A stretch of DNA of 64,000 nucleotides from an uncultured Caulobacterales bacterium. Lineage in GTDB: Bacteria; Pseudomonadota; Alphaproteobacteria; Caulobacterales; Maricaulaceae. The stretch spans positions 4,494 to 68,493 of the forward strand of contig CAYGTI010000017.1 in the NCBI GenBank assembly GCA_964352785.1, written 5' to 3'. A program made the translations under genes and the position numbers. How positions within the stretch are numbered: position 1 is the first letter of the stretch; every line of letters starts with the position of its first letter. Of this stretch, positions 1 through 64,000 are shown piece after piece. The notes below the pieces were generated by a model that was given only the letters and a program-made list of their open reading frames with translations, had not been told where the DNA came from and did no database searches.

Positions 1-124
1 CGACGTCATCAAGCTTTTCGTCTTGAGAACCGACCGGAGGCCCGTTTTGAGCATAGGCAATGCCGTCTATGTAAAATAAAGGCAGGGCTGCGAGAGCTGT
101 GATGAACAGGCGAGTATATCTCAT
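1..124 (-). CDS. hypothetical exported protein, N-terminal fragment (gene runs off the window start)
   Basis: My translation of the reverse strand from the ATG at comp(122..124) gives MRYTRLFITALAALPLFYIDGIAYAQNGPPVGSQDEKLDDV... This has a signal-peptide-like N-terminus and the frame stays open to position 1. It is absent from the ORF track because no stop lies in the window. Confidence 0.3.
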   Translation of the reverse strand, partial: MRYTRLFITALAALPLFYIDGIAYAQNGPPVGSQDEKLDDV

Positions 125-205
125 AACGCCAGATACAATGACGCCCCTAACCAGATATGGCAAGAGGCGTAGACAGTCTTTGCGGAGCATAGGCCCCAAC
201 GCGTA

Positions 206-331
206 CTAACCTTGACGGGCTTTAAACCGTGGGTCAGTTTTGTTTATGACATAAAGGCGACCTTTGCGGCGCACAACTTGACAATCGCGGTGACGGTTCT
301 TGAGTGATTTTAAAGAGCTACGGACTTTCAT
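206..331 (-). CDS. rpmJ: 50S ribosomal protein L36
   Basis: This 41-aa ORF is too short for the ORF track. My translation is [41 protein letters not shown], which matches the alphaproteobacterial L36 pattern ([35 protein letters not shown]). An alternative upstream ATG at comp(344..346) would add MKAKT. Confidence 0.85.
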
Positions 332-537
332 GGTCTTGGCTTTCATATATTCAAAATTCAATGGCGCTCATTAGAGGGCTGAAAAGCCCGAGTCAATGGG
401 TTTTTGGGGCTTTGTATGGCATCTAAGAGCCAAAAATGCAGACTACGCTTTTTGTTCGTCCACACTCAATTCGTATTTGGAAATTGACCTTTTGCGTAAT
501 TCTGACACGATATCTCAAAAGACGAAATGAGGGATTT

Positions 538-2301
538 ATGTTGAACCGTATTTGGATGCCTGTAATTGTGGGGATGAGTCTGGTCGGGCTTTGTTATGCC
601 AAAGAGCCTGCTGGTGAATTGCCCGGTGCCAATGCTGTGATGAGCTTTGACTCTCGCTTCCATCCCGTGATTGCACTGAACGGTATGGTCGCGGCGCAAG
701 ACCGGATCGCGGCAGAAGTTGGCCGGGACATTCTTGTGCGCGGCGGCAATGCCATTGATGCCGCTGTTGCGACGGGCTTTGCTCTTGCTGTGACCCACCC
801 TCAGGCGGGTAATTTAGGCGGAGGCGGGTTTATGATGGTCTCGCTACCAGGGCAAGATGAGGTTATCGCGATTGATTTTCGCGAAATGGCACCCGCCAAA
901 GCAGCCCGGGATATGTATCTAGGGCCTGACGGCGAGGTTGATAACCAGCTTGCGCAGTATTCTCACCTGTCCGCGGGCGTGCCGGGGACTGTCATGGGGT
1001 TGCTTGAGGCTCTAGAGACTTATGGTACCATGTCCCGTAGGCAAGTCATTAGTCCCGCCATAAAGTTAGCCTATCAGGGGTTTCCGGTTAGCTATGGCCT
1101 TTCAGCGTCGCTATCCGCCAATAAGGCCGTAATGTCCACTGACCCGTCCACGCTGGATTATTTTTTCCCTATTGATCACAAGGCGCCCGTTCCGGGAGAT
1201 ATACTTGTACAAAAAGACTTGGCGCAAACTTTGCGCCGGATTGTCAAGGACGGCACTGATGGATTTTACAAAGGCAAAACTGCAAAACTGCTGTTGGCGG
1301 AGATAGAAGCCGGCGGGGGTATCATGACACAAGCCGATCTTGATAATTATAAAACAGTGATACGTTCGGCGGTCACCGGAAATTATAATGGATATGAAAT
1401 AGCCTCTATGCCGCCGCCCTCGTCTGGTGGTGTTCACATTGTGCAAATGCTCAATATTCTCTCCGGCTACGATCTCCAAGCGGATGGGCATAACAGCGCC
1501 AATTATTTGCACAAACTCACCGAGGCCATGCGGCGGGCTTATGCGGATCGGTCTAAATATCTGGGCGATCCGGATTTCTTCGATGTTCCAGTGGATGAGT
1601 TGATAGATCAGACTTACGCAGACTATTTGCGCACAACAATTGATCTGGAACGTGCAAGTTTATCGTCCGACATCGGCCCGGCCCAATCTCTCCCGTATGA
1701 AAGCAATGAAACAACCCATTACTCCGTCATGGACAAGTACGGGAATGCCGTCTCAGTGACGTATACGCTGAACTTTTCTTATGGCAGTGGATTTACAGTC
1801 GATGGGGCGGGGTTCCTGCTGAACAATGAAATGGATGATTTTTCGGCAAAGCCTGGATCACCCAACGGATATGGCCTGATTGGCGGCATTGCTAACCAAA
1901 TTGAACCCGGAAAGCGGCCTCTTTCGTCCATGACGCCGTTAATCATGAAAAAAGACGGCCGCGCTGTGCTGGCAACGGGCAGTCCGGGCGGTAGTACGAT
2001 TATCACGGCCGTATTGCAGATGGTACTAAATGTGGCCGAATTTGATATGAATGTGGCTCAGGCGACAGCCGCCGCGCGTATGCATCACCAATGGCTACCA
2101 GATATTGTCATCACCGAGCCGGGGGTTAGTCAAGATACTCTCAATATTTTAGCTTCGCGCGGGTTTATTATACCGCGTACAGATAATGGCGATTATGCCC
2201 GTACGGTTTTGGGGCGGGTTAATTCCGTCGCGTACAAAGACGGTGTATTCCAAGGGGCTGCAGATTCGCGCGGGCCCAAGTCTGCAGCAGCGGGTTATTA
2301 A
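538..2301 (+). CDS. ggt: gamma-glutamyltransferase
   Basis: The ORF 436..2301 carries GGT family motifs (GGNAIDAAVA, PPPSSGG, autoprocessing-site context ETTHYSV, GSPGGSTIIT). I moved the start to M35 (ATG 538), where the signal peptide MLNRIWMPVIVGMSLVGLCYA begins. Confidence 0.9.
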   Translation: MLNRIWMPVIVGMSLVGLCYAKEPAGELPGANAVMSFDSRFHPVIALNGMVAAQDRIAAEVGRDILVRGGNAIDAAVATGFALAVTHPQAGNLGGGGFMMVSLPGQDEVIAIDFREMAPAKAARDMYLGPDGEVDNQLAQYSHLSAGVPGTVMGLLEALETYGTMSRRQVISPAIKLAYQGFPVSYGLSASLSANKAVMSTDPSTLDYFFPIDHKAPVPGDILVQKDLAQTLRRIVKDGTDGFYKGKTAKLLLAEIEAGGGIMTQADLDNYKTVIRSAVTGNYNGYEIASMPPPSSGGVHIVQMLNILSGYDLQADGHNSANYLHKLTEAMRRAYADRSKYLGDPDFFDVPVDELIDQTYADYLRTTIDLERASLSSDIGPAQSLPYESNETTHYSVMDKYGNAVSVTYTLNFSYGSGFTVDGAGFLLNNEMDDFSAKPGSPNGYGLIGGIANQIEPGKRPLSSMTPLIMKKDGRAVLATGSPGGSTIITAVLQMVLNVAEFDMNVAQATAAARMHHQWLPDIVITEPGVSQDTLNILASRGFIIPRTDNGDYARTVLGRVNSVAYKDGVFQGAADSRGPKSAAAGY

Positions 2302-2410
2302 AAGCTAAATTTTAGTCTGTATGAACGTTATGAAAATATGCGATAAAAGCCTTAAGCCTGACGCGGTATTGAGTAAGGTTATCAGGACTTAGAATCAGCA
2401 AGAGACAGAC

Positions 2411-3013
2411 ATGCCGCATACTGCCAGTCCGGAAATAGAACGCCTCATTAGTCTGTTGTCAAAATTACCGGGTCTCGGCCCGCGGTCTGCGCGGCGGGCG
2501 GCGCTGGATCTCATCCGAAAACGGGACGTCGTCATGCGCCCTTTAGCCGAGGCCATGGCTCTCGCGGCGGAACGCATTAAAACTTGCGGGGTATGCGGTA
2601 ATATAGATGTGAACGACCCTTGCGCTATTTGTGCTGCGCCGGGCCGTGACAAGAGCGTTATATGCGTCGTGCAAGATGTGGGCGATCTGTGGGCGCTTGA
2701 GCGCGCTGGAGCCTATCGCGGGCAGTATCATGTGCTCGGCGGAACATTATCGGCGATTGATGGTGTGCGGCCAGAGGATTTGCGTATATCAGGCCTGATC
2801 TCGCGCGTGGAAAGCGGCGATATTTCCGAGGTGATCTTGGCGATGAACGCAACTGTGGACGGGCAAACTACGGCGCATTACATAACAGATCACTTGGAAA
2901 AAAATGATGTGAATATCTCCCGCTTGGCGCACGGTGTGCCTGTGGGCGGGGAGCTTGATTATCTTGATGACGGTACAATAACTGCTGCGCTCAAGAGCCG
3001 AAGACCTTTTTAA
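2411..3013 (+). CDS. recR: recombination protein RecR
   Basis: 200 aa with the helix-hairpin-helix [13 protein letters not shown], the C4 zinc finger CGVCGN..CAIC and a Toprim region [14 protein letters not shown]. Confidence 0.95.
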
Positions 3014-3618
3014 TGCAGGCACTACGCAATAATATCAAAGCGACACCGGCTCTGATTTTTTTGCTGCTCGTCAATCTAATCCCGGTTCTGGGTGTCTGGC
3101 TGCTCTCGTGGGATATTGCAACCATCATCGTACTCTATTGGCTCGAAACAGTGATTATTGGTCTGGTCAACATTCCTAAAATGTGGGCTTGCGAAGGCGG
3201 GGTTGGCACAAAAGTCTTCATCACTCTATTTTTCCTTTTTCACTTCGGTATGTTTTCTTGGGGACACTTGACCTTTCTTATCCAAATGTTTGATGCGGGC
3301 CGGATTATAGGCGGTCTTAGAGACGGTGGACCTGTGGTGTGGACCGCCGCATCACTGTTAATCAGTCATTTATTTTCTATGATTGTGAATTTCTTTGGAC
3401 AGAAAGAATATAAGGGCCGCGCCGTAAATACGCAGATGTTCTTCCCGTACGGTCGCATCGTGGTGATGCATATTGTCATAATATTTGGCGGCGTACTGGT
3501 GATGTCATTCGGAGCGCCTGTTTTGGCGCTGCTGCTTTTAATCGGTTTAAAGATTATCATGGATATGACAGCACATAGTTTGGAGCACAGCGGGAAGCCT
3601 ATGCACATGATGAAATAA
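3013..3618 (+). CDS. polytopic membrane protein of unknown function (resembles DUF6498-type proteins)
   Basis: 201 aa with about six hydrophobic helices. The start ATG overlaps the recR stop by 1 nt. The family resemblance comes from memory of the motif LYWLE.V.IG..N..KM. Confidence 0.55.
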   Translation: MQALRNNIKATPALIFLLLVNLIPVLGVWLLSWDIATIIVLYWLETVIIGLVNIPKMWACEGGVGTKVFITLFFLFHFGMFSWGHLTFLIQMFDAGRIIGGLRDGGPVVWTAASLLISHLFSMIVNFFGQKEYKGRAVNTQMFFPYGRIVVMHIVIIFGGVLVMSFGAPVLALLLLIGLKIIMDMTAHSLEHSGKPMHMMK

Positions 3619-3624
3619 CCGGGA

Positions 3625-3963
3625 TTATATTTCTTCGATGACCGACGTGCCTTTCGCGTGTGTTCCGCAGGTCCATTGCCAACGCTCGTGCAACCTTATT
3701 TTACCATTTGGCAGAATTTCCGGTCGGGATTTGCAGCGCCCCGTCATCAAGAACCCGTCAAGATTGACGTGGTGATAGCGCATATTGATATGACCCTTTT
3801 CGTCAACCAAGCCAATTAAGTGCCCATAGTCGATCTCCCCGCCGGAATAGTCTGCGGTCAAAAGGTCGCCTTTTTGTGTATAGCGGAAAATGGTTTCTCC
3901 GCTGGTCTCGCTGCCTTTACTGGCCTGCACTGGGCGAAAGAGCCGTCCATCATAATAAATCAT
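3625..3963 (-). CDS. hypothetical protein (small beta-rich, lipocalin-like family sometimes mis-annotated as N-acetylglutamate synthase)
   Basis: A 112-aa ORF with no competing ORF, tightly packed next to rmuC. Confidence 0.45.
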   Translation of the reverse strand: MIYYDGRLFRPVQASKGSETSGETIFRYTQKGDLLTADYSGGEIDYGHLIGLVDEKGHINMRYHHVNLDGFLMTGRCKSRPEILPNGKIRLHERWQWTCGTHAKGTSVIEEI

Positions 3964-3973
3964 ATGCCGTTTT

Positions 3974-5110
3974 TCATGCGCCTGTTTGCCGGAAATCTGT
4001 CACATTTGGCGTAGCGGGCGCGTCTTCCATATCTAAAGCCTCAATTTTATCGGCGCGTTTAGTGATTTTTTCCGTTGAAATACGGATTTTACGAATGTCT
4101 TCGCTGGATTGATTAAAGTGCTGTTGAAGCTTGCTAACCCGGTCATCAAGAAGTGTAACGTCCTTGGCCATCATGCCGACTTCTTTCTGGATGATATGGG
4201 CCTGTTCTCTCATCTGCGCGTCTTTCATCACAGCGCGCATGGTGTGAAGCGTCGCCATAAAGGTCGTTGGGGATACAATCATGACCTTTTGAGAAAACCC
4301 CTCTTCTATGATGTGGGGGAAATGGGCATAAAGCTCCGCGTAGACCGCTTCGCTCGGCAGAAACAAAAGCGCCACATCATGTGTTTCGCCAAAAATCAAA
4401 TACTTGCTTGCAACGGCTTTGAGATGGAGACGCACGTCGCGGGCAAAGTCGCGCTGAGCGGACGTTTCGTCTGTATCTGATGTGGGATCCGAGAGCCGCC
4501 TCCAAGATTCAAGGGGAAACTTGCTATCAACGGCCACGTCGCCTTGATCACCTGGCAAGTGTATCAGAGCGTCAACGCGTTTGCCGTTAGATAACGTTGC
4601 TTGAAATGTATAAGATGAGGACGGGAGGTAATCCTCGATCAAGTCCTGCATTTGCTTTTCGCCAAATGCGCCGCGCGCTTGTTTGTTTGAGAGCAGGTTT
4701 TGCAGACCTGAGACCTCGCCTGATAATGTTTCAATGTTTTTTTGCGCGCGGTCAATCAAGGCGAGACGTTCGTGGAGTTGTTTGAGGTTGGCCGAATTGC
4801 GCTCCTGCGTTTCGGTGATAGATCGCCCGACCCGCTCCGAGACTTGCGACAAGCGGCTATCGAGTGATTCGCGAAACAAGGTGTCGCGCTGCGCTGTGTC
4901 TTCAGCAAATTGCGATAGGCGGCCTTGCAGCGCGTTTTGCCTGTCTGTCATGTCCGAAAGATGCACTTTAAGATCACGCGCGCCGCGCCGCGTTATCACC
5001 AACGTCAGCATTGCGCCAATTAACATCAATGTTAGGCCGAGAATAAGTTCGACGAGACTAATTTCTAGGCCCTGATATGATATGATGGAGTCCATACGCA
5101 TCAGTCCCAC
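3974..5110 (-). CDS. rmuC: DNA recombination protein RmuC
   Basis: 378 aa with an N-terminal TM helix, a long coiled-coil and a C-terminal RmuC nuclease-like region (VDALIHLP..VAVDSKFPLE, LFLPSEAVY, IVSPTTF). Confidence 0.85.
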   Translation of the reverse strand: MGLMRMDSIISYQGLEISLVELILGLTLMLIGAMLTLVITRRGARDLKVHLSDMTDRQNALQGRLSQFAEDTAQRDTLFRESLDSRLSQVSERVGRSITETQERNSANLKQLHERLALIDRAQKNIETLSGEVSGLQNLLSNKQARGAFGEKQMQDLIEDYLPSSSYTFQATLSNGKRVDALIHLPGDQGDVAVDSKFPLESWRRLSDPTSDTDETSAQRDFARDVRLHLKAVASKYLIFGETHDVALLFLPSEAVYAELYAHFPHIIEEGFSQKVMIVSPTTFMATLHTMRAVMKDAQMREQAHIIQKEVGMMAKDVTLLDDRVSKLQQHFNQSSEDIRKIRISTEKITKRADKIEALDMEDAPATPNVTDFRQTGA

Positions 5111-5296
5111 ACTTTGACGTTATGCGCAATTCACTGGAGTGTTGAATTTTGAGCTATGTATAACTTAGGGCGGAAATAAGGCAGGTATTGTCAAAACACG
5201 GCCATAATCGATTGTTAATCATGTTTTCGTAAGACCACTATAACCGCTTTTGATGTGGGCGTAGTCGTCAGATTCACGTTAAAGGCTGGGGAGATA

Positions 5297-6004
5297 ATGA
5301 TGGCCAAAATTTATCTTGTTGATGATGATGAGAATATTCTCACATCTGTTTCGATGTTCCTTGAGAGCGAAGGTTATGAGGTGCGCAAATTTTTCGACGG
5401 CGCAGCGGCGCTGGATATCTTGCGCAGCGATCCGCCTGACTTGGCAGTTTTCGATATCAAAATGCCGCGAATGGATGGTCTGGAACTTCTGCGGCGTTTG
5501 CGCCAGACGTCCAATTTGCCTGTGATTTTTCTGACATCCAAAGATGATGAATTCGACGAAGCCATCGGCCTTAATATGGGTGCTGATGATTATATCAAAA
5601 AGCCTTTTTCGCAGCGCTTGTTAGGAGAGCGCATCAAAGCTGTTCTGCGGCGCGCTTCATTGACAAATATTGAACTCCCAGAGCCAAATGTGGATGATGC
5701 CAAAGTTATGACGCGCGGAAAGCTTGTTTTGGACCCAAACCGTCACGCGTGTAGCTGGGAGGGCCAAGCGGTACGCTTGACCGTGACGGAGTTTCTGATT
5801 TTAGAAGCCTTGGCCCGGCGTCCGGGGTTTGTGAAATCGCGCGACCAATTGATGGACGCCGCCTATGATGACCAGATTTACGTGGATGACCGCACAATTG
5901 ATAGCCACATCAAACGCCTGCGTAAGAAATTTCGCAAGCATGATAAAACATTTGATGGTATCGAAACGCTCTACGGCGTTGGCTACAAATATAAAGAAGC
6001 ATAG
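5297..6004 (+). CDS. chvI: OmpR-family two-component response regulator ChvI
   Basis: Receiver domain ([27 protein letters not shown]) plus a winged-helix domain ([36 protein letters not shown]). It lies directly upstream of the chvG-type kinase. The start is set at ATG 5297, preceded by GGGGAG; the GTG at 5255 would add 14 non-conserved residues. Confidence 0.85.
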
Positions 6005-7656
6005 GATACTCTCTGGCTCGCTCTCCCAAAACTAAGGATAAAAGCGCGGAGCGTTCTATCGTTTTCTCCCGTCTCGCGCGGGTCATTTTCCTATCCAACC
6101 TTATTGGACTGGCAATTCTCATTGTCGGGTCTTTGGCCCTTAATCAATACACGGCGGAACTCATTAAGGCGCGGGTTGAGAACTTACGCTCACAAGCGAG
6201 CTTGATCAGTTCTGTCATCGGCGAGACAGCGTCAGGTTTTGAAGGCAATGCCGCGCTTGATGTTCCTCGCGCGCGTGACTTTATTGAACGTATTGAACTA
6301 CCAAAGGGATGGCGCATTCGATTGCATGATAATAACGGGATACTGCAACTCGATAGAGACAGTTTTGATGATGAAATTTCTATTACGCCGCTGGGCCCCA
6401 TCGAGCCCGCTGCTGGACGAGGTATAAACCTTACAGAATTATGGGCGGCCATGCGCGCCCGTACAGGCGCGATGATGCATAACTTGCCATGGCGGGTTTA
6501 CCGCCGGGAGTTTTTACAACGAGACTTGCGTGGAGATATCAGGCGCGCGCTCGCAGGCGAAACAATTGGCGGTGAAAGGTATGATGAAAATGACGATCTG
6601 ATCGTGACCGTGAGCCTGCCCGTCACGCGTGTTCAAAATATTCTTGGCGCTGTGACGCTCGAATCCTCTGATGTGCAAGATATTATCGCGAGTGAACGGC
6701 GGGCTTTAACACCGTTCATTGGCCTTGCTATTGTCGCGGCGCTTCTGTCTTCGATTGCGTTGACAATTTCGATTGTTCAGCCTCTTCGTCAGCTATCCCG
6801 CGCCGCAGAAATTGTGGGTAAGTCGAGCACTAAACGCGGAGATATTCCTGATTTTTCCAGCCGGGGCGATGAGATCGGTGATTTGTCTGTTGTTATACGA
6901 AACATGACCCTTGGCCTTTATTCACGGATTGACGATATCGCAAATTTTGCAGCGGATGTGGCACATGAAATTAAAAACCCGCTGACCTCTTTGCGTTCGG
7001 CCTCTGATACGCTCAGGCATGTCAAGACAGACGAGCAAAGAGAAAAACTCATCGCAATTATTCAAGAGGATGTTGGGCGCATGGATCGCTTGATCAGCGA
7101 TATCTCGCGGGCGTCCAAAGTGGATGCTAATTTGGCACGCGACACGGCGCAAAGCATAAATATTTATGATATTTTGACAAACATTACAGAGTTTTATCAA
7201 CAAACTCGTTCCGGCGAAAATGCGTCTGTCGTTCATATATCTACAGACCGTGCGCACGACATGGATCCGGTTATGATACGCGCTTTTGAAACACCTTTTG
7301 CGCAGGTCTTGCGTAACCTTATTGATAATGCGTTGACATTTTCACCGCCTGACGGACTCGTTCGCTTGTCTGCTAAGCCTAGTGTCGAAGGGCAAAAGGG
7401 CAAAGTCATTATAAGTGTGGAAGATGATGGGCCAGGCATCCCGCCCGACAATTTGGAAACGATTTTTGATCGCTTTTATACTGAACGCCCGAAAGGCGCG
7501 CAATTTGGATCCCATTCTGGATTAGGTCTTGCAATTTGCCGTCAAATCGTAAGAGCACACAAAGGTAAAATTTGGGCTGAAAACAGGCAAGGCGAGGCTC
7601 ACGTATCAGGTGCGCGCTTTATGATCGAGCTGCCCCGGGATTTCCCGGCGAATTAA
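6001..7656 (+). CDS. chvG: sensor histidine kinase ChvG/ExoS-type
   Basis: The protein has a HAMP region, the H-box [15 protein letters not shown], the N-box [10 protein letters not shown] and G-boxes EDDGPGIP / [11 protein letters not shown]. The first TM helix ([25 protein letters not shown]) is encoded at 6061..6140, upstream of the track's TTG start (6133). The frame opens at 5995 and contains no ATG/GTG/TTG before 6133, so I place the start at ATA 6001, which overlaps the chvI stop TAG. CTG 6013 is the alternative (see findings). Confidence 0.75.
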
Positions 7657-7665
7657 CTGGCCCTC

Positions 7666-7753
7666 AAGTCCTGAAAATCTACCTTTTTCAATAAAAAGTC
7701 TTTTCAATGTCAAATATTCCTGTTTATTGAACTTTAGACTTTTTTCAGGACTT
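7666..7753 (+). promoter_or_regulatory. nested imperfect hairpin filling the chvG-EIIA intergenic gap; the 3' arm covers the EIIA Shine-Dalgarno sequence
   Basis: The outer 12-bp stem pairs AAGTCCTGAAAA (7666..7677) with TTTTCAGGACTT (7742..7753). A middle stem pairs TCTA (7678..7681) with TAGA (7735..7738). The inner 9-bp stem pairs TTCAATAAA (7687..7695) with TTTATTGAA (7723..7731). AGGA at 7747..7750 lies 6 nt before ATG 7757. Confidence 0.4.
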
Positions 7754-7756
7754 TGA

Positions 7757-8161
7757 ATGATTGGACTTGTTATTGTTACGCATGGCCGACTCGCTATTGA
7801 GCTTCGGCATGCCATGGAACATGTGGTCGGTGAGCAAGAGCACATGGTTACGGTGTGTATTGGGCCCGATGATGATATGGAGCGCCGCCGCGAAGATATT
7901 CGTATGGCGATTGAAACCGTCAATAACGGGAAGGGCGTTCTGGTTTTGACCGATATGTTTGGCGGAACACCTTCAAATTTAGCTATATCTTTACTCGATG
8001 AGGGCCGGGTCGAAGTTATTGCCGGAGCAAATCTTCCAATGCTGATTAAAGTGGCTGAGGCTCGATACGATGTTGACTTGCCGACAGCTGCGATAAAAGG
8101 TAAAGAAGCGGGGCAGCGATATATTGCGATTGCCTCAGAAATTTTAGCTGGCGATACTTAG
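7757..8161 (+). CDS. PTS EIIA component, mannose/fructose family (PTS-Ntr EIIA-Man-like)
   Basis: 134 aa. The N-terminus MIGLVIVTHGRLAIEL with the phosphorylatable His (THG) and LTDMFGGTPSN are typical of EIIA-Man. The gene sits upstream of the HPr-like gene, as in alphaproteobacterial PTS-Ntr clusters. Confidence 0.8.
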   Translation: MIGLVIVTHGRLAIELRHAMEHVVGEQEHMVTVCIGPDDDMERRREDIRMAIETVNNGKGVLVLTDMFGGTPSNLAISLLDEGRVEVIAGANLPMLIKVAEARYDVDLPTAAIKGKEAGQRYIAIASEILAGDT

Positions 8162-8166
8162 GCTAT

Positions 8167-8457
8167 ATGGCGACTCCCGTTAGTATCAGGGTGACACTCG
8201 TAAATGAGCGCGGGCTGCATGCAAGAGCCTCTAATAAATTTGTGTCCTGCGCCATGCAATATGATGCCGAGGTTCACGTTATAAGCCACAATGATGTGTG
8301 CGCGGAAACGGTTATTGCCGATTCAGTGATGGAGCTTTTGCTTTTGGGTTCCGCTTATGGCGAGGACATTACGATCACGGCCACAGGCGTTCAGGCAAAA
8401 GAGGCTGTTGAAGCCTTAGCAGCACTAGTGTCCTCGCGGTTTGGAGAAGCTCAATGA
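8167..8457 (+). CDS. HPr-family phosphocarrier protein (NPr-like)
   Basis: 96 aa. His15 context NERGLHARASNKFV and Ser46-equivalent context ADSVMELLLLGS; the size and order are those of HPr. Confidence 0.85.
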   Translation: MATPVSIRVTLVNERGLHARASNKFVSCAMQYDAEVHVISHNDVCAETVIADSVMELLLLGSAYGEDITITATGVQAKEAVEALAALVSSRFGEAQ

Positions 8458-8876
8458 AAGCGCCTCTTTATATTTTTCTTGGGCTTACTTTATTGACTTT
8501 GATAGCGTGCGCCACGAAAGACACATTCGTACCGCAAAGCGAGTACCCGCCCGACCCTTGGGTTAAAGGTTATTCTAACCCGGATGACTGCTTGGGCGGA
8601 GAAAGGCTGGCTGCACGGGTTCTTGATTTGCCTGAATACCCTAGGCGGGCTTTTAATTCGGGTCGCCAAGGTTGGGTGATAATTCGGTTGGATGTTAACG
8701 AGGCAGGGTCCGCCGAGAATGTAAATATAGAGAGAGTGTTACCTGATGGCTTATTCGGAGCTAATGCGCGAAATGCCGTCAAGAAATGGCGGTTCGAGCC
8801 GCCAAAAGGTGGAGCCCTTCGAAATTGCCGTGTTTTAATCCGCTACAGGTTTGGAACAGTCAGCCTTGGCGGATAG
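8454..8876 (+). CDS. lipoprotein with a TonB C-terminal-like domain
   Basis: 140 aa with the lipobox LTLIAC and a TonB_C-like segment YPRRAFNSGRQGWVIIRLDVNEAGSAENVNIE...ARNAVKKWRFEP. The ATGA overlap with the HPr stop suggests translational coupling. Confidence 0.6.
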   Translation: MKAPLYIFLGLTLLTLIACATKDTFVPQSEYPPDPWVKGYSNPDDCLGGERLAARVLDLPEYPRRAFNSGRQGWVIIRLDVNEAGSAENVNIERVLPDGLFGANARNAVKKWRFEPPKGGALRNCRVLIRYRFGTVSLGG

Positions 8877-8963
8877 CTAGGCGACATTGCCTCTTTTCTA
8901 TTTTTTAAGTTCACTGTAAGTCTGTAAATAATTAATTTTATAGGTTATTCGGAATTTACACTT

Positions 8964-11420
8964 ATGTTTTCAGAAATACCTGAAATGTTTGACTTCCTTA
9001 TCGTCGCTATCTCTCTGGCTGTCGCTCTTTTGGCTGGCCTTTTCGCGCTTCGGTCGGTTATGCAGCGTTCCTCAACTGAGTCCGGCACCTCCAACGGTTT
9101 GAGTGAAAAATATACCGAGCTCGAGCAAAAACTCTCACGAATGGATTCTATATTTGGAGCCTATCCCGGATTGATTATGATATGGGAAGAAAAAATCCCA
9201 GATCCTGAATCTGATTGGGGGCAACCAAAAATTTATGGCTCACCTGCGGCTATGGCCTCAATGCAAAGGTTCGCGGAGCCCGGAAAATCACGCGATGTGG
9301 CCCGGAGTATTTTAGGCGGCTTGGGGGATATGGATACGATCAGCAATGATGATGAAATGTTGACCCTGCGAACCCATCTTGGGCTATTGCGCCGAAAAGG
9401 GGAACCCTTTTCGATCTCGATCGTGCTGCCCGGGGGTAATGTCATAGAAGCAGATGGCCGGGTCGCTGGACGCCAAGTCGTTCTTTGGCTCGAAGACGCC
9501 TCTATCCGGGGTGAAGATGAGCGTACTGCAATCAGCCGTTTTGAGAGTCAAAAGGATCTTGCGGCTCAAGACCCGGTTGGGTTTATAGATATGCTGACTC
9601 GTGCGCCTTTTCCCGTTTGGAGGACCTCCGGCGCTGGCCGAGTTGTTTGGGTTAATCCCGCCTATGTGGATGCCGTCGGGGCCGAGTCTGATGCGGAAGT
9701 TCTAGGGCAACAAATTCAGCTCGACAGTCATGCGGCTGAAGATGCGCGGGGTGTGCTATCCAGTTATAAGCCAATCGAGACCATTAGAAACGTCATTATT
9801 GACGGGCGCCGAAAGCCTGCAATGATTACAATGTTTCCCATTTCTGGCGGCGTTGTTGGGATGGCCATGGACGCGACGGAAACAGCGGCTCTTAAAGAGA
9901 CGCTGACGCGTCATATCCGCGCTCATGACGAAATGCTAAATAATATGGATGAAGCCATTGTAATTTTTGGCGGTGACCAGCGTATGGGCTTTCATAATAC
10001 GGCCTTTGCAAATCTTTTCAAACTTGACGAGGGGTGGTTTAAGAACCGGCATAGCCACTCTGAATGGCTGGATCACTTGCGTGAGAAAAGCCGTTTGCCA
10101 CAAGAGCCGGATTATAGTGACTGGAAGCAACGCGAACTAAGCTATTATACGGATTGGCCTGATGAGGTGCCAGACGAAATTTGGACGCTGGCCGACGGAA
10201 CCAATTTGCGTCTGGCGCGCATGCGCGATCCACAAGGTGGAATTTCGCTTCTGTTCAGCGATATCACTAATTCTGTGACGCTTCAAAGTCAGTTTAATAC
10301 GTTAATCAATGTGCAAACAGCAACGCTCGACAAGTTGAGTGAGGGAATCGCTGTCTTTGGTCCGGATGGCCGCCTTAAACTCTCAAATACAGCGTTTGCC
10401 AAGCTGTGGAATTTGTCAGACGAAGATACCAAAGATAACCCGCCTTTTGCCAGGTTGATTGAAAAATGCTTGCCGCTTTATCACGACCGTATGTTCTGGT
10501 CGGAACTTAAAGCCCGGACGACAGATCCGAATCCCGAGGTGCGCTTACATGTGGACGGAGAGATTAACCGCTCTGATGACTCAATGCTAACATGGCTCTC
10601 GCGGCCTTTGCCTGACGGGGCCACCTTGGTGGCCTGGGACGATGTGACAAGCGCGCGGCGCACAGAGGCGGCTTTGATCGAACGTGCTGAGGCTCTGGCA
10701 ACAGCCGATCGGCTTAAATCAGAATTTGTAGGCCATGTGAGCTATCAGCTGCGCACACCGCTCACGACGATTTCAGGCTATGCAGACTTTTTGCAAAACC
10801 AAGGCGCGGGGGAGCTTAACGATAAGCAAAGCGAATATATTTTTGCTATTCAAAGCGCTTCAGATGAGCTTGCGAAAACCATTGCGGATATACTCGACAT
10901 AGCTGCGATTGATGCAAATGTCTTAGATTTGGATTTAGGAGATGTAGATGTTCGTGCATTGCTCGAGCAATCCCTCGATTATGTGGCGACCAAAGCTGAA
11001 GATACGAAGAAGTCTCTGGTGCTAGATTGCCCCGAAGACGTCGGCATTATCCGTGCGGATGAACAACGGCTCAAACAGGTTGTTTATAACCTTCTCTCAA
11101 ATGCTGTGCGCTTTACCAAGCCTGGAGATGTGATTGAGCTCGGCGCTCGGCGCGGCAAAAATGGCGGCGTGACAATTTGGGTCAAGGACGACGGTGTTGG
11201 CATTCCATCAGACAAACAACCTCAAGTCTTTGAGAGTTTCAAGTCAACCCGTGGTGGGGCTGGCTTGGGTCTATCGCTAGTGCAAAAATTTGTTGAGCAG
11301 CACGGCGGTTGGGTCGATCTCGAATCTGAAGAGGGCGAAGGCACACATGTTACGATTTATCTGCCCAAGGAAGCCGCGACAACGCAGGCGCATCCGGAAT
11401 TTGACTTTGCCGCGAGTTAG
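8964..11420 (+). CDS. membrane-anchored multi-PAS sensor histidine kinase
   Basis: 818 aa with an N-terminal TM helix, repeated PAS-like segments, the H-box FVGHVSYQLRTPLTTISGY, the N-box VVYNLLSNAVRFT and G-boxes KDDGVGIP / GAGLGLSLVQKFV. Confidence 0.85.
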   Translation: MFSEIPEMFDFLIVAISLAVALLAGLFALRSVMQRSSTESGTSNGLSEKYTELEQKLSRMDSIFGAYPGLIMIWEEKIPDPESDWGQPKIYGSPAAMASMQRFAEPGKSRDVARSILGGLGDMDTISNDDEMLTLRTHLGLLRRKGEPFSISIVLPGGNVIEADGRVAGRQVVLWLEDASIRGEDERTAISRFESQKDLAAQDPVGFIDMLTRAPFPVWRTSGAGRVVWVNPAYVDAVGAESDAEVLGQQIQLDSHAAEDARGVLSSYKPIETIRNVIIDGRRKPAMITMFPISGGVVGMAMDATETAALKETLTRHIRAHDEMLNNMDEAIVIFGGDQRMGFHNTAFANLFKLDEGWFKNRHSHSEWLDHLREKSRLPQEPDYSDWKQRELSYYTDWPDEVPDEIWTLADGTNLRLARMRDPQGGISLLFSDITNSVTLQSQFNTLINVQTATLDKLSEGIAVFGPDGRLKLSNTAFAKLWNLSDEDTKDNPPFARLIEKCLPLYHDRMFWSELKARTTDPNPEVRLHVDGEINRSDDSMLTWLSRPLPDGATLVAWDDVTSARRTEAALIERAEALATADRLKSEFVGHVSYQLRTPLTTISGYADFLQNQGAGELNDKQSEYIFAIQSASDELAKTIADILDIAAIDANVLDLDLGDVDVRALLEQSLDYVATKAEDTKKSLVLDCPEDVGIIRADEQRLKQVVYNLLSNAVRFTKPGDVIELGARRGKNGGVTIWVKDDGVGIPSDKQPQVFESFKSTRGGAGLGLSLVQKFVEQHGGWVDLESEEGEGTHVTIYLPKEAATTQAHPEFDFAAS

Positions 11421-11436
11421 ACGCTAGGTCTAATCT

Positions 11437-11760
11437 CTATTGGCTTTCAGGCGTCGAAACTGTAATGCCGTCAAGATCATCAGACATAAGTATTTGACAA
11501 GACAGACGGGAGTTGTCCTTCACGTCTTCGGCGAAGTCCAGCATGCTGTCTTCCATGTCGTCTTTGTCTTTTAACTTGCCGAGCCAAGTTTCGCCGACAT
11601 AGACGTGGCATGTTGCGCAAGCGCAAGCTCCGCCGCAATCTGCGTCAATACCAGGAATCATATTTTGAACGGCAGCTTCCATAATGGAGGTTCCGTTTTT
11701 GGCCTCGACGTCGCGGGACGTCCCGTCATGGTCGATATATATGATTTTTGGCATGATCAC
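11437..11760 (-). CDS. 2Fe-2S ferredoxin (adrenodoxin/putidaredoxin type)
   Basis: 107 aa with the cluster ligand pattern [12 protein letters not shown] and a distal Cys in RLSCQI. Confidence 0.85.
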
Positions 11761-11825
11761 TCCTAAGTTTTATCCAATCCGTATGTAAGGCGTTGCATTC
11801 ATTTTGCAAGTGCGTATCACGGCGT

Positions 11826-12260
11826 ATGCAATCCCTTTATTTGGCAGACGAAACCGCGACATTGGCCCTCGGGGCCCGGCTTGCACAGACGTTAAGTGCC
11901 GGTCATGTGGTGGCTTTGAACGGTGATCTTGGCGCAGGGAAAACAACGCTCGCGCGAGGGGTGATAAAAACGCTCTGTGATGTAGATGAAATTCCGTCGC
12001 CAACTTACACGCTTGTGCAGATATATGACGGCCCCGATGCGGAGCTTTGGCATTGTGACATGTACCGTCTTGAGCGCCCCGAGGATGCCTTTGAGCTTGG
12101 TCTCATTGAAGCCTTTGATGAGGCTATTTGTTTAATTGAGTGGCCGGATAAGCTCGGCGATGTATTGCCCGTGGAGGCCTTTCGCGTGAATATAGCCTTT
12201 GAAGGTAAAGGCCGCCGGGCGGACTTAACTGGCTGGGAGGACGGCGCCTTTGACACGTAA
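11826..12260 (+). CDS. tsaE: tRNA t6A37 biosynthesis ATPase TsaE
   Basis: Walker A motif LNGDLGAGKTTLARG and the motifs SPTYTLV, HCDMYRL, IEWP. The start is moved to ATG 11826 (M12 of the track ORF). Confidence 0.85.
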   Translation: MQSLYLADETATLALGARLAQTLSAGHVVALNGDLGAGKTTLARGVIKTLCDVDEIPSPTYTLVQIYDGPDAELWHCDMYRLERPEDAFELGLIEAFDEAICLIEWPDKLGDVLPVEAFRVNIAFEGKGRRADLTGWEDGAFDT

Positions 12261-14052
12261 AGCATATATTCAGTCTTTCCTAGAGGCCGCAGACTGGGGG
12301 CATGCGGAGCGTAACCCCGTGCCGGGCGATGCATCGACAAGGCGATATGAGCGCCTGAGTTTGGACGGCGATAGAGCTGTATTGATGGACGCGCCTAGGG
12401 GCGTAGAAGCCCCGTGCGAACCAGAAGGAGCAACTGTGTCTGAGCGCCGGGCGCTCGGCTACAACGCAGTTGCAAGGCTTGCGGGCCCAAACCTCGAGAG
12501 TTTTTCAGCGATAGCGCGAGAGTTAAGCCGCCGGGGGTTTTCAGCGCCAAGAATCATCGCCGCCGATCACCAAAAAGGTTTAATGCTTCTTGAAGATTTG
12601 GGCGATGATTTGTTTGCCAGAGTGATTGCGAGAAACCCGGCGCAAGAACGAGACCTTTATGTGGCTGCAGTTGACACGCTGGCAGCCATTTATCGATCAA
12701 GCTTTCCAGACATATTTGATGAATATGGCGAACCGTGGCGTGTTCGCAGCTATGATAACGCGGCCTTGCAAGCAGAGGCTGATTTGTTCCTAGACTGGTT
12801 TGTACCGGATGTCGGGGGCAACCTATCCAAAGAGGCCCTTAACGAATGGCACATAATATGGGCCAGGCTTTTCTCAATCTTAAGCGCTCACGCTCCGGGA
12901 CTTGCGCTGCGCGACTTTCACGCCGAGAATTTGTTTTGGCTTCCGGCGCGGCAGGGCGTGGCCCGCGTGGGTTTGATAGACTTTCAGGATGGTCTGTTTG
13001 CCCATCCGGCTTATGATCTTGTGTCTCTGCTCGAAGATGCGCGCCGGGACGTATCGCAAAACCTACATAAGGAAATGATTGCACGTTTTTGCGCAAAAGC
13101 CGGCCTTGATTATGATGAGACCTTCAAAGCCGCATACGCTGTCATGGGTGCGCAAAGAAATGCTAAAATTTTAGGCATTTTCGTTCGCTTGGCAAAGCGC
13201 GATGGTAAGCCTCATTACCGTGATTTAATGCCGCGCGTTGCTAAACTTTTTGTATCTGACCTTGCGCACCCTGCCTTGTCAGACTTGCGGCAATGGGTTG
13301 AAAAATATGTCCCGCAAGTTTTGAAAGCGCCGCCCAAAATCACAACCGCTATGGTGCTCGCAGCAGGGCATGGGACGCGCATGCGCCCGCTCACGGATGA
13401 CCGCTCCAAAGCGATGGTTATGGTTGATGGCAAACCTTTGATTGATCATATGCTGGACCGTTTGGCGCAGGTTGGTGTCACGCGTGCGGTCGTTAATATC
13501 CATGCCCACGCAGATCATCTTGAAGCGCACTTGAACGCGCGCACGGGATATCCTGAAATCATCATATCGGATGAGCGTGCGGCGCTGCTGGAGACTGGGG
13601 GAGGGGTTGTTAAAGCCTTACCCTTGCTTGGTCATGATCCGGTCTTTATTTGTAATATCGATGCAATTTGGCAGGAAAACCTGCCCGCGTTAAGCTCATT
13701 AATCGAGATGTGGGACCCTAACCATATGGATGACCTACTGCTTTTGGCGAGCCGGGATCAAACGTTAGGGTATCCGGGAGCGGGCGATTTTGATGTATCA
13801 GCCATTGGCCGAATTTCCCGGCGCGAGAACGAAACGTCAAACTTTGTTTATGCGGGCGTACAAATTGCCAGCTTAGCGCCGCTCAGAAATTTCGCCCCTG
13901 AGCCGTTTTCAAGAAACAAAGTTTGGGACATATCTCTTAACGCTGGCCGTGCGTTTGGCTGCGTCTTAAATGGATTTTGGATGCATGTTGGCGACCCTAG
14001 CGCCCGGGATGAGGCCGAGGTTCGGCTAAAACGTGATAATATTGATGGGTAA
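12250..14052 (+). CDS. fused anomeric MurNAc/GlcNAc kinase (AmgK-like phosphotransferase) and MurNAc-1-P uridylyltransferase (MurU-like nucleotidyltransferase)
   Basis: A single 600-aa frame. Residues 1-367 are APH/choline-kinase-like (GDASTRRYERL, LRDFHAENLFW, LIDFQD). Residues 368-600 begin at the in-frame ATG 13351 with the nucleotidyltransferase N-terminus MVLAAGHGTRMRPLTDDRSKAMV.VDGKPLID. No stop separates the two halves. Confidence 0.7.
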   Translation: MTRKAYIQSFLEAADWGHAERNPVPGDASTRRYERLSLDGDRAVLMDAPRGVEAPCEPEGATVSERRALGYNAVARLAGPNLESFSAIARELSRRGFSAPRIIAADHQKGLMLLEDLGDDLFARVIARNPAQERDLYVAAVDTLAAIYRSSFPDIFDEYGEPWRVRSYDNAALQAEADLFLDWFVPDVGGNLSKEALNEWHIIWARLFSILSAHAPGLALRDFHAENLFWLPARQGVARVGLIDFQDGLFAHPAYDLVSLLEDARRDVSQNLHKEMIARFCAKAGLDYDETFKAAYAVMGAQRNAKILGIFVRLAKRDGKPHYRDLMPRVAKLFVSDLAHPALSDLRQWVEKYVPQVLKAPPKITTAMVLAAGHGTRMRPLTDDRSKAMVMVDGKPLIDHMLDRLAQVGVTRAVVNIHAHADHLEAHLNARTGYPEIIISDERAALLETGGGVVKALPLLGHDPVFICNIDAIWQENLPALSSLIEMWDPNHMDDLLLLASRDQTLGYPGAGDFDVSAIGRISRRENETSNFVYAGVQIASLAPLRNFAPEPFSRNKVWDISLNAGRAFGCVLNGFWMHVGDPSARDEAEVRLKRDNIDG

Positions 14053-17005
14053 GCCCAGTATTTATACCATGCCTTCTGGGGTGCCTTTTTTACCTGCGCT
14101 AGCGGCAGGTTTGCGGGAGAGGTTGGGGGCAGAATTTTCTCAAGCTTTAATCTTGCTGCCAACACGCCGGGCGGTTCGCCAGCTTGGAGAGGCGTTTGTC
14201 GGCGAGCAAAGCGCGAGTCTTTTGCCGCGTATGCGGACGCTGGCTGATATTGATCCCGAGGAACCCCCGTTTGAACCGGGATATTTGACGGGCCTTGTGC
14301 GTCCCGCCATGCCGCCCGCGCAAAGGCGGTTTGCGCTGGCGCGTATTGTCGCCCGTTATCACAGCTCTATTACTGACCTTCCCATTGACCCGGCGGGGAT
14401 GCTCGCGCTGACAGATCCTCTGATAGCCATTTTAGACGACGCCGCCTTGGAAGAGGTCAACCTGTCTGATGTCAGTCAACTTAAAGAGATTGAAGATTTT
14501 GCGGCGCGGCATTTCCAAAACGCGGCGACGCTTTACAAAATCATTCAGGAGTTTTGGCCGGCTTATGTGTCAGAGCAAGGCTTGATGGAGCCGATGGCAA
14601 GGCGAGTCGCTTTGCTCAACGCGCTTACGGCGCTTTGGACGGACACGCCGCCCGATCATCCGGTGATCATTGCCGGGTCGACGGGAACCCTAGGGGCGTC
14701 AGCGCGCCTAATGCGCTGCGTTGCGAATATGCCCGGCGGGCTTATTGTCTTGCCGGGATTGGATACATCACTACCTGAAAGCTCATGGGATCAAGTGGGT
14801 GCTGAACATCCCCAGAACTCATTGAAAAACCTACTCAAGATTATTGGTGTTAACCGAGGCGCCGTTGATGAGTGGACTCATGCGCCTGAGCCGCAAGGAC
14901 TGAGGGCGCGTAGGCGCGTGATCTCTGAAAGCCTCGTTCCGGTGGACGCTACAGCAGACTGGCCGGGCCGCATTGCGCGGCTAAGGGATTATGACAGTTC
15001 GGGCGATATCTTTGGTGCCGCGCTCAAAGGTCTATGCGTTGTTGAAGCCAATACAGATGATGAAGAAGCTTTGGCCATCGCGCTGATGATGCGCGAGGCC
15101 CTTGAGACGGAAGATGCTACGGCGGCTTTGGTCACGCCCGACCCGGCTTTGGCGCGGCGGGTCAAAGCGCGTTTGCGCCGCTGGGATATTGAGGTCGATT
15201 ACTCTCAAGGTGAACCGCTTGAGGAAACTTCACTTGGGAGTTTTCTGTCAGTAATTTTACGGCTTGCGCAAGACCCGCAAAACCCTGTGGACTTGGCCGC
15301 AATGTGTAAGCACCCGCTTTGCAGTATCGGACGAAAGCCCGGAGATTTAAGGCGTGACTGGGCCTTAGACGAAATAAAGTATTTTCGTGGTGCGCGTCCA
15401 AAAAATAATTTTGAGTGTAATGTTCTAGAACACGTTCATGAAAGACTTCAGTTCTTGTGCGACAAGGCTGAGGCGCAATCGGCTTCAGAATGGGCTCGGA
15501 CGCTCGCAATTACATTAGAGAGTGTTGCTGCCACTGATAAGCTCTCCGGCGCGGCTGTTTTATGGGCTGGGGACGCAGGTGAAAGTGCCGCGTCTATGCT
15601 GGAAGAGCTTATCGGTTTTGGGGGTGATTTAGGCGTTATGACTTTAGGCGATTTCGCGCGTCTCGTCGGGACGCTGATGCGCGGGCGTGTTGTTAGAGCC
15701 CGTTTTGGGATGCATCCGCGATTGCAAATATTAGGACCACTTGAGGCCCGTATGCTGAGTGCTGACCGGATTATTCTCGGCGGCTTGAACGAAGGTGTTT
15801 GGCCAGCGGGGCTTCCCGCCCAGCCGTTTCTGTCTCGGGGTATGCGCTCTGCACTTGGGCTTTCACTGCCGGAACGCCGTTATGGTTTGGCCGCGCACGA
15901 TTTTGCTGAGCTTGCTGCTCACCGCGACGTTTTTCTAACGCGGTCAAAACGCGCAGATGATGGCCCACGCGTGGCCTCGCGCTGGCTTTGGCGGTTGCAG
16001 ACACTTGTTCGCGGCGCGATGGGAGTAAACGGCAATCACCTTGAAGCGAAACACCCCTATCTGGAATGGGCAAGGGCTTTGGATCATGTACCCGCTGATA
16101 AGGTACGCCCGGCAGTTCGCCCTGCGCCGATGCCCCCTGTAGAGGAGCGCTGGCCGAGCGGGCGTAAACTCTCCGTGACTCAAATTCGAACATGGGTGCG
16201 CGACCCCTATGCGATTTACGCCAAAAAGATTTTAGGTCTTGAGCCTCTGCGCGAACTTGATGAGGTGGTCGGGCCGAGAGAATATGGCAGCGCTGTTCAT
16301 AAAGGCCTAGAGGTTTTTACCAAGGCCTTTCCAGCGGATTTACCGCAAGACGCGCCCCGACAACTCGCCCGCGCCTTCGAAGATGCACTCATAGCGGCGG
16401 GCTTTTCAGAGCATCACCTCGCCAAAGAGCGCGTACGGCTCGCGCGCGCTGCCCAAGATATGACAATATTTATGAAAGAGAGGCGAGCGCAGGGGTGGGC
16501 ATTTTTTAAAGCTGAAAGTTATGGGCGTCTTGATCTATCCGAAGTCGATTTTACGGTGTCAAGTCTGGCGGATTTAATCGAGAAAAGCGCTGAAGGTTAT
16601 GCGGTTCTGGATTATAAAACCGGCGCGCCTTCTACTGAAAAAGTGATCCAAGCTGGCTTTGATCCGCAGCTACCTTTAACGGCGTTGATGTTATCGCGTG
16701 GTGCCTTTGACAATGTGCCGGCGGGTTATACGGCGGAGTTATTATATGTCCGCGTCAAAGGTGCTGGCGGCGGCACGGCCCCAAAAGTTATTGCGTCAAA
16801 CGAAGATTCAAAAGGTTGGAGCGCGCAGGATTATCAAGACGAAGCGCTGGCGGACTTAAAGCAGCTTGTGCGCGCGTTTGATAAAAAAGAGACCGCCTAT
16901 GTGTCTCAGCCGCGGCTGCAATATACAAATGATTATGGCGACTATGACGATTTAGCTCGGCGCGGTGAGTGGGCGCAGCTCGGCGATGATGGGCAAGGAG
17001 CGTGA
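14045..17005 (+). CDS. addB: double-strand break repair protein AddB (alphaproteobacterial type)
   Basis: About 987 aa, directly upstream of and overlapping addA, with the C-terminal PD-(D/E)xK nuclease motif GYAVLDYKTG. The start is set at ATG 14045 (MGKPSIYTMPSGVPFL). Confidence 0.85.
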   Translation: MGKPSIYTMPSGVPFLPALAAGLRERLGAEFSQALILLPTRRAVRQLGEAFVGEQSASLLPRMRTLADIDPEEPPFEPGYLTGLVRPAMPPAQRRFALARIVARYHSSITDLPIDPAGMLALTDPLIAILDDAALEEVNLSDVSQLKEIEDFAARHFQNAATLYKIIQEFWPAYVSEQGLMEPMARRVALLNALTALWTDTPPDHPVIIAGSTGTLGASARLMRCVANMPGGLIVLPGLDTSLPESSWDQVGAEHPQNSLKNLLKIIGVNRGAVDEWTHAPEPQGLRARRRVISESLVPVDATADWPGRIARLRDYDSSGDIFGAALKGLCVVEANTDDEEALAIALMMREALETEDATAALVTPDPALARRVKARLRRWDIEVDYSQGEPLEETSLGSFLSVILRLAQDPQNPVDLAAMCKHPLCSIGRKPGDLRRDWALDEIKYFRGARPKNNFECNVLEHVHERLQFLCDKAEAQSASEWARTLAITLESVAATDKLSGAAVLWAGDAGESAASMLEELIGFGGDLGVMTLGDFARLVGTLMRGRVVRARFGMHPRLQILGPLEARMLSADRIILGGLNEGVWPAGLPAQPFLSRGMRSALGLSLPERRYGLAAHDFAELAAHRDVFLTRSKRADDGPRVASRWLWRLQTLVRGAMGVNGNHLEAKHPYLEWARALDHVPADKVRPAVRPAPMPPVEERWPSGRKLSVTQIRTWVRDPYAIYAKKILGLEPLRELDEVVGPREYGSAVHKGLEVFTKAFPADLPQDAPRQLARAFEDALIAAGFSEHHLAKERVRLARAAQDMTIFMKERRAQGWAFFKAESYGRLDLSEVDFTVSSLADLIEKSAEGYAVLDYKTGAPSTEKVIQAGFDPQLPLTALMLSRGAFDNVPAGYTAELLYVRVKGAGGGTAPKVIASNEDSKGWSAQDYQDEALADLKQLVRAFDKKETAYVSQPRLQYTNDYGDYDDLARRGEWAQLGDDGQGA

Positions 17006-20000
17006 CAGACATACGCCTGGATATTGAGGAAGCCAGCCACTATCAACGCATGGCGGCGGATCCACGTGCTACGCGCCTAGCCTCTGCAAATGCGGGGTCT
17101 GGGAAGACTAAGGTTTTGGTCGAGCGGGTTTCGCGGCTTTTGCTCGGCGGCGCTGACCCGGATAAAATTCTTTGTTTGACCTATACGAAAGCCGCCGCGA
17201 GTGAAATGCAAACGCGACTGTTTGATACTTTGGGCCTTTGGTCAGTTATGGATGACCGTGATTTGAATGCGGCCTTGGATCAATTACTGGGAGAGAACAC
17301 AAAGCGGGCAGATGACAGGTTGGGGCAGGCACGGCAATTATTCGCTCGCGCACTGGAGACGCCTGACGGCTTAAAAGTTCAAACAATTCATGCGTTTTGC
17401 GAGCGCGTGTTATCACGGTTCCCTATTGAAGCGGGGATTATGCCGGGTTTTGAGCCCATGGAGGACGCAGACAGTGCCTTACTTCGTGCGCAAACCGAGG
17501 AGGATATTTATGCGGCGGCGTATGTTGATAGCGATAGCGATCTGGCGGTGGCTCTGCGCCTTTTGGCGCGTGAGAAAGCCGACATGTCACTGGATGTCCT
17601 GTTTCGCTGGATGGCAAGCAGCGGAGATGCCATCAAAAACTGGGAGAAAGGCGGGGGAATTAGCGGCCTTGCAGGCTTACTTGGCATTGATATGTCTACA
17701 AGCCTTGAGCATTTGTATATAAATACATGGAACCATGAAATAAGAGATATAATAAAATCTGCAGCAACGTCACTACGGCAGAGCGCAAACGCGAATGATC
17801 AAACAAAAGCAAACTTAATTTTAGGGGCTATAACCGAGCCTGATTTGGCCGGCGCCTTCGAGACTTATTCAAATATCTTTTTAACGCAGAAAGGTACATT
17901 AAGAAAATCCGTTGTCACTTTAAGTGCGCCTGACGACGCGCAAACATTTTTTGGAACAAGTAAGCTCGCTGCTACGCCCGAGGCGCAGCGCGTTTTGAAA
18001 GTTTGCGAGGACTTACTGTCTATCACATGCCTCGACATGACCCGAGCGGTTTACATCCTGGCCCAAGATTATGCACGAAGGTATGAGCAAGCTAAGCGAG
18101 CGCGGCGTTGGCTAGATTTCAATGATCAAGTTTTACTTGTGCGGAATTTACTTATGCGCAGCGAAGTTGCCGAATGGGTGCGTTACAAGCTGGATGGCGG
18201 TATCGGGCATATTTTAGTTGACGAGGCACAAGATACGGCCCCGGATCAGTGGCAAATTATTGACGCGTTAAAAGACGGGTTCACTGCGCCGGATCCGGAT
18301 TGGCCGCATGATCAGGTTAAGACATTTTTTGCCGTCGGCGATGAAAAACAATCCATTTATTCTTTTCAAGGTGCGCGGCCTGAAAAGTTCATCGAAAAAA
18401 TTCGCATGTATGTATCCGAAGATAAGGCTGCGTCTATCCGCATGCGCATGTCATTTCGCTCGGCTCCTGATGTTCTGCGTGTCGTTGACGGGGTGTTTAA
18501 TGATCAGCGCGGCATGACCCGTATGTTTGATCCAGAGACTGTAGATATAGCGTCTGACAGTGTGACGCACAGTGCATTTCGTTGTGACAGAGGGCTTGTT
18601 GAGTTATGGCCGCTTGCGCCAAGGCCTGATGCACCGCCCCAAGAAAAAGCGTGGGATACAAGGCCTGTGGACGCGCCGTCGCAATCGAGCCCGCGCGAAC
18701 GTCTTGCTGTTGAAATTGCTCAGCAAATTAAAACTTGGCTTGATCAGGGTGAACCCATTTTTGATCGAAACCTTAAAGTAACGCGCGCCATGCAGCCTGA
18801 GGATATTTTAATTCTTGTGCGCCGCCGTAACGATTTTTTTGATGCCGTTATTCGCAATATGAAAATGATAGGCGTGCCTGTTGCAGGCGCTGACCGTCTT
18901 GTGCTCAAGGAGTCTGTGGCGGTAAAAGATATGCTGGCTTTAACCCGCTTCGTTTTACTCCCGCAGGATGATTTATCATTAGCCGAGGTCTTGAAAAGTC
19001 CCATCATTGGATTTGATGAGGATATGCTTTTCGACGTCGCAAAGCGTAGGGAAGGTCAGTCTTTGTGGGCGGCGCTCCAGTCTAGTGAGCTTGGGCAAGC
19101 CCGGTGCGCGGCTGAAAACCTGTCGATAATCTGCAAATACGCCCGCCAATATGCACCCTATGAGTTTTATGCGCGTGTTTTGGACATGCGCTTTGGCTTA
19201 GAGGCGAGCGTGTTAAAGAAAATGTACACCCGCCTCGGCATTGAAGCCAAAGATGCACTTGAGGCCTTCTTGGCGCGGGCGCTCTCTCACCAGAGGCGCG
19301 GGGCTCCGTCTTTGCAGCTCTTCTTGCAATCCTTTATAGGAGATTCTCAAGACATAAAACGCGAGATGGATTCTGGGAGCGGCGACGTGCGCGTTATGAC
19401 CGTTCACGGCGCAAAAGGTCTTGAAGCGCCCGTCGTGTTTTTACCCGATACGACGCAAACACCAACAAGCCGCAGCGGCTCCGGGATTGTGTCCGTTGAG
19501 AATGGTTTTGCTTATATACCGTCCAAGGACGCAACCCCGACAGCTCTCATCCCTATGAGGGATGCGGTCTTTGCGCGAGAAAAAGAAGAATATATGCGGC
19601 TACTTTACGTGGCGATGACCCGGGCAGAATCGCGGCTGATTGTGTGCGGATTTGAAAGCGGGCATCCTAATGGCAAAGGCTATAGCGACGGCTCTTGGTA
19701 TCAGGAGGTTCATACTGCGATGATCGGGCTTGGGGCGGTTGAGGGCGAACCTCGGTTTGATGTAGGGCCAATGCTGCGCTACGGCATTGATCCGCAAAAC
19801 CCCGATAAAGGGGTTCAATGTGAGGCAGGTAAGACGGTAAGAGTTCCAGACTGGGCGCATGATGCGGCCCCTCGCCAAAGCCTCCGGCGCAGACAGGTGA
19901 CGCCCTCTCATCTCTTAGTGCCGCTGCCCGGGGCCGGTGCGCCCGTTCGCTCGCCCATAAGCGGGGGGCCTGACCGTTTTCGGCGGGGCAATATTATTCA

Positions 20001-20496
20001 CAAATTGCTTGAAACTCTGCCCAGCTTAGAGCCCAAAATACGCAAAAGCGCGGCGGGAGCTTTTTTGGAGAGCTACCAACATGTGTCCCAAGATGATCGC
20101 GACCAAATTATAAAAGAAGTTTTTGCTGTTATCGATCACCCAGACTATGCGGCTATTTTTGGTCCAGGCAGTCAGGCCGAAGTTTCTTTGGCGGGCCGCG
20201 GCGGGCGTTTACCTAAAGGTCTTTATCTGAACGCACAAATTGACCGGCTGGCCATGACGGATGACAAGGTTTTCATTGTCGATTACAAATCCAACAGACC
20301 GCCGCCGCAAACACAAGAGGCCGTTGCGGACCTATACTGGGGACAAATGGCCGCTTACCGGGAGCTCGCACGGGAGATTTATCCGGGCAGAGAGGTTATA
20401 TGCGGTCTACTGTGGACGGATGTGCCGCGCATGATGATTCTTGATGCAAAACGGCTCGACCATGCCTTGACGCTGATTGCAGGGCTTCCTACTTAA
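17002..20496 (+). CDS. addA: double-strand break repair helicase-nuclease AddA
   Basis: 1164 aa with UvrD/Rep helicase motifs (ANAGSGKTKVL, ILVDEAQDT, VGDEKQSIYSFQGA, VMTVHGAKGLE, LLYVAMTRA) and the C-terminal nuclease motif IVDYKSN. GTGA overlap with the addB stop. Confidence 0.9.
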   Translation: MTDIRLDIEEASHYQRMAADPRATRLASANAGSGKTKVLVERVSRLLLGGADPDKILCLTYTKAAASEMQTRLFDTLGLWSVMDDRDLNAALDQLLGENTKRADDRLGQARQLFARALETPDGLKVQTIHAFCERVLSRFPIEAGIMPGFEPMEDADSALLRAQTEEDIYAAAYVDSDSDLAVALRLLAREKADMSLDVLFRWMASSGDAIKNWEKGGGISGLAGLLGIDMSTSLEHLYINTWNHEIRDIIKSAATSLRQSANANDQTKANLILGAITEPDLAGAFETYSNIFLTQKGTLRKSVVTLSAPDDAQTFFGTSKLAATPEAQRVLKVCEDLLSITCLDMTRAVYILAQDYARRYEQAKRARRWLDFNDQVLLVRNLLMRSEVAEWVRYKLDGGIGHILVDEAQDTAPDQWQIIDALKDGFTAPDPDWPHDQVKTFFAVGDEKQSIYSFQGARPEKFIEKIRMYVSEDKAASIRMRMSFRSAPDVLRVVDGVFNDQRGMTRMFDPETVDIASDSVTHSAFRCDRGLVELWPLAPRPDAPPQEKAWDTRPVDAPSQSSPRERLAVEIAQQIKTWLDQGEPIFDRNLKVTRAMQPEDILILVRRRNDFFDAVIRNMKMIGVPVAGADRLVLKESVAVKDMLALTRFVLLPQDDLSLAEVLKSPIIGFDEDMLFDVAKRREGQSLWAALQSSELGQARCAAENLSIICKYARQYAPYEFYARVLDMRFGLEASVLKKMYTRLGIEAKDALEAFLARALSHQRRGAPSLQLFLQSFIGDSQDIKREMDSGSGDVRVMTVHGAKGLEAPVVFLPDTTQTPTSRSGSGIVSVENGFAYIPSKDATPTALIPMRDAVFAREKEEYMRLLYVAMTRAESRLIVCGFESGHPNGKGYSDGSWYQEVHTAMIGLGAVEGEPRFDVGPMLRYGIDPQNPDKGVQCEAGKTVRVPDWAHDAAPRQSLRRRQVTPSHLLVPLPGAGAPVRSPISGGPDRFRRGNIIHKLLETLPSLEPKIRKSAAGAFLESYQHVSQDDRDQIIKEVFAVIDHPDYAAIFGPGSQAEVSLAGRGGRLPKGLYLNAQIDRLAMTDDKVFIVDYKSNRPPPQTQEAVADLYWGQMAAYRELAREIYPGREVICGLLWTDVPRMMILDAKRLDHALTLIAGLPT

Positions 20497-20523
20497 TATT
20501 GAAATGACATACAGGAGAAGAAT

Positions 20524-20844
20524 ATGGCCAGCGTTAAAGTCACAGATGATAGCTTTAAAGACGATGTTATTGGTTCCGATACACCGGTATTAGTAGATTT
20601 TTGGGCGGGGTATTGCGCGCCATGTAAACAGATTGCGCCCGCACTCGAAGAGATTTCCGAAGAGTTTACAGGCAAGATGAAAGTTGCGAAGATCAATATT
20701 GAAGAAGACCCTGAAACAGCGGCGAAATTCCATGTCCGCGGCATTCCGACTATGATGATCTTCAAAGACGGACAAGTCGTCGCGACCAAGGTCGGCGCGA
20801 TGACCAAACGAAAGCTAGCCGAGTGGGTTGGCGAACACGCTTAA
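20524..20844 (+). CDS. trxA: thioredoxin
   Basis: 106 aa with a thioredoxin fold (VLVDFWAGYCAPCK, GIPTMMIFKDG) in the conserved position after addA. The active site reads CAPC rather than CGPC. Confidence 0.9.
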   Translation: MASVKVTDDSFKDDVIGSDTPVLVDFWAGYCAPCKQIAPALEEISEEFTGKMKVAKINIEEDPETAAKFHVRGIPTMMIFKDGQVVATKVGAMTKRKLAEWVGEHA

Positions 20845-20923
20845 GCTACGAAGGCTGTAATAACGATTTATTGTCACGAACGGCTCGTACTTTGACAAAT
20901 CCGTAAAAGAGCGTCATTTTGCG

Positions 20924-21478
20924 GTGATGGATTATTCAACATCACCTTTTCATAGATTTACGAGCTGGAAAATTCTGGCGCTCTTGGCAGTAACACTTGC
21001 CTACTCTCTCTGGTTTACTACATCTGGGCCTTACTCAGCCCTATCCGACCTCGCGCCCGGGATGCCGCTTGAGGAGCAAGGGTTTTACACGGGCAACTAC
21101 GCTGTAGAGACGCTTGAGCAGCTAAATTCTGATGGCCGCCGCGCTAAGTTTATTTCTCTCATATTTGACATTCCTTACATGATTTTATGGGCGCTTGTAT
21201 TTGAGGCCCTGATAGGATTTGGTGTGCGGCGGCTTGCTTTTATCAGGCCTGTCTGGACATTGTTATTTGTTTTGCCCATCGCGTTTCTCCTCACCGACTT
21301 TGCCGAGGATAGCTTTCTGGCTTTAACGCTTGTCACGGGCTCAGAATTAATGGGCGCCTTTGCGGGCGTAATGACATTTTTGAAATTTTTAACGTTCACC
21401 GCCGCCGGGCTGATCGGGTTTGGTCTTAGTGTGGCTGGTCTTGTCGTTTGGTCCTTAAAAGACCGTTCTAAGGCCTAG
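20924..21478 (+). CDS. hypothetical polytopic membrane protein
   Basis: 184 aa with 4-5 hydrophobic helices. I recognise no family. Confidence 0.45.
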   Translation: MMDYSTSPFHRFTSWKILALLAVTLAYSLWFTTSGPYSALSDLAPGMPLEEQGFYTGNYAVETLEQLNSDGRRAKFISLIFDIPYMILWALVFEALIGFGVRRLAFIRPVWTLLFVLPIAFLLTDFAEDSFLALTLVTGSELMGAFAGVMTFLKFLTFTAAGLIGFGLSVAGLVVWSLKDRSKA

Positions 21479-21824
21479 AGTTATGAATAAGATCGCGTTT
21501 GATGCGCGTGAGCGTGAAGCCTAGATTTACCCGGCGTAAATCTCTTGGTAGTTTTGCGAGCCGGGCTTCGTAGGTTTTTCCGTATGTTTTACGCAAATCG
21601 AAATGCATCGAGCGGATCATAATGAGATGACCTCCCCGTATAAGGACAAAGTAAACGGTGAAAAAAGTAAAAACAACACTCGTCTCTGTTTGGTAAGTGT
21701 TATCTTTAAGAATTATGGGCAGACTTAAAAGTAGTCCAATGAGGGTTAGCACCGACGGCAACACGCAACGTTGCACCCAATGACGTAAAGACAGCCAGCC
21801 TGTTTCAAGTTCAGCAGAGGTCAT
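21468..21824 (-). CDS. hypothetical membrane protein
   Basis: 118 aa with two hydrophobic helices, 28 nt downstream of the sigma-factor gene on the same strand. Confidence 0.4.
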   Translation of the reverse strand: MTSAELETGWLSLRHWVQRCVLPSVLTLIGLLLSLPIILKDNTYQTETSVVFTFFTVYFVLIRGGHLIMIRSMHFDLRKTYGKTYEARLAKLPRDLRRVNLGFTLTRIKRDLIHNSRP

Positions 21825-21852
21825 ACTGAGTGCTGCAATCTATTCTGAGTCA

Positions 21853-23097
21853 TTACGATAAAATGTCTTCCAAACGGCCTTTTAAGAACAGTTTCTCATT
21901 CTTATTGGTAGATAAGTCAATTGCGTGCAAAAAATTCGCTTTCGCTGGATCAATACGGCCTACCCTCAGCAGCAGATCAGCTTTTGCGGCAAAATATGGC
22001 TGATACTTTGAGAGTGCTGCGACAGGTATTTGGTCGAGAACTTTCAATCCAGCTTGAGGTGATTGTGCATAGGATGTTGCAACGGCTTGGTTGAGCTTAA
22101 TGACAGGCGTTGGCCTCATTTGATAAAGTAAATTATACAAAGCTAGTATTTGCGGCCAATCTGTGTCTTCCCATGAATGGGCTTCGACATGGAGCGCGCT
22201 AATTGCTGACTGCACTTGATATGGACCGACACGTTGTTTTTCTAAGGCTGACTTAAGTATCTGTCGGCCTTCTTCGATCTTGTATTTATTCCATAATTTG
22301 CGGTTCTGCAGCTCCAAAGAAATAATGTTCCCGAGAGGATCCAAACGAGCCTCTCGGCGAGCCTCATGCAATAACATCAGTGCTAGAAGTCCTGAAACTT
22401 CGGTTTCATCAGGCATAAGGCCGCTCAGAATTCGCGCTAATCTGATGGCTTCATCAATCAAGCTTATGCGCTGCTGGGAATCACTGGATGAGGCTGAATA
22501 ACCCTCGTTAAAAATTAAATACACGACGGCAAGTATTCCGACTAGGCGCTCCGGTAAATCGTCATAGTGTGGTACTTGGTAAGGAATTCCTGCAAGCCTA
22601 ATTTTTGTCTTTGCGCGTGCCAGCCTTTGGGCCATGGTTGCGGGTTTATCTAAAAAGGCCGCTGCGATGTCCTCTGTGGTTAACCCGCCAAGCGTTCGCA
22701 GCGTAAGAGCTATTCTTGTTTTTTCGGGCAATGCAGGGTGGCAACATGTGAACATCATTTCCAGGCGTTTATCTGGAATAACCCCAATCAGCATGTTTTC
22801 TTGTTGGCACGGCGTGTCCCATGCAGCTTGAATATCATTTTGTTTCTGAAGAAATGTTTTCTGTCGCCTGAGGCTATCTACCGCTTTGTTGCACGCGACC
22901 GTCACAAGCCATGCGGCGGGGGAGGCGGGTATCCCGGTTTCAGGCCAGCGCTTTAAAGCCCTTTCAACGGCGTCTTGAAGACTGTCCTCGGCAAGCTGAA
23001 AGTCTCCAAAACGCTGTGTCAAATAAGCAAGTATGCGCCCCCAATCTTCTTGAATAACGGCTTTAATAGCGGTGTTAATATTAATTGGGGGCTGCAT
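21853..23097 (-). CDS. ECF-like RNA polymerase sigma factor with a long C-terminal TPR-like extension (COG4941-type)
   Basis: 414 aa with sigma region 2 (AEDSLQDAVERAL..WP...IP.SPAAWL) and region 4 (ALTLRTLGGLTTEDIAAAFL...TMAQRLARAK). The roughly 200-aa helical C-terminal domain and pairing with a YciI/DGPF gene are typical of this family. Confidence 0.8.
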   Translation of the reverse strand: MQPPININTAIKAVIQEDWGRILAYLTQRFGDFQLAEDSLQDAVERALKRWPETGIPASPAAWLVTVACNKAVDSLRRQKTFLQKQNDIQAAWDTPCQQENMLIGVIPDKRLEMMFTCCHPALPEKTRIALTLRTLGGLTTEDIAAAFLDKPATMAQRLARAKTKIRLAGIPYQVPHYDDLPERLVGILAVVYLIFNEGYSASSSDSQQRISLIDEAIRLARILSGLMPDETEVSGLLALMLLHEARREARLDPLGNIISLELQNRKLWNKYKIEEGRQILKSALEKQRVGPYQVQSAISALHVEAHSWEDTDWPQILALYNLLYQMRPTPVIKLNQAVATSYAQSPQAGLKVLDQIPVAALSKYQPYFAAKADLLLRVGRIDPAKANFLHAIDLSTNKNEKLFLKGRLEDILS

Positions 23098-23105
23098 GAA
23101 GCGGC

Positions 23106-23456
23106 TTAATCAAATGTCATAACGGGCCGAATTTCGATTCGGCCATGGGCGGCTGTGGGTATCATAGCTGCGTAGCGCGCGGCTTCATCGAGATCTTTGC
23201 AGTCAAGCAGATAGTACCCGCCAAGTTGCTCCTTCGTTTCTGCAAAGGGTCCGTCCATAATGTCCACTTTACCGGTTTCCATGCTAACTGTTGTCGCAGT
23301 GGTTGTCGGCTGGAGTGCATCGCCAGCGATAAAAATACCGTCATTTTGAACCGTTTCAGTGAAATGATTATAAGCTTGCATGTAATCGCTAAACTCGGGT
23401 GTTCCGGGCTGCGGGCCTTGATGCTCGTTAGAGTAAATGAGACAGATATATTGCAT
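23106..23456 (-). CDS. YciI-family (DGPF domain) protein
   Basis: It carries the motif DGPFAETKEQLGGYYLLDC. The start is moved to MQYICLIY (comp 23454..23456). It is co-oriented immediately upstream of the sigma-factor gene. Confidence 0.8.
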   Translation of the reverse strand: MQYICLIYSNEHQGPQPGTPEFSDYMQAYNHFTETVQNDGIFIAGDALQPTTTATTVSMETGKVDIMDGPFAETKEQLGGYYLLDCKDLDEAARYAAMIPTAAHGRIEIRPVMTFD

Positions 23457-23595
23457 GTTTTTTCCTTCTCTAGGTGCAGACCTCATGGTCTGTACTTATA
23501 TGACGAATGTAATTTATCAAAATCGACATGCGTTATGGAAAAATATTGTACAATTGGATTAGTGACACACATTAACCCTTGAGGCAAATAGAGCT

Positions 23596-25338
23596 ATGCC
23601 TGCACCTGTACCTTTAACGGCTTGTGACCCGCCCCGCCTTGATTGGTCTCGTCCCGGCATGCCTGTGGCGCTGGATTTTGATGATATTTATTTTAGCGCG
23701 GATGGCGGCCTTGCTGAAACCGAGGCGGTTTACCTTGCGGCGTGTGGCCTACCCGACAGATGGCAGGGCCGTCAAAATTTTGTGATTGGTGAGCTTGGGT
23801 TTGGTTCTGGCTTAAATTTTTTGGCGGCGTGGCGGTTGTGGAGTAAAACTAAACCCCTAAACGGACATTTGCATTTTATTTCGATCGAGAAATACCCTTT
23901 CTCCGGGCAGGATTTAGAAAGAGCACTTGGCGCGTGGCCGGAATTATCGGACTTTACCGAGCGGCTAATTGAAATTTGGCCCGGGCGGGTTAAGGGGGCG
24001 CACATATTACAGATCAACTCCAATGTTACTTTAACGCTGTTGCATGATGATGTTCTCGTGGGTCTTAAAGCTCTGCAAGGGCAAGTGGATGCGTGGTTTT
24101 TAGATGGTTTTTCGCCCGCAAAAAACCCGGATATGTGGTCAGAAGATGTTATCGGCGAACTTGGGCGCCTGTCTGCGCCGGATGCCCGGATTGGGACATT
24201 CACCGTGGCCGGGAGCGTGCGCGAAGCGCTAAGTCGGGCGGGCTTTGAGGTCACTAAAAAGGACGGTTTTGGACGCAAGCGCCATAGGCTTGAGGCTGTA
24301 TTTCCTGAGGGGCCTGCCGCGCTGGTGTCAAACATTGACCCAGTGATTGTTGGCGCCGGCATTGCGGGCGCGTCTCTTGCGCGCGCTTTTATGCGGCGCG
24401 GCATTGTGCCGACGTTAATTGATCCGCATGACGGCACAGCGGCAAGCGGAAATAAAGCCGCCATTGTTAAACCTCGGCTGGACTTACAGGACCGCCAGGA
24501 AAGCCGTTTCTTCTTGGAAAGTTATTTATATGCTCTGCGCGCATACGCCGAAGATGGTGCCGTATTATCCAAAGGTGTTTTTCACGCCGCTAAATCCGAT
24601 AAAGACATAGAGCGGTTTAAGAGGTTAGGTATTTATCAGTCTTTACCGCCTGAGCAGATGTGCTTTGCGATAGGGCCAAAGGGACTTCCGGGATTAAATT
24701 TTCCTGAAGCATTGGTGATCGACCCTATTAAAACATGTCAGTTATTTAGATCTGGCGCAAAATTCATCTTAGGCAAGGCCGTAAACGTAGAGCAGCACTC
24801 AGGAAAGACTTTTGTGAAAGACGCCGATGGGCACACCCTCGGCTCAGGAAGCCATGTGTTCGTCGCTGCCGGCGCGGGGATCTCTTCGCTCGGGTTAGAG
24901 GCGAATTTCCCGCTACGTTACAGCCGGGGGCAAGTCACGACAACTGCGAGAGTCGATGTTGACGGTGTGTTGACTTACGGCGGATATGCCATCCCTTTGG
25001 GGGATTACGCGCTGTTGGGCGCAAGCCATGCACGTCTTACAGATATCGACCCTTATGCTGTAACCAAAAGTGATGATGTTGAAAATATCGAAAAATTCAA
25101 GGCAGTCACAGGTGTGATAGCAGAGCCACTTGCTGGCGGGTCTCGCGCCTCTGTTCGGGTCACGCAATCCAGCACGTTGCCGCTGCTGCGAAAAAACAAA
25201 AATATCTTCACGTTGACAGCTTTAGGGTCACGCGGTTTTGTCTTTGCACCGCTTTTAGCAGAGCATATCGTATCTGAGGTCTGCGGTGAGCCGCGAACTT
25301 GTCTACCGCCGGGGATATTTGTATCGAAAACCTACTAA
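23596..25338 (+). CDS. mnmC: bifunctional tRNA (mnm5s2U34) methyltransferase / FAD-dependent cmnm5s2U34 oxidoreductase MnmC
   Basis: 580 aa with an N-terminal SAM methyltransferase domain (FDDIYFS, ELGFGSGLNFL, DAWFLDGFSPAKNPDMW) and a C-terminal DAO-type FAD domain (VIVGAGIAGASLA). Confidence 0.85.
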   Translation: MPAPVPLTACDPPRLDWSRPGMPVALDFDDIYFSADGGLAETEAVYLAACGLPDRWQGRQNFVIGELGFGSGLNFLAAWRLWSKTKPLNGHLHFISIEKYPFSGQDLERALGAWPELSDFTERLIEIWPGRVKGAHILQINSNVTLTLLHDDVLVGLKALQGQVDAWFLDGFSPAKNPDMWSEDVIGELGRLSAPDARIGTFTVAGSVREALSRAGFEVTKKDGFGRKRHRLEAVFPEGPAALVSNIDPVIVGAGIAGASLARAFMRRGIVPTLIDPHDGTAASGNKAAIVKPRLDLQDRQESRFFLESYLYALRAYAEDGAVLSKGVFHAAKSDKDIERFKRLGIYQSLPPEQMCFAIGPKGLPGLNFPEALVIDPIKTCQLFRSGAKFILGKAVNVEQHSGKTFVKDADGHTLGSGSHVFVAAGAGISSLGLEANFPLRYSRGQVTTTARVDVDGVLTYGGYAIPLGDYALLGASHARLTDIDPYAVTKSDDVENIEKFKAVTGVIAEPLAGGSRASVRVTQSSTLPLLRKNKNIFTLTALGSRGFVFAPLLAEHIVSEVCGEPRTCLPPGIFVSKTY

Positions 25339-25449
25339 TTGCCATGAAATCGTTACATAAATGATACAAAGCGGGTGTTGTTCCGTGTGATAATAAGATT
25401 TAACATTATAACTAGGTCAAAACCTAGCCAGTTTGAAAGAAGAGCGTGA

Positions 25450-26268
25450 ATGGGAAAATCAGCCGAGACATATGGCTCAAGCCGGCTGATCCTAGCGGCA
25501 GAGTTGGCGCTCGTGCTCCTGATTGCTTATTTGTGTGTACGCACAGTGATTGTCTTTGTTGCGCCGCAAAGCCTGTGGACGGAGCCGAGTTCGACTGTCG
25601 TGGCTGCGAAACAAACGCAAATTCGCAAAACGGCTTTCAACCCGGGGTTTGATCCGTTCAACCGTAGCAAAGAAGTTGAACCTGTAGATATGGGACTAGA
25701 CGCCCCAGAAACGAGCCTCAACCTCAAATTAACGGGACTACGCTCTGGCGATAACGGTTCCGCTGTTTTGCAAACGCCGGACAATTTGCAAAAAGCTTAC
25801 AGTATTGGTGACGAGATTATTTCAGGCGTGACGCTACATTCTGTAACTCCCCATTATATTGTTTTGTCTCTTGGGGGACGCCTTGAGCGGCTCACGTTTG
25901 AACGGGCCCAGAAAAACACTTTGCTAGCAAGGCCTGAAGGTTCGTCGCCAAACTCAATTATGGGCGGTAGCGCCGCGCCAAAAGTAATGATGGCACCTGA
26001 AAACCTTTTATCCGCAGTCCGATTAGAACCTGTGATAACCGACGGGCAGATGAAGGGGTTTCGCATAGCAGCTAGAAACGGGTCTATAAATTTGACAACT
26101 TATGGTCTTCGTGATGGCGATATTTTAACCCGAATTGATCGTGTCGATTTAACTACAGGCCGCCCTGATATTCAGAAGGTTATGACGTTGCTGGACGATA
26201 CATCCGGGGTGGATGTTTCGGTTCTCCGCGGCGGGCGTTCCATCACCGTGAAAGTAGGTTCGCAATGA
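25450..26268 (+). CDS. gspC: type II secretion system protein GspC
   Basis: 272 aa with an N-terminal TM anchor, an HR-like region and a C-terminal PDZ-like segment (GFRIAA..GLRDGDILTRIDRVDL). It is the first gene of the gsp operon. Confidence 0.75.
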   Translation: MGKSAETYGSSRLILAAELALVLLIAYLCVRTVIVFVAPQSLWTEPSSTVVAAKQTQIRKTAFNPGFDPFNRSKEVEPVDMGLDAPETSLNLKLTGLRSGDNGSAVLQTPDNLQKAYSIGDEIISGVTLHSVTPHYIVLSLGGRLERLTFERAQKNTLLARPEGSSPNSIMGGSAAPKVMMAPENLLSAVRLEPVITDGQMKGFRIAARNGSINLTTYGLRDGDILTRIDRVDLTTGRPDIQKVMTLLDDTSGVDVSVLRGGRSITVKVGSQ

Positions 26269-28142
26269 ATAAATTTCTCAAAACAAGTCTGACCGCTGCC
26301 GTGCTTTTAATGGCGACCACAGCCCCGGCTTACGCAGCAGGTGATCATTTGATTACCATGCAGCAAGCAGATATTCGCGCGTTCATTGATGACGTCTCCA
26401 TGGTCACAGGAAAAACTTTTCTAGTGGATCCCCGGGTTCAAGGAAAAGTCACAATCTCGTCCGAGCAGTCTCTGAGCCCCGGAGAGGTTTTTGAGGTCTT
26501 CAAAGACGTCATGCGGGTGCATGGCTACACGCTGGTGCGCACGGCAACGGGCGAATATCGGATTACGCTGATACAAGGCGCGGCGCAGGATGCACCATTT
26601 GTAAAAAATTCCGGGTACAATGGTCAGTTTGCTACAACGGTCATTAAACTCGTCCATGCCGACGCTGCCGAAGTGGCCAAGCTGATAAAGCCCGTACTGC
26701 ACAGCCAAGGTGTCTTAACGGCTAATCCGGGCGGAGATGTTATTGTTGTCACAGATTTTCCTGAAAACTTGCGCAAAGCCCGTGAAATTATTGCCGCGAT
26801 GGATACAGATGGCCGTGTTATGGACACGGTACAGCTGATGAATATTACAGCGCTGGATGCTGAAGAGGTTATGAAAACCCTTGGAGGCGTGCGGCCATCC
26901 TTTAAGGCTATCGCTATGCCGGGTAGTAACAGCCTTTTGCTTGAGGGTGAGCCCGCAGAACTGGTCCGTCTCAAAGCGGTTTTAGAGCAAATGGACAGCG
27001 GCGGCGGGTCACCTCGCGGCGCGGTCAGTGTCGTACCGTTGCGGTTTGCTGATGGTGAGCCTTTAGTTGAAATGATCAACACATTACTGCCAGCCTACAC
27101 CCGCGAAGGGCAACCTCAGCCGACGGTTGCGCTTGAGAGCGGCAGCAACACAATTGTTATCAGTGCGTCTGGCGAAACGCAGCAGGCGCTTGAAAGCCTC
27201 ATTCGGCGGCTTGACGTGCGCCGGCCACAGGTTCTTGTCGAGGCTATTATCGTCGAAATTTCGGATGATATTGCTAAAGAACTTGGTGTTCAATTCGCTC
27301 TTGGCGGAGTAGATGGCAGCACTATTCCGTTTTTAGGGACAAATTACTCCCAAGAAGCTGCCAGTGTCTTGTCGTTAACAGGGGCTTTGGCGGCAGATGA
27401 TTTGGGCCTGAGCACGACAACGCAAAGCAGCCTGGAAACAGCCGCCATTAATTCTTTGCTAGGCCTTGAGGGGGCAGTGATTGGCGGCGCGGGGCGCAGC
27501 GGGGACACATTATTTTCTGCCATCCTTCGCGCCGTAGAAACGGATGATAATTCTAATGTGCTCTCGACACCGTTTGTCACCACGCTTGATAATATTCCGG
27601 CGACATTTTTGGTTGGCCAAGAAATTCCTGTGACAACAGGTGAAAGCATTGGCAGTGATTTGGCGAATCCGTTTCGAACCTTTTCACGGCAAGAGGTAGG
27701 CATAAAACTTGAAGTGCTACCGCAAATTAGCGAGGGCGATGTAATCCGGCTTGAGATCAAGCAAGAAGTCTCATCTATTTCCGGCGCGCTCACCAGCCTC
27801 TCGTCCGACTTTGTCACCAATAAGCGCGAGATCGGCACGACAGTCTTGGCCAATGACGGCGAAATTATTGTGCTCGGCGGTCTTATTCAAGATAGCGAGG
27901 AGGTGAATGCTGACAAAGTGCCTGTGCTGGGCGATATGCCTGTGCTGGGTAACCTTTTCCGCTCTAAGGCGACGACCCGTACAAAGACAAATTTGATGGT
28001 CTTTTTGAAACCGACGATTATTCGCACCAAAGCCGACGCGCAGCCTTTGACGCAGCAACGCCTTGACTATATGCGGCAACAAGACAGGCTTCAATCTGGC
28101 CGCGAAATATCCAAACTGGATGACGTTTTAAAAAGTGAGTGA
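26265..28142 (+). CDS. gspD: type II secretion system secretin GspD
   Basis: 625 aa with a signal peptide (LLMATTAPAYA), N0-N3 repeats and a secretin core (VLSTPFVTTLDN, VPVLGDMPVLGNLFRS, LMVFLKPTIIR). Confidence 0.95.
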   Translation: MNKFLKTSLTAAVLLMATTAPAYAAGDHLITMQQADIRAFIDDVSMVTGKTFLVDPRVQGKVTISSEQSLSPGEVFEVFKDVMRVHGYTLVRTATGEYRITLIQGAAQDAPFVKNSGYNGQFATTVIKLVHADAAEVAKLIKPVLHSQGVLTANPGGDVIVVTDFPENLRKAREIIAAMDTDGRVMDTVQLMNITALDAEEVMKTLGGVRPSFKAIAMPGSNSLLLEGEPAELVRLKAVLEQMDSGGGSPRGAVSVVPLRFADGEPLVEMINTLLPAYTREGQPQPTVALESGSNTIVISASGETQQALESLIRRLDVRRPQVLVEAIIVEISDDIAKELGVQFALGGVDGSTIPFLGTNYSQEAASVLSLTGALAADDLGLSTTTQSSLETAAINSLLGLEGAVIGGAGRSGDTLFSAILRAVETDDNSNVLSTPFVTTLDNIPATFLVGQEIPVTTGESIGSDLANPFRTFSRQEVGIKLEVLPQISEGDVIRLEIKQEVSSISGALTSLSSDFVTNKREIGTTVLANDGEIIVLGGLIQDSEEVNADKVPVLGDMPVLGNLFRSKATTRTKTNLMVFLKPTIIRTKADAQPLTQQRLDYMRQQDRLQSGREISKLDDVLKSE

Positions 28143-29646
28143 GCAGGCTGACATATCTTTGACGCGCTTGTCTTATGGGTTTGCCAAGCAGCACGGCGTC
28201 ATAGCTGTTATACAGAACGGGGCTGCGCTCCTCATCCGAAGGCAAGACACGACCTTGGCGGCTATGCTAGAGGCCCGCCGGGCGGCCGATATGCCTTTGC
28301 CAATTAAGAATGTTAGTGCGGCTGATTTTGAGGCTCTGCTGGCGAAAACCTACGCCCATGGTGATCTGACCGAAACGGCAGCCACAGCCATGGGCACTCC
28401 CGAAGATTTAAATGCACTGGCTGATAATTTACCGCGCACATCTGATTTGCTCGATAGCGAAGATGATGCGCCCGTCATTCGGTTGATCAACGGTATTCTC
28501 CAAGAAGCTATTCGTACGCGCGCCTCAGATATTCATATTGAGCCTTATGAAAATCGATTGGCCGTGCGCTTTCGTATTGATGGCGCGTTGCGCGATATGC
28601 TCAATCTTTCCTCGAAGTTGTCATCTGTTTTAGTCAGCCGGGTCAAGGTCATGGCGCAACTCGATATTGCCAAAAAACGTGTCCCGCAGGATGGGCGGTT
28701 CTCGCTGAACTTGGGCGAGCGCGCTGTTGACGTGCGGGTCTCTACGCTACCCTCACAATATGGCGAGCGGGTTGTGATGCGGATATTGGAAAAAACGAGC
28801 TCGCTGATGAACCTCTCTGACTTGGGGTTGCCAGCGTCTGAACTTGCGGCACTAGAGGCGGCGCTGCAAAAACCTAACGGAATTTTGCTTGTGTCCGGTC
28901 CTACGGGCGCGGGTAAAACCACAACACTTTATGCGGCGCTGAACAAACTTAATGATGGCTCACGCAATATTTTAACTGTCGAAGACCCGGTCGAATATGC
29001 GCTTGACGGGATTGGCCAGACGCAAGTCAATAACCGCGTAGGGATGAGTTTTGCGGCTGGACTGCGGGCTATCCTGCGCCAAGACCCGGATGTCGTTATG
29101 GTAGGCGAAATTCGCGATCCTGAAACCGCAGAAATTGCGGTTCAGGCCTCTTTGACGGGGCACCTTGTGCTCTCGACGGTTCACACCAACTCAGCCGTCG
29201 CGGCGATTACGCGGTTGCGGGATATGGGAATTGAGCCCTTTTTATTGGCATCCACTGTCACGGCGATTGCGGCGCAAAGGCTTGTTCGACGCCTCTGCGA
29301 GAGCTGTAAAGTGCCGTACACACCGACAGCGCGAGAGCGCCAAGATTTAGGGCTATCGGCCCGAGGCGAGGATATATTTTTTAAAGCGTCCGGTTGCGAG
29401 ACCTGTCATAATATTGGTTATGTTGGCCGTATCGGGCTTTATGAAATTGTGATTATGGATGATCACTTGCGGGCTATGATTCATGACGGCGCGCGCGAGG
29501 TGGACATGGCGTCCTATGCGTTTAAAAATCGCAAAACGCTGCTTGAGAGCGGCGCGGGTCATATTTTATCCGGCATCACCAGCGCTGAGGATGTGCTGCG
29601 GGTGTGCCGCTCCAAAACATCCGAGAGCGGCTTAGGGGATCTCTGA
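28135..29646 (+). CDS. gspE: type II secretion system ATPase GspE
   Basis: 503 aa with Walker A SGPTGAGKTTT, Asp/His boxes (TVEDPVEY, DPDVVMVGEIRD, GHLVLSTVHTN) and the tetracysteine motif CESC...CETC. Confidence 0.95.
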   Translation: MSEQADISLTRLSYGFAKQHGVIAVIQNGAALLIRRQDTTLAAMLEARRAADMPLPIKNVSAADFEALLAKTYAHGDLTETAATAMGTPEDLNALADNLPRTSDLLDSEDDAPVIRLINGILQEAIRTRASDIHIEPYENRLAVRFRIDGALRDMLNLSSKLSSVLVSRVKVMAQLDIAKKRVPQDGRFSLNLGERAVDVRVSTLPSQYGERVVMRILEKTSSLMNLSDLGLPASELAALEAALQKPNGILLVSGPTGAGKTTTLYAALNKLNDGSRNILTVEDPVEYALDGIGQTQVNNRVGMSFAAGLRAILRQDPDVVMVGEIRDPETAEIAVQASLTGHLVLSTVHTNSAVAAITRLRDMGIEPFLLASTVTAIAAQRLVRRLCESCKVPYTPTARERQDLGLSARGEDIFFKASGCETCHNIGYVGRIGLYEIVIMDDHLRAMIHDGAREVDMASYAFKNRKTLLESGAGHILSGITSAEDVLRVCRSKTSESGLGDL

Positions 29647-30851
29647 TGGAGACCTTTGACTATGCAGCCATTGATGCGGCAGGTAAGCGCCTCACCGGGT
29701 CTGTTTCAGCGTCTACGGCCCGAGAGGCTCGCGATATTTTAAGAGCGCAGACGCTGACGCCCATTGACCTTAAAGCGGCCAAAATAAAGACCGTGTCGGG
29801 CTTGTCGTTTGACCGAAAAGTCAGCCACAAAGATGTCACTCAAGCGACGCGGCAAATCGCTATTTTGATTGATGCGGCCACGCCGGTAGAAGAAGCCTTA
29901 AAGGTCACGGCGCTGCAATTTGAGCGCTCGCCCATGCGCCAAGTTCTACTCGATGTGCGGGCGAAAGTTTTAGAAGGCGAGCGGCTGTCAGGCGCTATGC
30001 GGTTTTACCCCAAAACATTCTCTTCGCTTTACACCGGAATGGTAGCCTCCGGCGAAACCTCAGGGCGGCTAGCGGATGTGATGGACCGCCTGGCCAGCGA
30101 CATGGAAGCGGCGCAAAAATTGCGCGGTAAAATCCTTGCAGCAACAGTTTACCCGATTGTTCTAACAATTGTGGCTTTGTCCGTGGTGACTATTTTGATG
30201 GTTTTTGTGGTGCCCAAAGTTGTCGCGCAATTTGACAGTTTTGGGCAGGATTTACCCGCGTTGACCAAAGCGGTTATTGCAATATCAGCTTGGATGAAGG
30301 CGTATGGCGTTTTTGTGTTGATATTACTTTTTGTTGTAGGCTTTGCCGGATTTCAAGCGCTTAAGCGCCCTCACGTGCAAAGGCGTTGGCATAGATTTAT
30401 TCTGCAGCTCCCGCTAATTGGCCGTTTATCTCGAAATCTAAATGCCGCGCGGTTTGCCCGCACTATTGCGGGCCTCATCCAAAGCGGGACGCCCGCTCTG
30501 ACAGCGATGGAGACCGCGCGTCACACGCTACGGAACAGCTTGATGCGAGACGCGGTAGAAAGCGCGTCGCTTAAGATTCGCGAAGGAACGTCTATGAGCG
30601 CGGCTTTACGCGCAACCAAAGTCTTCCCGCCGCTTGTTGTGCAGATGGTGGCGGGCGGCGAGGCGGGCGGCGATGTTGGAAAGATGTTCGCCAAGTCTGC
30701 TGATTACCTTGAAGGTGAATTTGAAAATACAACAAATATATTTTTGAACCTACTGGAACCGCTCATCATTATCGTTTTGGGCGTCATCGTGCTATTAATT
30801 ATAGGCGCAATAATTCTACCGATTTTACGGCTTAATACGTTGGCATTTTAA
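29646..30851 (+). CDS. gspF: type II secretion system inner-membrane platform protein GspF
   Basis: GspF/PilC duplicated cytoplasmic domain with three TM segments. The start is set at ATG 29646 (METFDYAAIDAAGKR), overlapping the gspE TGA by 1 nt. Confidence 0.9.
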   Translation: METFDYAAIDAAGKRLTGSVSASTAREARDILRAQTLTPIDLKAAKIKTVSGLSFDRKVSHKDVTQATRQIAILIDAATPVEEALKVTALQFERSPMRQVLLDVRAKVLEGERLSGAMRFYPKTFSSLYTGMVASGETSGRLADVMDRLASDMEAAQKLRGKILAATVYPIVLTIVALSVVTILMVFVVPKVVAQFDSFGQDLPALTKAVIAISAWMKAYGVFVLILLFVVGFAGFQALKRPHVQRRWHRFILQLPLIGRLSRNLNAARFARTIAGLIQSGTPALTAMETARHTLRNSLMRDAVESASLKIREGTSMSAALRATKVFPPLVVQMVAGGEAGGDVGKMFAKSADYLEGEFENTTNIFLNLLEPLIIIVLGVIVLLIIGAIILPILRLNTLAF

Positions 30852-30856
30852 GTCTT

Positions 30857-31315
30857 ATGGAGATGATTATGAAAAAGTTTAAGAAGAAACACACCCTCCG
30901 CGATCAGGGTTTTACACTCGTTGAGGTCATGGTTGTTATGGTGATTATCGGTTTGCTGGCCACATTCGTTGTGATCAATGTTCTGCCCAGCCAAGACAAA
31001 GCGATGGTGCAAAAGGCCAAGGCGGACATTCGTTTGCTCGAGCAAGCTCTCGAGATGTACCGTTTGGATATGCTGGACTATCCCGACCCTGATGCCGGAT
31101 TGTTGGCCTTAAAGGCATTGCCAGCGGGAAGTGAAAATGTAGACCGTTACCGCGAAGGTGGCTACGTGAAATTTTTGCCGGATGATCCGTGGGGCCGTCC
31201 TTATCTTTACGTCTATCCAGGTGAAAACGGCGTTTTTGATATTATGTCATACGGATCGGACGGGCAGCCTGGCGGTGAAAAACAAGCCGCAGACATTGTA
31301 AGCTGGCAACAATAA
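30857..31315 (+). CDS. gspG: type II secretion system major pseudopilin GspG
   Basis: Prepilin leader and cleavage motif ...RDQG|FTLVEVMVVMVIIGLLA, and the GspG C-terminal signature DPWGRPYLYVYPGENGVFDIMSYGSDGQPGG. Confidence 0.95.
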   Translation: MEMIMKKFKKKHTLRDQGFTLVEVMVVMVIIGLLATFVVINVLPSQDKAMVQKAKADIRLLEQALEMYRLDMLDYPDPDAGLLALKALPAGSENVDRYREGGYVKFLPDDPWGRPYLYVYPGENGVFDIMSYGSDGQPGGEKQAADIVSWQQ

Positions 31316-31785
31316 GACGCGCGGCCCGCATATCACAGGCGGGATTCACGCTCGTCGAAGTTTTAACTGTCTTGGTTATTATCGGGCTGGTGTCCAGCGC
31401 TGTTGTTTTAACATTGCCCGGCGATAAGCCTGCAGAAGAGACCTATGCGAAACAATTAGTACGCGGGTCCAACGCCATGTCTCAATCCAGTTTACTGACA
31501 GGCATGCCTTCGGCGCTTGGCTTATCCGAGGATGGTTACGCGCTCATGGTTTTTGAAAACGGCACTTGGGTTGTGAAGTCAGAGCAAGCTCTACCCGAGG
31601 GTGTCCGTCTGACGTTTGAGAGAGAGGCACTCCCGGTGAAGCTTTCCGAAGACATAATGCCCGCTGCTATTTTTGAACCGTCCGGCCAAGCAACTGTGTT
31701 CTCCTTGGTGCTTTCGGGGCCGCAAAGACGCTATGAGCTTATTAGTCGTGGTGATGGACGTGTTGTTTTGGAGAGAGCTTCGTGA
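31312..31785 (+). CDS. gspH: type II secretion system minor pseudopilin GspH
   Basis: The prepilin motif QAG|FTLVEVLTVLVIIGL is encoded at 31336..31380, upstream of the track's TTG start (31372). The frame opens at 31279 with no ATG/GTG/TTG. ATA 31312 overlaps the gspG stop (ATAA) and gives a textbook leader (M)RRAARISQAG|F. CTG 31303 is the alternative. Confidence 0.7.
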   Translation: MRRAARISQAGFTLVEVLTVLVIIGLVSSAVVLTLPGDKPAEETYAKQLVRGSNAMSQSSLLTGMPSALGLSEDGYALMVFENGTWVVKSEQALPEGVRLTFEREALPVKLSEDIMPAAIFEPSGQATVFSLVLSGPQRRYELISRGDGRVVLERAS

Positions 31786-32156
31786 TGCCGCGTAAGCCTA
31801 AAAACCAAGCAGGGTTTACTCTGATAGAAGTGCTCGCCGCGCTGCTTGTGTTCTCTATTGCTATTATTGGCCTGACCCACGCCGGCACGGAAAGTGCTCG
31901 CGCTGTTGCGGCCATCAATGATAAAACACTCGCTGGTATTGTCGCAGACAATCAGCTGATTATGGCGCGCCGCACGTTTCCGCAAACCGGAGTGACCTCC
32001 GGTGAGGTTGCTGCGATGTCGCGTGAATTTATTTATGATGTTGAGACGACACAGACAGATGCGAGTGATCTCTACCGCTTAACCGTCAAAGTTCGGGCAA
32101 AGAGCCGCGACCAAATAATTGTTGAACGCACAGCCTTTCAGGCGGGAACGCCGTGA
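31782..32156 (+). CDS. gspI: type II secretion system minor pseudopilin GspI
   Basis: 124 aa with the prepilin motif NQAG|FTLIEVLAALLVFSIAIIGL. The gene order supports the call. The start is GTG 31782 or ATG 31785, overlapping the gspH stop. Confidence 0.85.
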   Translation: MMPRKPKNQAGFTLIEVLAALLVFSIAIIGLTHAGTESARAVAAINDKTLAGIVADNQLIMARRTFPQTGVTSGEVAAMSREFIYDVETTQTDASDLYRLTVKVRAKSRDQIIVERTAFQAGTP

Positions 32157-32791
32157 GCGCGCCGCGCCGTGATGCTGGCTTTACACTTGTTGAAGTGCTG
32201 ATCGCGATGTTTATTTTCGCGCTTATCTCCGCTGGGACCATGACTGCGCTGACTTCCACGCTACGGGGCAAGGCGCAAATGAATGAATGGCTAGATGATA
32301 TTAGCCGTATTGATTCCGCGCGCGCGCTCATGCGCTCAGACTTTTCCAACCTTTGGTTGCTGCCTGTTCGGGATGCTTACGGCAGTAACGAACTCTATGT
32401 CATGTCAGGCGGGGTTGATAATTTGATAGAATTCACCCGGGCGGGACGCAGCAACCCAGGAGGACTTGATGCGCGGAGCGAATTTCAACGGGTGAGTTAT
32501 GTCTTTGAAAATGGTGATCTTATCCGGCGCAGTCTTGTGCATGATAATCCTGCGCCTCAAACGCGGGCCATAGATCGTGTCCTGCTCAGCGGCCTTGAGG
32601 CCGTCTCTGTAAGATTTCATTTGCGTGTTGGCGGGACTGATCAACCCTCAAATTCGCGCCAACCTGACCTTGTGCAAGATTATATCTTGGTTGAAGCGGG
32701 GCAAACCCAAACCTTGCCTTACATTGTGAGTGTGGATGCCGCATTTAAAAATGGTGATAGATTGGTTCAACATTTTGAGCTGAGCCTATGA
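32153..32791 (+). CDS. gspJ: type II secretion system minor pseudopilin GspJ
   Basis: 212 aa with the prepilin motif RRDAG|FTLVEVLIAMFIFALISAG. GTGA overlap with gspI. Confidence 0.85.
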   Translation: MSAPRRDAGFTLVEVLIAMFIFALISAGTMTALTSTLRGKAQMNEWLDDISRIDSARALMRSDFSNLWLLPVRDAYGSNELYVMSGGVDNLIEFTRAGRSNPGGLDARSEFQRVSYVFENGDLIRRSLVHDNPAPQTRAIDRVLLSGLEAVSVRFHLRVGGTDQPSNSRQPDLVQDYILVEAGQTQTLPYIVSVDAAFKNGDRLVQHFELSL

Positions 32792-33780
32792 CCCGCTCAA
32801 ACAAAGAAGACGGTGCTGTCCTTCTCACGACCCTGCTCGTCATGGGCCTTATGGCAGCGTTGGCTGTGGCTCTGATCGAAGATGTACGATTTGCAGTTAA
32901 ACGTACGGGACATGTTCAGGCCTACGCGCAAGCCGACTGGTATGCTCAGGGCGCAGAGGCATTCGCGCAGACTTATCTCTCAAATCAGATCAAAAATTTG
33001 GACGGATCACAACTCAACACGATTATTCTGAACGCAGATCCAATAATTTTTCCTTATGAGGGCGGCGCGATGTCGTTAAGTCTTCAGGATGGATCAGGGT
33101 GCTTTGACTTGAGGCAGCTCTCAACCGAGCCTGGGCGTAAAGTCTTTCGGCAGCTTTTAACCGTTCTTGGATGGAACCCGGCGACTGCGGCGCGCCTCAC
33201 GTCAATTGCCATAGATTGGCAAGATGTGGACAGTCAGGTTTTGCCCGACGGAGCGGAAGACTACACCTATCTTGGACGACAGCCCGCTTACCGCACGCCC
33301 AATCGGGAGTTTGCTAGCATCACAGAGCTGCGCGCGCTGGAGACAATGACAGAGGCGAAATATCAAACCTTAAGGCCTTTTGTTTGCGCGCGCGGGGCAA
33401 GCGGCAACAGTACATCTGCCGGCGGCATCAATATTAATACGTTGACGCCTCGCGGCATGCCTTTGTTGGCGGCCGTTCTTGGCGGCGTTGACGGGATGCA
33501 GGTTGCGCAGCAACTGGTCACACAGCGCCCTGCCGGTGGATATGTTGACGAGGCACAGTTTCTCGCAGCGCCGGCCTTGGAGGGATTTACGATAAAACCC
33601 GAGATGGCTGTGGTGACATATGTGCCAGACTATATCCGTATTGAAGCCGACATCGTATATCTTCAAGCGCGGCGGCGAGCAGCCTATGAATTTTCGATTG
33701 AAGGCAGCGCAGCCGTCCGTATATATCGCGGGTTCGGAGACGAGGCTATGCGCCCCAGATTGGATACCCCGCCGACATGA
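32788..33780 (+). CDS. gspK: type II secretion system minor pseudopilin GspK
   Basis: 330 aa with a GspK-like N-terminus (GAVLLTTLLVMGLMAALAVAL.ED) and a helix-hairpin-helix-like C-terminal part. ATGA overlap with gspJ. Confidence 0.85.
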   Translation: MTRSNKEDGAVLLTTLLVMGLMAALAVALIEDVRFAVKRTGHVQAYAQADWYAQGAEAFAQTYLSNQIKNLDGSQLNTIILNADPIIFPYEGGAMSLSLQDGSGCFDLRQLSTEPGRKVFRQLLTVLGWNPATAARLTSIAIDWQDVDSQVLPDGAEDYTYLGRQPAYRTPNREFASITELRALETMTEAKYQTLRPFVCARGASGNSTSAGGININTLTPRGMPLLAAVLGGVDGMQVAQQLVTQRPAGGYVDEAQFLAAPALEGFTIKPEMAVVTYVPDYIRIEADIVYLQARRRAAYEFSIEGSAAVRIYRGFGDEAMRPRLDTPPT

Positions 33781-34835
33781 GTGATGATCTATATATATGG
33801 CTTGCTGAGGATATGTCCGGGCCTTGGTATTGGCGCTGCGGAGACGCAGCGGGCCTAGCGGGTAATGACATGGATAAAACAAAACTTGCTGACTTCGGAG
33901 CCAAGATCGTGAGCGCCGTTGTGCCGGGGCAGTCAGTGCGGATGCTAACGCACGACTTACCTAAGATGAGCGGCGCGGAGCAACGCGCCGCGGCCAGTTT
34001 TGCCATCGAAGATCAAATTGCACTGCCTTTACCTGATCAACACATTGTCCTGGGCCCCAGCCAAGACAAACGGATCGCCTTGATCACCAAGAGTAAAATG
34101 TCTGAAATTTTATCTGCGCTGCGCTCGCAGGGTTTGCGCCCCGGGGGCGTGTACGCTGACTTTGACGTTCTGCAAAGTGATGCGCCTGTGTTGCTGCCGG
34201 ATCGCCTCATTCATCCTGGGCCTTTGGGGTATGCGCTGGACCGGGATTGGGCCAATAGTGAGCAAGACGAAGAGCATCCAAACGCTGTTTTGGCCAGAAT
34301 TAATACTCAAGCAGCAGTGAATTTGATGACGGATGAATTTGCGCCAAAGAGCGCCTTCAGTTTAAAGCCCGCTCAAATGATGCGCGTCGCGGCTTTGTTG
34401 TTGGCTGTAGGCATTGTGTCCTTGGTGCTTGTTGCCGGGCAAAGCCGGGCCGTGTTTAAGCAAGCAGATTATATACGGGCGCAAACCGCCGAAATGTATT
34501 CTGATTATACAGGGCAACCCGCGCCCGCAAATCCAGCCTTGTCAGTTACGCGCGCCGTAAAGAACTCTGGCGGGGAAACCTCTGACTTTCTCGCGCTCTC
34601 GAGCCTTTTGTTCAAAGCTCTTGAAACATCAGACGGAATTACCGTCGATACGCTCCAATTTGACAATGCACAAAACAGATTGACGCTACGGCTTGTCTAT
34701 CCCCGGTTTGAAAGTGCGAGCGGGCTTGAACAATCCGTGCGTGCGGCGGGGGGTGAGTTTCGCTCGGGCGGCGTGCGCGAGCAGGGCGGGCGTCTTATCG
34801 GAGATGCGGTTTTGAGCGTTGGAGGCGGATCATGA
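33777..34835 (+). CDS. gspL: type II secretion system protein GspL
   Basis: 352 aa with a cytoplasmic actin-like domain, a single TM helix (MMRVAALLLAVGIVSLVLVAG) and a periplasmic domain. Position and ATGA coupling support the call. Confidence 0.8.
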   Translation: MSDDLYIWLAEDMSGPWYWRCGDAAGLAGNDMDKTKLADFGAKIVSAVVPGQSVRMLTHDLPKMSGAEQRAAASFAIEDQIALPLPDQHIVLGPSQDKRIALITKSKMSEILSALRSQGLRPGGVYADFDVLQSDAPVLLPDRLIHPGPLGYALDRDWANSEQDEEHPNAVLARINTQAAVNLMTDEFAPKSAFSLKPAQMMRVAALLLAVGIVSLVLVAGQSRAVFKQADYIRAQTAEMYSDYTGQPAPANPALSVTRAVKNSGGETSDFLALSSLLFKALETSDGITVDTLQFDNAQNRLTLRLVYPRFESASGLEQSVRAAGGEFRSGGVREQGGRLIGDAVLSVGGGS

Positions 34836-35287
34836 CCTTTTTAGCGGACAGAACACCGCGCGAGCGGATATTGGTTATGACGGCTCTCGCACTTGTGATT
34901 TTATTCGCGGGTTGGCAGTTTGGAATCAAACCTATCTTCGAGCGCAAAGCCGAGGCCGAGCAGGCGGTTGCAAACGCGCAGCGGGATATGGATATTGTGC
35001 GTTTAGGCCTTCCAAAAATTAGCACGGCTGCCACGTCTAATTTACAAGCATTCAACCGCGACGCCGCGATACAAACAGCCATACGTTTACAGCTTAACAT
35101 AGCGCGTATGCAGCCATCAGGAAATAACGGGCTGCAAATTTGGTTTGAAAATACGCAAAGTTTGACCGTGTACAGATTTATGACTGAGCTTACGGCCTCA
35201 CATAATGTTGCGATTCAGCGTGTGCAAATGACAGGCCGTGAGAACGGCTTTGTGAGCGCGCAAGTGACCTTGGCACCTATTTCATGA
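34832..35287 (+). CDS. gspM: type II secretion system protein GspM
   Basis: 151 aa with an N-terminal TM helix (RILVMTALALVILFAGW) followed by a short periplasmic domain. Gene order supports the call. Confidence 0.8.
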   Translation: MTFLADRTPRERILVMTALALVILFAGWQFGIKPIFERKAEAEQAVANAQRDMDIVRLGLPKISTAATSNLQAFNRDAAIQTAIRLQLNIARMQPSGNNGLQIWFENTQSLTVYRFMTELTASHNVAIQRVQMTGRENGFVSAQVTLAPIS

Positions 35288-35988
35288 AAAAACTTGCCGT
35301 TTTAGCGGTTTTTTGCTCCGCGCTTATGGGGCTTGTTTTGCATTTTCCGTTATCATGGATTGGCGCTTTGGTCCTGCCAAAAAACATATCTCCGAAGCCT
35401 GTTTTGTCCGGCACGGTCTGGCAAGGTAGCGTCAGCGGAATACCGCAAATCGGCGTGATCCATACATACGTCTCGGTGATAAATTTATTTACAGGACAGC
35501 CGCCTTTGTCATTTGAGTCGCGCGCGCCGTACTTGCAATTTTCCGGAACTGCGGGCATCAAAGGGTCCATAGCCGTCTCTTTGCAGGGCGATGTTCTGGG
35601 TATGACGTCTATTGATCGGCGGTTTTCAGGTCTACGGGGAACCTATTCGCTCACGCTCTCAGACATGATTTCTGGTAGTGGCTGCGAGGTGGCGTCCGGT
35701 ACATTCACAAGTGATATTTTGCAGCGTAACCGCGACGTGTGGAGGTGGCTGGGACCAGCCTTATCTGGGCCTGTAAGCTGTGAAGCAGGGGATGTGGTTC
35801 TTAATGTTAGCGGGCGTGATAATATGAATGATATTCAGGCAATTATTCGTATTGGGCCGTCTGGAACCTACCGGGCTGAGATTGATGTCACCACACAAGA
35901 CCCAAATATTGATACGGTATTGCCAATTTTTGGATTTCAAAAAAATGGCCCATCCTACAGATTATTGGAGGCGGGACGGTGGTATTAA
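35284..35988 (+). CDS. gspN: type II secretion system protein GspN
   Basis: 234 aa with an N-terminal anchor MKKLAVLAVFCSALMGLVL. It is the last canonical position of the operon. Confidence 0.7.
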   Translation: MKKLAVLAVFCSALMGLVLHFPLSWIGALVLPKNISPKPVLSGTVWQGSVSGIPQIGVIHTYVSVINLFTGQPPLSFESRAPYLQFSGTAGIKGSIAVSLQGDVLGMTSIDRRFSGLRGTYSLTLSDMISGSGCEVASGTFTSDILQRNRDVWRWLGPALSGPVSCEAGDVVLNVSGRDNMNDIQAIIRIGPSGTYRAEIDVTTQDPNIDTVLPIFGFQKNGPSYRLLEAGRWY

Positions 35989-36449
35989 GATGGCTATACA
36001 GCGCGCTATCTTGCGCTATATTTGCTGCGGGGTGTACGACCTTGCCAAGTATCCCTGCGTCTGTTGTCGCAGGGCCAGAGAGTGCTCTTACCCGTCTTTC
36101 GCCGATCACGTTGGGCGCGGGTGAATGCGGGCTTTTCGTTTGGACGGCCAGCGCGCAAAAGCGGTTTGTTTTGTTCAGTCAATCGCAAGAGGGAACGGGC
36201 GTATGGGTCAGTGAAAGCGGCGAGGAAAACCTAACGATAGATCAACAAGAGGGCACGTCCGCCCATAGTCAACGGCCAAAAATAGAGTTTAGAACGCCGC
36301 GTCAAGAACGGCTGGAACTGGACTTACGTCAAAGCCAAGCCATTACTGACGGGATGCGTTATAAGTCGGGAACGTTGACATTGACGTCTTTGGAGGGGTG
36401 GGAAAAGGTAACGCCCGTCGTCGGTTTATCGGCCTGTCAGGCCTTATAA
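35979..36449 (+). CDS. hypothetical lipoprotein, translationally overlapping gspN
   Basis: 156 aa with a GTG start 10 nt inside gspN and the lipobox IFAAGC. I recognise no family. Confidence 0.5.
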   Translation: MVLRWLYSALSCAIFAAGCTTLPSIPASVVAGPESALTRLSPITLGAGECGLFVWTASAQKRFVLFSQSQEGTGVWVSESGEENLTIDQQEGTSAHSQRPKIEFRTPRQERLELDLRQSQAITDGMRYKSGTLTLTSLEGWEKVTPVVGLSACQAL

Positions 36450-36537
36450 TGTATTTCACGTTTAGTCGTACTTAGATCGCAATGGGGAAATGAGTGAGAA
36501 AAGCCCAATTTCCTATTCACGAGAATTGCGCTAATGT

Positions 36538-37041
36538 TTATGAGATTAAAGCCGCCGTCCAAACCATGAAAATACCCAGCGCAAGACATGGCCCAAAGGG
36601 AATGCGTCCTTCGTCGGCGAGTTTGCGAAACGACGGAAACATAAGCGCAGCCAGTCCCATACCGCTCGCAATTAAAACAATGAACGGCAGTCCGTACCAG
36701 CCGCACCATGCTCCGCCCGCAGCCAGCAGTTTGGCGTCGCCTCGTCCAAGGCCGTCAACGCCACGTAGCTTCTTGAATGCGATTTCAATCAGCACAAAAA
36801 CGCCGTAACCAATAGCTGCGCCTAGGAGACTGGCTTTTATGTTGCCGGTGAGCACCCATGATTGCAAAATACCCATAAGAATAAGTGGCAGTGTCAGATT
36901 GTTTGGCAGACGAAAGGTCTTTAAATCAATCCATGACAAGACCGCCAAGATTCCGAAAAGCACCGCTGTAAAAATATAGATCAAATCGATTATGTCCGGG
37001 GCTTGCGGCGTGGAAAAGACCAACCAAACAAAAGCGCGCAT
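36538..37041 (-). CDS. A24-family prepilin peptidase, short form without the N-terminal methyltransferase/zinc-finger domain
   Basis: This is the C-terminal 167 aa of track ORF 36538..37428. The first catalytic Asp context is LSWIDLKTFRLPN and the second is GLGRGDAKLLAAGGAW, across about 5 TM helices. The start is set at MRAFVWLVF (comp 37039..37041), because the upstream 129 codons are R/C/H-rich and overlap the TRIC gene. Confidence 0.7.
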   Translation of the reverse strand: MRAFVWLVFSTPQAPDIIDLIYIFTAVLFGILAVLSWIDLKTFRLPNNLTLPLILMGILQSWVLTGNIKASLLGAAIGYGVFVLIEIAFKKLRGVDGLGRGDAKLLAAGGAWCGWYGLPFIVLIASGMGLAALMFPSFRKLADEGRIPFGPCLALGIFMVWTAALIS

Positions 37042-37604
37042 CCACGGACAATAAAGGCACATGTTCCGCCAAGTGCCAACGCCGTGATTTCCGGCGTTCC
37101 GTAGCGCGCGGCAAGGCAATAGACGAGCCCGCCGATGAGCGCGGCGGTGGCGTAAATCTCTTTTTGCAAAATGAGCGGAATTTCGTTGCAAACAATATCC
37201 CGGATCATCCCCCCAGCAGCAGCCGTGACAATGCCCATGGCCACGCTGATCGTTATATTTTGTGTGAGTGCGTAAGTTTTTGAGGCACCCAAAACGCAAA
37301 AAAGAGCCATACCTACAGCATCTGCCCATTCCAGTACGGTGAGCCGTCTGCCGATGCGCGGCGGAAATGTAAATATAAGAATTGCGGCGCAAATGGCGAG
37401 CCAAATATAGACAGGAGCGCCGAGCCAAAAAACGGGCACATCGAGGATAAGGTCGCGCAAAGTGCCGCCGCCGATGGCTGGAAACATGGCTAGAACGATG
37501 TGCCCAAAAATATCCATATCATTGCGGTTAGCGGCCAGTGCGCCTGTCAACGCGAAGACGAAAACGCCTAAAAAGTCTAAATATGTAATGATTGAAAGAC
37601 CCAT
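36990..37604 (-). CDS. trimeric intracellular cation channel family protein (UPF0126/YadS-like)
   Basis: 204 aa with two UPF0126 repeats (FVFALTGALAA...GGGTLRD and MGIVTAAAGGMIRD) and seven hydrophobic helices. Confidence 0.75.
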   Translation of the reverse strand: MGLSIITYLDFLGVFVFALTGALAANRNDMDIFGHIVLAMFPAIGGGTLRDLILDVPVFWLGAPVYIWLAICAAILIFTFPPRIGRRLTVLEWADAVGMALFCVLGASKTYALTQNITISVAMGIVTAAAGGMIRDIVCNEIPLILQKEIYATAALIGGLVYCLAARYGTPEITALALGGTCAFIVRGCALLFGWSFPRRKPRT

Positions 37605-37609
37605 CTTAT

Positions 37610-38626
37610 TTAGAAGCGATAGCTGATTCGGTCAGCGGCCCGGCAAAATAGATCAAGTTCGTTCAGGCAAACGCGTTCCATATTCGTTACCAATTGTGGC
37701 AAACTGATATCCTGCCCGTCTTTTGTTTGAGACGCTTCTTCGATGTCCCGGACATATTGCTCGTACCGGGTTTGAGATTGTTCTTCGAGCAAGGCATTAT
37801 CCATAATGGCCTCAGTCGACCCAAGAATGAAAAGCGTGACAGCCGTAAAGTCGATCCAGGCTGTATCAAGACCTGTCCAAACCGGTTCTGCGATTTTTAC
37901 CCCTAAAGAGATAAAGGCGAACACTGCTGCGCCCAAATAAATCATATCCTGTGTTGAGTTGAAAATGCGCCGCCGTCCTGAAAAGGCCACAACTTCGCCA
38001 AGGGCAAAATTGCGTTGATAAGCTACCCTGAGTTCCATGTAGGCCTCGCGCGCCATTGTCGCGATCCCGGCATGAGCGGCTTTCTTAGGCAGCTTCATAG
38101 GCTCCATAACGGTGCCGGGTGAGAAGTTTTTTAAAACAGCAATTCCAGCATTCATTTCATTTTCTAATCTGGCGAGGTGTTTTTGCACGAAAGTTTGAGT
38201 CAGTGTCTCAAGGTGATCTGTATTTTTTGCAGACTGCGCTAGTTGAAACGCTTGAAATTTTAAACTCCGCAGACGCTCAGCGGCAAAACGGTTTAATATC
38301 CATTTTTGTTTTTGCTTGGTCCCAATCAAATACCACTGGAGCACAATCCCAATTCCGGCCATGGTCACAGCGGCGAACTTTAGAATGACATTATTGAGAA
38401 TACCTTTGAGTATCAAAGCCTCGGCGATAGTAAAAATAGCGCTCGCGGCCACCAAGAGGATCGCGATCTGACCTAGATAATGATACCGTTTTTTTGCTGC
38501 ATTTGCCTGCCGCTCATGACCTATGAAGACATCGTCAAGTATCGCTAAATGGATAAGCGGGGTGATGAGTTTGTAGTGTGACTGCGTGGTGTCAGTGGCA
38601 AACAAGTCACGGTTTGGCGTTTGCAT
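37610..38626 (-). CDS. four-TM protein with two SLATT-like (2TM) modules
   Basis: 338 aa. Module 1 has helix AKKRYHYLGQ, TM ~50-72, TM ~79-101, then KWILNRFAAERLRSLKFQAF. Module 2 has REAYMELRVAYQRNF, TM ~228-245, TM ~255-275, then RYEQYVRDIE. The AGAGG SD precedes the ATG. SLATT is assigned by pattern memory only. Confidence 0.5.
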   Translation of the reverse strand: MQTPNRDLFATDTTQSHYKLITPLIHLAILDDVFIGHERQANAAKKRYHYLGQIAILLVAASAIFTIAEALILKGILNNVILKFAAVTMAGIGIVLQWYLIGTKQKQKWILNRFAAERLRSLKFQAFQLAQSAKNTDHLETLTQTFVQKHLARLENEMNAGIAVLKNFSPGTVMEPMKLPKKAAHAGIATMAREAYMELRVAYQRNFALGEVVAFSGRRRIFNSTQDMIYLGAAVFAFISLGVKIAEPVWTGLDTAWIDFTAVTLFILGSTEAIMDNALLEEQSQTRYEQYVRDIEEASQTKDGQDISLPQLVTNMERVCLNELDLFCRAADRISYRF

Positions 38627-38695
38627 AAGGAGCCTCTTGTCGAATTTCCCATGACTCTACGAAGCCTTGCAAGAATGAGCAAGTCAGTTACAGTT

Positions 38696-38730
38696 TTATC
38701 AGTGAACGGCTGGAGCATTTTATCTGATAA
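38696..38730. promoter_or_regulatory. inverted repeats in the divergent SLATT-like / protease promoter region
   Basis: TTATCAG (38696..38702) and CTGATAA (38724..38730) form an inverted repeat. The right arm is part of an 11-bp palindrome TTATCTGATAA (38720..38730), 22 nt upstream of the protease ATG. Confidence 0.3.
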
Positions 38731-38751
38731 GCTGTTTGCTAGGGAGCGCAT

Positions 38752-41139
38752 ATGCCTTGTTTGTCTAAGAACTTTCTTATTTTAGCTGTGTTTACAATCG
38801 CTTTGATGGAGACATCTGGCGCTCAAACAAACTCAGACTTTATCCCACCGCCTGAAAAACCTTTGGTGGAGGGCAAGGACATAAAGTCAAAGGATTATTT
38901 CCCGATAGACCAAAGACTAGTTGACAAAAGGGCGGAGGATACAAGGCGTTATTGTGAGCCTATAATAGCCGCTGGTCAAAGATGTACGCCGCCAGTCTCG
39001 TCTTTTCGATCTGTACCTGTTCCGCGTTACGCCGCACCTTTTCAGGTTCAGCTTGTGACAACGGCAAAGCTTGTCACGGATAAATATTTGACAGACACCT
39101 ATAAAGACCGCCCCATGTGGGAGCTGCGCCATGCCTGCGGCGGTGCTTTGATTGACCGCGAATGGGTCCTGACCGCCGCGCATTGTTTTATTGATAACGC
39201 AAAGCCGGAGCATTACGGGGTTAGGCTTGATGTAGATAATATCTCACAGTCGGCATCTGATACGTTCGAGATAAAAGATATAATCACGCCGGAAAATTTC
39301 AACCGCACAGATATAGAAAATGATATTGCTCTGGTCCGCATTGAGGCGGCGGATGCAAAGCTTATTATCCAAGACTATTCCCCCATTAGAAATGGAGCTA
39401 AGCGTGAAAACGCAGTTGTGAAAAGTTACGTCTTTAGGAATGGGCGCACGCTTGTCACGGTAGGGGCGGACCGCCAACTCAAGGCGTGGGATACAGAGAG
39501 CGGAAAGCTGCTTGCTCAAAGAGAAACTTTGAACGCCGAGATGGGCGAAGGTTTAATTGAAAGAAATGGGTCTTTATTTGGAGCTGATCAGCAGGGCATA
39601 TGGAGTTTTGATCTGGCTTCCGGTCGCGCGGGCGCAAAGCTGCAAACGGATAAGGCGTATGGCTGGGCGTTATCAGAGGATGGAAAATGGCTAATGACTT
39701 ACGCAGAGGGCCACGCTGCGCAGCTTTGGGACGTTAAAACGGGCACGAAGGCTGCAGCCCTCGATCATGGCAACGTTGTAGATATTATTGATTTTGTTGC
39801 TCGCGGCCGGGCCGTAACAGCCTCATATGAAGGTGATCTAAAATTATGGGATATTAATCGCCAAACCGTACTGGCATCTGTTTCAAACGTGAGAGGCGAC
39901 CCAGCTTATATGAGCTTTGATAAAGGGCGTAAGCTTTTAGTGACAACAGATAGTTCAATGACAATTATTCAGATGCGCGATGGCAAGATTTTAAAAACGC
40001 TCGATGCAGAAGGTTTAAATGATGCACGCCTTCCGCCAATGATTGTAGCTGACGAACAAGCACTCGTGACATGGCAATTTAATGAACCCGTTAAAATATG
40101 GGATTTAAAGCAAGGGGATCTGCGCCGCCACATTTCTGTTGGCCAAAATATTTCATCTTTAATTTTTGACCACAAAAGCGATCGGTTATTGGGGTGGGAT
40201 ATGTCTGGGCATATCGAAGTCTGGGATGTCAAAACAGGAAAAATCCTCTCCAAAAAATATCTCGAAGAGGCGAACTTCAATTTAAGCGTCTCGTTTTTTG
40301 ATCAGGGCCGCAAATTTATGACGAGCCTTGCGAGCGGTGTGACTCAAGTGTGGGAGGCTGAGAAGAGCGACAATCTCTATACCATTGATCATAGCCTTCC
40401 TATAGCCGGAGCGCGTCTATCGGAAAATGAGCGGTATATATTGAGCTGGAGTGAGCATGGAACGGCTGAGATATGGGACGCCAAAACCGGGCGGGCGATA
40501 AAACGTTTGTTTCACGGGGCCTCGGTTGAAGGCTTGTCTTTGTTTAATAAAGACCGCTCGCTACTCACATGGGGACGGGCAGGCAAAGCCAGGATATGGG
40601 ACATTAAATCAGGCCGAGAAACTGCCCGTGTGGTGCACCCCAGGCCTGATACCGATAGCATTCAAGACCGCTCATCACACCGCGATGCCAAGCCCTCACT
40701 CGTGAGCGTTGTCGACCTTGCGCGCGGCGAAGCTGACTTGTTGGCGGATGACGTACTTTTTACTTATGGCTGGGGTAAAACGCGACCTGTCGCTGGGTTT
40801 GAACCGTCATCGACATTGAGAATGGTTGGGCTGCAACGTTTGACCAATGCCGCATGCCTTGAAACGTCTGGCTGGGGCGACGATGTTTTAGACAGCAGTG
40901 TTTTTTGTGCCCATGATGCGCGCCGTAAAACCTGTTACGGGGATAGCGGCGGGCCCGTAATAGGCAATGATAGGGTCGTTGGCGTTGTCAGTTGGGGCTC
41001 CGGTACGTGCGGCGAAGACGGAAAACCAGGGGTGTACACCCGCGTGTCAGAGCATTTGGCTTGGATATATCGAGCGGTTTGCCCGAAATATCCAGATGCG
41101 AATAATCGTCCCGCATTTTGTCCCAGCCTTAACCCTTAG
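38752..41139 (+). CDS. secreted trypsin-fold (S1) serine protease with an internal ~10-repeat WD40-like insertion
   Basis: 795 aa. It has a signal peptide ending SGA|Q, His motif WVLTAAHC (H144) and Asp motif NDIALVRI (D191). Ten ~41-aa WD-like units lie between residues ~215 and 630. These are followed by FTYGWGKT, CYGDSGGPV (S732) and VVSWGSGTCG..KPGVYTRV. AGGGAG SD. Confidence 0.8.
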   Translation: MPCLSKNFLILAVFTIALMETSGAQTNSDFIPPPEKPLVEGKDIKSKDYFPIDQRLVDKRAEDTRRYCEPIIAAGQRCTPPVSSFRSVPVPRYAAPFQVQLVTTAKLVTDKYLTDTYKDRPMWELRHACGGALIDREWVLTAAHCFIDNAKPEHYGVRLDVDNISQSASDTFEIKDIITPENFNRTDIENDIALVRIEAADAKLIIQDYSPIRNGAKRENAVVKSYVFRNGRTLVTVGADRQLKAWDTESGKLLAQRETLNAEMGEGLIERNGSLFGADQQGIWSFDLASGRAGAKLQTDKAYGWALSEDGKWLMTYAEGHAAQLWDVKTGTKAAALDHGNVVDIIDFVARGRAVTASYEGDLKLWDINRQTVLASVSNVRGDPAYMSFDKGRKLLVTTDSSMTIIQMRDGKILKTLDAEGLNDARLPPMIVADEQALVTWQFNEPVKIWDLKQGDLRRHISVGQNISSLIFDHKSDRLLGWDMSGHIEVWDVKTGKILSKKYLEEANFNLSVSFFDQGRKFMTSLASGVTQVWEAEKSDNLYTIDHSLPIAGARLSENERYILSWSEHGTAEIWDAKTGRAIKRLFHGASVEGLSLFNKDRSLLTWGRAGKARIWDIKSGRETARVVHPRPDTDSIQDRSSHRDAKPSLVSVVDLARGEADLLADDVLFTYGWGKTRPVAGFEPSSTLRMVGLQRLTNAACLETSGWGDDVLDSSVFCAHDARRKTCYGDSGGPVIGNDRVVGVVSWGSGTCGEDGKPGVYTRVSEHLAWIYRAVCPKYPDANNRPAFCPSLNP

Positions 41140-41184
41140 GTCTAAAATCAGAGCTTTAGCAGTATTATCGCTAGATAAACCTTA

Positions 41185-41382
41185 TCACTGATTTTCGATA
41201 GGCCCGGTAAGTCCGCCGCCCGTTGGGCATTTGGGGTATCCCGGAGTTTTAGGCGTACAGGCTTGCTTCGTGGATTCGCTTGATGGCTTGTCCACTGCCT
41301 CGTCTGTCGTCTTTGTGTTGGTGTGCGCGCAACCTGACATTATTAAAAACAATGTCGTGCCTATAATACCGTATAATTTCAT
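41185..41382 (-). CDS. small lipoprotein (65 aa), downstream of the TIR gene
   Basis: Lipobox LIMSGC. The mature peptide of about 48 aa is Thr/Pro/Lys-rich with two further Cys (QACTPKTPGYPKCPTGGG). It starts 25 nt after the TIR-TPR stop on the same strand. Confidence 0.45.
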   Translation of the reverse strand: MKLYGIIGTTLFLIMSGCAHTNTKTTDEAVDKPSSESTKQACTPKTPGYPKCPTGGGLTGPIENQ

Positions 41383-41407
41383 AAAAACTCTCCCCTTCTA
41401 AGTATCT

Positions 41408-43351
41408 CTAATCCGAAAACCCGAGCGCGGCAAGCATATCTGAAAACTCTGTCTTTGACCTCAGCGGATCAAGTGCCGGGTCGACCTTTGCAAGGATAAG
41501 GCCCGAGTCGTTTAATTTAATCGCTTTTTCCATCATTTTAACCGCCAAATCGACCTCTCCCCATTGAGACAAGATTTGAACTTGTTGATAAGCCCCCGCG
41601 TCGCCAAAAGTATCTATGAGTTGTTTTTGCGCCGCTTTTGCCTGATCAGTTCTCCCCAACTTGTTGAAGGCAATCGCGAGGCAGGGTAGGCGTTCCATCT
41701 GATTTTTTTCATCTTCGCAGACGTTAGTTGCTTCTTCAAAGCGGCCGAGCGCAATCAGTGCATTGCCGATCTGAGATTTAGCATTTGTATGTTTTGGAGA
41801 TAAATTCAACGCGTGCTGCGTGGCCTTGATTGACGCCTCATAGCGGCGTGAAAAGTATAAAATCGTCCCATCAGTTCTATGGATTGTTGGATTTAAAGGG
41901 TCGAGTGTTTTGGCGCGGTTAATTGAACTGATGGCTTCAGTTTGTTGTCCGGTAACCGCTTTGTAAGTCGCGTAGCGGGCCAAGATTGTTGCGCTTCCAA
42001 ATCCAAGTTCCCTAGATTTTTCATAAGGGACTTTAGCGCCCTTAATATCAAGCTGGGCGAATTTGACATAGGCGAGTGAGGATTGTGCTATGGCTGAATT
42101 CGGGCTTTGCCTAACGGCCAAATTCGCCGAGTTCAGAGCTGCTGCAAAGTACGAACTTACCGTCTCTTGGTCGGAACTGGTTGCGCCAAGCCAAAGAAGT
42201 AGTCTGGCTTTTGCGGCGTGTGCTCGGCTAAAACTGGGATCAAGGTTTACGGCTCTGTCAAGATGTTCGAGGGCTACGAGATTGGAGGTGCGGCTGATGT
42301 TTGATCTAAAAAGGTCAGTGCCTTTGAGGTATTCGGTAAAGGCTGCGGGGTTTTCAGTTTCTGCAGTTTCTGCCGCGATATTTGTTTGGCTCACTTTTTG
42401 AGTCAACACGCCTGTAATTGCTTCGGCAATTAGATTGTGGATTTTCAGGGTCTCGTTTTCTGTATGCTGAAACGTTTTGCCCCAAACGTTAAAACCTGTT
42501 TTGCCATTTATAAGCTCTGCTGTGACGCGCATATCTGCGCCTTCGCGGCTTACATTCCCATCCAAAATATGAGCGACGCCCAAGCGTTTTGCGATATCTT
42601 TTGCCGTTAATGATTGACTGGCCAGAGCTTCTGAAGAGGAGCGCGAGACGACTTGAAGCGCTTGATTGCGTGCAAGGCTTATGCGCAGTTCTGATGATAG
42701 CCCGGCTGAAAGGTAATCTTGCGCGCTATCACCGCTGGCGTTACGAAAAGGGAGTACGGCGACGCCGTTCTCAAGAAGATTTGCGCCCTTTGCAAAAAGC
42801 CCGCTCGTGATGGAGAGGCCGCCGCCAATAGCTACCACAGCGCTCGCGCCCGCCATCATCACATGTCTACGCGAGAGTACCGCTTTGGGTTTTGAGTGCA
42901 CGGCCCGTCGTTTTGGGACGTTTCCTCCGTGCATAACTGCCAGCATGCGTACTAACTCTTGGATGCTGGACGAGGTGTCATCGCCGTCCCATTTTTGGAT
43001 GTCGATAAGTTGAACTTGCCGAAATCCCAAAGGCGCGATTGTTCCGTCCAATGTTAGAGGAATGAGCCTCTCGCGTACCCGTCCGCTCGTGGCTTCATCA
43101 CGCACCCAATGAGACGATATGGAGGTCTTTGACCATAGCACGACAACGGCTTTGGCAGACTCGAGGGCCTCTTCGGTTGTTTCTAAAAAACTGGTGCCGC
43201 CTTCAAGCATGCCGTCCCACCACACGCGGTATCCGGCTGCTTCAATGGCGTCAATAATAGGAAGAGCTTGTGCTTGGTCGACTCGCGAATAGCTGAAAAA
43301 GACGGTCGTAAGTTCCGCGTCTTTATCGTCGTGTTCGTCTGATTGCGCCAT
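41408..43351 (-). CDS. TIR domain - TM - periplasmic TolB-N-like/TPR repeat protein
   Basis: 647 aa. The N-terminal TIR domain reads TVFFSYSRVDQ...YRVWWD...AKAVVVLWSKTSISSHWVRDEA, with the conserved Glu at residue 86. A TM helix spans ~164-187 (VMMAGASAVVAIGGGLSITSGLFA). Next comes VAVLPFRNASGDSAQDYLSAGLSSEL.., a motif seen in periplasmic modules of TPR-linked receptors. TPR-like helical repeats then run to the C-terminus. Confidence 0.8.
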   Translation of the reverse strand: MAQSDEHDDKDAELTTVFFSYSRVDQAQALPIIDAIEAAGYRVWWDGMLEGGTSFLETTEEALESAKAVVVLWSKTSISSHWVRDEATSGRVRERLIPLTLDGTIAPLGFRQVQLIDIQKWDGDDTSSSIQELVRMLAVMHGGNVPKRRAVHSKPKAVLSRRHVMMAGASAVVAIGGGLSITSGLFAKGANLLENGVAVLPFRNASGDSAQDYLSAGLSSELRISLARNQALQVVSRSSSEALASQSLTAKDIAKRLGVAHILDGNVSREGADMRVTAELINGKTGFNVWGKTFQHTENETLKIHNLIAEAITGVLTQKVSQTNIAAETAETENPAAFTEYLKGTDLFRSNISRTSNLVALEHLDRAVNLDPSFSRAHAAKARLLLWLGATSSDQETVSSYFAAALNSANLAVRQSPNSAIAQSSLAYVKFAQLDIKGAKVPYEKSRELGFGSATILARYATYKAVTGQQTEAISSINRAKTLDPLNPTIHRTDGTILYFSRRYEASIKATQHALNLSPKHTNAKSQIGNALIALGRFEEATNVCEDEKNQMERLPCLAIAFNKLGRTDQAKAAQKQLIDTFGDAGAYQQVQILSQWGEVDLAVKMMEKAIKLNDSGLILAKVDPALDPLRSKTEFSDMLAALGFSD

Positions 43352-43426
43352 GTTTCTGCCCTTGCAGGTTCTTATAACCTTTTGCGGGAAAAAAGCGAGA
43401 GGTGTTGATACAGGGCTGTTATAAAC

Positions 43427-44485
43427 TTAGCGAGGTTTGCTGGGCTTTTTGAGATCAAGCGCAACATCAACAATCATATCCTCTTGTCCGCCGACCATTC
43501 TGCGCCGCCCCAGCTCAACCAGAATGTCACGCGTGTCCAAGCCGTAATCTTGGGCGGCTTTTTCTGCGTGGCGCAAGAAACTGGAATAGACTCCTGCATA
43601 ACCAAGGCTCAAGGTCTCGCGGTCAACGCGGACGGGCCGATCTTGTAAGGGCCGAACTAAATCTTCTGCGGCGTCCATCAGTTTGAAAACATCACAACCA
43701 TGGTTCCATCCCTTTTTATCAATAGCTGCAATAAAGACTTCAAGCGGGGCATTGCCTGCGCCTGCGCCCATAGCCGCCAAAGAGGCATCGATGCGCCGTG
43801 CGCCGTTTTGGACGCCAACAATAGAGTTTGCCACGCCAAGGGATAAATTATGATGCGCATGTACGCCGCGCTCGGTTTCCGGCTTCAGGATATCATTGTA
43901 AGCTTGCAGCCGCGCCGCATAGCCGTCCATATCCAGAGCACCGCCAGAATCGGTGACGTAAATACACTCTGCGCCGTAGTCCTCCATCAACTTGGCTTGC
44001 TGGGCGAGATGACCGGGCTCTGCCATATGGCTCATCATGAGAAAGCCTACCGTATCCATGCCAAGCTCTCGGGCCATTTCAATGTGCTGTCGTGAGACGT
44101 CGGCTTCGGTGCAGTGGGTGGCCACGCGCACAGAGCGTACCCCTAAATTATAGGCGCGCCGTAGCTCGTCGATAGTCGCAATCCCGGGCAAAATAAGTGT
44201 TGTGACGATGGCGGTCTCTACAACATCACAGACGGCTTCGATCCATTCCCAATCTGTATGCGCGCCAAATCCATAATTAAAAGCCCCGCCGTTCAGCCCA
44301 TCCCCATGAGCAATCTCAATGGCGTCCACACCGGCCTCGTCGAGCGCTTTGGCAATGGCGCGCACATGGTCAACCGAATATTGGTGCCGAATAGCATGCA
44401 TGCCGTCGCGCAGTGTCACGTCTTGGATATACAGACGGTCTTTGCACGGATCGGTGATCACGCCCTTGTGTCTCTCCTGGCTCAT
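43427..44485 (-). CDS. dmpG: 4-hydroxy-2-oxovalerate aldolase
   Basis: 352 aa with the DmpG/MhpE/BphI signature [42 protein letters not shown] and [15 protein letters not shown]. Confidence 0.9.
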
Positions 44486-45420
44486 GCCGCAGCCCCAAAT
44501 TTTAGTTTTGCGATTTTCTCGGCTGTACCCAGTGCCGCCGAGGTCATAATGTCGAGATTACCTGCATAGGCTGGTAGGTAATGCCCGGCACCTTCGACTT
44601 CGAGAAAAACGGTGACTTTCATGCCCTCATAGGTCCCAAGTCCGGGGATATGTAGCTTATTATTTCCGGAAAAATTCTCAAACTGTACATCCTGTTTTAA
44701 GCGGTAACCCGGCACATAGGCCTGCACATCACTGACCATCTCCGCCACGGACTTGCGGATATTAGCCTCGTCTCCGCCCACAGATAAAGCGTAGACCGTA
44801 TCTCGCATGAGCATAGGAGGTTCTGCCGGGTTTAAAATGATGATTGCTTTGCCTTTTTGTGCGCCGCCAACGCTTTCTATGCCGCGCGCCGTAGTGCGCG
44901 TAAATTCATCAATATTGGCGCGGGTGCCCGGTCCCGCCGAGCGGGACGAAACCGACGCGACGATTTCTGCGTATGGTACGCTTTGGCTCACGCGGGTGAC
45001 AGCATGTACAATCGGGATCGTTGCTTGACCACCGCAAGTGACCATGTTCACATTTGGCGCATCAAGATGTTCGTCTATATTGACGACAGGCACGCAGTAA
45101 GGGCCAATAGCGGCCGGCGTTAAATCAATCATCTGCTTGCCTTGGCTCGTGCAAATATCTGAATGCAGTTTGTGGGCATAGGCAGATGTGGCATCAAAAA
45201 CGATATCAACATCAGGCCAAATATCCAGCGCTTGCGCCCCGTCTATGCCTGTGTGGCTGGTAGAAAAACCGCGATTCCGGGCCATAGCCAGACCTTCCGA
45301 AGCTTCATCGATACCAATGACGCAGCCCACGTCTAAAATGTCTGACATATGCTGTATTTTCAGCATCAGATCTGTACCGATATTTCCGGAGCCGATAATA
45401 GCTGTTTTTATTTTAGCCAA
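44482..45420 (-). CDS. dmpF: acetaldehyde dehydrogenase (acetylating)
   Basis: 312 aa with the Rossmann motif [13 protein letters not shown] and the catalytic Cys context [12 protein letters not shown]. It overlaps dmpG by 4 nt, as in known DmpFG pairs. Confidence 0.9.
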
Positions 45421-45633
45421 TGCTGGCTCCTGTTATTCTGTGTTTAGGGTCAATATTTCAGACTTGCTCAGCATCTTTGCTGAACTTCCAGCGTTATTGC
45501 TAGCATATAAAACAATCGGATAAAATGTTTCCGCGTAAGAAACCTCCAAAAAAAGTACGCAATTTTATGACTTTGAAGAAAATTATGCTCACTTTGCGTA
45601 AGAAAATGAAAGTTTGGTGACTTTTATGTATCG

Positions 45634-45703
45634 TTGATTTTTCAACATTTGTTGATTTTGTCGCAGGGCATTTTGTCCGCTCGCCGTGCTCACATTTTTG
45701 TGA
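45634..45703. promoter_or_regulatory. palindromic/direct-repeat elements upstream of ccoN (possible FNR/FixK-family operator region; the spacing is non-canonical)
   Basis: GTTGATTTT occurs twice (about 45633 and 45651). There are two 14-bp palindromes: TCAACATTTGTTGA (45642..45655) and TCACATTTTTGTGA (45690..45703). They lie 40-110 nt upstream of the ccoN ATG. Confidence 0.3.
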
Positions 45704-45743
45704 TAATCGTGTGATCGTAATAAATCAGGGGGTTTGTACGCTT

Positions 45744-47444
45744 ATGTCACAGCAAGGTTTCGCATCGCATATTAAAGAGGATGGATCGGCTCTTCCGATC
45801 TTTGCTATATTGATCCTCGGGTTTTTCTGGGCGCTTTTCGCTTCGGCACCTACGGGTGTTCCTGCTATGGTTTATCCCACCTTGGAAATGCATGGTTATA
45901 TGATGGTGGCGGGATTCCTGATCGGGATACTTGCACTTGTTTATAAAATTTCGCAGGGCAAACTAATTATTGACCAGACGGAGTATGAGGACGGCGTTAT
46001 CAAGGCCGGAGTCATTGCGACAACGTTTTGGGGCATTGCGGGTATGTTGGTGGGGGTTATTATTGCGTGCCAACTCACGTGGCCAAATATCTTCTATTTT
46101 GAAAACCTGCCTTGGACGAATTTTGGACGGTTACGCCCTCTCCATACATCGGCAGTTATTTTTGCATTTGGCGGTAATGCGCTGCTTGCGACATCATTTT
46201 ATGTGGTGCAACGCACCTGCCGTACCCGGCTTGCCGGCGGTATGTGGCCTTGGTTTGTTTTCTGGGGTTATCAGTTTTTCATCGTTTTGGCGGCTACGGG
46301 TTATTTGGCGGGTATTACGCAATCCAAAGAATATGCTGAGCCTGAGTGGTATGTCGACATCTGGTTGACCATTGTCTGGGTTGCGTATTTGCTCGTATTC
46401 CTTTGTACGCTCGCTAAACGTAAAGAATCGCATATCTATGTAGCGAACTGGTTCTATCTGGCCTTTATTGTCACGGTTGCAATCCTTCACTTGGTCAATA
46501 ATTTGGCACTTCCGACAGGTATGTTTTCAGCGAAAAGCTACTCTGCCTTTGCGGGTGTGCAGGACGCTATGACCCAGTGGTGGTACGGACACAATGCTGT
46601 GGGCTTCTTCCTAACGGCTGGCTTCCTCGCGATTATGTATTATTTTATACCGAAGCGCGCTAACAGACCGGTCTGGTCTTATAAGCTGTCCATTGTTCAC
46701 TTTTGGGCTGTTATCTTCATCTATATATGGGCTGGACCGCACCACTTGCACTTCACAGCCCTGCCGCAATGGGCACAGACGCTTGGAATGGTATTCTCTA
46801 TAATGTTATGGATGCCGTCTTGGGGTGGTATGATTAATGGCTTGATGACGCTTTCCGGGGCGTGGGATAAGCTGCGCACAGACCCCGTCCTGCGTATGTT
46901 GGTTGTCTCTGTGGCATTTTACGGCATGGCGACGTTTGAAGGCCCTCTCATGTCGATCCGTACGGTTAACGCTCTGTCGCATTACACAGACTGGACAATT
47001 GGGCATGTGCACTCCGGTGCATTGGGCTGGAACGGCTTTGTCACATTCGGGGCGCTCTATTGCCTTGTGCCGTGGCTCTGGAAAAAGAAAGATCTATATT
47101 CCAACCGTCTAGTCGAGTGGCATTTCTGGCTCGCCTCTATTGGTATTCTTTTCTACATCACGTCGATGTGGGTCGCAGGTATCATGCAGGGATTAATGTG
47201 GCGGACTTACACCAGCTTTGGTTTCTTGGAATACTCTTTCATTGAAACCGTCTCTGCGATGCATATTTCTTATGCCGTACGGGCGCTGGGCGGCGGCTTG
47301 TTCCTCGCAGGTACACTGATCATGGCGTATAATATCGCGATGACAATCAAGGGACGCGGGGACGCGCTCGCGATTGATGGCGAAGCCCCGGTTGCGAATA
47401 AACCCTTCTTAAAAGACGCCGAACCTGTGTTGGCAGGAGAATAA
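45744..47444 (+). CDS. ccoN: cbb3-type cytochrome c oxidase subunit I CcoN
   Basis: Twelve or more TM helices and haem-copper oxidase motifs ([50 protein letters not shown]). The start is moved to ATG 45744, preceded by AGGGGG. Confidence 0.95.
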
Positions 47445-47445
47445 G

Positions 47446-48180
47446 ATGCTCAAAATTCATCAATATCTCGAAAAGAAATCCTTCGCTCTAATGCTGGGCA
47501 TTATCGGTGTAGTATCCATCGGGGGTCTCGTGGAAATCGCGCCGCTTTTTTATGTTGATAACACCATCGAAGAAGTTGAGGGTATGCGCCCTTATACGCC
47601 GCTAGAGCTAGCAGGGCGCAATATCTATATTCGCGAAGGATGTTACACATGTCACTCCCAAATGATCCGGCCACTCCGCGATGAAGTTGAGCGTTACGGC
47701 CACTATTCTTTGGCGGCTGAATCTATGTACGATAGACCCTTCCAGTGGGGATCAAAACGTACGGGTCCCGATGTTGCGCGAGTTGGCGGAAAATATTCTG
47801 ATGAGTGGCACAAGCTTCATTTGGAAAACCCCCGGGCGGTTGTACCCGAGTCTATCATGCCCCCCTACAAATTCCTCAGCAAACGCAAGCTTGATTACAA
47901 GAATATTGCAAGTGATTTGAAGGCAAACCAAAGGCTTGGCGTGCCCTATACGGACGAAATGGTTGAACTCGCGGTGTCGGATTTAAAGACGCAACTTGAT
48001 GAATATGCCGACGATTATGACGGCTTTGTCGCGCGTTACCCGAAAGCGGTTCTGCGCGATTTCGATGGTGATGCGAGCAAAATTTCGGAAATGGATGCTA
48101 TGATTGCCTATCTTCAAATGCTCGGTACCCTGGTCGATTTTGACGAGTATGAAGCTGAAAAAGATGAGAACTTGCGATGA
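47446..48180 (+). CDS. ccoO: cbb3-type cytochrome c oxidase subunit II CcoO (monohaem)
   Basis: 244 aa with an N-terminal anchor, the haem motif CYTCHSQ and the segment [18 protein letters not shown]. Confidence 0.95.
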
Positions 48181-48341
48181 GCTACGACACAATTTCACAT
48201 ATCGCGAAGCTTGGCGGCACGGTGTTCTTTACGGGCTTTTTCACGTTGACCATCATTTACGCCCTTTGGCCCAAAAACAAAGCGCGGTTTGACCGCGCAG
48301 CGCAGTTACCGCTGCTAGATACCGACCACCCAGAAGTCTGA
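48177..48341 (+). CDS. ccoQ: cbb3-type cytochrome c oxidase subunit CcoQ
   Basis: This 54-aa ORF is below the track cutoff. My translation is [54 protein letters not shown]. It has a single TM helix, an ATGA overlap with the ccoO stop and the canonical position. Confidence 0.75.
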
Positions 48342-48349
48342 GACGGATT

Positions 48350-49252
48350 ATGCAAAACGAACCAAAAGTTGATGAAATTTCAGGCACTGAGACAACGGGC
48401 CATGAGTGGGACGGGATTGAGGAACTTAATACGCCTATGCCGCGTTGGTGGTTGGGTTTGTTTTATGCGTGTATTGCTTGGGCAGTAGTTTACGCAATTT
48501 TAATGCCGTCAATTCCTTTACTCAAAGGTCATTATAAAGGCGTGCTTGGATTGTCTGATCGGGCGGCCGTCGCTGATGAAATTAGGACTGAACAAGCCAA
48601 GCGCTCCGTTATGGGTACGCGCTTGATTAATGCGGATCTCCCAACGATCGCTGCGGATCCAGATTTGTTCCGTTATGCGATGGCTGCGGGTAGGTCGGCA
48701 TTCGGTGATAATTGCGCGACCTGTCATGGATCTGGTGCTCAAGGTTTCAAAGGTTACCCCAACCTTAATGATGATATTTGGATATGGGGTGGCTCTTACG
48801 AGGATATTCGACAAACTTTGACCGTAGGTATTCGAGCCACTCACGATGAGACCCGCATTGGCTTGATGCAAGCCTTTGGCCGAGACGAGCTTTTGAGCTC
48901 TGATCAAATCAAAGACCTGACCCAGCATGTGCTCAGCTATTCTAGCCGAGAGACGGATGTCGAGGCAGCGGTTAGAGGCTCAGAGTTGTTTCAGCTACAA
49001 TGCGCGTCATGCCACGGCGTAGAAGGTTTGGGAGACCGTACGCAGGGTGCGCCGAATTTAACCGACGCCGAATGGATTTATGGCGGTGAGGCCGACGACA
49101 TTCGCACATCGCTTTACTACGGACGTCAAGGGGTTATGCCAAATTGGAACGAAAGACTCACGCCGGATACCATTGCTGCATTGGCCGTTTATGTCCACTC
49201 GCTGGGCGGCGGCGAAACACCAGTCGGTGCGCTTCCGGAATCAGAAGGTTAA
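48350..49252 (+). CDS. ccoP: cbb3-type cytochrome c oxidase subunit III CcoP (dihaem)
   Basis: 300 aa with the N-terminus TTGHEWDGIEELNTPMPRWW and two haem motifs, CATCHG and CASCHG. Confidence 0.9.
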   Translation: MQNEPKVDEISGTETTGHEWDGIEELNTPMPRWWLGLFYACIAWAVVYAILMPSIPLLKGHYKGVLGLSDRAAVADEIRTEQAKRSVMGTRLINADLPTIAADPDLFRYAMAAGRSAFGDNCATCHGSGAQGFKGYPNLNDDIWIWGGSYEDIRQTLTVGIRATHDETRIGLMQAFGRDELLSSDQIKDLTQHVLSYSSRETDVEAAVRGSELFQLQCASCHGVEGLGDRTQGAPNLTDAEWIYGGEADDIRTSLYYGRQGVMPNWNERLTPDTIAALAVYVHSLGGGETPVGALPESEG

Positions 49253-49266
49253 ATCCCTAAACCATT

Positions 49267-50757
49267 ATGACGACTCTGATTGACAATACCGAGCCGCGCA
49301 AAACCGCTGCTCCGGGTGTAGAACAGTCACGCGCGGTTGCGACATCACCCTCTACGCCGCAAAGTCTGTATGCCAAGCGGGTAAAGCTTTATCCAAAGCT
49401 GGCACACGGGTTTTACCGGAACATTAAATGGGTCGCGCTGTTTGTATTACTCGGCATTTATTACATTACGCCATGGATCAGGTGGGATAGAGGACCGGAT
49501 CAACCGTCTCAGGCTGTCTTGGTTGATTTTGAACATGCCCGTTTCTATTTCTTCTTTATCGAGATTTGGCCTCAAGAGGTTTATTATATCACGGGTTTAC
49601 TGATCTTGGCGGCTCTTGGTTTATTCCTTGCGACGTCATTATTTGGGCGGGTTTGGTGCGGATATGCGTGTCCACAAACCATATGGACAGATTTGTTTAT
49701 TCAGGTCGAAAAGTTTTTCGAAGGTGATCGCAATGCACGCATGAAATTGGACAAAGCGCCGTGGACCGCCAAAAAGATTTATAAAAAAACGGCCAAGCAT
49801 TTTGTTTGGCTTATTATTGCGGCAGCGACCGGCGGGGCGTGGATTCTCTATTTCCATGATGCGCCCACCATTGCCCGGGACTTTCTAAGCGGTCATGCTC
49901 AGCTAACCTCATATGTCTTTATGGGTATTATGACGTTTACTACCTATACTCTTGCGGGTCACATGCGAGAGCAGGTTTGTACATATATGTGTCCATGGCC
50001 ACGGATTCAGGCCGCCATGATTGATGAAGAAGCGCTAAATGTCACCTATCGATATGATCGGGGCGAGCCGCGCGGGCCACATAAGAAAGGCGCGACGTGG
50101 GACGACCGCGGGGACTGTATTGACTGCCGTCAATGCGTCGCTGTTTGCCCGGTTGGTATTGATATTCGTGATGGACTACAGCTTGAATGTATCGGCTGCT
50201 CGCTTTGCATTGATGCGTGTGATGAAATCATGGTCAAAATCGATCGCCCGAAAGGGCTGATTGCATTTGATACGGATGCGAATGTGCAGCGTAGACTAAA
50301 TGATGAGAAGCCCAAGTTTAATCTCGTGCGTCCTCGAACTGTGGTCTATGCGATTTTATTTACAGCGGTCGGGTGTCTGATGCTGTTCTCCCTGCTCACC
50401 CGGACAACACTGGATTTAAACGTTTTGCGTGACCGGCAGCCTAATTTTGTACGCTTATCTGACGGGTCGATCCGCAACGGTTATACGGTAAAGGTTTTGA
50501 ATAAAGCAACTCAACCACGTGATTTAGTGCTCAGCGTTGATATGCTAACGTCGCCGATTATTACGGTTGCCGGGCAGCCAGCAGAGTCGCAAACCACATT
50601 TCGTGTACCGGCTGATGAAACCATGGACTTCAAGGTCTATGTGGCAGAGGATGATGTCGCAAATCTTGAAAAGAAGACGGATATGACGTTTTTGATTACA
50701 GATCAAACAACAGGTGAAGTAGCAAAACGTCGTGCAATTTTCATTAGTGGTGAGTAG
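49267..50757 (+). CDS. ccoG: cytochrome c oxidase accessory protein CcoG/FixG (4Fe-4S)
   Basis: 496 aa with TM helices and the ferredoxin motifs CTYMCPWPRIQ and CIDCRQCVAVCP...CIGCSLCIDAC. Confidence 0.9.
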   Translation: MTTLIDNTEPRKTAAPGVEQSRAVATSPSTPQSLYAKRVKLYPKLAHGFYRNIKWVALFVLLGIYYITPWIRWDRGPDQPSQAVLVDFEHARFYFFFIEIWPQEVYYITGLLILAALGLFLATSLFGRVWCGYACPQTIWTDLFIQVEKFFEGDRNARMKLDKAPWTAKKIYKKTAKHFVWLIIAAATGGAWILYFHDAPTIARDFLSGHAQLTSYVFMGIMTFTTYTLAGHMREQVCTYMCPWPRIQAAMIDEEALNVTYRYDRGEPRGPHKKGATWDDRGDCIDCRQCVAVCPVGIDIRDGLQLECIGCSLCIDACDEIMVKIDRPKGLIAFDTDANVQRRLNDEKPKFNLVRPRTVVYAILFTAVGCLMLFSLLTRTTLDLNVLRDRQPNFVRLSDGSIRNGYTVKVLNKATQPRDLVLSVDMLTSPIITVAGQPAESQTTFRVPADETMDFKVYVAEDDVANLEKKTDMTFLITDQTTGEVAKRRAIFISGE

Positions 50758-50761
50758 GTGA

Positions 50762-51256
50762 ATGGCAAAGGGTAATGCGCGCAAAAAAGAGCTTACGGGG
50801 CGGCATGTTTTAGTCATGCTGTTGGCCTTCTTTGGCGTTATGTTTGCGGTTAATGGCTACTTTACGGTTGCGGCCGTGTCGTCGTTCCGAGGGGAGGATG
50901 TACCGCGCTCCTACCGTCAAGGTCTTGAGTATAACAAAACAATAGAGGCTCGAACGGTACAAACGGGTTTGGGGTGGACGGCCAGAACAAATCTGATTGA
51001 GACTGAGGGTAATCTACCGATTTTAATTTTAATGTTACAAGATGCAGATGGCCGCGGCTTGGAAGGGGTTTCCTTTGAGGCTGTCCTTCGCCATCCAACG
51101 GATACAATGAATGATACGGTGATTACATTCGAGGGCACAGGCGCTGGACGTTATGTGGCCCCCATTGATGTGGCATCCGGGAACTGGGATGTTCGTGCCA
51201 CGGCGATTAAAGGCCTTGATCGATTTAAGCTACGGCAAAAAATATGGGTCAATTAA
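50762..51256 (+). CDS. ccoH: FixH/CcoH family protein
   Basis: 164 aa with an N-terminal TM helix (HVLVMLLAFFGVMFAVNGYF) and the motif SYRQGLEYN. It sits between ccoG and ccoI. Confidence 0.8.
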   Translation: MAKGNARKKELTGRHVLVMLLAFFGVMFAVNGYFTVAAVSSFRGEDVPRSYRQGLEYNKTIEARTVQTGLGWTARTNLIETEGNLPILILMLQDADGRGLEGVSFEAVLRHPTDTMNDTVITFEGTGAGRYVAPIDVASGNWDVRATAIKGLDRFKLRQKIWVN

Positions 51257-53472
51257 CGCCAATTTCGCCAAAAAAAATAGGGTGTCCCTCCGGATTGCAA
51301 GATGTCCCTATATCTGAGACGGACCCAAATGCTGCCAAGCTCGATTTAACGTATTTTGTCAGCCATAAAGACGGCCTTTCGGCAATTGACCTTATCGTGC
51401 AAGGGGCGCATTGCGGTGGCTGTATGGCTAAAATTGAGCGCTGTATGAAGGCGATTGACGGCGTAACAACCGCCCGTATGAACCTCTCGGCGATGCGGTT
51501 GCATCTGGCTTGGAAACAGGACAAAACGGATCCGCAGCAACTCATTCAGACACTGACAGATTTAGGTTATGGCGCTGCGCCCTACGCCGCTAATGATGCC
51601 CAGGTGCAGTCTGAAAACCGCCTGAAATCATTACTCAAGGCTCTGGCTGTGGCCGGATTTGCGATGACGAATGTGATGCTTCTTTCTATCGCCGTCTGGT
51701 CAGGTCATGGGGAGATGAGCTTGTTCACCCATAATATGCTGCATTGGGTATCCGCTTTGATTGCCCTGCCGGCCATCGCTTATGCCGGGCAGCCCTTTTT
51801 CCGCTCTGCATGGTCTGCGCTAAAAAGCGGGCGCACCAATATGGATGTCCCGATCTCACTGGCTGTATTTCTAGCCTGCGCATTAAGCATTTATGAGACG
51901 GTCAAAGGTAATCCGGATACTTATTTTGATGCCGCTTTGATGCTGTTATTCCTTTTACTGATCGGGCGGTATTTGGACGCAAAGTTGAGGTTTAAAACCG
52001 GAGAAGCCGCTCAGCGTCTTGCAGCAATGCAGTCTACTTCCGCAACACGGATCAAGATTGACGGTGGTCTTGAGACAATTCCGGCTATTCAAGTCCGCGC
52101 GGGTGATCACCTCTTAATTCCGACGGGACAGCGTATTCCGGTTGATTCTCAAATTATTGAGGGCAAGTCCGAGATTGATAATCAAATCGCAACAGGCGAG
52201 AGTCTGCCCGAGTTGATGGGCCCGGGCGATATGATTTATTCGGGAACATTAAACCTAACGTCGCCTTTGACCGTTAAGGCTGCCGCCCGGCATGAAGACT
52301 CTTTTTTGTCCGAGATCACACGATTAGTCGAGGCCGGGGAGCAAAGTAAGAGCCGGTTTGTCAAGATTGCTGACCGTGCCTCCCGTGCCTATGTACCGAT
52401 TGTTCACACGCTTGCTATCGCTACTTTTTTGGGCTGGCTTTTGATGGGGGCAGACCTTCGGCCCGCTGCGCTTAACGCTATTGCCGTTTTGATTATAACA
52501 TGCCCCTGCGCGCTAGGGCTTGCAGTGCCTGCGGTACAAATCGTGGCAAGCGGGCGGTTGTTCAGCCAGGGTATTTTTGTACGTTCCGGCGATGTGTTAG
52601 AGCGGCTCGCTAAGGTTTCCCATGTTGTTTTTGATAAAACAGGAACTCTGACTCAGGGAAAATTTCAGCTCGTGAATGTGGCTGAGCTTTCGCCGGTCGC
52701 CATAGAGACGGCGGCGGCATTAGCGTCTCAATCACGGCACCCTATTTCAAAAAGCTTGCATGCTTATGTTGGCAGGATCAAGGCTAGTGATGTGTCTGAA
52801 GTGCCAGGGCAAGGGCTCTCGGGTCTTATTGACGGCGAGCTTGTGAGCTTCGGCGCACGTGGTGACATACCGCCGGGTGATGACGTTTTAACAGAGAGTT
52901 GGCTCCGCCGTGATGGAGATGACCCCATAAGATTTGTGTTCTCCGACACTGTGCGAACTGACGCTAAATCCACAGTCCAAGCGATGAAGGCTTTGGACCT
53001 GTCTACAGAACTGCTGTCCGGTGATAAAGCTGCGATTGCGGCTCACCTTGCGGGGCTACTTGGGATTTCGCAAGCTACGGGCGGGGTGTCGCCGCAGGAC
53101 AAGCAAATCCGCTTGAAAGACTATGAGAGCCAACACAGCCTCACTTTGATGGTCGGCGACGGCATTAACGATGCCCCCGCATTGGCGGCAGCGCATGTCT
53201 CAGCGTCTTTGGCAACGGCGTCTGATATTAGCCGCGCCGCGTCCGATATGATTTTGCAAGGCGATCAACTTGCCAGCTTGCCAAAGGCGGTTGAAATTGC
53301 GCGAAAAGCGCACCGCCGAATGATTGAAAACCTTAGTCTTGCTGTAATTTATAATTTTATAGCTGTGCCGCTCGCGGTGTTTGGGTTTGTAAACCCCTTG
53401 ATCGCTGCGCTTGCGATGTCGGGGTCATCTTTGATCGTTACCCTTAATGCCCTGCGGATGATGCGCGCATGA
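51244..53472 (+). CDS. ccoI: copper-translocating P1B-type ATPase CcoI/FixI
   Basis: 742 aa with the HMA-like CGGC motif, the CPC transport motif (ITCPCALGLA), the phosphorylation site FDKTGTLT and the hinge MVGDGINDAPALA. Confidence 0.9.
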   Translation: MGQLTPISPKKIGCPSGLQDVPISETDPNAAKLDLTYFVSHKDGLSAIDLIVQGAHCGGCMAKIERCMKAIDGVTTARMNLSAMRLHLAWKQDKTDPQQLIQTLTDLGYGAAPYAANDAQVQSENRLKSLLKALAVAGFAMTNVMLLSIAVWSGHGEMSLFTHNMLHWVSALIALPAIAYAGQPFFRSAWSALKSGRTNMDVPISLAVFLACALSIYETVKGNPDTYFDAALMLLFLLLIGRYLDAKLRFKTGEAAQRLAAMQSTSATRIKIDGGLETIPAIQVRAGDHLLIPTGQRIPVDSQIIEGKSEIDNQIATGESLPELMGPGDMIYSGTLNLTSPLTVKAAARHEDSFLSEITRLVEAGEQSKSRFVKIADRASRAYVPIVHTLAIATFLGWLLMGADLRPAALNAIAVLIITCPCALGLAVPAVQIVASGRLFSQGIFVRSGDVLERLAKVSHVVFDKTGTLTQGKFQLVNVAELSPVAIETAAALASQSRHPISKSLHAYVGRIKASDVSEVPGQGLSGLIDGELVSFGARGDIPPGDDVLTESWLRRDGDDPIRFVFSDTVRTDAKSTVQAMKALDLSTELLSGDKAAIAAHLAGLLGISQATGGVSPQDKQIRLKDYESQHSLTLMVGDGINDAPALAAAHVSASLATASDISRAASDMILQGDQLASLPKAVEIARKAHRRMIENLSLAVIYNFIAVPLAVFGFVNPLIAALAMSGSSLIVTLNALRMMRA

Positions 53473-53633
53473 CGTCTATTTTGTGGCTGATACCGCTGGC
53501 ATTGTCTTTAGGCGGGCTCGGCCTGTGCGCTTTTTTTTGGGCCATAAGATCAGGCCAGTTTGAAGATACACAAGGTGACGCGCAGCGTATTTTAATGGAT
53601 GATGAGGGCCCCATCGTGGACGATGAGGGCTAA
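53469..53633 (+). CDS. ccoS: cbb3 oxidase maturation protein CcoS/FixS
   Basis: This 54-aa ORF is below the track cutoff. My translation is MTSILWLIPLALSLGGLGLCAFFWAIRSGQFEDTQGDAQRILMDDEGPIVDDEG. It has an ATGA overlap with the ccoI stop and the conserved SGQF.D motif. Confidence 0.8.
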   Translation: MTSILWLIPLALSLGGLGLCAFFWAIRSGQFEDTQGDAQRILMDDEGPIVDDEG

Positions 53634-53640
53634 GCGCTCT

Positions 53641-53895
53641 TTAGGCCACTGGGTGGCTGTTGTCTTCATCACTGCAGACGAGGTCTTTGGTACAGCAAAT
53701 CGCGTGGCAGGCTTTCGGGTGAGGCAGAGGGCGCTCATCTTTTTGTGAATCGACCCCCAAATCTAATTTAATGAGTTTGCCTGAGCCGCAGACAGGTAGC
53801 CATAGAGCATTATCCTTAGCAAACATTGGAGCGCCCGCACTCGCAATAGGCGCGCTGCCCAAAACAAGGGCCAAGCATATGGCTAAACGTCTCAT
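53641..53895 (-). CDS. small exported Cys/His-rich protein
   Basis: The start is moved to MRRLAICLALVLGSAPIASA (comp 53893..53895). The mature ~64 aa contain five Cys, including KACHAICC. It is convergent with ccoS. Confidence 0.4.
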   Translation of the reverse strand: MRRLAICLALVLGSAPIASAGAPMFAKDNALWLPVCGSGKLIKLDLGVDSQKDERPLPHPKACHAICCTKDLVCSDEDNSHPVA

Positions 53896-54073
53896 ATTAA
53901 CCGTATAACACAAGAATATCATTCTGTGAAAAACAAACCTATCGTAATGGGCGAAATGCCGCGTTTTCAAATGTACTAATTCTTTATCCAAGGATCATGG
54001 TTAACCCCGTCTTAACGGCTTGCATGCAGCCTGAGCCATATGATTCGTTGCTGTTTATTTCTTGGAGTCAATT

Positions 54074-54646
54074 ATGGCGCTGACAGCCCCGCTTAGTAAA
54101 ACTGCCATAGCAGCCTTGTTGCTCTGCGGTCTTGGTCTTTCCGCTTGTGCGGTGCAGCCCGGAGCATCGCGTTACGGAGGTGAGTGTGTCGACCCGTGCG
54201 GCATGTCATATGCAACCGGGCATTACGGCGGCGCTCAATACGCCGCCCTGACATATTACCAGATGCCGGATTATCTAAATTCTCTATCATCCGACCCCGC
54301 CCTTCGCGTGCCAGGTACTGAATTGTCCGGCTCACACATGAGTTCATATAGTGGACAAGCTTTTGGAAGCGCGTTGGAATGTCCTGCTGGGACAACGCTC
54401 CAAGCAAACGGAACATGTCTTCAGAGCGGATCATTTACCGCAGATCAGGTCACGCACAGCACATATAGCGCGCCTTCATCAACGCAAGTGAGCGGTGATA
54501 TGCTAAGCTGCCCGGCGGGCACAAGTCTGCAAACAGATGGAACCTGTCTTCAAGGCTCGATTACGATTTTCGATCAAAGCCATACGGGCGGTTACAAACC
54601 CACACCACCAAAACAAACGCAATATTACAGACCGGCTCGTAAATAG
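54074..54646 (+). CDS. lipoprotein with duplicated CPAGT.LQ..GTCLQ motif
   Basis: Lipobox GLGLSAC. There are two copies of CPAGT(T/S)LQ(A/T)(N/D)GTCLQ(S/G) about 50 residues apart. The start is set at ATG 54074. Confidence 0.5.
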   Translation: MALTAPLSKTAIAALLLCGLGLSACAVQPGASRYGGECVDPCGMSYATGHYGGAQYAALTYYQMPDYLNSLSSDPALRVPGTELSGSHMSSYSGQAFGSALECPAGTTLQANGTCLQSGSFTADQVTHSTYSAPSSTQVSGDMLSCPAGTSLQTDGTCLQGSITIFDQSHTGGYKPTPPKQTQYYRPARK

Positions 54647-54790
54647 CCTTAGGCTACAAGCAAGAGTACCAAATTATCTAAGCTAAAGACTCTCCCGAGC
54701 ACGAATTGCTGCGGCTCTTTAGTTGCGTCTGGGCCGCCCTTTGCTATAAGGGAGAAAATTTTCCAAGATTGACCGAAAAGGATTTCACCT

Positions 54791-57466
54791 ATGGCTTCAC
54801 TTGACAGTTTTAAGTGCGAACGCGAGCTGATCGTGCGCGGCGGAACATATACATATTTTGATTTAAAAGTCGCCGAGGCTAATGGGCTTTCGGGTATTTC
54901 CAAACTTCCGCGCTCACTCAAGGTTTTGCTCGAAAACCTCTTGCGATTCGAAGACGGCAATACGGTCAAAAAAGAAGATATCGAAGCCATGGCCGCGTGG
55001 CTACAAACCAAAACATCCACACATGAAATTGCTTACCGCCCCGCGCGCGTTTTGATGCAGGATTTCACAGGGGTTCCTGCCGTTGTAGATTTGGCCGCGA
55101 TGCGCGACGCGATGTCAAATTTGGGCGAAAGCCCTGATAAAATTAATCCGCTGAACCCGGTTCATCTTGTAATCGATCACTCCGTGATGGTGGATTATTT
55201 CGGAACCCCGCAAGCGTTTGAGAAAAATGTGCAGCGCGAATATGAGCGCAACGGTGAGCGTTACGATTTCTTGAAATGGGGCCAAAGCGCGTTTGATAAC
55301 TTTGCTGTTGTGCCTCCGGGCACCGGGATTTGTCACCAAGTCAATCTTGAGCATTTGGCGCAAACGGTTTGGACCAAAACAGAAGATGGCAAAACCTACG
55401 CATTCCCTGACACACTTGTCGGCACCGACAGCCACACAACCATGATCAATGGCCTGTCTGTTTTAGGCTGGGGCGTTGGCGGTATTGAGGCCGAAGCGGC
55501 AATGCTCGGTCAGCCCATATCTATGCTCATCCCCGAAGTTGTCGGGTTTGAGCTGACCGGTAAATTACCAGAAGGCGCAACGGCAACTGATCTTGTGCTG
55601 CGCGTTGTGGAAATGCTCCGCAAGCACGGCGTTGTCGGAAAATTTGTTGAGTTTTACGGCTCAGGCTTGAATAATTTGTCCCTCGAAGATCAGGCGACAA
55701 TCGCGAATATGGCGCCTGAATACGGCGCAACCTGCGGGTTCTTCCCCGTCGATGACGATACTTTGCGCTATTTGAACGCGACGGGCCGCGATACCCAGCG
55801 CATCGAATTGGTTGATGCATATTCCAAAGCCCAAGGGTTGTGGCGTGATGAAACTGTCGCGACCTATACAAGCACACTCGGGCTTGATGTCGGAACAGTG
55901 ACGCCGTCTATCTCCGGCCCCAAACGCCCGCAAGACAGGTTCGATCTGAAAGGTGCGAACAAAACGTTCGCAAAAATTCTGCGTGATGAGTATAAAAAGC
56001 AGCCGATGGGCGATAGCGCCATTGACGTGAGCGGAAAAGATTTCTCAGTCGATCACGGCGACGTGTTTATTGCTGCGATTACGTCATGTACAAATACGTC
56101 CAACCCCTCCGTGATGATGGCGGCTGGCCTTGTCGCGGAAAAAGCCAACAAGCTTGGCCTGACCGTCAAACCTTGGGTCAAGACGTCCCTTGCGCCCGGC
56201 TCTCAAGTCGTGGGCGAATATCTTGAAAAGTCGAAACTGCAGGATGAGCTCAACCAGCTTGGTTTTGATGTTGTCGGCTATGGCTGTACGACCTGTATTG
56301 GTAACTCTGGTCCGCTCGCCCCTGAACTGGCCAAAGCCATCGAAGATGGTGATTTAGTGTCATGTTCCGTTCTGTCTGGTAACCGAAATTTTGAAGGCCG
56401 GATCGGCCCCGATATCAAAGCCAACTTCTTGGCGTCACCGCCGCTTGTCGTCGCTTACGCACTGGCTGGTTCGCTTCACCATGATTTTGATGCAGACCCT
56501 CTGGGAGTCGACAAGGACGGTAACGAGATTTATCTCAAAGACATTTGGCCGACGTCGCAGGAAATCGCCGCCGTTGTACGCAAAGTCATCACGCGCAAAA
56601 TGTTTACTGAACGCTACGCAGATGTCTTTAAAGGTGACAAGCAATGGCAGGATATTAAAGTCGAAGGAGGTGAAACCTATAATTGGAACCCAGCCTCAAC
56701 CTATGTGCGTAACCCGCCTTATTTTGACGGTATGACCATGACGCCGGATCCGGTGGAGGATGTTAAAAACGCCAATATCCTCGCGCTTTTGGGCGACTCT
56801 ATCACAACCGACCACATCTCGCCTGCGGGCGCGATCAAGCATGATGGCCCAGCGGGCGTGTATCTCTCTGAGCGCCAAGTTCCAAAAGCGGAGTTCAACT
56901 CCTTTGGTTCACGGCGTGGTAATCACGAAGTCATGATGCGCGGCACGTTTGCCAATATTCGTATCAAAAACTTGATGGCACCCGGCACAGAAGGCGGCGT
57001 GACCAAATACGTCCCGACAGGCGAAGTGATGAGTATTTTCGATGCGTCGGAAAAATACCTTGCGGATGATAAAGACCTCGTTGTTTTCGCCGGATCGCTC
57101 TACGGGAACGGCTCCTCTCGTGATTGGGCCGCTAAAGGTACGATCTTACTCGGCGTAAAGGCTGTGATTGCCGAGAGTTTTGAGCGTATTCACCGCTCTA
57201 ACCTCATCGGCATGGGGGTTCTTCCACTTGAATTCCAAGACGGTCAAAGCTGGGAAAGTCTTGGTATGACAGGCGATGAGACCGTCGATATCAAAGGCGT
57301 TGAAAACCTTGAGCCGCGCGGGACTCTCAATGTTGAGATTTCTTATCCAAACGGGGATAAGAAAATCGTGACGGCGAATGTCCGAATTGATACGGATAAT
57401 GAGCATGAATATTACAAGCATGGTGGTATCTTGCACTATGTGCTGCGGAACCTCGCCGCGGCTTAG
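54791..57466 (+). CDS. acnA: aconitate hydratase AcnA
   Basis: 891 aa with aconitase/IRP family motifs (RVLMQDFTGVPAVVDLAAMRD, GTDSHTTMINGL, ITSCTNTSNP, GYGCTTCIGNSG, NRNFEGRI, GSSRDWAAKG). Confidence 0.95.
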   Translation: MASLDSFKCERELIVRGGTYTYFDLKVAEANGLSGISKLPRSLKVLLENLLRFEDGNTVKKEDIEAMAAWLQTKTSTHEIAYRPARVLMQDFTGVPAVVDLAAMRDAMSNLGESPDKINPLNPVHLVIDHSVMVDYFGTPQAFEKNVQREYERNGERYDFLKWGQSAFDNFAVVPPGTGICHQVNLEHLAQTVWTKTEDGKTYAFPDTLVGTDSHTTMINGLSVLGWGVGGIEAEAAMLGQPISMLIPEVVGFELTGKLPEGATATDLVLRVVEMLRKHGVVGKFVEFYGSGLNNLSLEDQATIANMAPEYGATCGFFPVDDDTLRYLNATGRDTQRIELVDAYSKAQGLWRDETVATYTSTLGLDVGTVTPSISGPKRPQDRFDLKGANKTFAKILRDEYKKQPMGDSAIDVSGKDFSVDHGDVFIAAITSCTNTSNPSVMMAAGLVAEKANKLGLTVKPWVKTSLAPGSQVVGEYLEKSKLQDELNQLGFDVVGYGCTTCIGNSGPLAPELAKAIEDGDLVSCSVLSGNRNFEGRIGPDIKANFLASPPLVVAYALAGSLHHDFDADPLGVDKDGNEIYLKDIWPTSQEIAAVVRKVITRKMFTERYADVFKGDKQWQDIKVEGGETYNWNPASTYVRNPPYFDGMTMTPDPVEDVKNANILALLGDSITTDHISPAGAIKHDGPAGVYLSERQVPKAEFNSFGSRRGNHEVMMRGTFANIRIKNLMAPGTEGGVTKYVPTGEVMSIFDASEKYLADDKDLVVFAGSLYGNGSSRDWAAKGTILLGVKAVIAESFERIHRSNLIGMGVLPLEFQDGQSWESLGMTGDETVDIKGVENLEPRGTLNVEISYPNGDKKIVTANVRIDTDNEHEYYKHGGILHYVLRNLAAA

Positions 57467-57525
57467 TCCGGCTTTCCGCCGCTCCGGCGCGTTCGGGGTG
57501 GCCGTTCAAAATTATAAATAATTCA

Positions 57526-57562
57526 GCGCGGGTTTCATAATATCGGAGCCCGCGTTTTTTTT
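57526..57562 (+). terminator. Rho-independent terminator after acnA
   Basis: The stem GCGCGGG (57526..57532) / CCCGCG (57549..57554) is followed by T8 (57555..57562). The loop is rather long at about 16 nt. Confidence 0.55.
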
Positions 57563-57664
57563 GTGCGTGGCTTGAAACTGCTGGAGTTTGGGCGGCTCTC
57601 GAATTTACCCGCTGGAGCATTATTAAAATTCCACCGCTGACCTATTATGAAGGCAGGGAGGGCA

Positions 57665-58573
57665 TTAAGGATATTGTGTTGAGTATTCTTTTTCGATTCG
57701 GCTTTGTAATTTCTTTGAAATAGAATTCGCATAATTTTTACATCCATCTATCGAATTAAGCTGTCCGTCTTTAAGACGGTCCCTCATCTTGCTTGCAGAC
57801 GGATGGGGCGTCACCAAAAGCGTGCAATTGAGTTGACTTAGCTTACCCACACCAACTTTGTAGCTAGCTAGATAACTAGGATGAGCTGAAAATTTGTAGT
57901 CATCTCGACTTATCGGGGAAAGACTATCCGCGTAGACAATCCATTCACATAAATCGTCCTCACAATCCTCCCATTGCCAACTCAGAGCTCCTTGCGTATG
58001 TCCCGGTGTTTCGATCGCTCTTAGTGTTATATTACCCAGATGAATAACTTCACCATCCTGAACAGTTCGCGCTACATTTGCGGGTGGAAAAGGCTCATGC
58101 ATGCCATGTTGCGGATCAGATGAAATACTTTTTCCGGTCGTCAAAACGGGTTGCGCGGCTTTCGACGCATATAGCTCTGCCCCGGTAAGACGCTGAAGTG
58201 CAGCTAGTCCTGCGACATGGTCAAAATGCTCATGACTATGAAGCAATAGTTTCACGTCAGATAGATTATAACCCAAGGACCTAATATTCTCAGAAATGAT
58301 GAACGCACCACTCTCAGTCCCGCCATCGATAAGAATGTGACCTTTTTCGCCGACAATAAGAATTGATGTAATTCCACATGTGCCAACATAGTAGCTGTTA
58401 GCGTAAATTTGGAAAGGGGGGCCGGGTTTATCCCAGTCGTCCCAGTCACTACACGTATTGATCCAGAGATTTTGAGACTCGCTTCTAGTAATCACTTCTG
58501 TAGAATTGATTATAGGTGATGAGCAACCATATAGTGCTAATAAACACATTGTCATCAGAGTTACCAGTTTCAT
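57665..58573 (-). CDS. subclass B3-like metallo-beta-lactamase (lipoprotein-type signal)
   Basis: 302 aa with the signal/lipobox LLALYGCSS. The zinc ligand motifs in B3 order are LLHSHEHFDHVAG (H-x-H-x-D-H), ETPGHTQGALSW and LLVTPHPSAS. The Cys pair CTLL...DGC flanks the last motif, as in L1-type enzymes. Confidence 0.75.
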   Translation of the reverse strand: MKLVTLMTMCLLALYGCSSPIINSTEVITRSESQNLWINTCSDWDDWDKPGPPFQIYANSYYVGTCGITSILIVGEKGHILIDGGTESGAFIISENIRSLGYNLSDVKLLLHSHEHFDHVAGLAALQRLTGAELYASKAAQPVLTTGKSISSDPQHGMHEPFPPANVARTVQDGEVIHLGNITLRAIETPGHTQGALSWQWEDCEDDLCEWIVYADSLSPISRDDYKFSAHPSYLASYKVGVGKLSQLNCTLLVTPHPSASKMRDRLKDGQLNSIDGCKNYANSISKKLQSRIEKEYSTQYP

Positions 58574-58822
58574 GATATTCCCTTCCCAGACTAAGTCACT
58601 ATAGCTTCTAAATTGGCACTAAATAATGTCAATTTATGGGTAGCATAAGGCAGTGTCTCTTTTTCAACTTAACGCAATTTCGACATATGCCTAAAACCCG
58701 CAGGGGGGATTAATCCTTAATTACGCATCTTTTTTGCTCTTAGAACCCGTTGCAAATCAGCGGCTTAGAATTTTTAGAAACAAACGCCTCCTCGCTACCC
58801 AATCCGGCGGTAATGTGTTTTC

Positions 58823-59446
58823 ATGACAGATGACCCAACAACGCAGATAGAAGAGATGGTATTATATTCCAGCCGTCTAGCCTCGCAAGATCGCGTCGGC
58901 CGGGCTGTGTGGTATGAGCTCATTCTGTATCGGTTTTTGTGTTTGCTCTATGCGCGCGGCGTTCTTAGCCCGGCCCGGTTTCGGCGCGCAGTTCCGCTGC
59001 GTTTCCGCGCCACTACGTATTTTTACGTGCCCCTAATAGTTCCGGGGTGTGAAAATCTCCGGCAAGCGGTGCAGCAGCACGGCGGACATATTATAGGTGA
59101 CCTTGAGCTTTATGAGGACACCTGTCTTACAGAGCCACCCGCATGCACGCTGAAAGAATGGCGGGCCGTGCAGACTTTAAAGTTCACCCAAACCGCCAGA
59201 GCGGCCAATAGTCTACTGGCTTTATGGTCCGATAGTTTGGCGCTGATGAATACTATTCGCGGATCGCCCTCGCGTCCCTGTAAAGCCGTATTATCTTGTA
59301 TTCTATTTAGGGTCTTGCAGTTTTCTCATGATCAGAGATTCATTGGAAAACGCTTAAAAAGCACACTCCGGATAAATGTGAAATGCTTTAGTCGTCCGGA
59401 TCACAGGCCCGTTTTAAAAACTCAGAACGTTTTTCACCGTTCATAA
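58823..59446 (+). CDS. questionable ORF (orphan or non-coding)
   Basis: This is the only ORF of 60 aa or more in an ~800-bp gap. It has no SD and an R/L/C-rich composition, I recognise no motif, and its 3' end overlaps the convergent lipoprotein gene by 59 nt. Confidence 0.2.
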   Translation: MTDDPTTQIEEMVLYSSRLASQDRVGRAVWYELILYRFLCLLYARGVLSPARFRRAVPLRFRATTYFYVPLIVPGCENLRQAVQQHGGHIIGDLELYEDTCLTEPPACTLKEWRAVQTLKFTQTARAANSLLALWSDSLALMNTIRGSPSRPCKAVLSCILFRVLQFSHDQRFIGKRLKSTLRINVKCFSRPDHRPVLKTQNVFHRS

Positions 59447-59846
59447 GAGATATATGAGCATCCAAGCGCCCGGGGCTAGGCGAATAGGTAATGACTTGTG
59501 GGTAATCGTGCGCGGCGTTCACAAATTGGTATTCATTCGCTGCGCCTGTGTCCTCACGTGTAAACTCAACCACATCGCCCTTTGAGCCAGTAACGACAAG
59601 TACTTGGCCGCCTTCATGTGGTTCAATCCGCATGTGCTCAAAGAAGGTGACGCGCCCGTCCTCCTGGTGGTTTGCGGAGTAACCAAAGAGCCAAGCTGAG
59701 GAGTCTTGCGTCCACACTTCGCGCGACAGCCCGTCCTCGCTTTGCCAACATCCGGCGAAAGGGTGCTTCAGATCCGGAGCTTGAATGGTATTATTGCAAG
59801 CCATAACGGCGAGGCTTAGCAGAATAATAGAAATGTAGTTTTTCAT
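59388..59846 (-). CDS. hypothetical lipoprotein
   Basis: 152 aa with the lipobox LAVMACNN and a compact beta-rich look (FAGCWQSEDG...). Confidence 0.55.
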   Translation of the reverse strand: MKNYISIILLSLAVMACNNTIQAPDLKHPFAGCWQSEDGLSREVWTQDSSAWLFGYSANHQEDGRVTFFEHMRIEPHEGGQVLVVTGSKGDVVEFTREDTGAANEYQFVNAAHDYPQVITYSPSPGRLDAHISLMNGEKRSEFLKRACDPDD

Positions 59847-59882
59847 AAGTCCAAACTATCCAAAATGTGCATAGCGGCCAAT

Positions 59883-59923
59883 AAAAAACCCGGCCCTAAG
59901 AATTATCTCGGAACCGGGTTTCT
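59883..59923 (-). terminator. probable Rho-independent terminator after pnp
   Basis: The reverse strand reads AAACCCGG-(loop)-CCGGGTTTTTT, with stem arms at 59889..59895 and 59913..59919 and a T-run from the A6 at 59883..59888. The loop is about 17 nt. Confidence 0.45.
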
Positions 59924-59943
59924 ACACACTTATTTAAGAGGCT

Positions 59944-62151
59944 CTATTCCTCTTCGCCTTTTGGCTTACGCCGAGAGCGGCTACGGCTGCGCTTTTTTGG
60001 CTCGCCTTTATCGTCATCGCCTTTGTCTTCACGCGGCTCACGCGGGAACTCTTCGCCGGTTTCTTGATCCACATATTTCATGTTCAAGCGAACCTTGCCG
60101 CGATCATCAAAGCCCATCAGTTTGACCCAGACTTCTTGACCTTCTGATACAACGTCGGACGGGTGATTAACGCGCTCGTTTTTCATTTGAGAAACATGCA
60201 CAAGGCCGTCTTTGGGGCCGAAGAAATTCACAAAAGCCCCAAAGTCGACAACTTTGACGACTTTACCTTTATAAATCATACCGACTTCCGGATCCGCCGT
60301 CAGGCCGTGAATCCATTCACGGGCCGCGTCGATTGACTTTTGGTCGTTAGATGCGATTTTGATTGTGCCGTCATCTTCAACCGAGACGCGGGCGCCTGTG
60401 GTGTCAACGATTTCGCGGATCACTTTACCGCCGCTACCAATGACGTCGCGGATTTTATCAACCTTGATTTTCATGGTTTCAATACGCGGTGCGAACTCAC
60501 CAACATCAGCGCGCGCGCCTTCGAGAGCTTTGTTCATTTCGCCAAGGATGTGCATGCGGCCGCCATGAGCTTGCTCTAGGGCTTTGGTCATGATCTCTTC
60601 GCTAATACCCGCAATTTTGATATCCATTTGAAGGGATGTAATCCCTTCGGATGTTCCGGCGACTTTAAAGTCCATATCACCAAGATGATCTTCGTCGCCA
60701 AGGATATCAGAGAGAACAGCGATATCGTCGTCGTCCTTGATAAGGCCCATCGCGATACCAGAGACAGGGCGCTTGATCGGCACGCCTGCGTCCATCATGG
60801 CAAGGGAGCAACCACAAACGGTGGCCATAGACGACGAGCCGTTTGACTCCATAATTTCTGAGACCAAACGAATTGTGTAAGGGAAGTCCTCGGGCGTTGG
60901 TAGAACAGCTTGGAGCGCGCGCCATGCGAGCTTACCATGGCCGTGTTCTCGGCGGGACGTTCCGCCCATCCGGCCGCATTCACCGACAGAGTATGGCGGG
61001 AAGTTATAGTGCAGAAGGAACTTGTTTTTGATGGTACCTGTGAGTTGATCTACGAACTGCTCATCATCGGATGTTCCGAGCGTCGCGACGCACAAAGCTT
61101 GTGTTTCGCCGCGCGTGAACAAAGCAGAGCCATGGGTACGCGGAAGCGGGCCGGCCTCAGAAACAATCGGGCGAACCTGATCAAGTTTACGGCCATCAAT
61201 ACGTTTGCCTGTTTTGATAACGGAGGAGCGAACTACGGAAGATTCGATAGATTTGAACACATCGCCAAAAACGCCGCCGGAAAGACCGTCCGGATTGTCT
61301 TCGGATTGACCCAGAGCTGCCCATGCCGCGTCTTTGGTTTCGCCGAGCAAGGCTTGACGTTCCATTTTGTCGGTTTTCTTATAGGCGGCTTTAATGCCTT
61401 TTTCGGCTTGTTTCGCGACAAGTTTCTTCTCGGCTGAATAATCAGGCGATGTAAACTCGCGGGCAGGTTTGCCAGCTTTTTTAGCCAGTTCAACAATCGC
61501 ATCGATGACGGGTTGGCAGCTCTCATGGGCAAACATAACCGCGCCGAGCATTTGCTCTTCGGTTAGCTCTTTGGCTTCTGACTCCACCATCATGACGGCG
61601 TCAGATGTACCCGCAACAACAAGGTCAAGCTCAGAATCGACAAGCTCGGAGAGCGTCGGGTTCAGAACATATTCGCCGTCGATGAGGCCAACGCGGGATG
61701 CCGCGATGGGGCCCATGAACGGAAGACCGGAAATTGAAAGGGCAGCAGACGCGCCGATCATACCAATGATATCCGGCTCGTTTTCAAGATCGTGCTGCAG
61801 AACCGTAATAACGATCTGTACTTCGTTCTTGTAGCCTTTGGGGAAAAGCGGGCGAATCGGACGATCTGTCAGGCGGGATATCAGTGTTTCGCGCTCAGTT
61901 GGACGGCCTTCGCGTTTAAAGTAGCCACCTGGTACTTTACCGGCAGCATAGAATTTTTCCATGTAGTTGACGGTCAGAGGGAAGAAATCCATGCCCGGTC
62001 TTTGCTTGGTGGCGCCGACGACGGTCGCCAGCAATTTTGTATCGCCATAAGTGGCCAGAACGGCCCCATCAGCTTGGCGGGCCATGCCGCCTGTTTCGAG
62101 TGTGAGAAGGCGTCCGGCCCAATCAAGTTCTACTGAGTGTTTATCAAACAT
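59944..62151 (-). CDS. pnp: polyribonucleotide nucleotidyltransferase (PNPase)
   Basis: Two RNase PH domains, a KH domain and an S1 domain (start [14 protein letters not shown], then [45 protein letters not shown]). The start is moved to comp(62149..62151). The protein ends in a basic/acidic tail containing RSRSRSRR. Confidence 0.95.
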
Positions 62152-62381
62152 AGTGTACGTTTTCTTTCGTGTCATACATACATGCACATCGTGTGCATTT
62201 TGTGGTTAGCGCTTCCTTGCGCGTATGTGCATTAAATGCACTCGTGCAATTCCTGTTAAATCAGAATCAAAAATTAGGCCTTATTTGCCTATTTTCTGAT
62301 GCTTTCCTGAGTGCGATTAAACAGGAAATGCACTAAAGGCCGCCCTCATGGCGACCTTTCGTTTTGAGGCTGTAAGCCGCT
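62152..62381 (-). promoter_or_regulatory. rpsO-pnp intergenic leader with the rpsO attenuator hairpin and several further hairpins
   Basis: On the reverse strand, the hairpin AAAGGTCGCC-ATGAGG-GCGGCCTTT (62335..62359) has only a weak U-tract. A long imperfect hairpin pairs TCCTGTTTAATC... with ...GATTTAACAGGA (62251..62325). Three hairpins are built on GTGCAT/ATGCAC arms (62182..62198, 62227..62241, plus flanking copies). Confidence 0.5.
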
Positions 62382-62651
62382 CTAGCGGCGCAGACCCAAT
62401 TTCTGGATGAGATCCTGATAGCGGCTCTCATCTTTTTTCTTGAGATAATCCAAAAGGCGGCGGCGAAGCGTCACCATGCTGAGGAGGCCTCGGCGTGAAT
62501 GGTTATCTTTTTTATTCGTTTTAAAATGCTCGGTGAGGTTCACAATGCGTTCCGTGAGGATGGCAACTTGAACTTCGGGTGAGCCTGTATCGCCGGGCTT
62601 AACGGCATAGTCTTTGATCAAAGCGGCTTTGCGCTGGGGTGTGATCGACAT
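62382..62651 (-). CDS. rpsO: 30S ribosomal protein S15
   Basis: 89 aa starting [15 protein letters not shown]...[40 protein letters not shown]. Confidence 0.95.
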
Positions 62652-62669
62652 CGTATTTCTCCAAAATAA

Positions 62670-63587
62670 CTACAGATTAAAAACACGTTTCGGCAGGAGT
62701 TTCCCGTCTTGCGCGTCACAAAGAGCGATGGCTTTGCCCTCCTCTTTCACCAAAACCCAGTTGGGCTGCTCTGTTATATCAGCGCGGAGAAAGTGCGAGG
62801 GCGCGGCTATTGCCCGTCCGTGTTTCAGGTCGATGGTTTCTTGCGGTGTCGCGGCCAGCACCGGGATGTCGTCCAGTGCGGTCTCAACAGGCAAAAGCCC
62901 TTCTGAAACGTCGCCCATATGGCAGAGTTTTTCCAGCGCGTCTAGGGTAAAAGAGTGGTCCAGTACAAAGCGCCCAACGCGGGTACGGCGCAAAAATGTC
63001 ACGTGGCCGCACGTTCCAAGCCTCGCCGCAAGATCGCGGGCGATGGATCGCACATAGGTACCTTTGCCGCATGTTAGTCGCAAGGTTACGGTATCCGGCG
63101 TGATCTCGCTGATATCAAGACTGTGCACATAAACAGGTCTGGGTTTCAGCTCAACAATCTCTCCGGCGCGGGCCAAATCATAGGAGCGGCGGCCCTCAAC
63201 TTTGATAGCCGAGAACCGCGGCGGTGTTTGCTCAATATGGCCGATAAACGTCGGAAGGGCCGCTTCGATGTCGGCGCGCGAAGGCCGCACATCTGAGGTT
63301 TGCGTTGCCGTACCTTCGGCGTCCCAGCTATCCGTGTTTTCACCCCACGTGATTGTAAAAATATAGTCCTTATCGGCGTCCATGGTAAACGGAACCGTTT
63401 TCGTCGCGTCGCCTAGCGCAATTGGCAAAATGCCGGAGGCAAGTGGGTCGAGCGTACCCGCATGTCCCGCCTTTTGTGCCTTAAACAGCCAGCGCACTTT
63501 CCCCACAGCCTGCGTGGAGGTCATGCCGAGTGGTTTATCAAACACCACCCATCCGTGAACCGGATTGCCTTTGCGTTTTCTTGCCAT
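62670..63587 (-). CDS. truB: tRNA pseudouridine(55) synthase TruB
   Basis: 305 aa with motifs GWVVFDKPLGMTS, the catalytic Asp context GHAGTLDPLASGILPI and PPRFSAIKV.G.R.Y. Conserved truB-rpsO-pnp order. Confidence 0.9.
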   Translation of the reverse strand: MARKRKGNPVHGWVVFDKPLGMTSTQAVGKVRWLFKAQKAGHAGTLDPLASGILPIALGDATKTVPFTMDADKDYIFTITWGENTDSWDAEGTATQTSDVRPSRADIEAALPTFIGHIEQTPPRFSAIKVEGRRSYDLARAGEIVELKPRPVYVHSLDISEITPDTVTLRLTCGKGTYVRSIARDLAARLGTCGHVTFLRRTRVGRFVLDHSFTLDALEKLCHMGDVSEGLLPVETALDDIPVLAATPQETIDLKHGRAIAAPSHFLRADITEQPNWVLVKEEGKAIALCDAQDGKLLPKRVFNL

Positions 63588-63768
63588 AATTACACTCTAG
63601 AACAGCCCAGCAAATTGCGGGATTAGCCATCTATTTATAGCTCCAATTAAAAATGAATACTTGAAAAACAAGAAAAATGACTGGTGTTACAAAGTGCTTT
63701 ACTTTTAGTTGTAGTGCGCGTACCGCTACCGTCGATTGTTTGGGTGCTAAATTTTTTGGGAGTATGTC

Positions 63769-64000
63769 ATGAAGCTATATGTGAAAATCGTCACGGTTGC
63801 GGCGGTAGCGGTTTTGTTGCCAGCTTGTTCAACAATTGTGAATGGCACGAACCAAAGCGTATCTTTTAATACTGGTGAAGTTACAGGCGCGGCCTGTGAC
63901 CTGACTGGCGGAAGTGAATTCTCTGTGAATGAAAAGTTCACAACACCTGCTGTTGTTCAAGTTCCGCGTAGCAAAAAAGCGTTGCAACTGGATTGTAAAA
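63769..64000 (+). CDS. hypothetical lipoprotein, N-terminal fragment (runs off the window end)
   Basis: My translation from ATG 63769 gives MKLYVKIVTVAAVAVLLPACSTIVNGTNQSVSFNTGEVTGAACDLTGG... with the lipobox LLPAC. The frame is open to position 64000. Confidence 0.45.
   Translation, partial: MKLYVKIVTVAAVAVLLPACSTIVNGTNQSVSFNTGEVTGAACDLTGGSEFSVNEKFTTPAVVQVPRSKKALQLDCK

Follow-up and report, generated by a model that had tools for sequence, protein, structure and literature searches.

The window analysed here, a stretch of 64,000 nucleotides from an uncultured Caulobacterales bacterium, carries the two-component genes chvI and chvG, which follow one another directly on the forward strand. 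The features around their junction are as follows.

5297..6004, + strand: chvI, OmpR-family response regulator, with stop TAG at 6002-6004 (open reading frame plus Pfam Response_reg and Trans_reg_C)
5955..6035, + strand: remnant of the putative former chvG leader nested in chvI (chvI+1 frame), from ATG 5955 to TAA 6033-6035
6001..6003, + strand: ATA, the start preferred in the preliminary description of this DNA, rejected on conservation
6003..6006, + strand: Shine-Dalgarno (SD)-like AGGA, overlapping the chvI stop (uAGGA), 6 nt 5' of CTG 6013
6013..6015, + strand: CTG, proposed chvG initiation codon, invariant in 13/13 orthologues
6013..7656, + strand: chvG coding sequence as re-annotated, 547 aa, stop at 7654-7656 (translation plus Pfam)
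6016..6063, + strand: predicted basic cytoplasmic leader of chvG, 16 residues, length fixed in 12/13 orthologues
6082..6141, + strand: first transmembrane helix (TM1) of chvG, 20 residues, within the Sensor_TM1 match
6133..6135, + strand: TTG, first canonical start, inside TM1, chosen by gene callers to give a 507-aa product

Counted from the CTG, residues 15-71 of the chvG product match Sensor_TM1 (PF13755) at 53.2 bits against a cut-off of 26.6, and the HisKA (56.1 bits) and HATPase_c (94 bits) matches both exceed their Pfam cut-offs; a HAMP match, at 24.8 bits, falls 0.2 bits below its cut-off of 25. The gene lies directly 3' of the OmpR-family chvI, itself 85-94% identical to its genus relatives, and is followed in the window and in relatives by EIIA-Man and HPr-like (PTS-Ntr) genes. 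Database sources label relatives of the product that are about 60% identical as 'ChvG'. By domain content and neighbourhood alike, the predicted protein is a sensor histidine kinase of the ChvG/ExoS/BvrS type.

The chvG frame is open from TAA 5992-5994 onward and reads AGA AGC ATA (6001) GGA TAC TCT CTG (6013) and on, the ATA having two bases in common with the chvI TAG and the CTG lying 8 nt past that stop. The next in-frame ATG, GTG or TTG is TTG 6133, residue 41 counted from the CTG. As the preliminary description pointed out, chvG thus has no canonical start ahead of TM1, the TTG falling within the helix; the span then given for the TM1-coding sequence, 6061..6140, is right in content and one codon off in position, F-S-R-L-A-R-V starting at 6064 and 6061 being GTT (Val). 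Among 2664 putative genes of this genome, the startless stretch of chvG, at 46 codons, compares with a median of 6 and a 99th percentile of 48, and it ranks 11th by the coding-likeness of that stretch.

Most of the evidence on chvG initiation comes from a Hellea-like clade of 13 sequences, the window included, which share 66-82% ChvG identity and are monophyletic (support 100/94). Its members were found by exact-protein look-ups, and since they are related to one another, the counts given below overstate independence. In the TM1 region of these orthologues the differences at codon positions 1, 2 and 3 are 0.16, 0.03 and 0.58, the helix being almost invariant as protein and its third codon positions saturated. 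The corresponding pairwise differences in the leader are 0.37, 0.30 and 0.60; within it Ala12, Arg14, Ser15 and Ile16 are invariant, each spelled by 3-4 synonymous codons. Stops and frameshifts are absent downstream of the CTG, and the full-length reading frame, 544-549 aa when read from that codon, is intact in 13/13. Because selection at the protein level is strong and the region belongs to Pfam Sensor_TM1, the part of chvG 5' of TTG 6133 is, by these comparisons, certainly translated; the earlier argument that TM1 must be made is upheld by the codon-position differences and the Sensor_TM1 match. The product is most likely a kinase of 547 aa whose TM1 is intact and preceded by a short, basic leader in the cytoplasm.

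The coding signature starts at the CTG, and immediately upstream of it the orthologues show stops, indels and frame changes. The spacer between the chvI stop and the CTG is 2, 7, 8, 9 or 19 nt long in the 13 clade sequences, and because of this variation all three frames of chvG relative to chvI (f0, f1 and f2) occur; L128 and L133 have an in-frame TAA one codon 5' of the CTG. The CTG itself stands 16 codons 5' of F-S-R-L, or 17 in the one member whose leader has gained an extra in-frame codon, and all 13 orthologues keep it. Of 162 columns whose residue is invariant and at least fourfold degenerate, it alone has an invariant codon, and the same holds among the 38 invariant Leu columns. TTG, ATG or GTG replaces it in none of the 13 lineages. 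The clade thus combines translated sequence lacking any upstream in-frame ATG, GTG or TTG with a CTG conserved beyond what a Leu residue requires. This CTG, lying behind AGGA, had been named as a second candidate; the expectation of a non-canonical start close to the chvI stop was sound, but the codon would be CTG 6013 and not ATA 6001.

AGG-type motifs are found 4-7 nt 5' of the CTG in 12/13 orthologues, inside the 4-9 nt range looked for in an SD and often built from the chvI TAG. The 16S gene of this genome is truncated at a contig end and its 3' end is unassembled, so the anti-SD was taken as canonical; on that assumption, duplexes between the CTG regions and the anti-SD average -5.3 kcal/mol versus -1.9 for 310 internal CTGs, and the AGGA of the window, at -4.0 kcal/mol, is modest and within the top 18% of these control CTGs. 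The distance from stop to start is short in every orthologue, never more than 19 nt. A weak near-cognate start this near the chvI stop fits coupled, low-level translation of the kinase.

Most relatives start chvG inside chvI, at an ATG or TTG lying within the Y-G-V-G-Y codons of that gene. A nested ATG is in frame and open at 43/100 adjacent chvI-chvG loci in a survey of metagenome contigs whose best match was 62% identical, close relatives not being found there. The chvG of Caulobacter starts at a TTG 26 nt inside chvI, as verified by LC-MS (PMC4117421). The window retains TTG 5979 at the position of this Caulobacter start, has ACG 5973 where relatives have ATG, and holds its nested leader reading frame out of frame with the chvG body. 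Elsewhere in the clade, too, the nested start has gone: it is lost in 12/13 members through frame changes or in-frame stops, the nested small reading frame is broken by stops in L126, L128 and L131 and is not conserved, and the Tyr codon that would carry the nested ATG varies freely (TAC in 9, TAT in 4). The one exception, L002 (G010), where the nested ATG is in frame, may initiate there. That an ancestral nested start was abandoned in this lineage is invisible from the window sequence alone.

From these patterns, with the ancestral canonical start identifiable and its loss traceable on the tree, a relocation can be proposed. The clade ancestor would have had the usual alphaproteobacterial arrangement, a nested ATG or TTG in the Tyr-Gly-Val-Gly-Tyr codons with an overlap of 26-32 nt. 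That start would then have been abandoned, in the window through ATG to ACG and a leader thrown out of frame, and initiation would have shifted to a formerly internal Leu codon just past the chvI stop. In our judgement, chvG very probably starts at CTG 6013, read as fMet by initiator tRNA, after such a relocation from the nested site.

Other starts deserve consideration. Initiation between the CTG and TM1, with ATC 6058 and codon 17 (GTT 6061) as examples of sites, would preserve TM1 and dispense with the leader; we regard it as very unlikely. Codon 17 is GTG in L003, L128 and L133 and ATG in L130 and L132, and gene callers choose it there; Ile16 is always an AUH codon, and the window offers a GGAG (6048-6051) 6 nt 5' of ATC 6058. 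Yet codon 17 is GTT, GTC, ATT or ATA in 8/13, and within the clade the GGAG is found in the window only. Codons 10-15 are kept as amino acids through synonymous changes, so they are translated, and a start at codon 16 or 17 was rejected on that ground; the Sensor_TM1 match begins at about residue 10, and a downstream start would leave the invariance of the CTG unexplained. That said, in the five members where codon 17, the one preceding F-S-R-L, is GTG or ATG, there may be a second, downstream start.

The preliminary description favoured ATA 6001, where overlap with the chvI stop (ATAG) would allow termination-reinitiation. The codon is in frame and does overlap the stop, AUA supports initiation in E. 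coli at 1-2% of the AUG level (10.1101/063800), infC of this genome has an apparent ATA start, and an in-frame ATA is also present in L004, L126 and L127. When the chvI-chvG junctions of relatives are aligned, as had been suggested, however, an in-frame ATA overlapping the stop is kept in only 4/13 (L001, L004, L126 and L127); elsewhere the frame differs or a stop intervenes, in L128 and L133 between the chvI stop and the CTG. The ATA simply results when the final Ala codon of chvI takes the synonymous form GCA ahead of TAG, the four codons from ATA to CTG are neither conserved nor constant in length, and an SD at a usable distance was not found for ATA 6001. Conservation thus speaks against this start, to which we assign a very slim probability.

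Still less can be said for a +1 ribosomal frameshift before TAA 6033 that would join the nested leader, begun at ATG 5955 or TTG 5979, to the chvG body. Retention of the TTG homologous to the verified Caulobacter start, extension of the nested frame to 6035, beyond the opening of the chvG frame, and a count of 13 nt in the window versus 12 in L002 would suit such an event. It is nonetheless exceedingly improbable: in L126, L128 and L131 the nested frame is closed by stops at the start position or close to it, the event required would vary between species (a +1 shift, stop read-through or none), a conserved slippery site was not found in the clade alignment, and RNA folding of 5975-6065 is unremarkable (z = -0.59). 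A programmed, prfB-like shift was rejected, the clade showing neither a conserved zero-frame reading frame nor a shift site. Finally, there is next to no chance that chvG is the truncated kinase without TM1 annotated from TTG 6133, an assembly error or a decaying gene, even though gene callers do give the 507-aa product, for the leader and TM1 are under strong purifying selection in 13 species whose full-length frames are all intact, both ATG to ACG and the altered frame, each a separate departure from the ancestral state, would have to be errors, and the identical 8-nt spacer and frame recur in the independent assemblies L125, L126, L127, L004 and L130, in keeping with the earlier view that a sequencing error is unlikely.

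Proposed initiation at CTG 6013 has some company in this genome. At gspG/gspH, where the preliminary description had seen the same arrangement, an ATA at 31312-31314 does overlap TAA 31313-31315, and a canonical start is first reached at TTG 31372, past the prepilin G|F motif. The infC gene is likewise without a canonical start, an ATA standing 8 nt past AGGAG; good SD motifs precede the near-cognate starts apparently used there and, at ATT, in ppc. Long startless N-termini, as detected by a scan that registers stretches of at least 25 codons, are confined to a handful of the 2664 genes: ppc, infC, prfB (by frameshift), chvG, gspH and a few others. Genome-wide relaxation of start-codon use was rejected on this count, the rate looking similar to the roughly 1% reported for Caulobacter.

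The proposed chvG start can be compared with several known systems. Translational coupling of adjacent genes is associated with proximity of stop and start, with ATGA or GTGA overlaps and with termination-reinitiation, and the four-base ATGA/GTGA overlaps noted earlier are indeed present elsewhere in the window. Like coupled genes, chvG starts shortly past the upstream stop (2-19 nt) in 13/13 species and has an SD that overlaps that stop; the difference is that its restart codon is non-canonical, and the coupling is putative. E. coli infC has a weak AUU start that serves autoregulation by IF3. As there, chvG would have a weak near-cognate start kept by selection and not replaced by AUG, but its codon, CUG, is a first-position mismatch and not AUU or AUA. 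Unlike the infC start, the chvG CTG lies directly behind an upstream stop, a position that suggests coupling.

Near-cognate initiation has also been documented within the same bacterial class. Ribosome profiling in Caulobacter crescentus assigned CTG starts to 0.7% of coding sequences and other near-cognate starts to 0.25% (Schrader et al. 2014, PMC4117421), and in E. coli the efficiency of CUG, for its part, is 1-2% that of AUG (10.1101/063800). These Caulobacter genes resemble the clade's chvG in having a genuine near-cognate CUG start, though they were mapped by ribosome profiling and LC-MS and the chvG CTG is proposed from sequence comparison. Caulobacter's own chvG uses the nested canonical TTG, whereas here that site would have been abandoned for a CTG behind the chvI stop. 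CTG starts as such are therefore already known, and the chvG of this clade would be a further, solid case. Reinitiation at non-canonical codons as described by Kalstrup and Blunck (2015, PMC4648390) concerns eukaryotic expression.

Annotation suffers from the misplaced start, both in the window and in no fewer than nine related assemblies. The internal codons of chvG picked by gene callers vary across the orthologues, giving products of 504-532 aa, and these called starts remove the basic leader along with TM1, in whole or in part. The wrong topology would accordingly be read for a membrane kinase that senses the periplasm.

Start at CTG 6013 would make the clade a well-resolved instance of start-codon relocation, in which a weak CUG past the stop takes the place of a nested start of the kind verified in Caulobacter. 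Initiation at this CUG would fall to ribosomes that have just completed chvI, or to 30S subunits retained at UAGGA, and the weakness of the codon would leave far less kinase than regulator. Two-component systems have low kinase-to-regulator ratios, which a selected weak kinase start would fit. Because TTG, ATG and GTG are wholly absent at the codon, and with CUG unchanged while neutral sites are saturated, the comparison suggests that the weak start is itself under selection. We think it rather unlikely, though worth stating, that the CUG is a selected regulatory device as opposed to a tolerated weak start, and that the genus repeats a near-cognate design. If so, that design would put a near-cognate start 5-8 nt past an SD formed out of the preceding gene's TAG stop; further candidates are ppc, with ATT/ATC following the gap stop, and possibly gspH, with ATA. 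Synthesis of ChvG would then depend on how stringently start codons are selected (IF3 activity, growth state) as well as on translation of chvI, and the kinase-to-regulator ratio of a conserved envelope-stress system would be set in this way.

At the chvI-chvG junction of the window, three features bear on the start of the kinase gene:

5297..6004, forward strand: chvI, ending in the stop codon TAG at 6002-6004
6001-6003, forward strand: ATA, two bases of which are common with the chvI stop TAG
6003-6006, forward strand: AGGA, 6 nt before CTG 6013

Beyond TAA 5992-5994 the open chvG frame runs AGA AGC ATA GGA TAC TCT CTG GCT CGC, and a scan from that stop finds no ATG, GTG or TTG before TTG 6133, the Leu codon of G-S-L-A-L within a 20-residue hydrophobic helix (6082-6141). 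It is here that gene callers begin the window's ChvG (P0001, 507 aa). The sequence layout agrees with the preliminary description, which had reported a chvG lacking a canonical start until TTG 6133 in the first transmembrane helix (TM1), an ATA overlapping the chvI stop, and AGGA ahead of CTG 6013; the F-S-R-L segment placed there at 6061..6140 is also present, with F-S-R-L itself beginning at 6064 rather than 6061. When the stretch from upstream in-frame stop to first canonical start was scanned for 2664 putative genes of the same genome, that of chvG spanned 46 codons, against a genome median of 6 and a 99th percentile of 48, and ranked 11th genome-wide by dicodon coding score.

The junctions of 40 relatives, translated in all three frames, place the chvG start inside chvI for the majority of genomes at genus, family and order level. 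A nested ATG lies in the +1 frame of the chvI codons TAT-GGN, within conserved L-Y-G-V-G-Y, giving N-termini like M-[AE]-S-D-T-N-I-x-K and an overlap of 32 nt; it is in frame and open at 43 of 100 adjacent chvI-chvG loci (80 of the 100 being metagenome loci). Many of the remaining loci read ACG-GCG-TTG, where a TTG is usable within the Val-Gly codons. At junctions of other Alphaproteobacteria (loci L005-L030 and L045-L124) the start is commonly nested in the Y-G-V-G-Y codons, as ATG in TAT-GGN or as TTG in GTT-GGN, so the overlapping chvI codons limit which residues chvG can begin with. In Caulobacter, chvI (252525-253232) and chvG (253207-254811) overlap by 26 nt, and the TTG start of chvG is marked 'Start codon verified by LC-MS' (Dataset S1, Schrader et al. 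2014, PMC4117421); this verified TTG is the nested Y-G-V-G-Y site. Inspection of the relatives' junctions by eye found no obvious SD at the nested start, so weak translation of the kinase may already have been the ancestral state. Two relatives depart from the nested pattern in their own ways. L017 (G020:C73), which belongs to a different genus of the family, carries ACG at the nested position, an open frame and no canonical start before TM1, and may represent an independent non-canonical chvG start. In L010 (G006:C56) a TGA interrupts the old leader, and an ordinary ATG follows the chvI stop (M-K-E-Q-R-Q-G-P-R-R-S-V-V-F-S-R-L); here the start has relocated a second time, to a canonical codon.

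In the window the nested site reads TAC-GGC-GTT-GGC: the ATG is replaced by ACG (5973), and TTG 5979 is kept in a frame that differs from that of chvG and terminates at TAA 6033-6035. Further close relatives, found from truncated gene calls (504-532 aa) via their contigs, join the window and the genomes G002, G007 and G010 in a set of 13 sequences with 66-82% ChvG identity. The set is monophyletic (support 100/94), and its sister sequence carries a normal nested ATG. Within this clade the nested start is unusable in 12 of 13 members, the frame being out of register at the window's own locus, L001, and at L004, L125, L126, L127, L129, L130, L131 and L132, and interrupted by in-frame stops between nested start and chvG body at L003, L128 and L133; the nested codon position is itself TAG at L126, L128 and L131. 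With TAC in nine sequences and TAT in four, the Tyr codon has been released from constraint. Independent assemblies (L125, L126, L127, L004 and L130) show the same 8-nt spacer and frame as the window, whose state is therefore not an assembly error; from the window alone, a sequencing error had been judged unlikely. L002, the G010 locus (G010:C4), is nested in the clade and is the sole member with the nested ATG in frame; its spacer is 7 nt, and it has 12 nt between the K-K and L-A-R codons versus 13 in the window. It additionally keeps the CTG, preceded by AGGTG, and the old start may have persisted there or been re-acquired.

The start that replaced it is very probably CTG 6013. An alignment of related junctions, proposed earlier as a check, shows that ATAG is not kept, while a CTG stands shortly after the chvI stop in all 13 sequences. 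The spacer between them measures 2, 7, 8, 9 or 19 nt, and chvG therefore occupies all three frames relative to chvI; at L128 (TAA TCT CTG) and L133 (TAA CCT CTG) there is room for one non-initiating codon ahead of CTG. The codon alignment of the 13 full genes holds 162 columns with an invariant residue of at least 4-fold degeneracy, and the CTG is the one codon-invariant column among them, as also among the 38 invariant Leu columns. TTG, ATG and GTG, each one substitution away, occur at this position in none of the 13 lineages. This alignment demonstrates that selection acts on the CTG as a codon. In 12 of 13 sequences an AGG-type motif precedes it by 4-7 nt, often formed from the chvI stop itself (uAGGA, uAGGUG, uAGGGGGAG, uAAGGU); chvI ends in TAG in 11 of 13 clade members versus 2 of 23 outgroup loci. 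Duplex energies computed with the canonical anti-SD average -5.3 kcal/mol for the CTG (-4.0 in the window), compared with -1.9 for 310 CTGs located inside the same genes. Of the earlier proposal of a non-canonical start coupled to the chvI stop, the non-canonical start and, probably, the coupling stand, at CTG 6013 and not at ATA 6001.

Protein-level conservation points the same way. Counted from CTG, ChvG residues 15-71 match Pfam Sensor_TM1 (PF13755; profile positions 6-62 of 68), and TTG 6133 is residue 41. Over the 28 codons from F-S-R-L on, differences among the 13 orthologues amount to 0.16 at first, 0.03 at second and 0.58 at third codon positions, a pattern that marks a protein under strong purifying selection; the corresponding pairwise differences for the leader are 0.37, 0.30 and 0.60. 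The stretch from CTG to F-S-R-L measures 17 codons in all but one of the 13 sequences, which has 18 owing to an in-frame insertion, and no stop codon intervenes in any of them. Ala12, Arg14, Ser15 and Ile16 are invariant with three to four synonymous codons each, those of Arg14 spanning both CGN and AGA, so translation starts ahead of codon 12. Initiation at codon 16 or 17 has in its favor three species with GTG and two with ATG at codon 17, but the other eight, the window among them, have GTT, GTC, ATT or ATA there, and the conservation of codons 10-15 as protein argues against it. A +1 frameshift from the nested TTG or ATG into the chvG body fares worse, since the nested ORF is broken in several clade members and the required event would vary by species; the local RNA fold at the junction is unremarkable (z = -0.59). 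The ATA 6001 start favored in the preliminary description cannot be shared, being in frame in just 4 of 13 orthologues as a by-product of a GCA synonym of the last chvI Ala followed by TAG. Truncation to TTG 6133, pseudogenization and sequencing error are excluded by protein-level selection on TM1 and the clade-wide occurrence of the trait.

CTG 6013 has some company in the genome. The scan, which can detect only stretches of at least 25 codons, found few such long startless cases among the 2664 genes. It recovered infC and prfB, both known special cases that served as positive controls: infC (G000:C14:70707-70950, forward strand) has AGGAG, 8 nt and ATA in 81 codons without a canonical start, and prfB (G000:C1:263175-263277, reverse strand) has its expected N-terminal part in another frame, with a programmed frameshift. 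The ppc frame (G000:C22:1791-2174, forward strand; L159) opens right after the gap stop as TAGGAG-ACACCC-ATT and has no ATG, GTG or TTG for 127 codons. ATC or ATT occupies the same place in four of the five further genomes of the genus in which ppc was matched (L160-L164), behind AAGGA, AGGAGG or AGGAG as ATC in G002, G005 and G011 and as CTG ATT ATC, with a GTG farther upstream, in G007; G010 has ATG. A conserved AUY start of ppc in the genus is therefore likely. A glycosyltransferase-2-like gene (G000:C12:23105-23345, reverse strand) shows 80 coding-like codons without a canonical start in its C-terminal half and may be split or frameshifted. A further case lies in the window:

31276-31374: gspG/gspH junction, with in-frame candidates CTG 31303, ATA 31312 (ATAA with the gspG stop) and ATA 31330

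Here gspH has no ATG, GTG or TTG before the prepilin motif G|F-T-L-V-E, the first canonical start being TTG 31372, and no SD is evident at the junction. The startless ATA/stop arrangement noticed earlier is present in the window, and G010 and G007 keep all three candidates, including the overlapping ATA (L135-L138). G002 differs: it carries a TTG in frame within gspG, and a CTG stands one base past the stop. In other members of the genus gspH begins with an ordinary ATG or TTG. All told, the rate of non-canonical starts looks comparable to the roughly 1% measured in Caulobacter (PMC4117421), and a lineage-wide loss of start-codon fidelity is not indicated.

Near-cognate starts including CUG are already established in bacteria, specifically in a related alphaproteobacterium. 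What is of value here is that the ancestral start, verified by experiment, can be recognized and its replacement followed along a tree, and that the new CTG is shown to be under codon-level selection; existing ChvG annotations are wrong throughout the clade. The conserved CTG, the SD-like motif overlapping the upstream stop, the stop-to-start distance of 2-19 nt and the translated leader, read against established bacterial initiation behavior, suggest a mechanism. Ribosomes terminating at the chvI UAG, or 30S subunits caught by UAGGA, would start at the nearby CUG, read by initiator tRNA with a first-position mismatch. Initiation at CUG, AUA, AUC or AUU in E. coli reaches 1-2% of that at AUG (10.1101/063800), and kinase synthesis would amount to a small fraction of that of the regulator. 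The invariance of the CTG suggests that the weakness of the start is itself selected.

Follow-up and report, generated by a model that had tools for sequence, protein, structure and literature searches.

Four genes kept together across related marine bacteria look like an undescribed transmembrane TIR signalling pathway

Introduction

In Drosophila, a serine-protease cascade leads to cleaved Spätzle, which engages the ectodomain of Toll, a receptor with a cytoplasmic TIR domain. In E. coli, envelope stress is relayed by DegS-RseA-RseB and by RcsF-IgaA. TPR domains have a known role in peptide binding, and in the RRNPP systems (Rap-Phr, NprR, PlcR) TPR receptors are paired with precursors whose C-terminal peptide is freed by extracellular serine proteases.

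Closer to the locus described here, Thoeris type VII is a validated pair of a TIR protein, ThsB, and a SLATT-domain effector, ThsH, which is proposed to open or disrupt the membrane; its signal is canonical cADPR (preprint, bioRxiv 10.64898/2025.12.03.692087). Burroughs et al. 2015, cited in PMC7159879, place two-TM effectors of the SLATT/DUF4231 group in CBASS and other nucleotide-signalling conflict systems.

Here we describe four adjacent genes, A to D, that look like an undescribed signalling pathway kept together across related marine bacteria, in which a TIR receptor (C), fed by a secreted protease (B) and a small lipoprotein (D), probably controls a pore-type membrane protein (A).

Results

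Organisation of the locus

The window, the whole stretch of 64,000 nucleotides that was analysed, carries the four open reading frames listed in Table 1, whose coordinates and domains in the initial annotation were borne out by an ORF check and by Pfam. Its account of the surroundings also held: a Gly_transporter/TRIC-like channel gene and a Peptidase_A24 gene form one flank and a DmpFG pair the other, the start of D follows the stop codon of C after 25 nt on the same strand, and none of the four genes encodes an NTPase. The TRIC-like gene lies 5 nt from A, with A upstream, and the two may be co-transcribed in the window, where A and C are separate transcription units. The divergent region between A and B is presumed to hold the promoters of both genes; a consensus scan found no site within it.

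Table 1. Positions of the four genes and of their main features in the window
Feature	Position	Strand	Basis
A	37610..38626	-	ORF, 338 aa
A/B divergent intergenic region, 125 bp	38627..38751	.	coordinates from ORF list
B	38752..41139	+	ORF, 795 aa
WD40-type propeller insertion of B, residues ~215-645, about 10 blades	39394..40686	+	Pfam, AF2, Foldseek
Catalytic Ser732 codon of B (GDSGGP)	40945..40947	+	invariant column
D	41185..41382	-	ORF, 65 aa
C	41408..43351	-	ORF, 647 aa
Periplasmic ectodomain of C, residues 190-647	41411..42784	-	TPR matches, names of homologues
TM helix of C, residues 164-182, the only one	42806..42862	-	hydropathy, sequence
TIR domain of C, residues 17-133	42953..43303	-	TIR_2, Pfam
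Glu86 codon of C, catalytic-type	43094-43096	-	invariant column

C is a single-pass receptor with an invariant TIR motif

The N-terminal domain of C matches TIR_2 with E=7e-22 (78.6 bits against a cut-off of 28). Within it, 25 homologues show no variation at W82, V83, D85, E86 and A87, so that the catalytic-type Glu noted previously is indeed kept. A Lys/Arg-rich stretch lies just before the TM helix, and the N-terminus is therefore predicted to be cytoplasmic. Beyond the membrane, the ectodomain consists of a juxtamembrane domain with a conserved VLPFxN motif, followed by TPRs and a TPR end-of-group domain. Matches to TPR families and to TPR_END_plus uphold the TPR part of the earlier description of this region as TolB-N-like plus TPR; the "TolB-like" label stems from JGI names of homologues only, Pfam giving no more than a weak LptE match (E=0.007) over residues 190-345. 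In this family of at least 345 clusters and at least 477 metagenome stretches, the TIR domain is the most conserved region (mean pairwise identity 62%, versus 37-39% for the ectodomain). The ectodomain (about residues 197-645) also aligns, at 25-33% identity, with the C-terminal module of rhizobial adenylate/guanylate cyclases, and, being fused to these enzymes as well, it is a reusable sensor module. The one rhizobial cyclase neighbourhood examined (L132) has no annotated trypsin or lipoprotein partner.

B is a predicted secreted protease with a propeller inserted between its barrels

By sequence, B can be assigned as a secreted, trypsin-fold S1 serine protease. Pfam Trypsin matches it with E=3.5e-40 in two stretches that lie either side of WD40/beta-propeller matches at ~220-630, the catalytic residues H144, D191 and S732 are invariant across 19 homologues, and the N-terminus has a hydrophobic signal-like segment. 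In the AF2 model (pLDDT 74), about 10 four-stranded blades (222-628) sit in the linker that joins the N- and C-terminal protease barrels, and the best Foldseek matches of the propeller are tandem-WD propeller proteins, all of which agrees with the initial annotation of a secreted S1 protease with a nested WD40 array. This insert is absent from most receptor-linked trypsins. Among the proteases more widely, the Ser motif is kept in 82 of 93 and the His motif in 81 of 93, and a signal-like N-terminus is found in 42 of 51; some loci hold two protease genes. K726, at the position of chymotrypsin residue 189, is also invariant, and we know of no established specificity for a Lys at this site.

It is highly improbable that B is just an ordinary degradative secreted protease, with C acting as a non-enzymatic scaffold or controlling the expression or secretion of B. 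Secreted proteases of the S1 type are common enough, and Hyphomonas loci do have a stand-alone trypsin gene without a neighbouring receptor. However, the pocket residue of these stand-alone proteases is Gly, which differs from that of the receptor-linked ones, the catalytic-type Glu and its surrounding TIR motif are invariant, and a specific lipoprotein, with a tail that matches the protease pocket, is kept between C and B.

The protease pocket covaries with the tail of lipoprotein D

The 65-aa product of D is made up of a signal peptide, a lipobox Cys (..IMSGC), an acidic linker, a C-terminal Cys loop and a TGGGxxGPI tail. Its identification as a lipoprotein stands, the lipobox being conserved among homologues. 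These also keep a C..GDPxYPKC.TGGG..GPI motif, and the module bearing it is duplicated in L002 and L056. Hydropathy and AF2 likewise agree with the topology proposed before, in which B, D and the TPR region are predicted to lie beyond the cytoplasmic membrane, and the cytoplasm to hold the TIR domain together with the soluble parts of A.

The chymotrypsin-189 pocket residue of receptor-linked proteases covaries with the C-terminal tail of the lipoprotein (Fisher p=2.6e-4, with the kinship of lineages ignored). A pocket Asp goes with tandem repeats ending in Arg (STDR, GSDDR, TGPDER) in three lineages with 34-46% protease identity, a pocket Phe with GSTDQ/GSNDQ repeats in three lineages with 35-51% protease identity, and a pocket Lys, Arg or Ser with GGG-type tails. 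Because pocket and tail covary, B may well cut the tail of D, and D is predicted to be a substrate or pro-ligand of B. The covariation also lends independent support to what had been a guess in the initial annotation, that the periplasmic trigger is proteolytic.

In a different arrangement, which we consider unlikely, regulated proteolysis would follow the DegS-RseA pattern: B would cut the ectodomain of C, leaving the TIR domain free to assemble, and D would gate access as an adaptor, inhibitor or outer-membrane tether, comparable to RseB or RcsF. C, D and B are tightly conserved together, and their parts list (a secreted S1 protease, a single-pass protein and a linker lipoprotein) is that of DegS/RseA/RseB and RcsF/IgaA. 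In addition, the residue after the lipobox Cys of D is not Asp in the loci seen, and this suggests outer-membrane anchoring under the E. coli sorting rule, although that rule may be inapplicable to Alphaproteobacteria. The covariation of the pocket residue with the D tail, however, points to D as the partner that B recognises.

A belongs to a SLATT-like family that is repeatedly linked to TIR genes

A has TM helices at 54-72, 80-98, 228-246 and ~259-279 (hydropathy and an all-helical AF2 model, pLDDT 89.7). Its N-terminal module scores 23.1 bits against DUF4231, just under the cut-off of 24.7, and a sub-threshold 19.3 bits against SLATT_3 (cut-off 26.3). At the level of the family, DUF4231 is matched by 27 of 32 members and SLATT_3 by 24 of 32 at E<=0.01, and two distant members pass the cut-off; these profile matches support membership of A in the DUF4231/SLATT-like group. 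Of the tandem SLATT architecture put forward initially, the first module is thus upheld at family level. The second is not by sequence: hhalign of the first half of A against the second gives E=0.23, and 3 of 10 C-terminal halves in the family show weak SLATT_1 matches (E~0.01-0.04). A pattern of helix, TM hairpin and two helices does occur twice in the AF2 model. A fold search of A against the PDB gave no match. The soluble parts of A are all predicted to be cytoplasmic, and its cytoplasmic helices carry conserved basic and aromatic residues.

The family comprises 683 representatives, nearly all full-length, and a TIR gene is linked to it in 22 of 42 genome loci. In most of the TIR partners, an N-terminal TIR domain and a TM helix are joined to a C-terminal region that varies, FGE-sulfatase and WD40 being examples; the family is also found with a TIR-NACHT protein and with prokaryotic STING. 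Together with the profile matches, this recurrent TIR or STING linkage supports the earlier view of A as SLATT-like and TIR-linked, and we predict that A serves the TIR enzyme as its output or effector.

Very unlikely, in our assessment, is that A stands outside the pathway as a membrane protein conserved in this lineage, owing its place beside C, D and B to inherited synteny and possibly acting together with the neighbouring TRIC-like channel. The close spacing of these two genes in the window becomes an overlap in L129, where the counterpart of A is 76% identical, much like flanking genes; A is missing from most receptor-centred loci; and most Hyphomonas homologues of A have no TIR neighbour, lying among genes for dehydrogenases and hydrolases and ~3 kb from a TRIC gene. 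Yet A adjoins C, D and B across three gene orders and in differing flanking contexts, is paired with five or more further TIR architectures, and has a TIR gene inserted directly beside it in several Hyphomonas loci, while a gene for TIR_2 and one for prokaryotic STING lie next to distant relatives of A.

C, D and B form a conserved core

The initial annotation had set a conserved neighbourhood beforehand as the test on which its proposal could be refuted. All four genes were found together in 13 loci (the window, L001-4, L007-9, L049, L056, L129, L130 and L134), in three different gene orders, and their adjacency is for this reason not chance. The core of the unit is C, D and B, which is widespread in Alphaproteobacteria. 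Among the 54 receptor-centred metagenome loci that could be assessed (downstream sequence of 1.5 kb or more), a convergent trypsin gene that starts 180-530 nt past C is present in 44 and absent from 10; in 4 more, a trypsin gene lies at another place in the locus. In about 40 receptor-centred loci, the gap between C and B holds a small lipoprotein gene. The WD40 insertion in B and the A gene are additions in one marine clade. The four genes are thus not the single indivisible module first proposed: the core mostly occurs without the WD40 insert and without A, and A occurs with other TIR proteins or with none.

In comparison with syntenic L129, divergence within the region is greatest for B (44% identity), D (43%) and C (57%), versus 93% for DmpG, 87% for GspE and the figure given above for A, which is on the level of housekeeping and flanking genes.

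Genomic context and the question of immunity

The loci are surrounded by housekeeping genes, and we found no defence-island context at those examined. A search for viral or phage-borne copies found none, and PADLOC gave weak matches to the TIR and protease domains only, with no system-specific component. The protease gene, which had seemed more AT-rich than its neighbours, has a GC content of 0.491; the mean of 41 other genes is 0.512 (sd 0.027), which puts it at z=-0.76, so there is no GC anomaly at the window locus. Since the locus is syntenic with its closest relative, it was inherited vertically at that scale. Given these negative results on composition, defence-island context and phage carriage, an immunity role for the four-gene cluster is an analogy, not a finding.

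The same wiring could instead serve physiological self-signalling, which is possible but, we judge, rather doubtful. D would then be a pro-peptide from which B releases small peptides, the TPR ectodomain of C a peptide receptor as in Rap-Phr (RRNPP-type), the TIR product a second messenger and A a regulated channel, the whole reporting on cell density, kin type or the integrity of the envelope and not on an invader, with no requirement for killing. Tandem pentapeptide repeats in the D tail would give several peptide copies, and some of the tails are indeed tandem repeats, each ending in the residue that matches the protease pocket, just as the C-terminal module is duplicated in two loci. The fast divergence of B, D and the C ectodomain between close relatives, with the TIR domain and A conserved, resembles pherotype diversification, although an arms race explains it equally well. 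The housekeeping context, the synteny and the ordinary GC content suit this reading, as does the presence of C-type ectodomains on adenylate cyclases, which are ordinary signalling outputs. On the other hand, the characterised bacterial TIR enzymes with this Glu and SLATT-type partners that we know of all belong to conflict or abortive systems, and relatives of A adjoin genes that are typical of such systems, namely STING, TIR-NACHT and further TIR genes.

Discussion

Our preferred reading, to which we give a probability of roughly 0.45, is a transmembrane TIR pathway that reads a periplasmic proteolytic event, most likely an envelope-surveillance or conflict module. B, with its triad and signal-like segment seen in the sequence, would be exported as an active S1 protease, and D, whose parts are equally visible there, would be exported and lipid-anchored, presenting a short conserved tail at the end of a disordered acidic linker. 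B would cut this tail, as the covariation suggests. The TPR ectodomain of C might then read the tail or a released peptide, given that the three-gene arrangement is conserved and that TPR domains bind peptides. Changed occupancy of the ectodomain could alter the packing of the cytoplasmic TIR domains and lead to cleavage or cyclisation of NAD+, an activity predicted from the invariant catalytic-type Glu. Finally, by analogy with the SLATT effector ThsH of Thoeris type VII, the NAD+-derived product, or the loss of NAD+, may act on A so that the membrane is opened or disrupted. In genomes that have C, D and B only, the TIR NADase itself could be the output, and the WD40 propeller of B would be a clade-specific extra binding surface. 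The whole chain, from D cleavage through peptide binding and TIR activity to the response of A, is what we infer.

Comparison with known systems

The initial annotation held that the cluster matches no named defence system; its output half, however, matches that of Thoeris type VII (bioRxiv 10.64898/2025.12.03.692087). In both, a catalytic-Glu TIR enzyme has a SLATT-type membrane protein as its genetic partner and an NTPase is absent, and in both the predicted logic runs from a TIR-made NAD+ derivative to a membrane effector. Whereas ThsB is a soluble cytoplasmic sensor, C is a receptor that spans the membrane once and has its large TPR ectodomain in the periplasm, and its input would come from two extra conserved genes, the secreted protease and the lipoprotein; our literature search found no description of this periplasmic input. 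The four TM helices of A fall into two modules, its matches to SLATT/DUF4231 models are borderline, the window has A and C in separate transcription units, and the loci lie outside defence islands. With the SLATT/DUF4231 effectors, A shares a 2TM hairpin with flanking cytoplasmic helices, HMM similarity and TIR/STING linkage, but is a fixed two-module protein of ~340 aa with a family of its own, and its second module is not detectably SLATT by sequence.

The "TolB-like" and TPR module shared with the rhizobial cyclases is coupled there to a cyclase and in C to a TIR domain. RRNPP systems likewise combine a TPR receptor with a small secreted precursor, and receptor and peptide diversify quickly. 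Their receptors, however, are cytoplasmic and need peptide import, whereas the TPRs of C are periplasmic on a membrane protein, and they occur in Firmicutes with other outputs. The locus shares three kinds of part with DegS-RseA-RseB and RcsF-IgaA: an S1-family protease in the periplasm that carries an extra sensor domain, a transducer that crosses the inner membrane once, and a small lipoprotein whose linker is disordered. The output here is TIR rather than an anti-sigma factor or phosphorelay, the sensor domain of B-type proteases is a WD40 propeller or absent where DegS has PDZ, and the protease fold is the only sequence relationship.

In outline, the locus also resembles Drosophila Toll: an extracellular S1-fold protease would act on a small secreted protein, read by a single-pass receptor with a repeat ectodomain and a cytoplasmic TIR domain, and the two protease genes at some loci may be compared with the Toll protease cascade. 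The ectodomain of C, however, is built of TPRs and that of Toll of LRRs, the candidate ligand is a lipoprotein tail and not a cystine-knot dimer, and the bacterial TIR domain is a predicted NAD+-cleaving enzyme, whereas that of Toll is an adaptor scaffold. The likeness, each step of which is conjectural on the bacterial side, implies no common descent of the two pathways.

Four adjacent genes in a candidate envelope-spanning layout

Our analysis of the cluster, which rests throughout on sequence and comparative genomics, recovered all four open reading frames exactly where the initial annotation had placed them when it proposed that they form an undescribed envelope-spanning module. The genes are called A (SLATT-like protein with four transmembrane (TM) helices), B (secreted trypsin-like protease with a WD40 insert), C (TIR-TM-TPR receptor) and D (small lipoprotein).

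Genes of the cluster, with positions in the window
Gene	Position	Strand	Product	Remark
A	37610..38626	-	338 aa	
B	38752..41139	+	795 aa	
C	41408..43351	-	647 aa	
D	41185..41382	-	65 aa	start 25 nt past the C stop codon

The receptor C carries a TIR_2 domain (residues 17-133; E=7e-22, 78.6 bits against a cut-off of 28) in which W82, V83, D85, E86 and A87 are invariant across 25 homologues, E86 being the catalytic-type Glu. A single TM helix (164-182), preceded by a Lys/Arg-rich stretch, leads into a predicted periplasmic ectodomain of about 460 aa with a TPR array and a TPR end-of-group domain. With TIR_2 above its cut-off and E86 invariant, the initial description of a TIR-TM-TPR protein that keeps the catalytic-type Glu was confirmed. 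The TolB-N-like region that it had also placed in C found no such backing: for residues ~190-345, Pfam did not recover TolB_N and returned only a weak LptE match (E=0.007), a PDB sequence search gave no match, and the sole source of the 'TolB-like' label was the JGI names for homologues.

The downstream product D, a predicted lipoprotein, starts MKLYGIIGTTLFLIMSGC, with a signal peptide that ends in a lipobox whose Cys is invariant. Signal peptide and lipobox are both retained in homologues; an alignment of 15 of them shows the lipobox conserved, and analogous genes in about 40 loci have it too. Its C-terminus consists of a Cys loop followed by TGGGLTGPIENQ. This C-terminal module (Cys loop and GGG tail) is tandem-duplicated in two loci from other genomes (L002:2350-2661 and L056:9863-10204).

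The protease B has both the HMM match and the intact His/Asp/Ser triad of peptidase family S1: Pfam Trypsin matches at E=3.5e-40 (138.6 bits), split in two stretches around propeller matches (~220-630), and the triad H144/D191/S732 is invariant in 19 homologues. Its N-terminus is a hydrophobic, signal-like segment. An AF2 model (pLDDT 74) places the N-terminal barrel at 99-208 and the C-terminal barrel at 649-764, with about ten four-stranded blades (222-628) between the two. The propeller matches come from several families, with E-values of 1e-25 to 1e-10 that all lie under the cut-offs of those protein-specific models, and the insert resembles tandem-WD propeller proteins (Foldseek E~1e-22). 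These data agree with the secreted S1 protease with a nested WD40 array that had been described initially.

The AF2 model of A (pLDDT 89.7) consists of helices only, four of them TM helices, and all soluble parts of this membrane protein are predicted to face the cytoplasm. TM1 (54-72) and TM2 (80-98) have Lys/Arg-rich flanks, N-terminal to the former and C-terminal to the latter; sequence and model together point to the two-TM hairpin flanked by cytoplasmic helices that is a trait of SLATT proteins. Against the SLATT / DUF4231 two-TM group (Pfam PF14015, PF18181-6), the N-terminal half of the window protein remains sub-threshold (DUF4231, 23.1 bits against a cut-off of 24.7; SLATT_3, 19.3 against 26.3), and its NCBIfam SLATT_1 and SLATT_3 matches fall far under their cut-offs. 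At the level of the family, 27 of 32 members match DUF4231 and 24 of 32 match SLATT_3 (E<=0.01; best 1e-7), and two distant members exceed the cut-off with 26.7 and 30.8 bits. Of the tandem SLATT architecture first proposed, the first module is borderline in the window protein and supported at the level of the family. For the second, hhalign of the N- against the C-terminal half gave a non-significant E=0.23, so that this comparison did not show an internal duplication; a second module is suggested only by the helix pattern that occurs twice in the model and by weak SLATT_1 matches of the C-terminal halves in 3 of 10 family members (E 0.012-0.036). Among solved structures, Foldseek found no relative of A (best E=0.08, TM-score <0.25, all ABC-transporter helices), and A had no match in PADLOC-DB 2.0.0 (2023), which is older than Thoeris type VII.

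Receptor, lipoprotein and protease form a core unit

We compared the window with loci from other genomes and metagenomes (numbered L001 onwards), in which genes were called as stop-to-stop ORFs and scored with HMMs that had been built from the window proteins and iterated. Searching one genome per species with aligned A homologues yielded 42 A-centred loci, among which L001-L004 and L007-L009 hold the complete A+B+C(+D) set; metagenome and assembly look-ups added full sets in L049, L056, L129, L130 and L134. The neighbourhood is therefore conserved, as the initial annotation had asked, with the four genes together in 13 loci, the window included, and in three orders: C> D> <B A>; <B C> D> A>; and B> <D <C A>. 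The genes that flank the cluster vary from genus to genus. In the closest relative, L129, they are those of the window, with dmpFG on one side and a TRIC-like gene, prepilin peptidase and type II secretion genes opposite.

A second, receptor-centred sample comprised 82 loci, namely the best 80 of at least 477 metagenome matches plus L047 and L048. Many of these and of the other loci are incomplete, and 54 of the 82 have at least 1.5 kb downstream of C. Within this best-80-plus-two sample, a convergent trypsin gene follows C after 180-530 nt in 44 of the 54; in four more the trypsin gene is at another place in the locus, and six lack one. The gap between C and B holds a small lipoprotein in about 40 loci of the sample, in which signal peptide and lipobox are followed by an acidic linker rich in Ala, Pro and Glu and by a tail of either short Gly-rich sequence or tandem pentapeptide repeats. 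Most partner proteases in the same sample are 370-460 aa long and lack the WD40 insert; this insert and gene A occur only in the subset closest to the window. Since trypsin and lipoprotein are widespread, and the WD40 insert and A are limited to this subset, we take C, D and B to be the core. The WD40 insertion and A are additions in one marine clade (Hyphomonadaceae, Maricaulaceae, Algimonas, Litorimonas, Hellea, Henriciella). Two loci (L090:2377-4668 and L114:10295-12642) have two tandem trypsin genes after the receptor, and the second trypsin gene of some receptor loci could form a two-step protease cascade.

At 90% identity the C family forms at least 345 clusters, and at least 477 metagenome stretches carry a member; the family is abundant in soil, freshwater and marine Alphaproteobacteria. 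As it includes the cultured strains Algimonas porphyrae, Algimonas arctica, Novosphingobium sp. RL4 and Sphingomonas colocasiae, experiments are feasible. On plasmids, one full-length C homologue was found, on a 1.8-Mb replicon of Novosphingobium sp. RL4; this locus (L131:7939-8184), with receptor and lipoprotein genes and no detectable trypsin gene downstream, is one exception to the three-gene rule. The C ectodomain is a general sensor module with interchangeable outputs. Its region of residues ~197-645 recurs in hundreds of rhizobial adenylate/guanylate cyclases and TPR proteins encoded on plasmids (L132:4401-6275 included).

The A family and its TIR partners

An exhaustive profile search gave 683 representatives of the A family at E<=0.001, nearly all of them full-length (330-385 aa), and a TIR gene is present in 22 of the 42 A-centred genome loci. 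In most of these partners the TIR domain is N-terminal, a TM helix follows at about residue 170-260, and the C-terminal region varies (TPR, FGE-sulfatase, WD40 or unknown). In L026, a gene 2 kb from A encodes a TIR-NACHT protein. Three distant A relatives were looked up, one lying beside a prokaryotic STING gene and one in a TIR_2 operon. Linkage to enzymes of nucleotide-derived signals (TIR, SMODS, SLOG) or to STING is a trait of the SLATT group, and the A family shares it through its TIR and STING neighbours. In viral contigs, we found no relatives of A or C.

In most Hyphomonas loci A lies without a TIR gene amid dehydrogenase and hydrolase genes, and in some a TIR gene is inserted immediately next to A. 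It might therefore be suspected that A is a bystander tied to the adjacent TRIC-like gene; however, A persists through the rearrangements of the cluster and is repeatedly paired with other TIR and with STING genes, both of which argue against this. In the window, 5 nt separate the A stop codon from the start of the TRIC-like (Pfam Gly_transporter) gene (36990-37604, beside 37610-38626), the two genes overlap in L129:7977-9619, and in Hyphomonas loci (e.g. L015:13840-14424) the TRIC-like gene is about 3 kb from A. This proximity could reflect co-transcription or old synteny. The same order of A homologue, TRIC-like gene and trypsin gene as in Hyphomonas occurs in L021 and L022, labelled Acidobacteria / Candidatus Sulfopaludibacter, which are probably mis-binned contigs.

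Several loci illustrate the range of contexts. TIR-TM-FGE-sulfatase genes lie directly upstream of A homologues in L006:2188-3753 and L011:8212-9729 and add a second kind of ectodomain to this TIR/TM framework. In a Henriciella MAG (L009:4221-4427), A is flanked by a TPR-type receptor and by the beginning of another TIR gene; the N-terminus that the latter encodes matches the TIR-FGE-sulfatase proteins of L006 and L011. With two TIR genes flanking it, one A gene may serve two receptors. Sphingomonas colocasiae (L046:1335-7863) shows a different, NTPase-containing context: the A homologue and a TIR_2 gene (453 aa, no TM helix) are divergent, after the TIR_2 gene come genes for an AAA_5 ATPase and for a protein of 1386 aa with PBP transpeptidase domains, and Fic, Ivy and ECF sigma/FecR genes lie nearby. 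Among the distant relatives (L135:351-2539 / L136:407-4690), the STING neighbour has a nucleoside-deoxyribosyltransferase-like N-terminus, and the TIR_2 operon consists of four genes, in which the A relative is joined by an unannotated protein of 606 aa, one of 80 aa and a TIR_2 protein of 312 aa.

Composition and divergence

The protease gene had been thought AT-rich by eye. When GC was computed, the cluster proved compositionally usual: GC z-scores of its genes range from -0.4 to -1.5, and GC and GC3 of A, B and C lie within 1.5 sd of 41 other window genes. Together with the synteny to L129, this led us to reject a recent transfer. A scan for promoter-like (14 against 7.8 expected) and terminator-like sites (12 against 8.6 expected) was uninformative, and none of the scanned sites fell inside the A-B intergenic interval (38627-38751).

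Identity to the syntenic L129 proteins is 44% for B, 43% for D and 57% for C, compared with 93% for DmpG, 87% for GspE and 76% for A; within C, identity reaches 85% in the TIR domain and 51-56% in the ectodomain. The parts predicted to be extracytoplasmic thus appear to be the fastest evolving. On one flank, the window holds a full set of type II secretion genes, GspE to GspN, together with prepilin peptidase (28135-36984), and on the other a dmpFG pair without other meta-cleavage genes (43427-45420). Both flanks are conserved in L129; GspJ to GspN are 54-61% identical, implying that periplasmic and membrane components generally diverge fast in this lineage.

Protease pocket and lipoprotein tail covary

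Receptor-linked proteases retain the Ser and His catalytic motifs; 42 of 51 have a signal-like N-terminus, and several a lipobox. The residue six before the catalytic Ser, which corresponds to chymotrypsin position 189 at the bottom of the specificity pocket, varies among them and tracks the tail of the neighbouring lipoprotein (see the table below).

Residue at protease position 189 and tail of the neighbouring lipoprotein
Pocket	Tail	Lineages
Asp	repeats each ending in Arg: (A/T)STDR, GSDDR, TGPDER	three, 34-46% protease identity
Phe	repeats GSTDQ or GSNDQ	three, 35-51% identity
Lys, Arg or Ser	Gly-rich, e.g. EGQGGGERVGN, SGGDKVKP, TGGGLTGPI	many

In a 2x2 comparison of Asp pockets with Arg/Lys-rich tails, ignoring kinship, Fisher's test gave p=2.6e-4. 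The window B/D pair is of the Lys type, and K726 of B is invariant. Marine loci L050-L055 (e.g. L050:5162-6751, L054:12532-14097) have, as their second trypsin gene, one for an Asp-pocket protease of 522-530 aa that is divergent from the Lys-pocket WD40 protease gene.

Such covariation is as expected if the lipoprotein tail is a substrate or pseudo-substrate of the protease. It is possible that the proteins instead follow a scheme like that of DegS and RseA, in which C would be the substrate and D would modulate the process, but this leaves the covariation of pocket and tail unexplained. We therefore favour a reading in which B acts on D. B looks exported and active; D looks exported, with an apparently disordered acidic linker and a short tail; C is predicted to hold its TIR domain, with the invariant catalytic-type Glu, inside and its TPR region outside; and A, SLATT-like, would have its soluble parts in the cytoplasm. 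B would cut the tail of D, the TPR ectodomain of C would read the tail or a released peptide, and its occupancy would control TIR assembly and NAD+ chemistry. The TIR product, or loss of NAD+, may then act on A, for which Thoeris type VII is the closest experimental precedent; in loci without A, the TIR NADase itself may be the output.

We would give a probability of roughly 0.3 to the tentative proposal that a bacterial pathway built like Toll/Spätzle exists in hundreds of Alphaproteobacteria, in which an extracytoplasmic S1 protease, in some cases a pair, matures a tethered small-protein pro-ligand, a single-pass receptor with a repeat ectodomain and a cytoplasmic TIR domain reads the product and starts NAD+-derived signalling, with a SLATT-type pore in one marine clade, and protease specificity, tail and ectodomain co-diversify. 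The same wiring could serve signalling by a self-peptide in the manner of Rap-Phr, a reading favoured by the match of the tandem repeats to the protease, by the housekeeping gene context and by an ectodomain common to rhizobial adenylate cyclases. The matched pair of protease and lipoprotein tail offers a directly testable handle on specificity.

Comparison with known systems

The initial annotation had held that the cluster matches no named defence system. At the level of whole systems this stands, as PADLOC (library 2023) gave no system-specific match and only weak matches to the TIR and protease domains; it does not stand for the output half (TIR and SLATT), which is now a named kind, Thoeris type VII. 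In that system, which protects against phage, the TIR protein ThsB makes cADPR upon phage infection, and this activates the SLATT effector ThsH (bioRxiv 10.64898/2025.12.03.692087). The likeness lies in a catalytic-Glu TIR gene and a SLATT-type gene in one conserved cluster; TIR and A genes are immediate neighbours in L009, L039 and further TIR-A pairs, whereas B and D lie between them in the window. Unlike the TIR protein of Thoeris type VII, which is soluble, cytoplasmic and phage-responsive, C has a TM helix and a predicted periplasmic ectodomain; and whereas Thoeris type VII is a two-gene system, the unit described here has two further conserved genes, B and D. The words periplasm, sensor and membrane-anchored do not occur in the text of the preprint (bioRxiv 10.64898/2025.12.03.692087), and where Kaur et al. 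2020 (PMC7159879) mention SLATT together with TIR and trypsin, the systems are always NTPase-centred.

We found no description in the literature of a membrane TIR receptor with lipoprotein and trypsin partners, and the periplasmic input half and the use of a TIR domain as the output of a transmembrane receptor both appear to be undescribed. To our knowledge, the known bacterial TIR systems (Thoeris, TIR-STING, SPARTA, TIR-NLR) sense cytoplasmic events. If the proposed reading is true, bacterial TIR signalling can also report events outside the cytoplasmic membrane, in a bacterial system that has the layout of animal Toll signalling.

Follow-up and report, generated by a model that had tools for sequence, protein, structure and literature searches.

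A secreted S1 serine protease with a WD40 propeller nested between its barrels, encoded beside a membrane-anchored TIR-TPR protein

The protease gene and its parts

An uninterrupted open reading frame of 795 codons occupies positions 38752..41139 on the forward strand of the window (the whole 64,000-nucleotide stretch that was analyzed), as read from the ORF list and its translation. The gene, its parts, and the neighboring genes considered here are as follows.

37610..38626, reverse strand: 338-aa membrane protein, SLATT-like (DUF4231-like), its gene divergent from that of the protease
38752..41139, forward strand: whole protease gene; its 795-aa product is a secreted serine protease of the S1 (trypsin) fold that carries a nested ten-blade WD40 propeller
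38752..38823, forward strand: putative signal peptide, residues 1–24, MPCLSKNFLILAVFTIALMETSGA/Q (hydrophobic segment at 1–19, then SGA/Q)
38824..39039, forward strand: N-terminal extension, residues 25–96, low-confidence or disordered, with a Cys68/Cys78 pair, ending in VPRxAAPFQVQ
39040..39387, forward strand: S1 first half (barrel 1), residues 97–212, aligning to trypsin 23–94
39181–39183, forward strand: His144, catalytic residue of barrel 1, invariant in 19 sequences
39322–39324, forward strand: Asp191, catalytic residue of barrel 1, invariant in 19 sequences
39415..40647, forward strand: WD40-type β-propeller array, residues 222–632, ten blades of 33–47 aa
40648..40692, forward strand: flexible return linker, residues 633–647, pLDDT below 50
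40693..41088, forward strand: S1 second half (barrel 2 and C-terminal helix), residues 648–779, matching the Pfam Trypsin profile and trypsin 117–220
40927–40929, forward strand: Lys726, aligned with residue 189 of trypsin and invariant among the 19 aligned members
40945–40947, forward strand: Ser732, catalytic residue in the GDSGGP oxyanion segment, invariant in 19 sequences
41185..41382, reverse strand: small lipoprotein of 65 aa with a lipobox (..LIMSGC) and an acidic/polar linker
41408..43351, reverse strand: membrane-anchored TIR protein of 647 aa with an N-terminal TIR domain, a TM helix, and a TolB-like domain plus TPR array

The catalytic residues follow one another in the order His-Asp-Ser within TAAHC, DIAL, and GDSGGP contexts, as S1 membership requires. 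The motifs on which the original prediction had based an S1 protease with H144, D191, and S732 all lie where it placed them (HACGG..TAAHC at 127–145, ENDIALVRI at 189–197, FTYGWGKT at 670–677, CYGDSGGPV at 728–736, and VVSWGSG..VYTRV at 745–765), and the agreement far exceeds chance. Pfam Trypsin (PF00089) matches the protein with E = 3.5e-40 (138.6 bits vs. a cut-off of 20.6) and does so in two separate stretches, the second of which pairs residues 648–772 with profile positions 101–220; an NCBIfam search with the protease returned no family match. Bovine trypsin also aligns in two pieces (query 127–201 with trypsin 23–94, and query 670–776 with trypsin 117–220), with E ~1e-25 for trypsin structures. 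Removal of residues 213–644 in silico yields a single continuous alignment to trypsin 23–220 (E = 3e-27), which at the level of alignment supports the earlier view that one S1 domain is split by a propeller in its inter-barrel linker. Ten cysteines in the mature protein allow five possible pairs, of which three fall on canonical S1 disulfide positions, a pattern that fits an extracytoplasmic location, and the N-terminal segment is plausibly a signal peptide. The product is a genuine serine protease of the chymotrypsin fold, secreted (periplasmic) and with its triad intact, and the triad and cysteine pattern suggest that the enzyme may remain active.

With bacterial secreted members of the S1 family (PF00089), the protein shares the triad motifs, the GDSGGP loop, the three canonical disulfides, and both Gly216 and Gly226, which are kept in the alignment to trypsin. 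It differs from them in carrying a 410-aa propeller in the inter-barrel linker, in having Lys189, in lacking an Ile16-type N-terminus, and in the dedication of its gene to a TIR-receptor neighborhood. The lysine had already been assigned by eye to the position of trypsin Asp189, and alignment identifies it as K726. No IVGG-like activation N-terminus is present in the protease, and the conserved VPRxAAPFQ lies only 4 residues ahead of the c28-equivalent Pro. Ile16-type zymogen activation is typical of the animal trypsin subfamily and is not needed for S1 membership. Within the N-terminal region P96, F97, and Q100 are invariant in the 19-sequence alignment, while residues 1–60 and 73–96 have pLDDT <50 in the AlphaFold2 (AF2) model. 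Scans for promoters and terminators gave counts equal to the shuffled level.

The nested propeller and the protease family

Several lines of evidence identify the insert as a WD40-type propeller. Its ten W-D/E units begin at residues 243, 282, 323, 363, 404, 447, 488, 531, 572, and 613; Pfam WD40-type propeller families cover residues ~220–630 with E = 1e-25 to 1e-15; and the designed WD40 protein Tako8 matches it with E = 6e-25. More than 20 Pfam propeller families match in all, each under its family-specific cut-off, as expected for a nonorthologue. An AF2 model built on the 19-sequence family alignment (pLDDT 74, pTM 0.70) contains exactly 40 β-strands within residues 222–628, equivalent to 10 blades of 4 strands, so that the ten WD40-like units originally counted between the Asp and Ser halves are recovered by motif, profile, and model. 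When the full-length model was compared with the PDB by Foldseek, all of the top 50 matches were WD40 proteins (the best being 8-blade rings, with TM only 0.47–0.55), and the search therefore speaks to the propeller and not to the S1 halves or the domain arrangement. AF2 prediction of the excised S1 construct from its single sequence gave pLDDT 31.

The propeller is also the fastest-evolving part of the module. Mean pairwise identity is 23–29% for the propeller vs. 40–56% for the S1 halves, corresponding to evolution approximately twice as fast, and across the family the insert ranges from 264 to 525 aa and from ~6 to ~12 blades. Blades 8–10 are conserved best. Tandem Repeats Finder detected no DNA tandem repeats in the ORF, which indicates that the blades are old and diverged.

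The insertion point lies between trypsin ~c113 and ~c117 at the start of the inter-barrel linker, at the Arg117 autolysis loop and near Cys122. It was placed from locus L012, the unsplit orthologues, and trypsin only; when nested members were aligned to the excised HMM with hmmalign, the large insert was put in the wrong place in several of them. The ten-blade WD40 array thus sits nested in the surface linker between the two β-barrels, at ~c113–117. In the chymotrypsin fold this segment belongs to the face opposite the cleft, where vertebrate proteases tether N-terminal accessory chains, and the propeller linker probably faces away from the cleft. The original prediction had put the insert beside the active-site cleft, where it could gate or template access; the mapping to c113–117 does not support that placement. 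Few folds have been studied as closely as that of chymotrypsin, in which accessory domains usually sit at the termini. That a propeller of 400 residues is conserved in nature within the inter-barrel linker indicates that large insertions are tolerated at this site, which is of use to protease engineering and to the understanding of domain accretion.

Could the layout instead be an artefact, a chimeric assembly or fused call that joins a WD40 gene to two protease-gene fragments? Nothing beyond the unusual layout favors this explanation, and its probability is negligible: it is already refuted by the continuous reading frame, by an identical 795-aa protein on contigs from four independently assembled sequencing runs, and by diverged relatives (19 to ~55) in which the parts follow in the same order. 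A database search of the kind first proposed for the nested architecture found ~55 representative clusters (at 50% identity) that share the layout, each with the same single full-length match and an invariant triad. The earlier judgement that the gene is no assembly artefact therefore stands.

Nested versions are present in Hyphomonas and Caulobacterales genomes. Most family members are ordinary unsplit proteases (~270 aa), and the match of unsplit orthologues from Sphingomonadales, Steroidobacteraceae, and Lysobacterales to the excised-S1 HMM runs unbroken from ~5 to 262, which indicates that the propeller was inserted into an existing family. Members from Erythrobacteraceae carry N-terminal Sel1 repeats in place of the propeller. 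Within a protease family that is widespread in proteobacteria, the nested type is the elaborated form belonging to marine alphaproteobacteria, and the propeller is dispensable in most lineages.

The conserved neighborhood and the S1-pocket residue

The lipoprotein gene shares the strand of the TIR gene and follows it directly downstream, and its 65-aa product has a C-terminal C-x9-C-P-TGGGLTGPIENQ motif. Orthologues of this lipoprotein occur in 8 nested-type loci, and analogous small peptides or lipoproteins fill the slot between protease and TIR-TPR in most of ~58 loci; the lipoprotein is a candidate substrate or pro-ligand of the protease. The TIR protein matches Pfam TIR_2 (E = 7e-22) together with TPR families, and NCBIfam also returns TPR matches. 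It has one TM helix at 164–182 with an RR ahead of it that is conserved among 58 orthologues, and a TolB-like plus TPR ectodomain of ~460 aa that is predicted to be periplasmic. The TIR motif W82-x3-E86 (WVRDE86), which supplies the glutamate of catalytic TIR domains, is conserved across the same number of orthologues. We counted the single TM helix and the conserved W-x-x-x-E in favor of the proposed topology and competence of the TIR domain.

On the other side of the protease gene, orthologues of the SLATT-like protein match DUF4231 in 7/7 cases and SLATT_3 in 5/7, with NCBIfam matches to SLATT_1/3, all below curated thresholds. The family comprises 79 clusters, several of them labelled DUF4231 or SLATT by their sources, and orthologues are 52–76% identical between loci. 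Its gene occurs only with the propeller-bearing branch (8 loci), and most loci of the wider family lack it. We regard the protein as a candidate downstream effector.

A TIR-TPR orthologue (E < 1e-100) adjoins the protease in ~58 loci, and in a 2 × 2 table a TIR neighbor is present at 50/56 family-type loci vs. 2/23 generic trypsin loci, with contig ends accounting for 4 of the 6 family loci that have none. Adjacency of both the TIR-TPR and the small-peptide genes spans two proteobacterial classes, and protease and TIR-TPR are the only gene families common to these loci. Besides the SLATT-like gene in 8 loci we found no further conserved neighbors; other recurrent families were spurious antisense ORFs, which arose in high-GC genomes. 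The protease family is encoded tail-to-tail with a two-gene operon for a TIR/TolB-like/TPR membrane protein and a small secreted peptide or lipoprotein, and this conserved neighborhood points to an undescribed protease-to-TIR signaling pathway across the cell membrane.

PADLOC, run on the protease, SLATT-like, and TIR-TPR proteins, gave only weak generic TIR matches and a spurious LmuA match, so the module is not a catalogued defense system; the loci are also not obviously within defense islands. In the literature we found no description of the nested architecture, in agreement with the original prediction, which knew of terminal fusions of S1 proteases but of no nested propeller, and none of a protease/TIR-TPR/peptide module. 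The TIR-TPR, small-peptide, and SLATT-like neighborhood, which is the main clue to function, had not been seen in that prediction.

The residue at position 189 of the S1 pocket varies together with the neighboring peptide. All 16 Asp189 proteases (16/16) are paired with (GSGDDR)n-type repeats ending in Arg, compared with 0/~30 of those with another residue (K/S/A/T/Q), and Lys/Ser189 enzymes adjoin acidic lipoproteins with a GG(D/G)K-like or TGGGxxGPI motif at the end. This covariation suggests that the peptide is the substrate, with the association drawn from few independent lineages: all Asp189 cases labelled to family or genus belong to Sphingomonadales, and one (L050) has Pseudomonadota as its only label. 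The repeat peptides of Sphingomonadaceae have no recognizable signal peptide, which leaves their meeting with a periplasmic protease unexplained in that group. For the Lys189 enzymes, Graf et al. reportedly found in 1987 that an engineered D189K trypsin gained no acidic P1 specificity, and Lys189 alone does not predict the cleavage site.

Candidate mechanisms and known parallels

The explanation that we favor, and to which we give an even chance, is a pathway that runs from a peptide-processing protease to a TPR receptor and on to TIR (and SLATT where present), with the propeller as a docking or exosite platform. The periplasmic protease would cleave the neighboring small peptide or lipoprotein, its S1-pocket residue being matched to the type of peptide; the periplasmic TPR ectodomain would read the processed peptide, or its loss; the cytoplasmic TIR domain would thereby be switched and might act as an NADase or make a cyclic-ADPR-type signal; and the SLATT-like protein, where present, could serve as membrane effector as in type VII Thoeris. 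What the propeller binds may be the Cys-hairpin lipoprotein, the TPR ectodomain, or a cue from outside. We infer cleavage, TPR binding, TIR activity, and the SLATT effector role from gene context. The occurrence of Sel1 repeats instead of a propeller and the fast evolution of the propeller were counted as signs that the accessory domain is an interaction module.

Alternative roles for the propeller and the protease must be weighed against this pathway. The propeller might be a lid that caps the cleft, so that only small peptides or a specific threaded substrate reach Ser732. A small peptide or lipoprotein tail is indeed the likely substrate, the pTM of the AF2 model suggests a defined mutual arrangement of the domains, and there is precedent in S9 peptidases (POP, DPP-IV, oligopeptidase B), which also have a propeller-interrupted serine-peptidase catalytic domain and probable small-peptide substrates in common with this protease, and in which the propeller can act as a filter. 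S9 enzymes, however, are α/β hydrolases with a 7–8-blade non-WD propeller and the whole triad C-terminal to it, whereas here the catalytic domain is S1 by Pfam and PDB alignments and, in a fold of two barrels, the propeller lies between His/Asp and Ser. Insertion on the face opposite the cleft counts against a lid, a variable number of blades is hard to square with a precise one, and unsplit orthologues in the same module need none. We consider gating quite improbable. Orthologues without a propeller in the same neighborhood, together with the Sel1 branch, favor recruitment or docking over an obligatory lid, and of the two roles that of a docking platform is the likelier.

Alternatively, the protease may clip the TolB-like/TPR ectodomain of the TIR protein in a kind of regulated proteolysis (compare DegS/RseA), with the lipoprotein as inhibitor, bait, or anchor until an envelope or phage cue arrives and the propeller as sensor of that cue. 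Conservation of the three genes fits such clipping equally well, fastest evolution is expected for a sensor of variable ligands, and WD40 and TPR arrays commonly act as sensors in bacterial conflict systems (PMC7159879). It would nevertheless leave the pairing of Asp189 with Arg-punctuated repeat peptides unexplained, and a sensor domain is entirely lacking in most members of the family. We consider receptor clipping unlikely. A degradative or nutritional role, in which the protease is secreted by the adjacent type II secretion system (T2SS), the propeller binds substrate or a surface, and the TIR neighborhood is coincidental, is very unlikely. The protease has a signal peptide, and a complete gspC-N cluster with a prepilin peptidase lies just upstream both in the window and in the closest relative, but this adjacency is confined to the window (with its identical copies, L001–L004) and that relative (L007), with unrelated flanks elsewhere, and we rejected a T2SS substrate as the main explanation for this reason. 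Both the adjacency of TIR-TPR and small-peptide genes across two classes and the covariation of the S1 pocket with the neighboring peptide also count against it.

The favored pathway from protease to TIR has partial parallels in known systems. Type VII Thoeris (ThsB + ThsH; preprint 10.64898/2025.12.03.692087), for which TIR and SLATT signaling via cADPR has been described, likewise sets a TIR with a catalytic-type Glu beside a SLATT-clan membrane protein. In contrast to the soluble cytoplasmic ThsB-type TIRs of two-gene phage-defense operons, the TIR protein here is membrane-anchored with a large TolB-like/TPR ectodomain, is accompanied by a periplasmic protease and a small secreted peptide, and lacks a SLATT partner in most of the wider protease family. 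The PA domain of S8 subtilases (plant SBT3, streptococcal C5a peptidase), which serves in substrate selection or dimerization, is also an accessory domain placed between catalytic residues, although the catalytic fold and the inserted domain are different and S8 enzymes have no link to TIR signaling. RRNPP systems (Rap/Phr) and the Drosophila protease-Spaetzle-Toll cascade share the logic of an exported propeptide, a serine protease, a TPR or Toll receptor, and an intracellular output, which in Toll is a TIR domain, as here. RRNPP receptors are instead cytoplasmic and found in Firmicutes, and Toll has an LRR ectodomain; there is no homology past the TIR, TPR, and S1 domains, and the resemblance to both is a matter of inferred function.

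A broader and more doubtful reading, which we hold only tentatively, is a bacterial "Toll-like" pathway in which a protease-matured, genetically linked ligand would control a membrane TIR receptor, with a nested propeller and a SLATT pore added in the marine branch. Such a pathway would constitute a new extracytoplasmic input to TIR (for immunity, kin recognition, or quorum sensing), and its protease might be the first S1 enzyme with a domain nested between its barrels. To our knowledge, the TIR systems reported from bacteria to date respond to events in the cytoplasm. Membrane-anchored TIR proteins with predicted periplasmic TPR ectodomains form at least 900 clusters, and a cognate protease and a small peptide are encoded as well at nearly all of the ~60 receptor loci examined. 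The TIR-TPR family would therefore open the study of how extracytoplasmic signals reach TIR enzymes, and the module would offer a concrete evolutionary parallel to protease-to-Toll signaling. Pairing of Asp189 with Arg-punctuated hexapeptides is a directly testable enzyme–substrate prediction. In some lineages the peptide ligand of the Toll-like reading would be a polyprotein of identical hexapeptides.

A trypsin-fold protease with a nested propeller

The protease and its three partner genes are arranged in the window as follows:

38752–41139, plus strand: protease, 795 codons in one uninterrupted frame
37610–38626, minus strand: 338-aa membrane protein, flanking the protease
41185–41382, minus strand: 65-aa lipoprotein, flanking the protease
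41408–43351, minus strand: 647-aa TIR-TPR protein; TIR domain at the N-terminus (E = 7e-22), a single TM helix, TPR repeats

All sequence criteria tested place the protease in family S1, and it almost certainly has the architecture originally predicted, a split S1 domain enclosing an array of about ten repeats. Pfam Trypsin matches it in two stretches (E = 3.5e-40), and residues ~220–630 match WD40-type propeller families in Pfam with E down to 1e-25. Bovine trypsin likewise aligns in two pieces (23–94 with residues 127–201, and 117–220 with residues 670–776), and when residues 213–644 are removed in silico the rest aligns unbroken to trypsin 23–220 (E = 3e-27). AlphaFold2, given a 19-member family alignment as input, returned a model (pLDDT 74, pTM 0.70) in which residues 222–628 form exactly 40 strands, or ten four-stranded blades; the top 50 Foldseek matches to the whole model are all WD40 proteins. 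No tandem repeats were found beneath the blades at the DNA level. The motifs and residue numbers of the original prediction were recovered exactly (H144 in TAAHC, D191 in ENDIALV and S732 in GDSGGP), as were its ten WD-like units, whose starts span residues 243 to 613, and K726 does align at the trypsin Asp189 position, where it had placed a Lys. The trypsin alignment also shows equivalents of Gly216 and Gly226, and the animal-type Ile16 activation motif is absent from the protease. Five potential Cys pairs in the mature protein, including three canonical S1 disulfides and none contributed by the propeller, and an N-terminal hydrophobic signal fit a periplasmic or secreted enzyme.

Contigs from four sequencing runs, each assembled independently, encode the identical protein, and an assembly artefact was excluded. 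Eighteen full-length relatives, none of which carries a name, came from a word-indexed search (25–44% identity by BLASTP, 23–46% in a MAFFT alignment). All 18 have a Trypsin match, all except two (P0014 and P0018) have precomputed WD40-type matches, and H144, D191, S732 and K726 are invariant in their alignment. The same nested architecture, for which a database search had been proposed, recurred when 1.8 billion cluster representatives were searched exhaustively with the profile: ~55 proteins of 600–900 aa match all of it in one stretch. Across the family the insert is 264–525 aa long, roughly 6 to 12 blades, and conservation of the propeller is roughly half that of the S1 halves (mean pairwise identity 23–29% versus 40–56%), blades 8–10 being the best conserved.

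Alignment with trypsin and with unsplit orthologues, ordinary S1 enzymes lacking the insert, locates the insertion ~10 residues beyond the strand (IALVRI) that follows Asp102 and before the strand corresponding to trypsin V118–L123. This corresponds to ~c113–c117 in chymotrypsin numbering, the start of the inter-barrel linker, which we take to be the exposed Arg117 autolysis loop near Cys122, presumably on the side of the fold away from the substrate cleft. That side is where clotting proteases tether their light chains and thrombin its A chain. Given this site and its presumed location, the insert was rightly placed in the linker, but its predicted position beside the active-site cleft is doubtful.

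S9 propeller peptidases and PA-domain subtilases likewise nest an accessory domain within a serine protease, but the present enzyme belongs to neither. Full-text literature searches turned up neither the nested fold nor the gene module, and neither PADLOC nor NCBIfam has a model for the protease or module; known parts stand here in an undescribed arrangement.

A conserved module with lineage-specific gains

Linkage of the protease gene to genes for a TIR-TM-TPR protein and a small peptide is conserved, and this module is very probably a functional unit. The same three partner genes accompany protease relatives whose remaining flanks are unrelated, and partner identity across loci (52–76% for the 338-aa protein, 42–57% for TIR-TPR) exceeds that of the protease. 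Scanning the family alignment against 185,579 species genomes gave 79 loci. With partner HMMs, a TIR-TPR orthologue (E < 1e-100) was found directly downstream and convergent in ~58 genome-scan and metagenome loci, most of which have an unsplit protease, a plain S1 domain. A TIR neighbor is present at 50/56 loci with the family-specific N-terminal region versus 2/23 generic trypsin loci. A contig edge ends four of the six family-type loci without one, and the two generic loci with one are from Erythrobacteraceae, where the protease bears N-terminal Sel1 repeats. No families other than the protease and TIR-TPR are common to the loci.

Unsplit orthologues occur in Sphingomonadales, Steroidobacteraceae and Lysobacterales, including the isolates Sphingomonas cremea, Pseudoxanthomonas gei and Luteimonas vadosa. 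Nested proteases are limited to marine Caulobacterales/Hyphomonadaceae-like lineages (L014–L017 and metagenomic loci), the 338-aa SLATT-like protein is confined to this branch among the loci examined, and the propeller and the SLATT-like gene are lineage-specific gains. Among relatives of the partner proteins, those with names are from Henriciella, Algimonas, Litorimonas and Marinicaulis.

Several loci vary this layout. The TIR-associated proteases of Erythrobacter and Qipengyuania (L070, 5675–7978; L081, 5348–9950) are 767–823 aa long, have Gln at position 189 and carry their Sel1 repeats within a ~500-aa N-terminal region, a terminal-fusion alternative to the nested propeller. At L012 (5395–10046), tandem nested paralogues (871 and ~681–700 aa) lie upstream of a single lipoprotein/TIR-TPR operon, with the SLATT-like gene on the far side; tandem duplicates also occur at the unsplit loci L044, L046, L049, L064, L066 and L075. 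The Hyphomonas-type loci L015 and L017 (5100–6657, minus strand) have an extra divergent 518-aa Asp189 trypsin-like gene directly upstream of the nested protease.

The TIR-TPR and SLATT-like proteins

The TIR-TolB-like-TPR family comprises at least 896 clusters with generic annotation only. W82-x3-E86 is kept across 58 orthologues and presumably aligns with the catalytic Glu of TIR NADases (WxxxE motif). A conserved RR just precedes the single TM helix (164–182), which predicts a cytoplasmic TIR domain and a periplasmic TolB-like/TPR part. The TM-to-TPR segment (~190–390; AVLPF.N.SGD..Q.Y.S.GL..E.R..LARN), TolB-like by JGI annotation, shows the highest conservation within the ectodomain and matches TIGR04510 (putative peptide-modification-system cyclase; E = 2e-10), a family joining the same module to a different cytoplasmic output domain.

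The 338-aa protein has weak but consistent SLATT-clan matches (DUF4231 in 7/7 orthologues, SLATT_3 in 5/7; NCBIfam SLATT_1/3 weakly, E ~1e-4 to 1e-3), and its family of 79 clusters includes members source-annotated as DUF4231 or SLATT. Type VII Thoeris is reported to pair TIR with a SLATT effector and to signal via cADPR (preprint 10.64898/2025.12.03.692087). It provides a precedent for the TIR/SLATT half of the module only, and its soluble ThsB is a feature that the module's TIR protein lacks.

Peptides, the S1 pocket and a possible signaling order

In most loci a small ORF directly follows the TIR gene in the same orientation; in some of the examined loci none was found in this slot. In gammaproteobacteria and many alphaproteobacteria it encodes a lipoprotein with an Ala/Pro/Glu-rich linker and C-terminal motifs such as ..DAEQSGGDKV.., ..EHTGGIKVGQ or ..QGGGE... 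At most nested loci (exceptions L013, L015 and L017) the encoded product closes with one or two copies of C-x(5-9)-C-x-[TQE]GGG-x-x-GPI. The Sphingomonadaceae counterpart is usually an acidic, leaderless peptide of 40–85 aa whose C-terminus is 3–6 identical hexapeptides, (GSGDDR)n, (GNPDNR)n, (TSGDGR)n or (GIGDTR)n, each closed by Arg, with the stop codon immediately after the last Arg. Such sequences resemble polyprotein precursors of a hexapeptide; the peptides show no evident export signal. Perfect tandem hexapeptides (e.g., GSGDDR x5) lie in the protease-stop/TIR-stop gap, minus strand, at L045, L052, L057, L060, L063, L068, L072, L073, L074, L080, L084 and L087, and several peptides share the N-terminus M-[VI]-x-GG-K-P-V-T-D.

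Asp189 confers trypsin-like specificity (P1 = Arg/Lys). All 16 Asp189 proteases adjoin Arg-punctuated repeat peptides, versus none of ~30 with K/S/A/T/Q at 189. The position-189 residue thus partitions perfectly with peptide type, as an enzyme–substrate pair would, with the Asp189 cases phylogenetically clustered; such pairing predicts release of identical hexapeptides.

We propose that the periplasmic protease would process the small peptide or lipoprotein, that the TPR ectodomain would read the product, that the TIR domain would then be switched on or off, and that the SLATT-like protein, where present, would carry out the membrane response. This exact order is tentative, with somewhat less than an even chance of being right, and for the leaderless peptides no route to the periplasm is obvious. 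Alternatively, the protease could clip the receptor ectodomain in regulated proteolysis, with the lipoprotein as restraint, which fits the gene content but leaves the pocket–peptide covariation unexplained. A degradative protease exported by the type II secretion system (T2SS) would suit the gsp cluster upstream, but this adjacency is seen only in the window, in its identical copies and in a single close relative (L007). For the propeller, a POP-like lid on the protease is possible but disfavored by both the insertion site and the unsplit orthologues. Most likely it is a docking or exosite platform, possibly a cue sensor, since most of the family does without it, N-terminal Sel1 repeats take its place in another branch and it is the fastest-evolving element. 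The overall logic of the proposed module resembles Phr/RRNPP peptide signaling and, more loosely, the protease–Spaetzle–Toll axis, and the module has an appreciable chance of being a new class of extracytoplasmic input to TIR signaling.

Elsewhere in the window, positions 25450–37428 hold a complete type II secretion cluster comprising gspC, the gspD secretin and gspE–N, then a 156-aa protein with a lipobox-like N-terminus (35979–36449), a prepilin peptidase (A24) and a minus-strand glycine-transporter-family gene. The arrangement is syntenic with that of L007 and absent from other protease loci. A run of three large ORFs on the plus strand (600, 990 and 1164 aa) occupies 12250–20496, where G+C is raised, up to 0.56 versus ~0.50.
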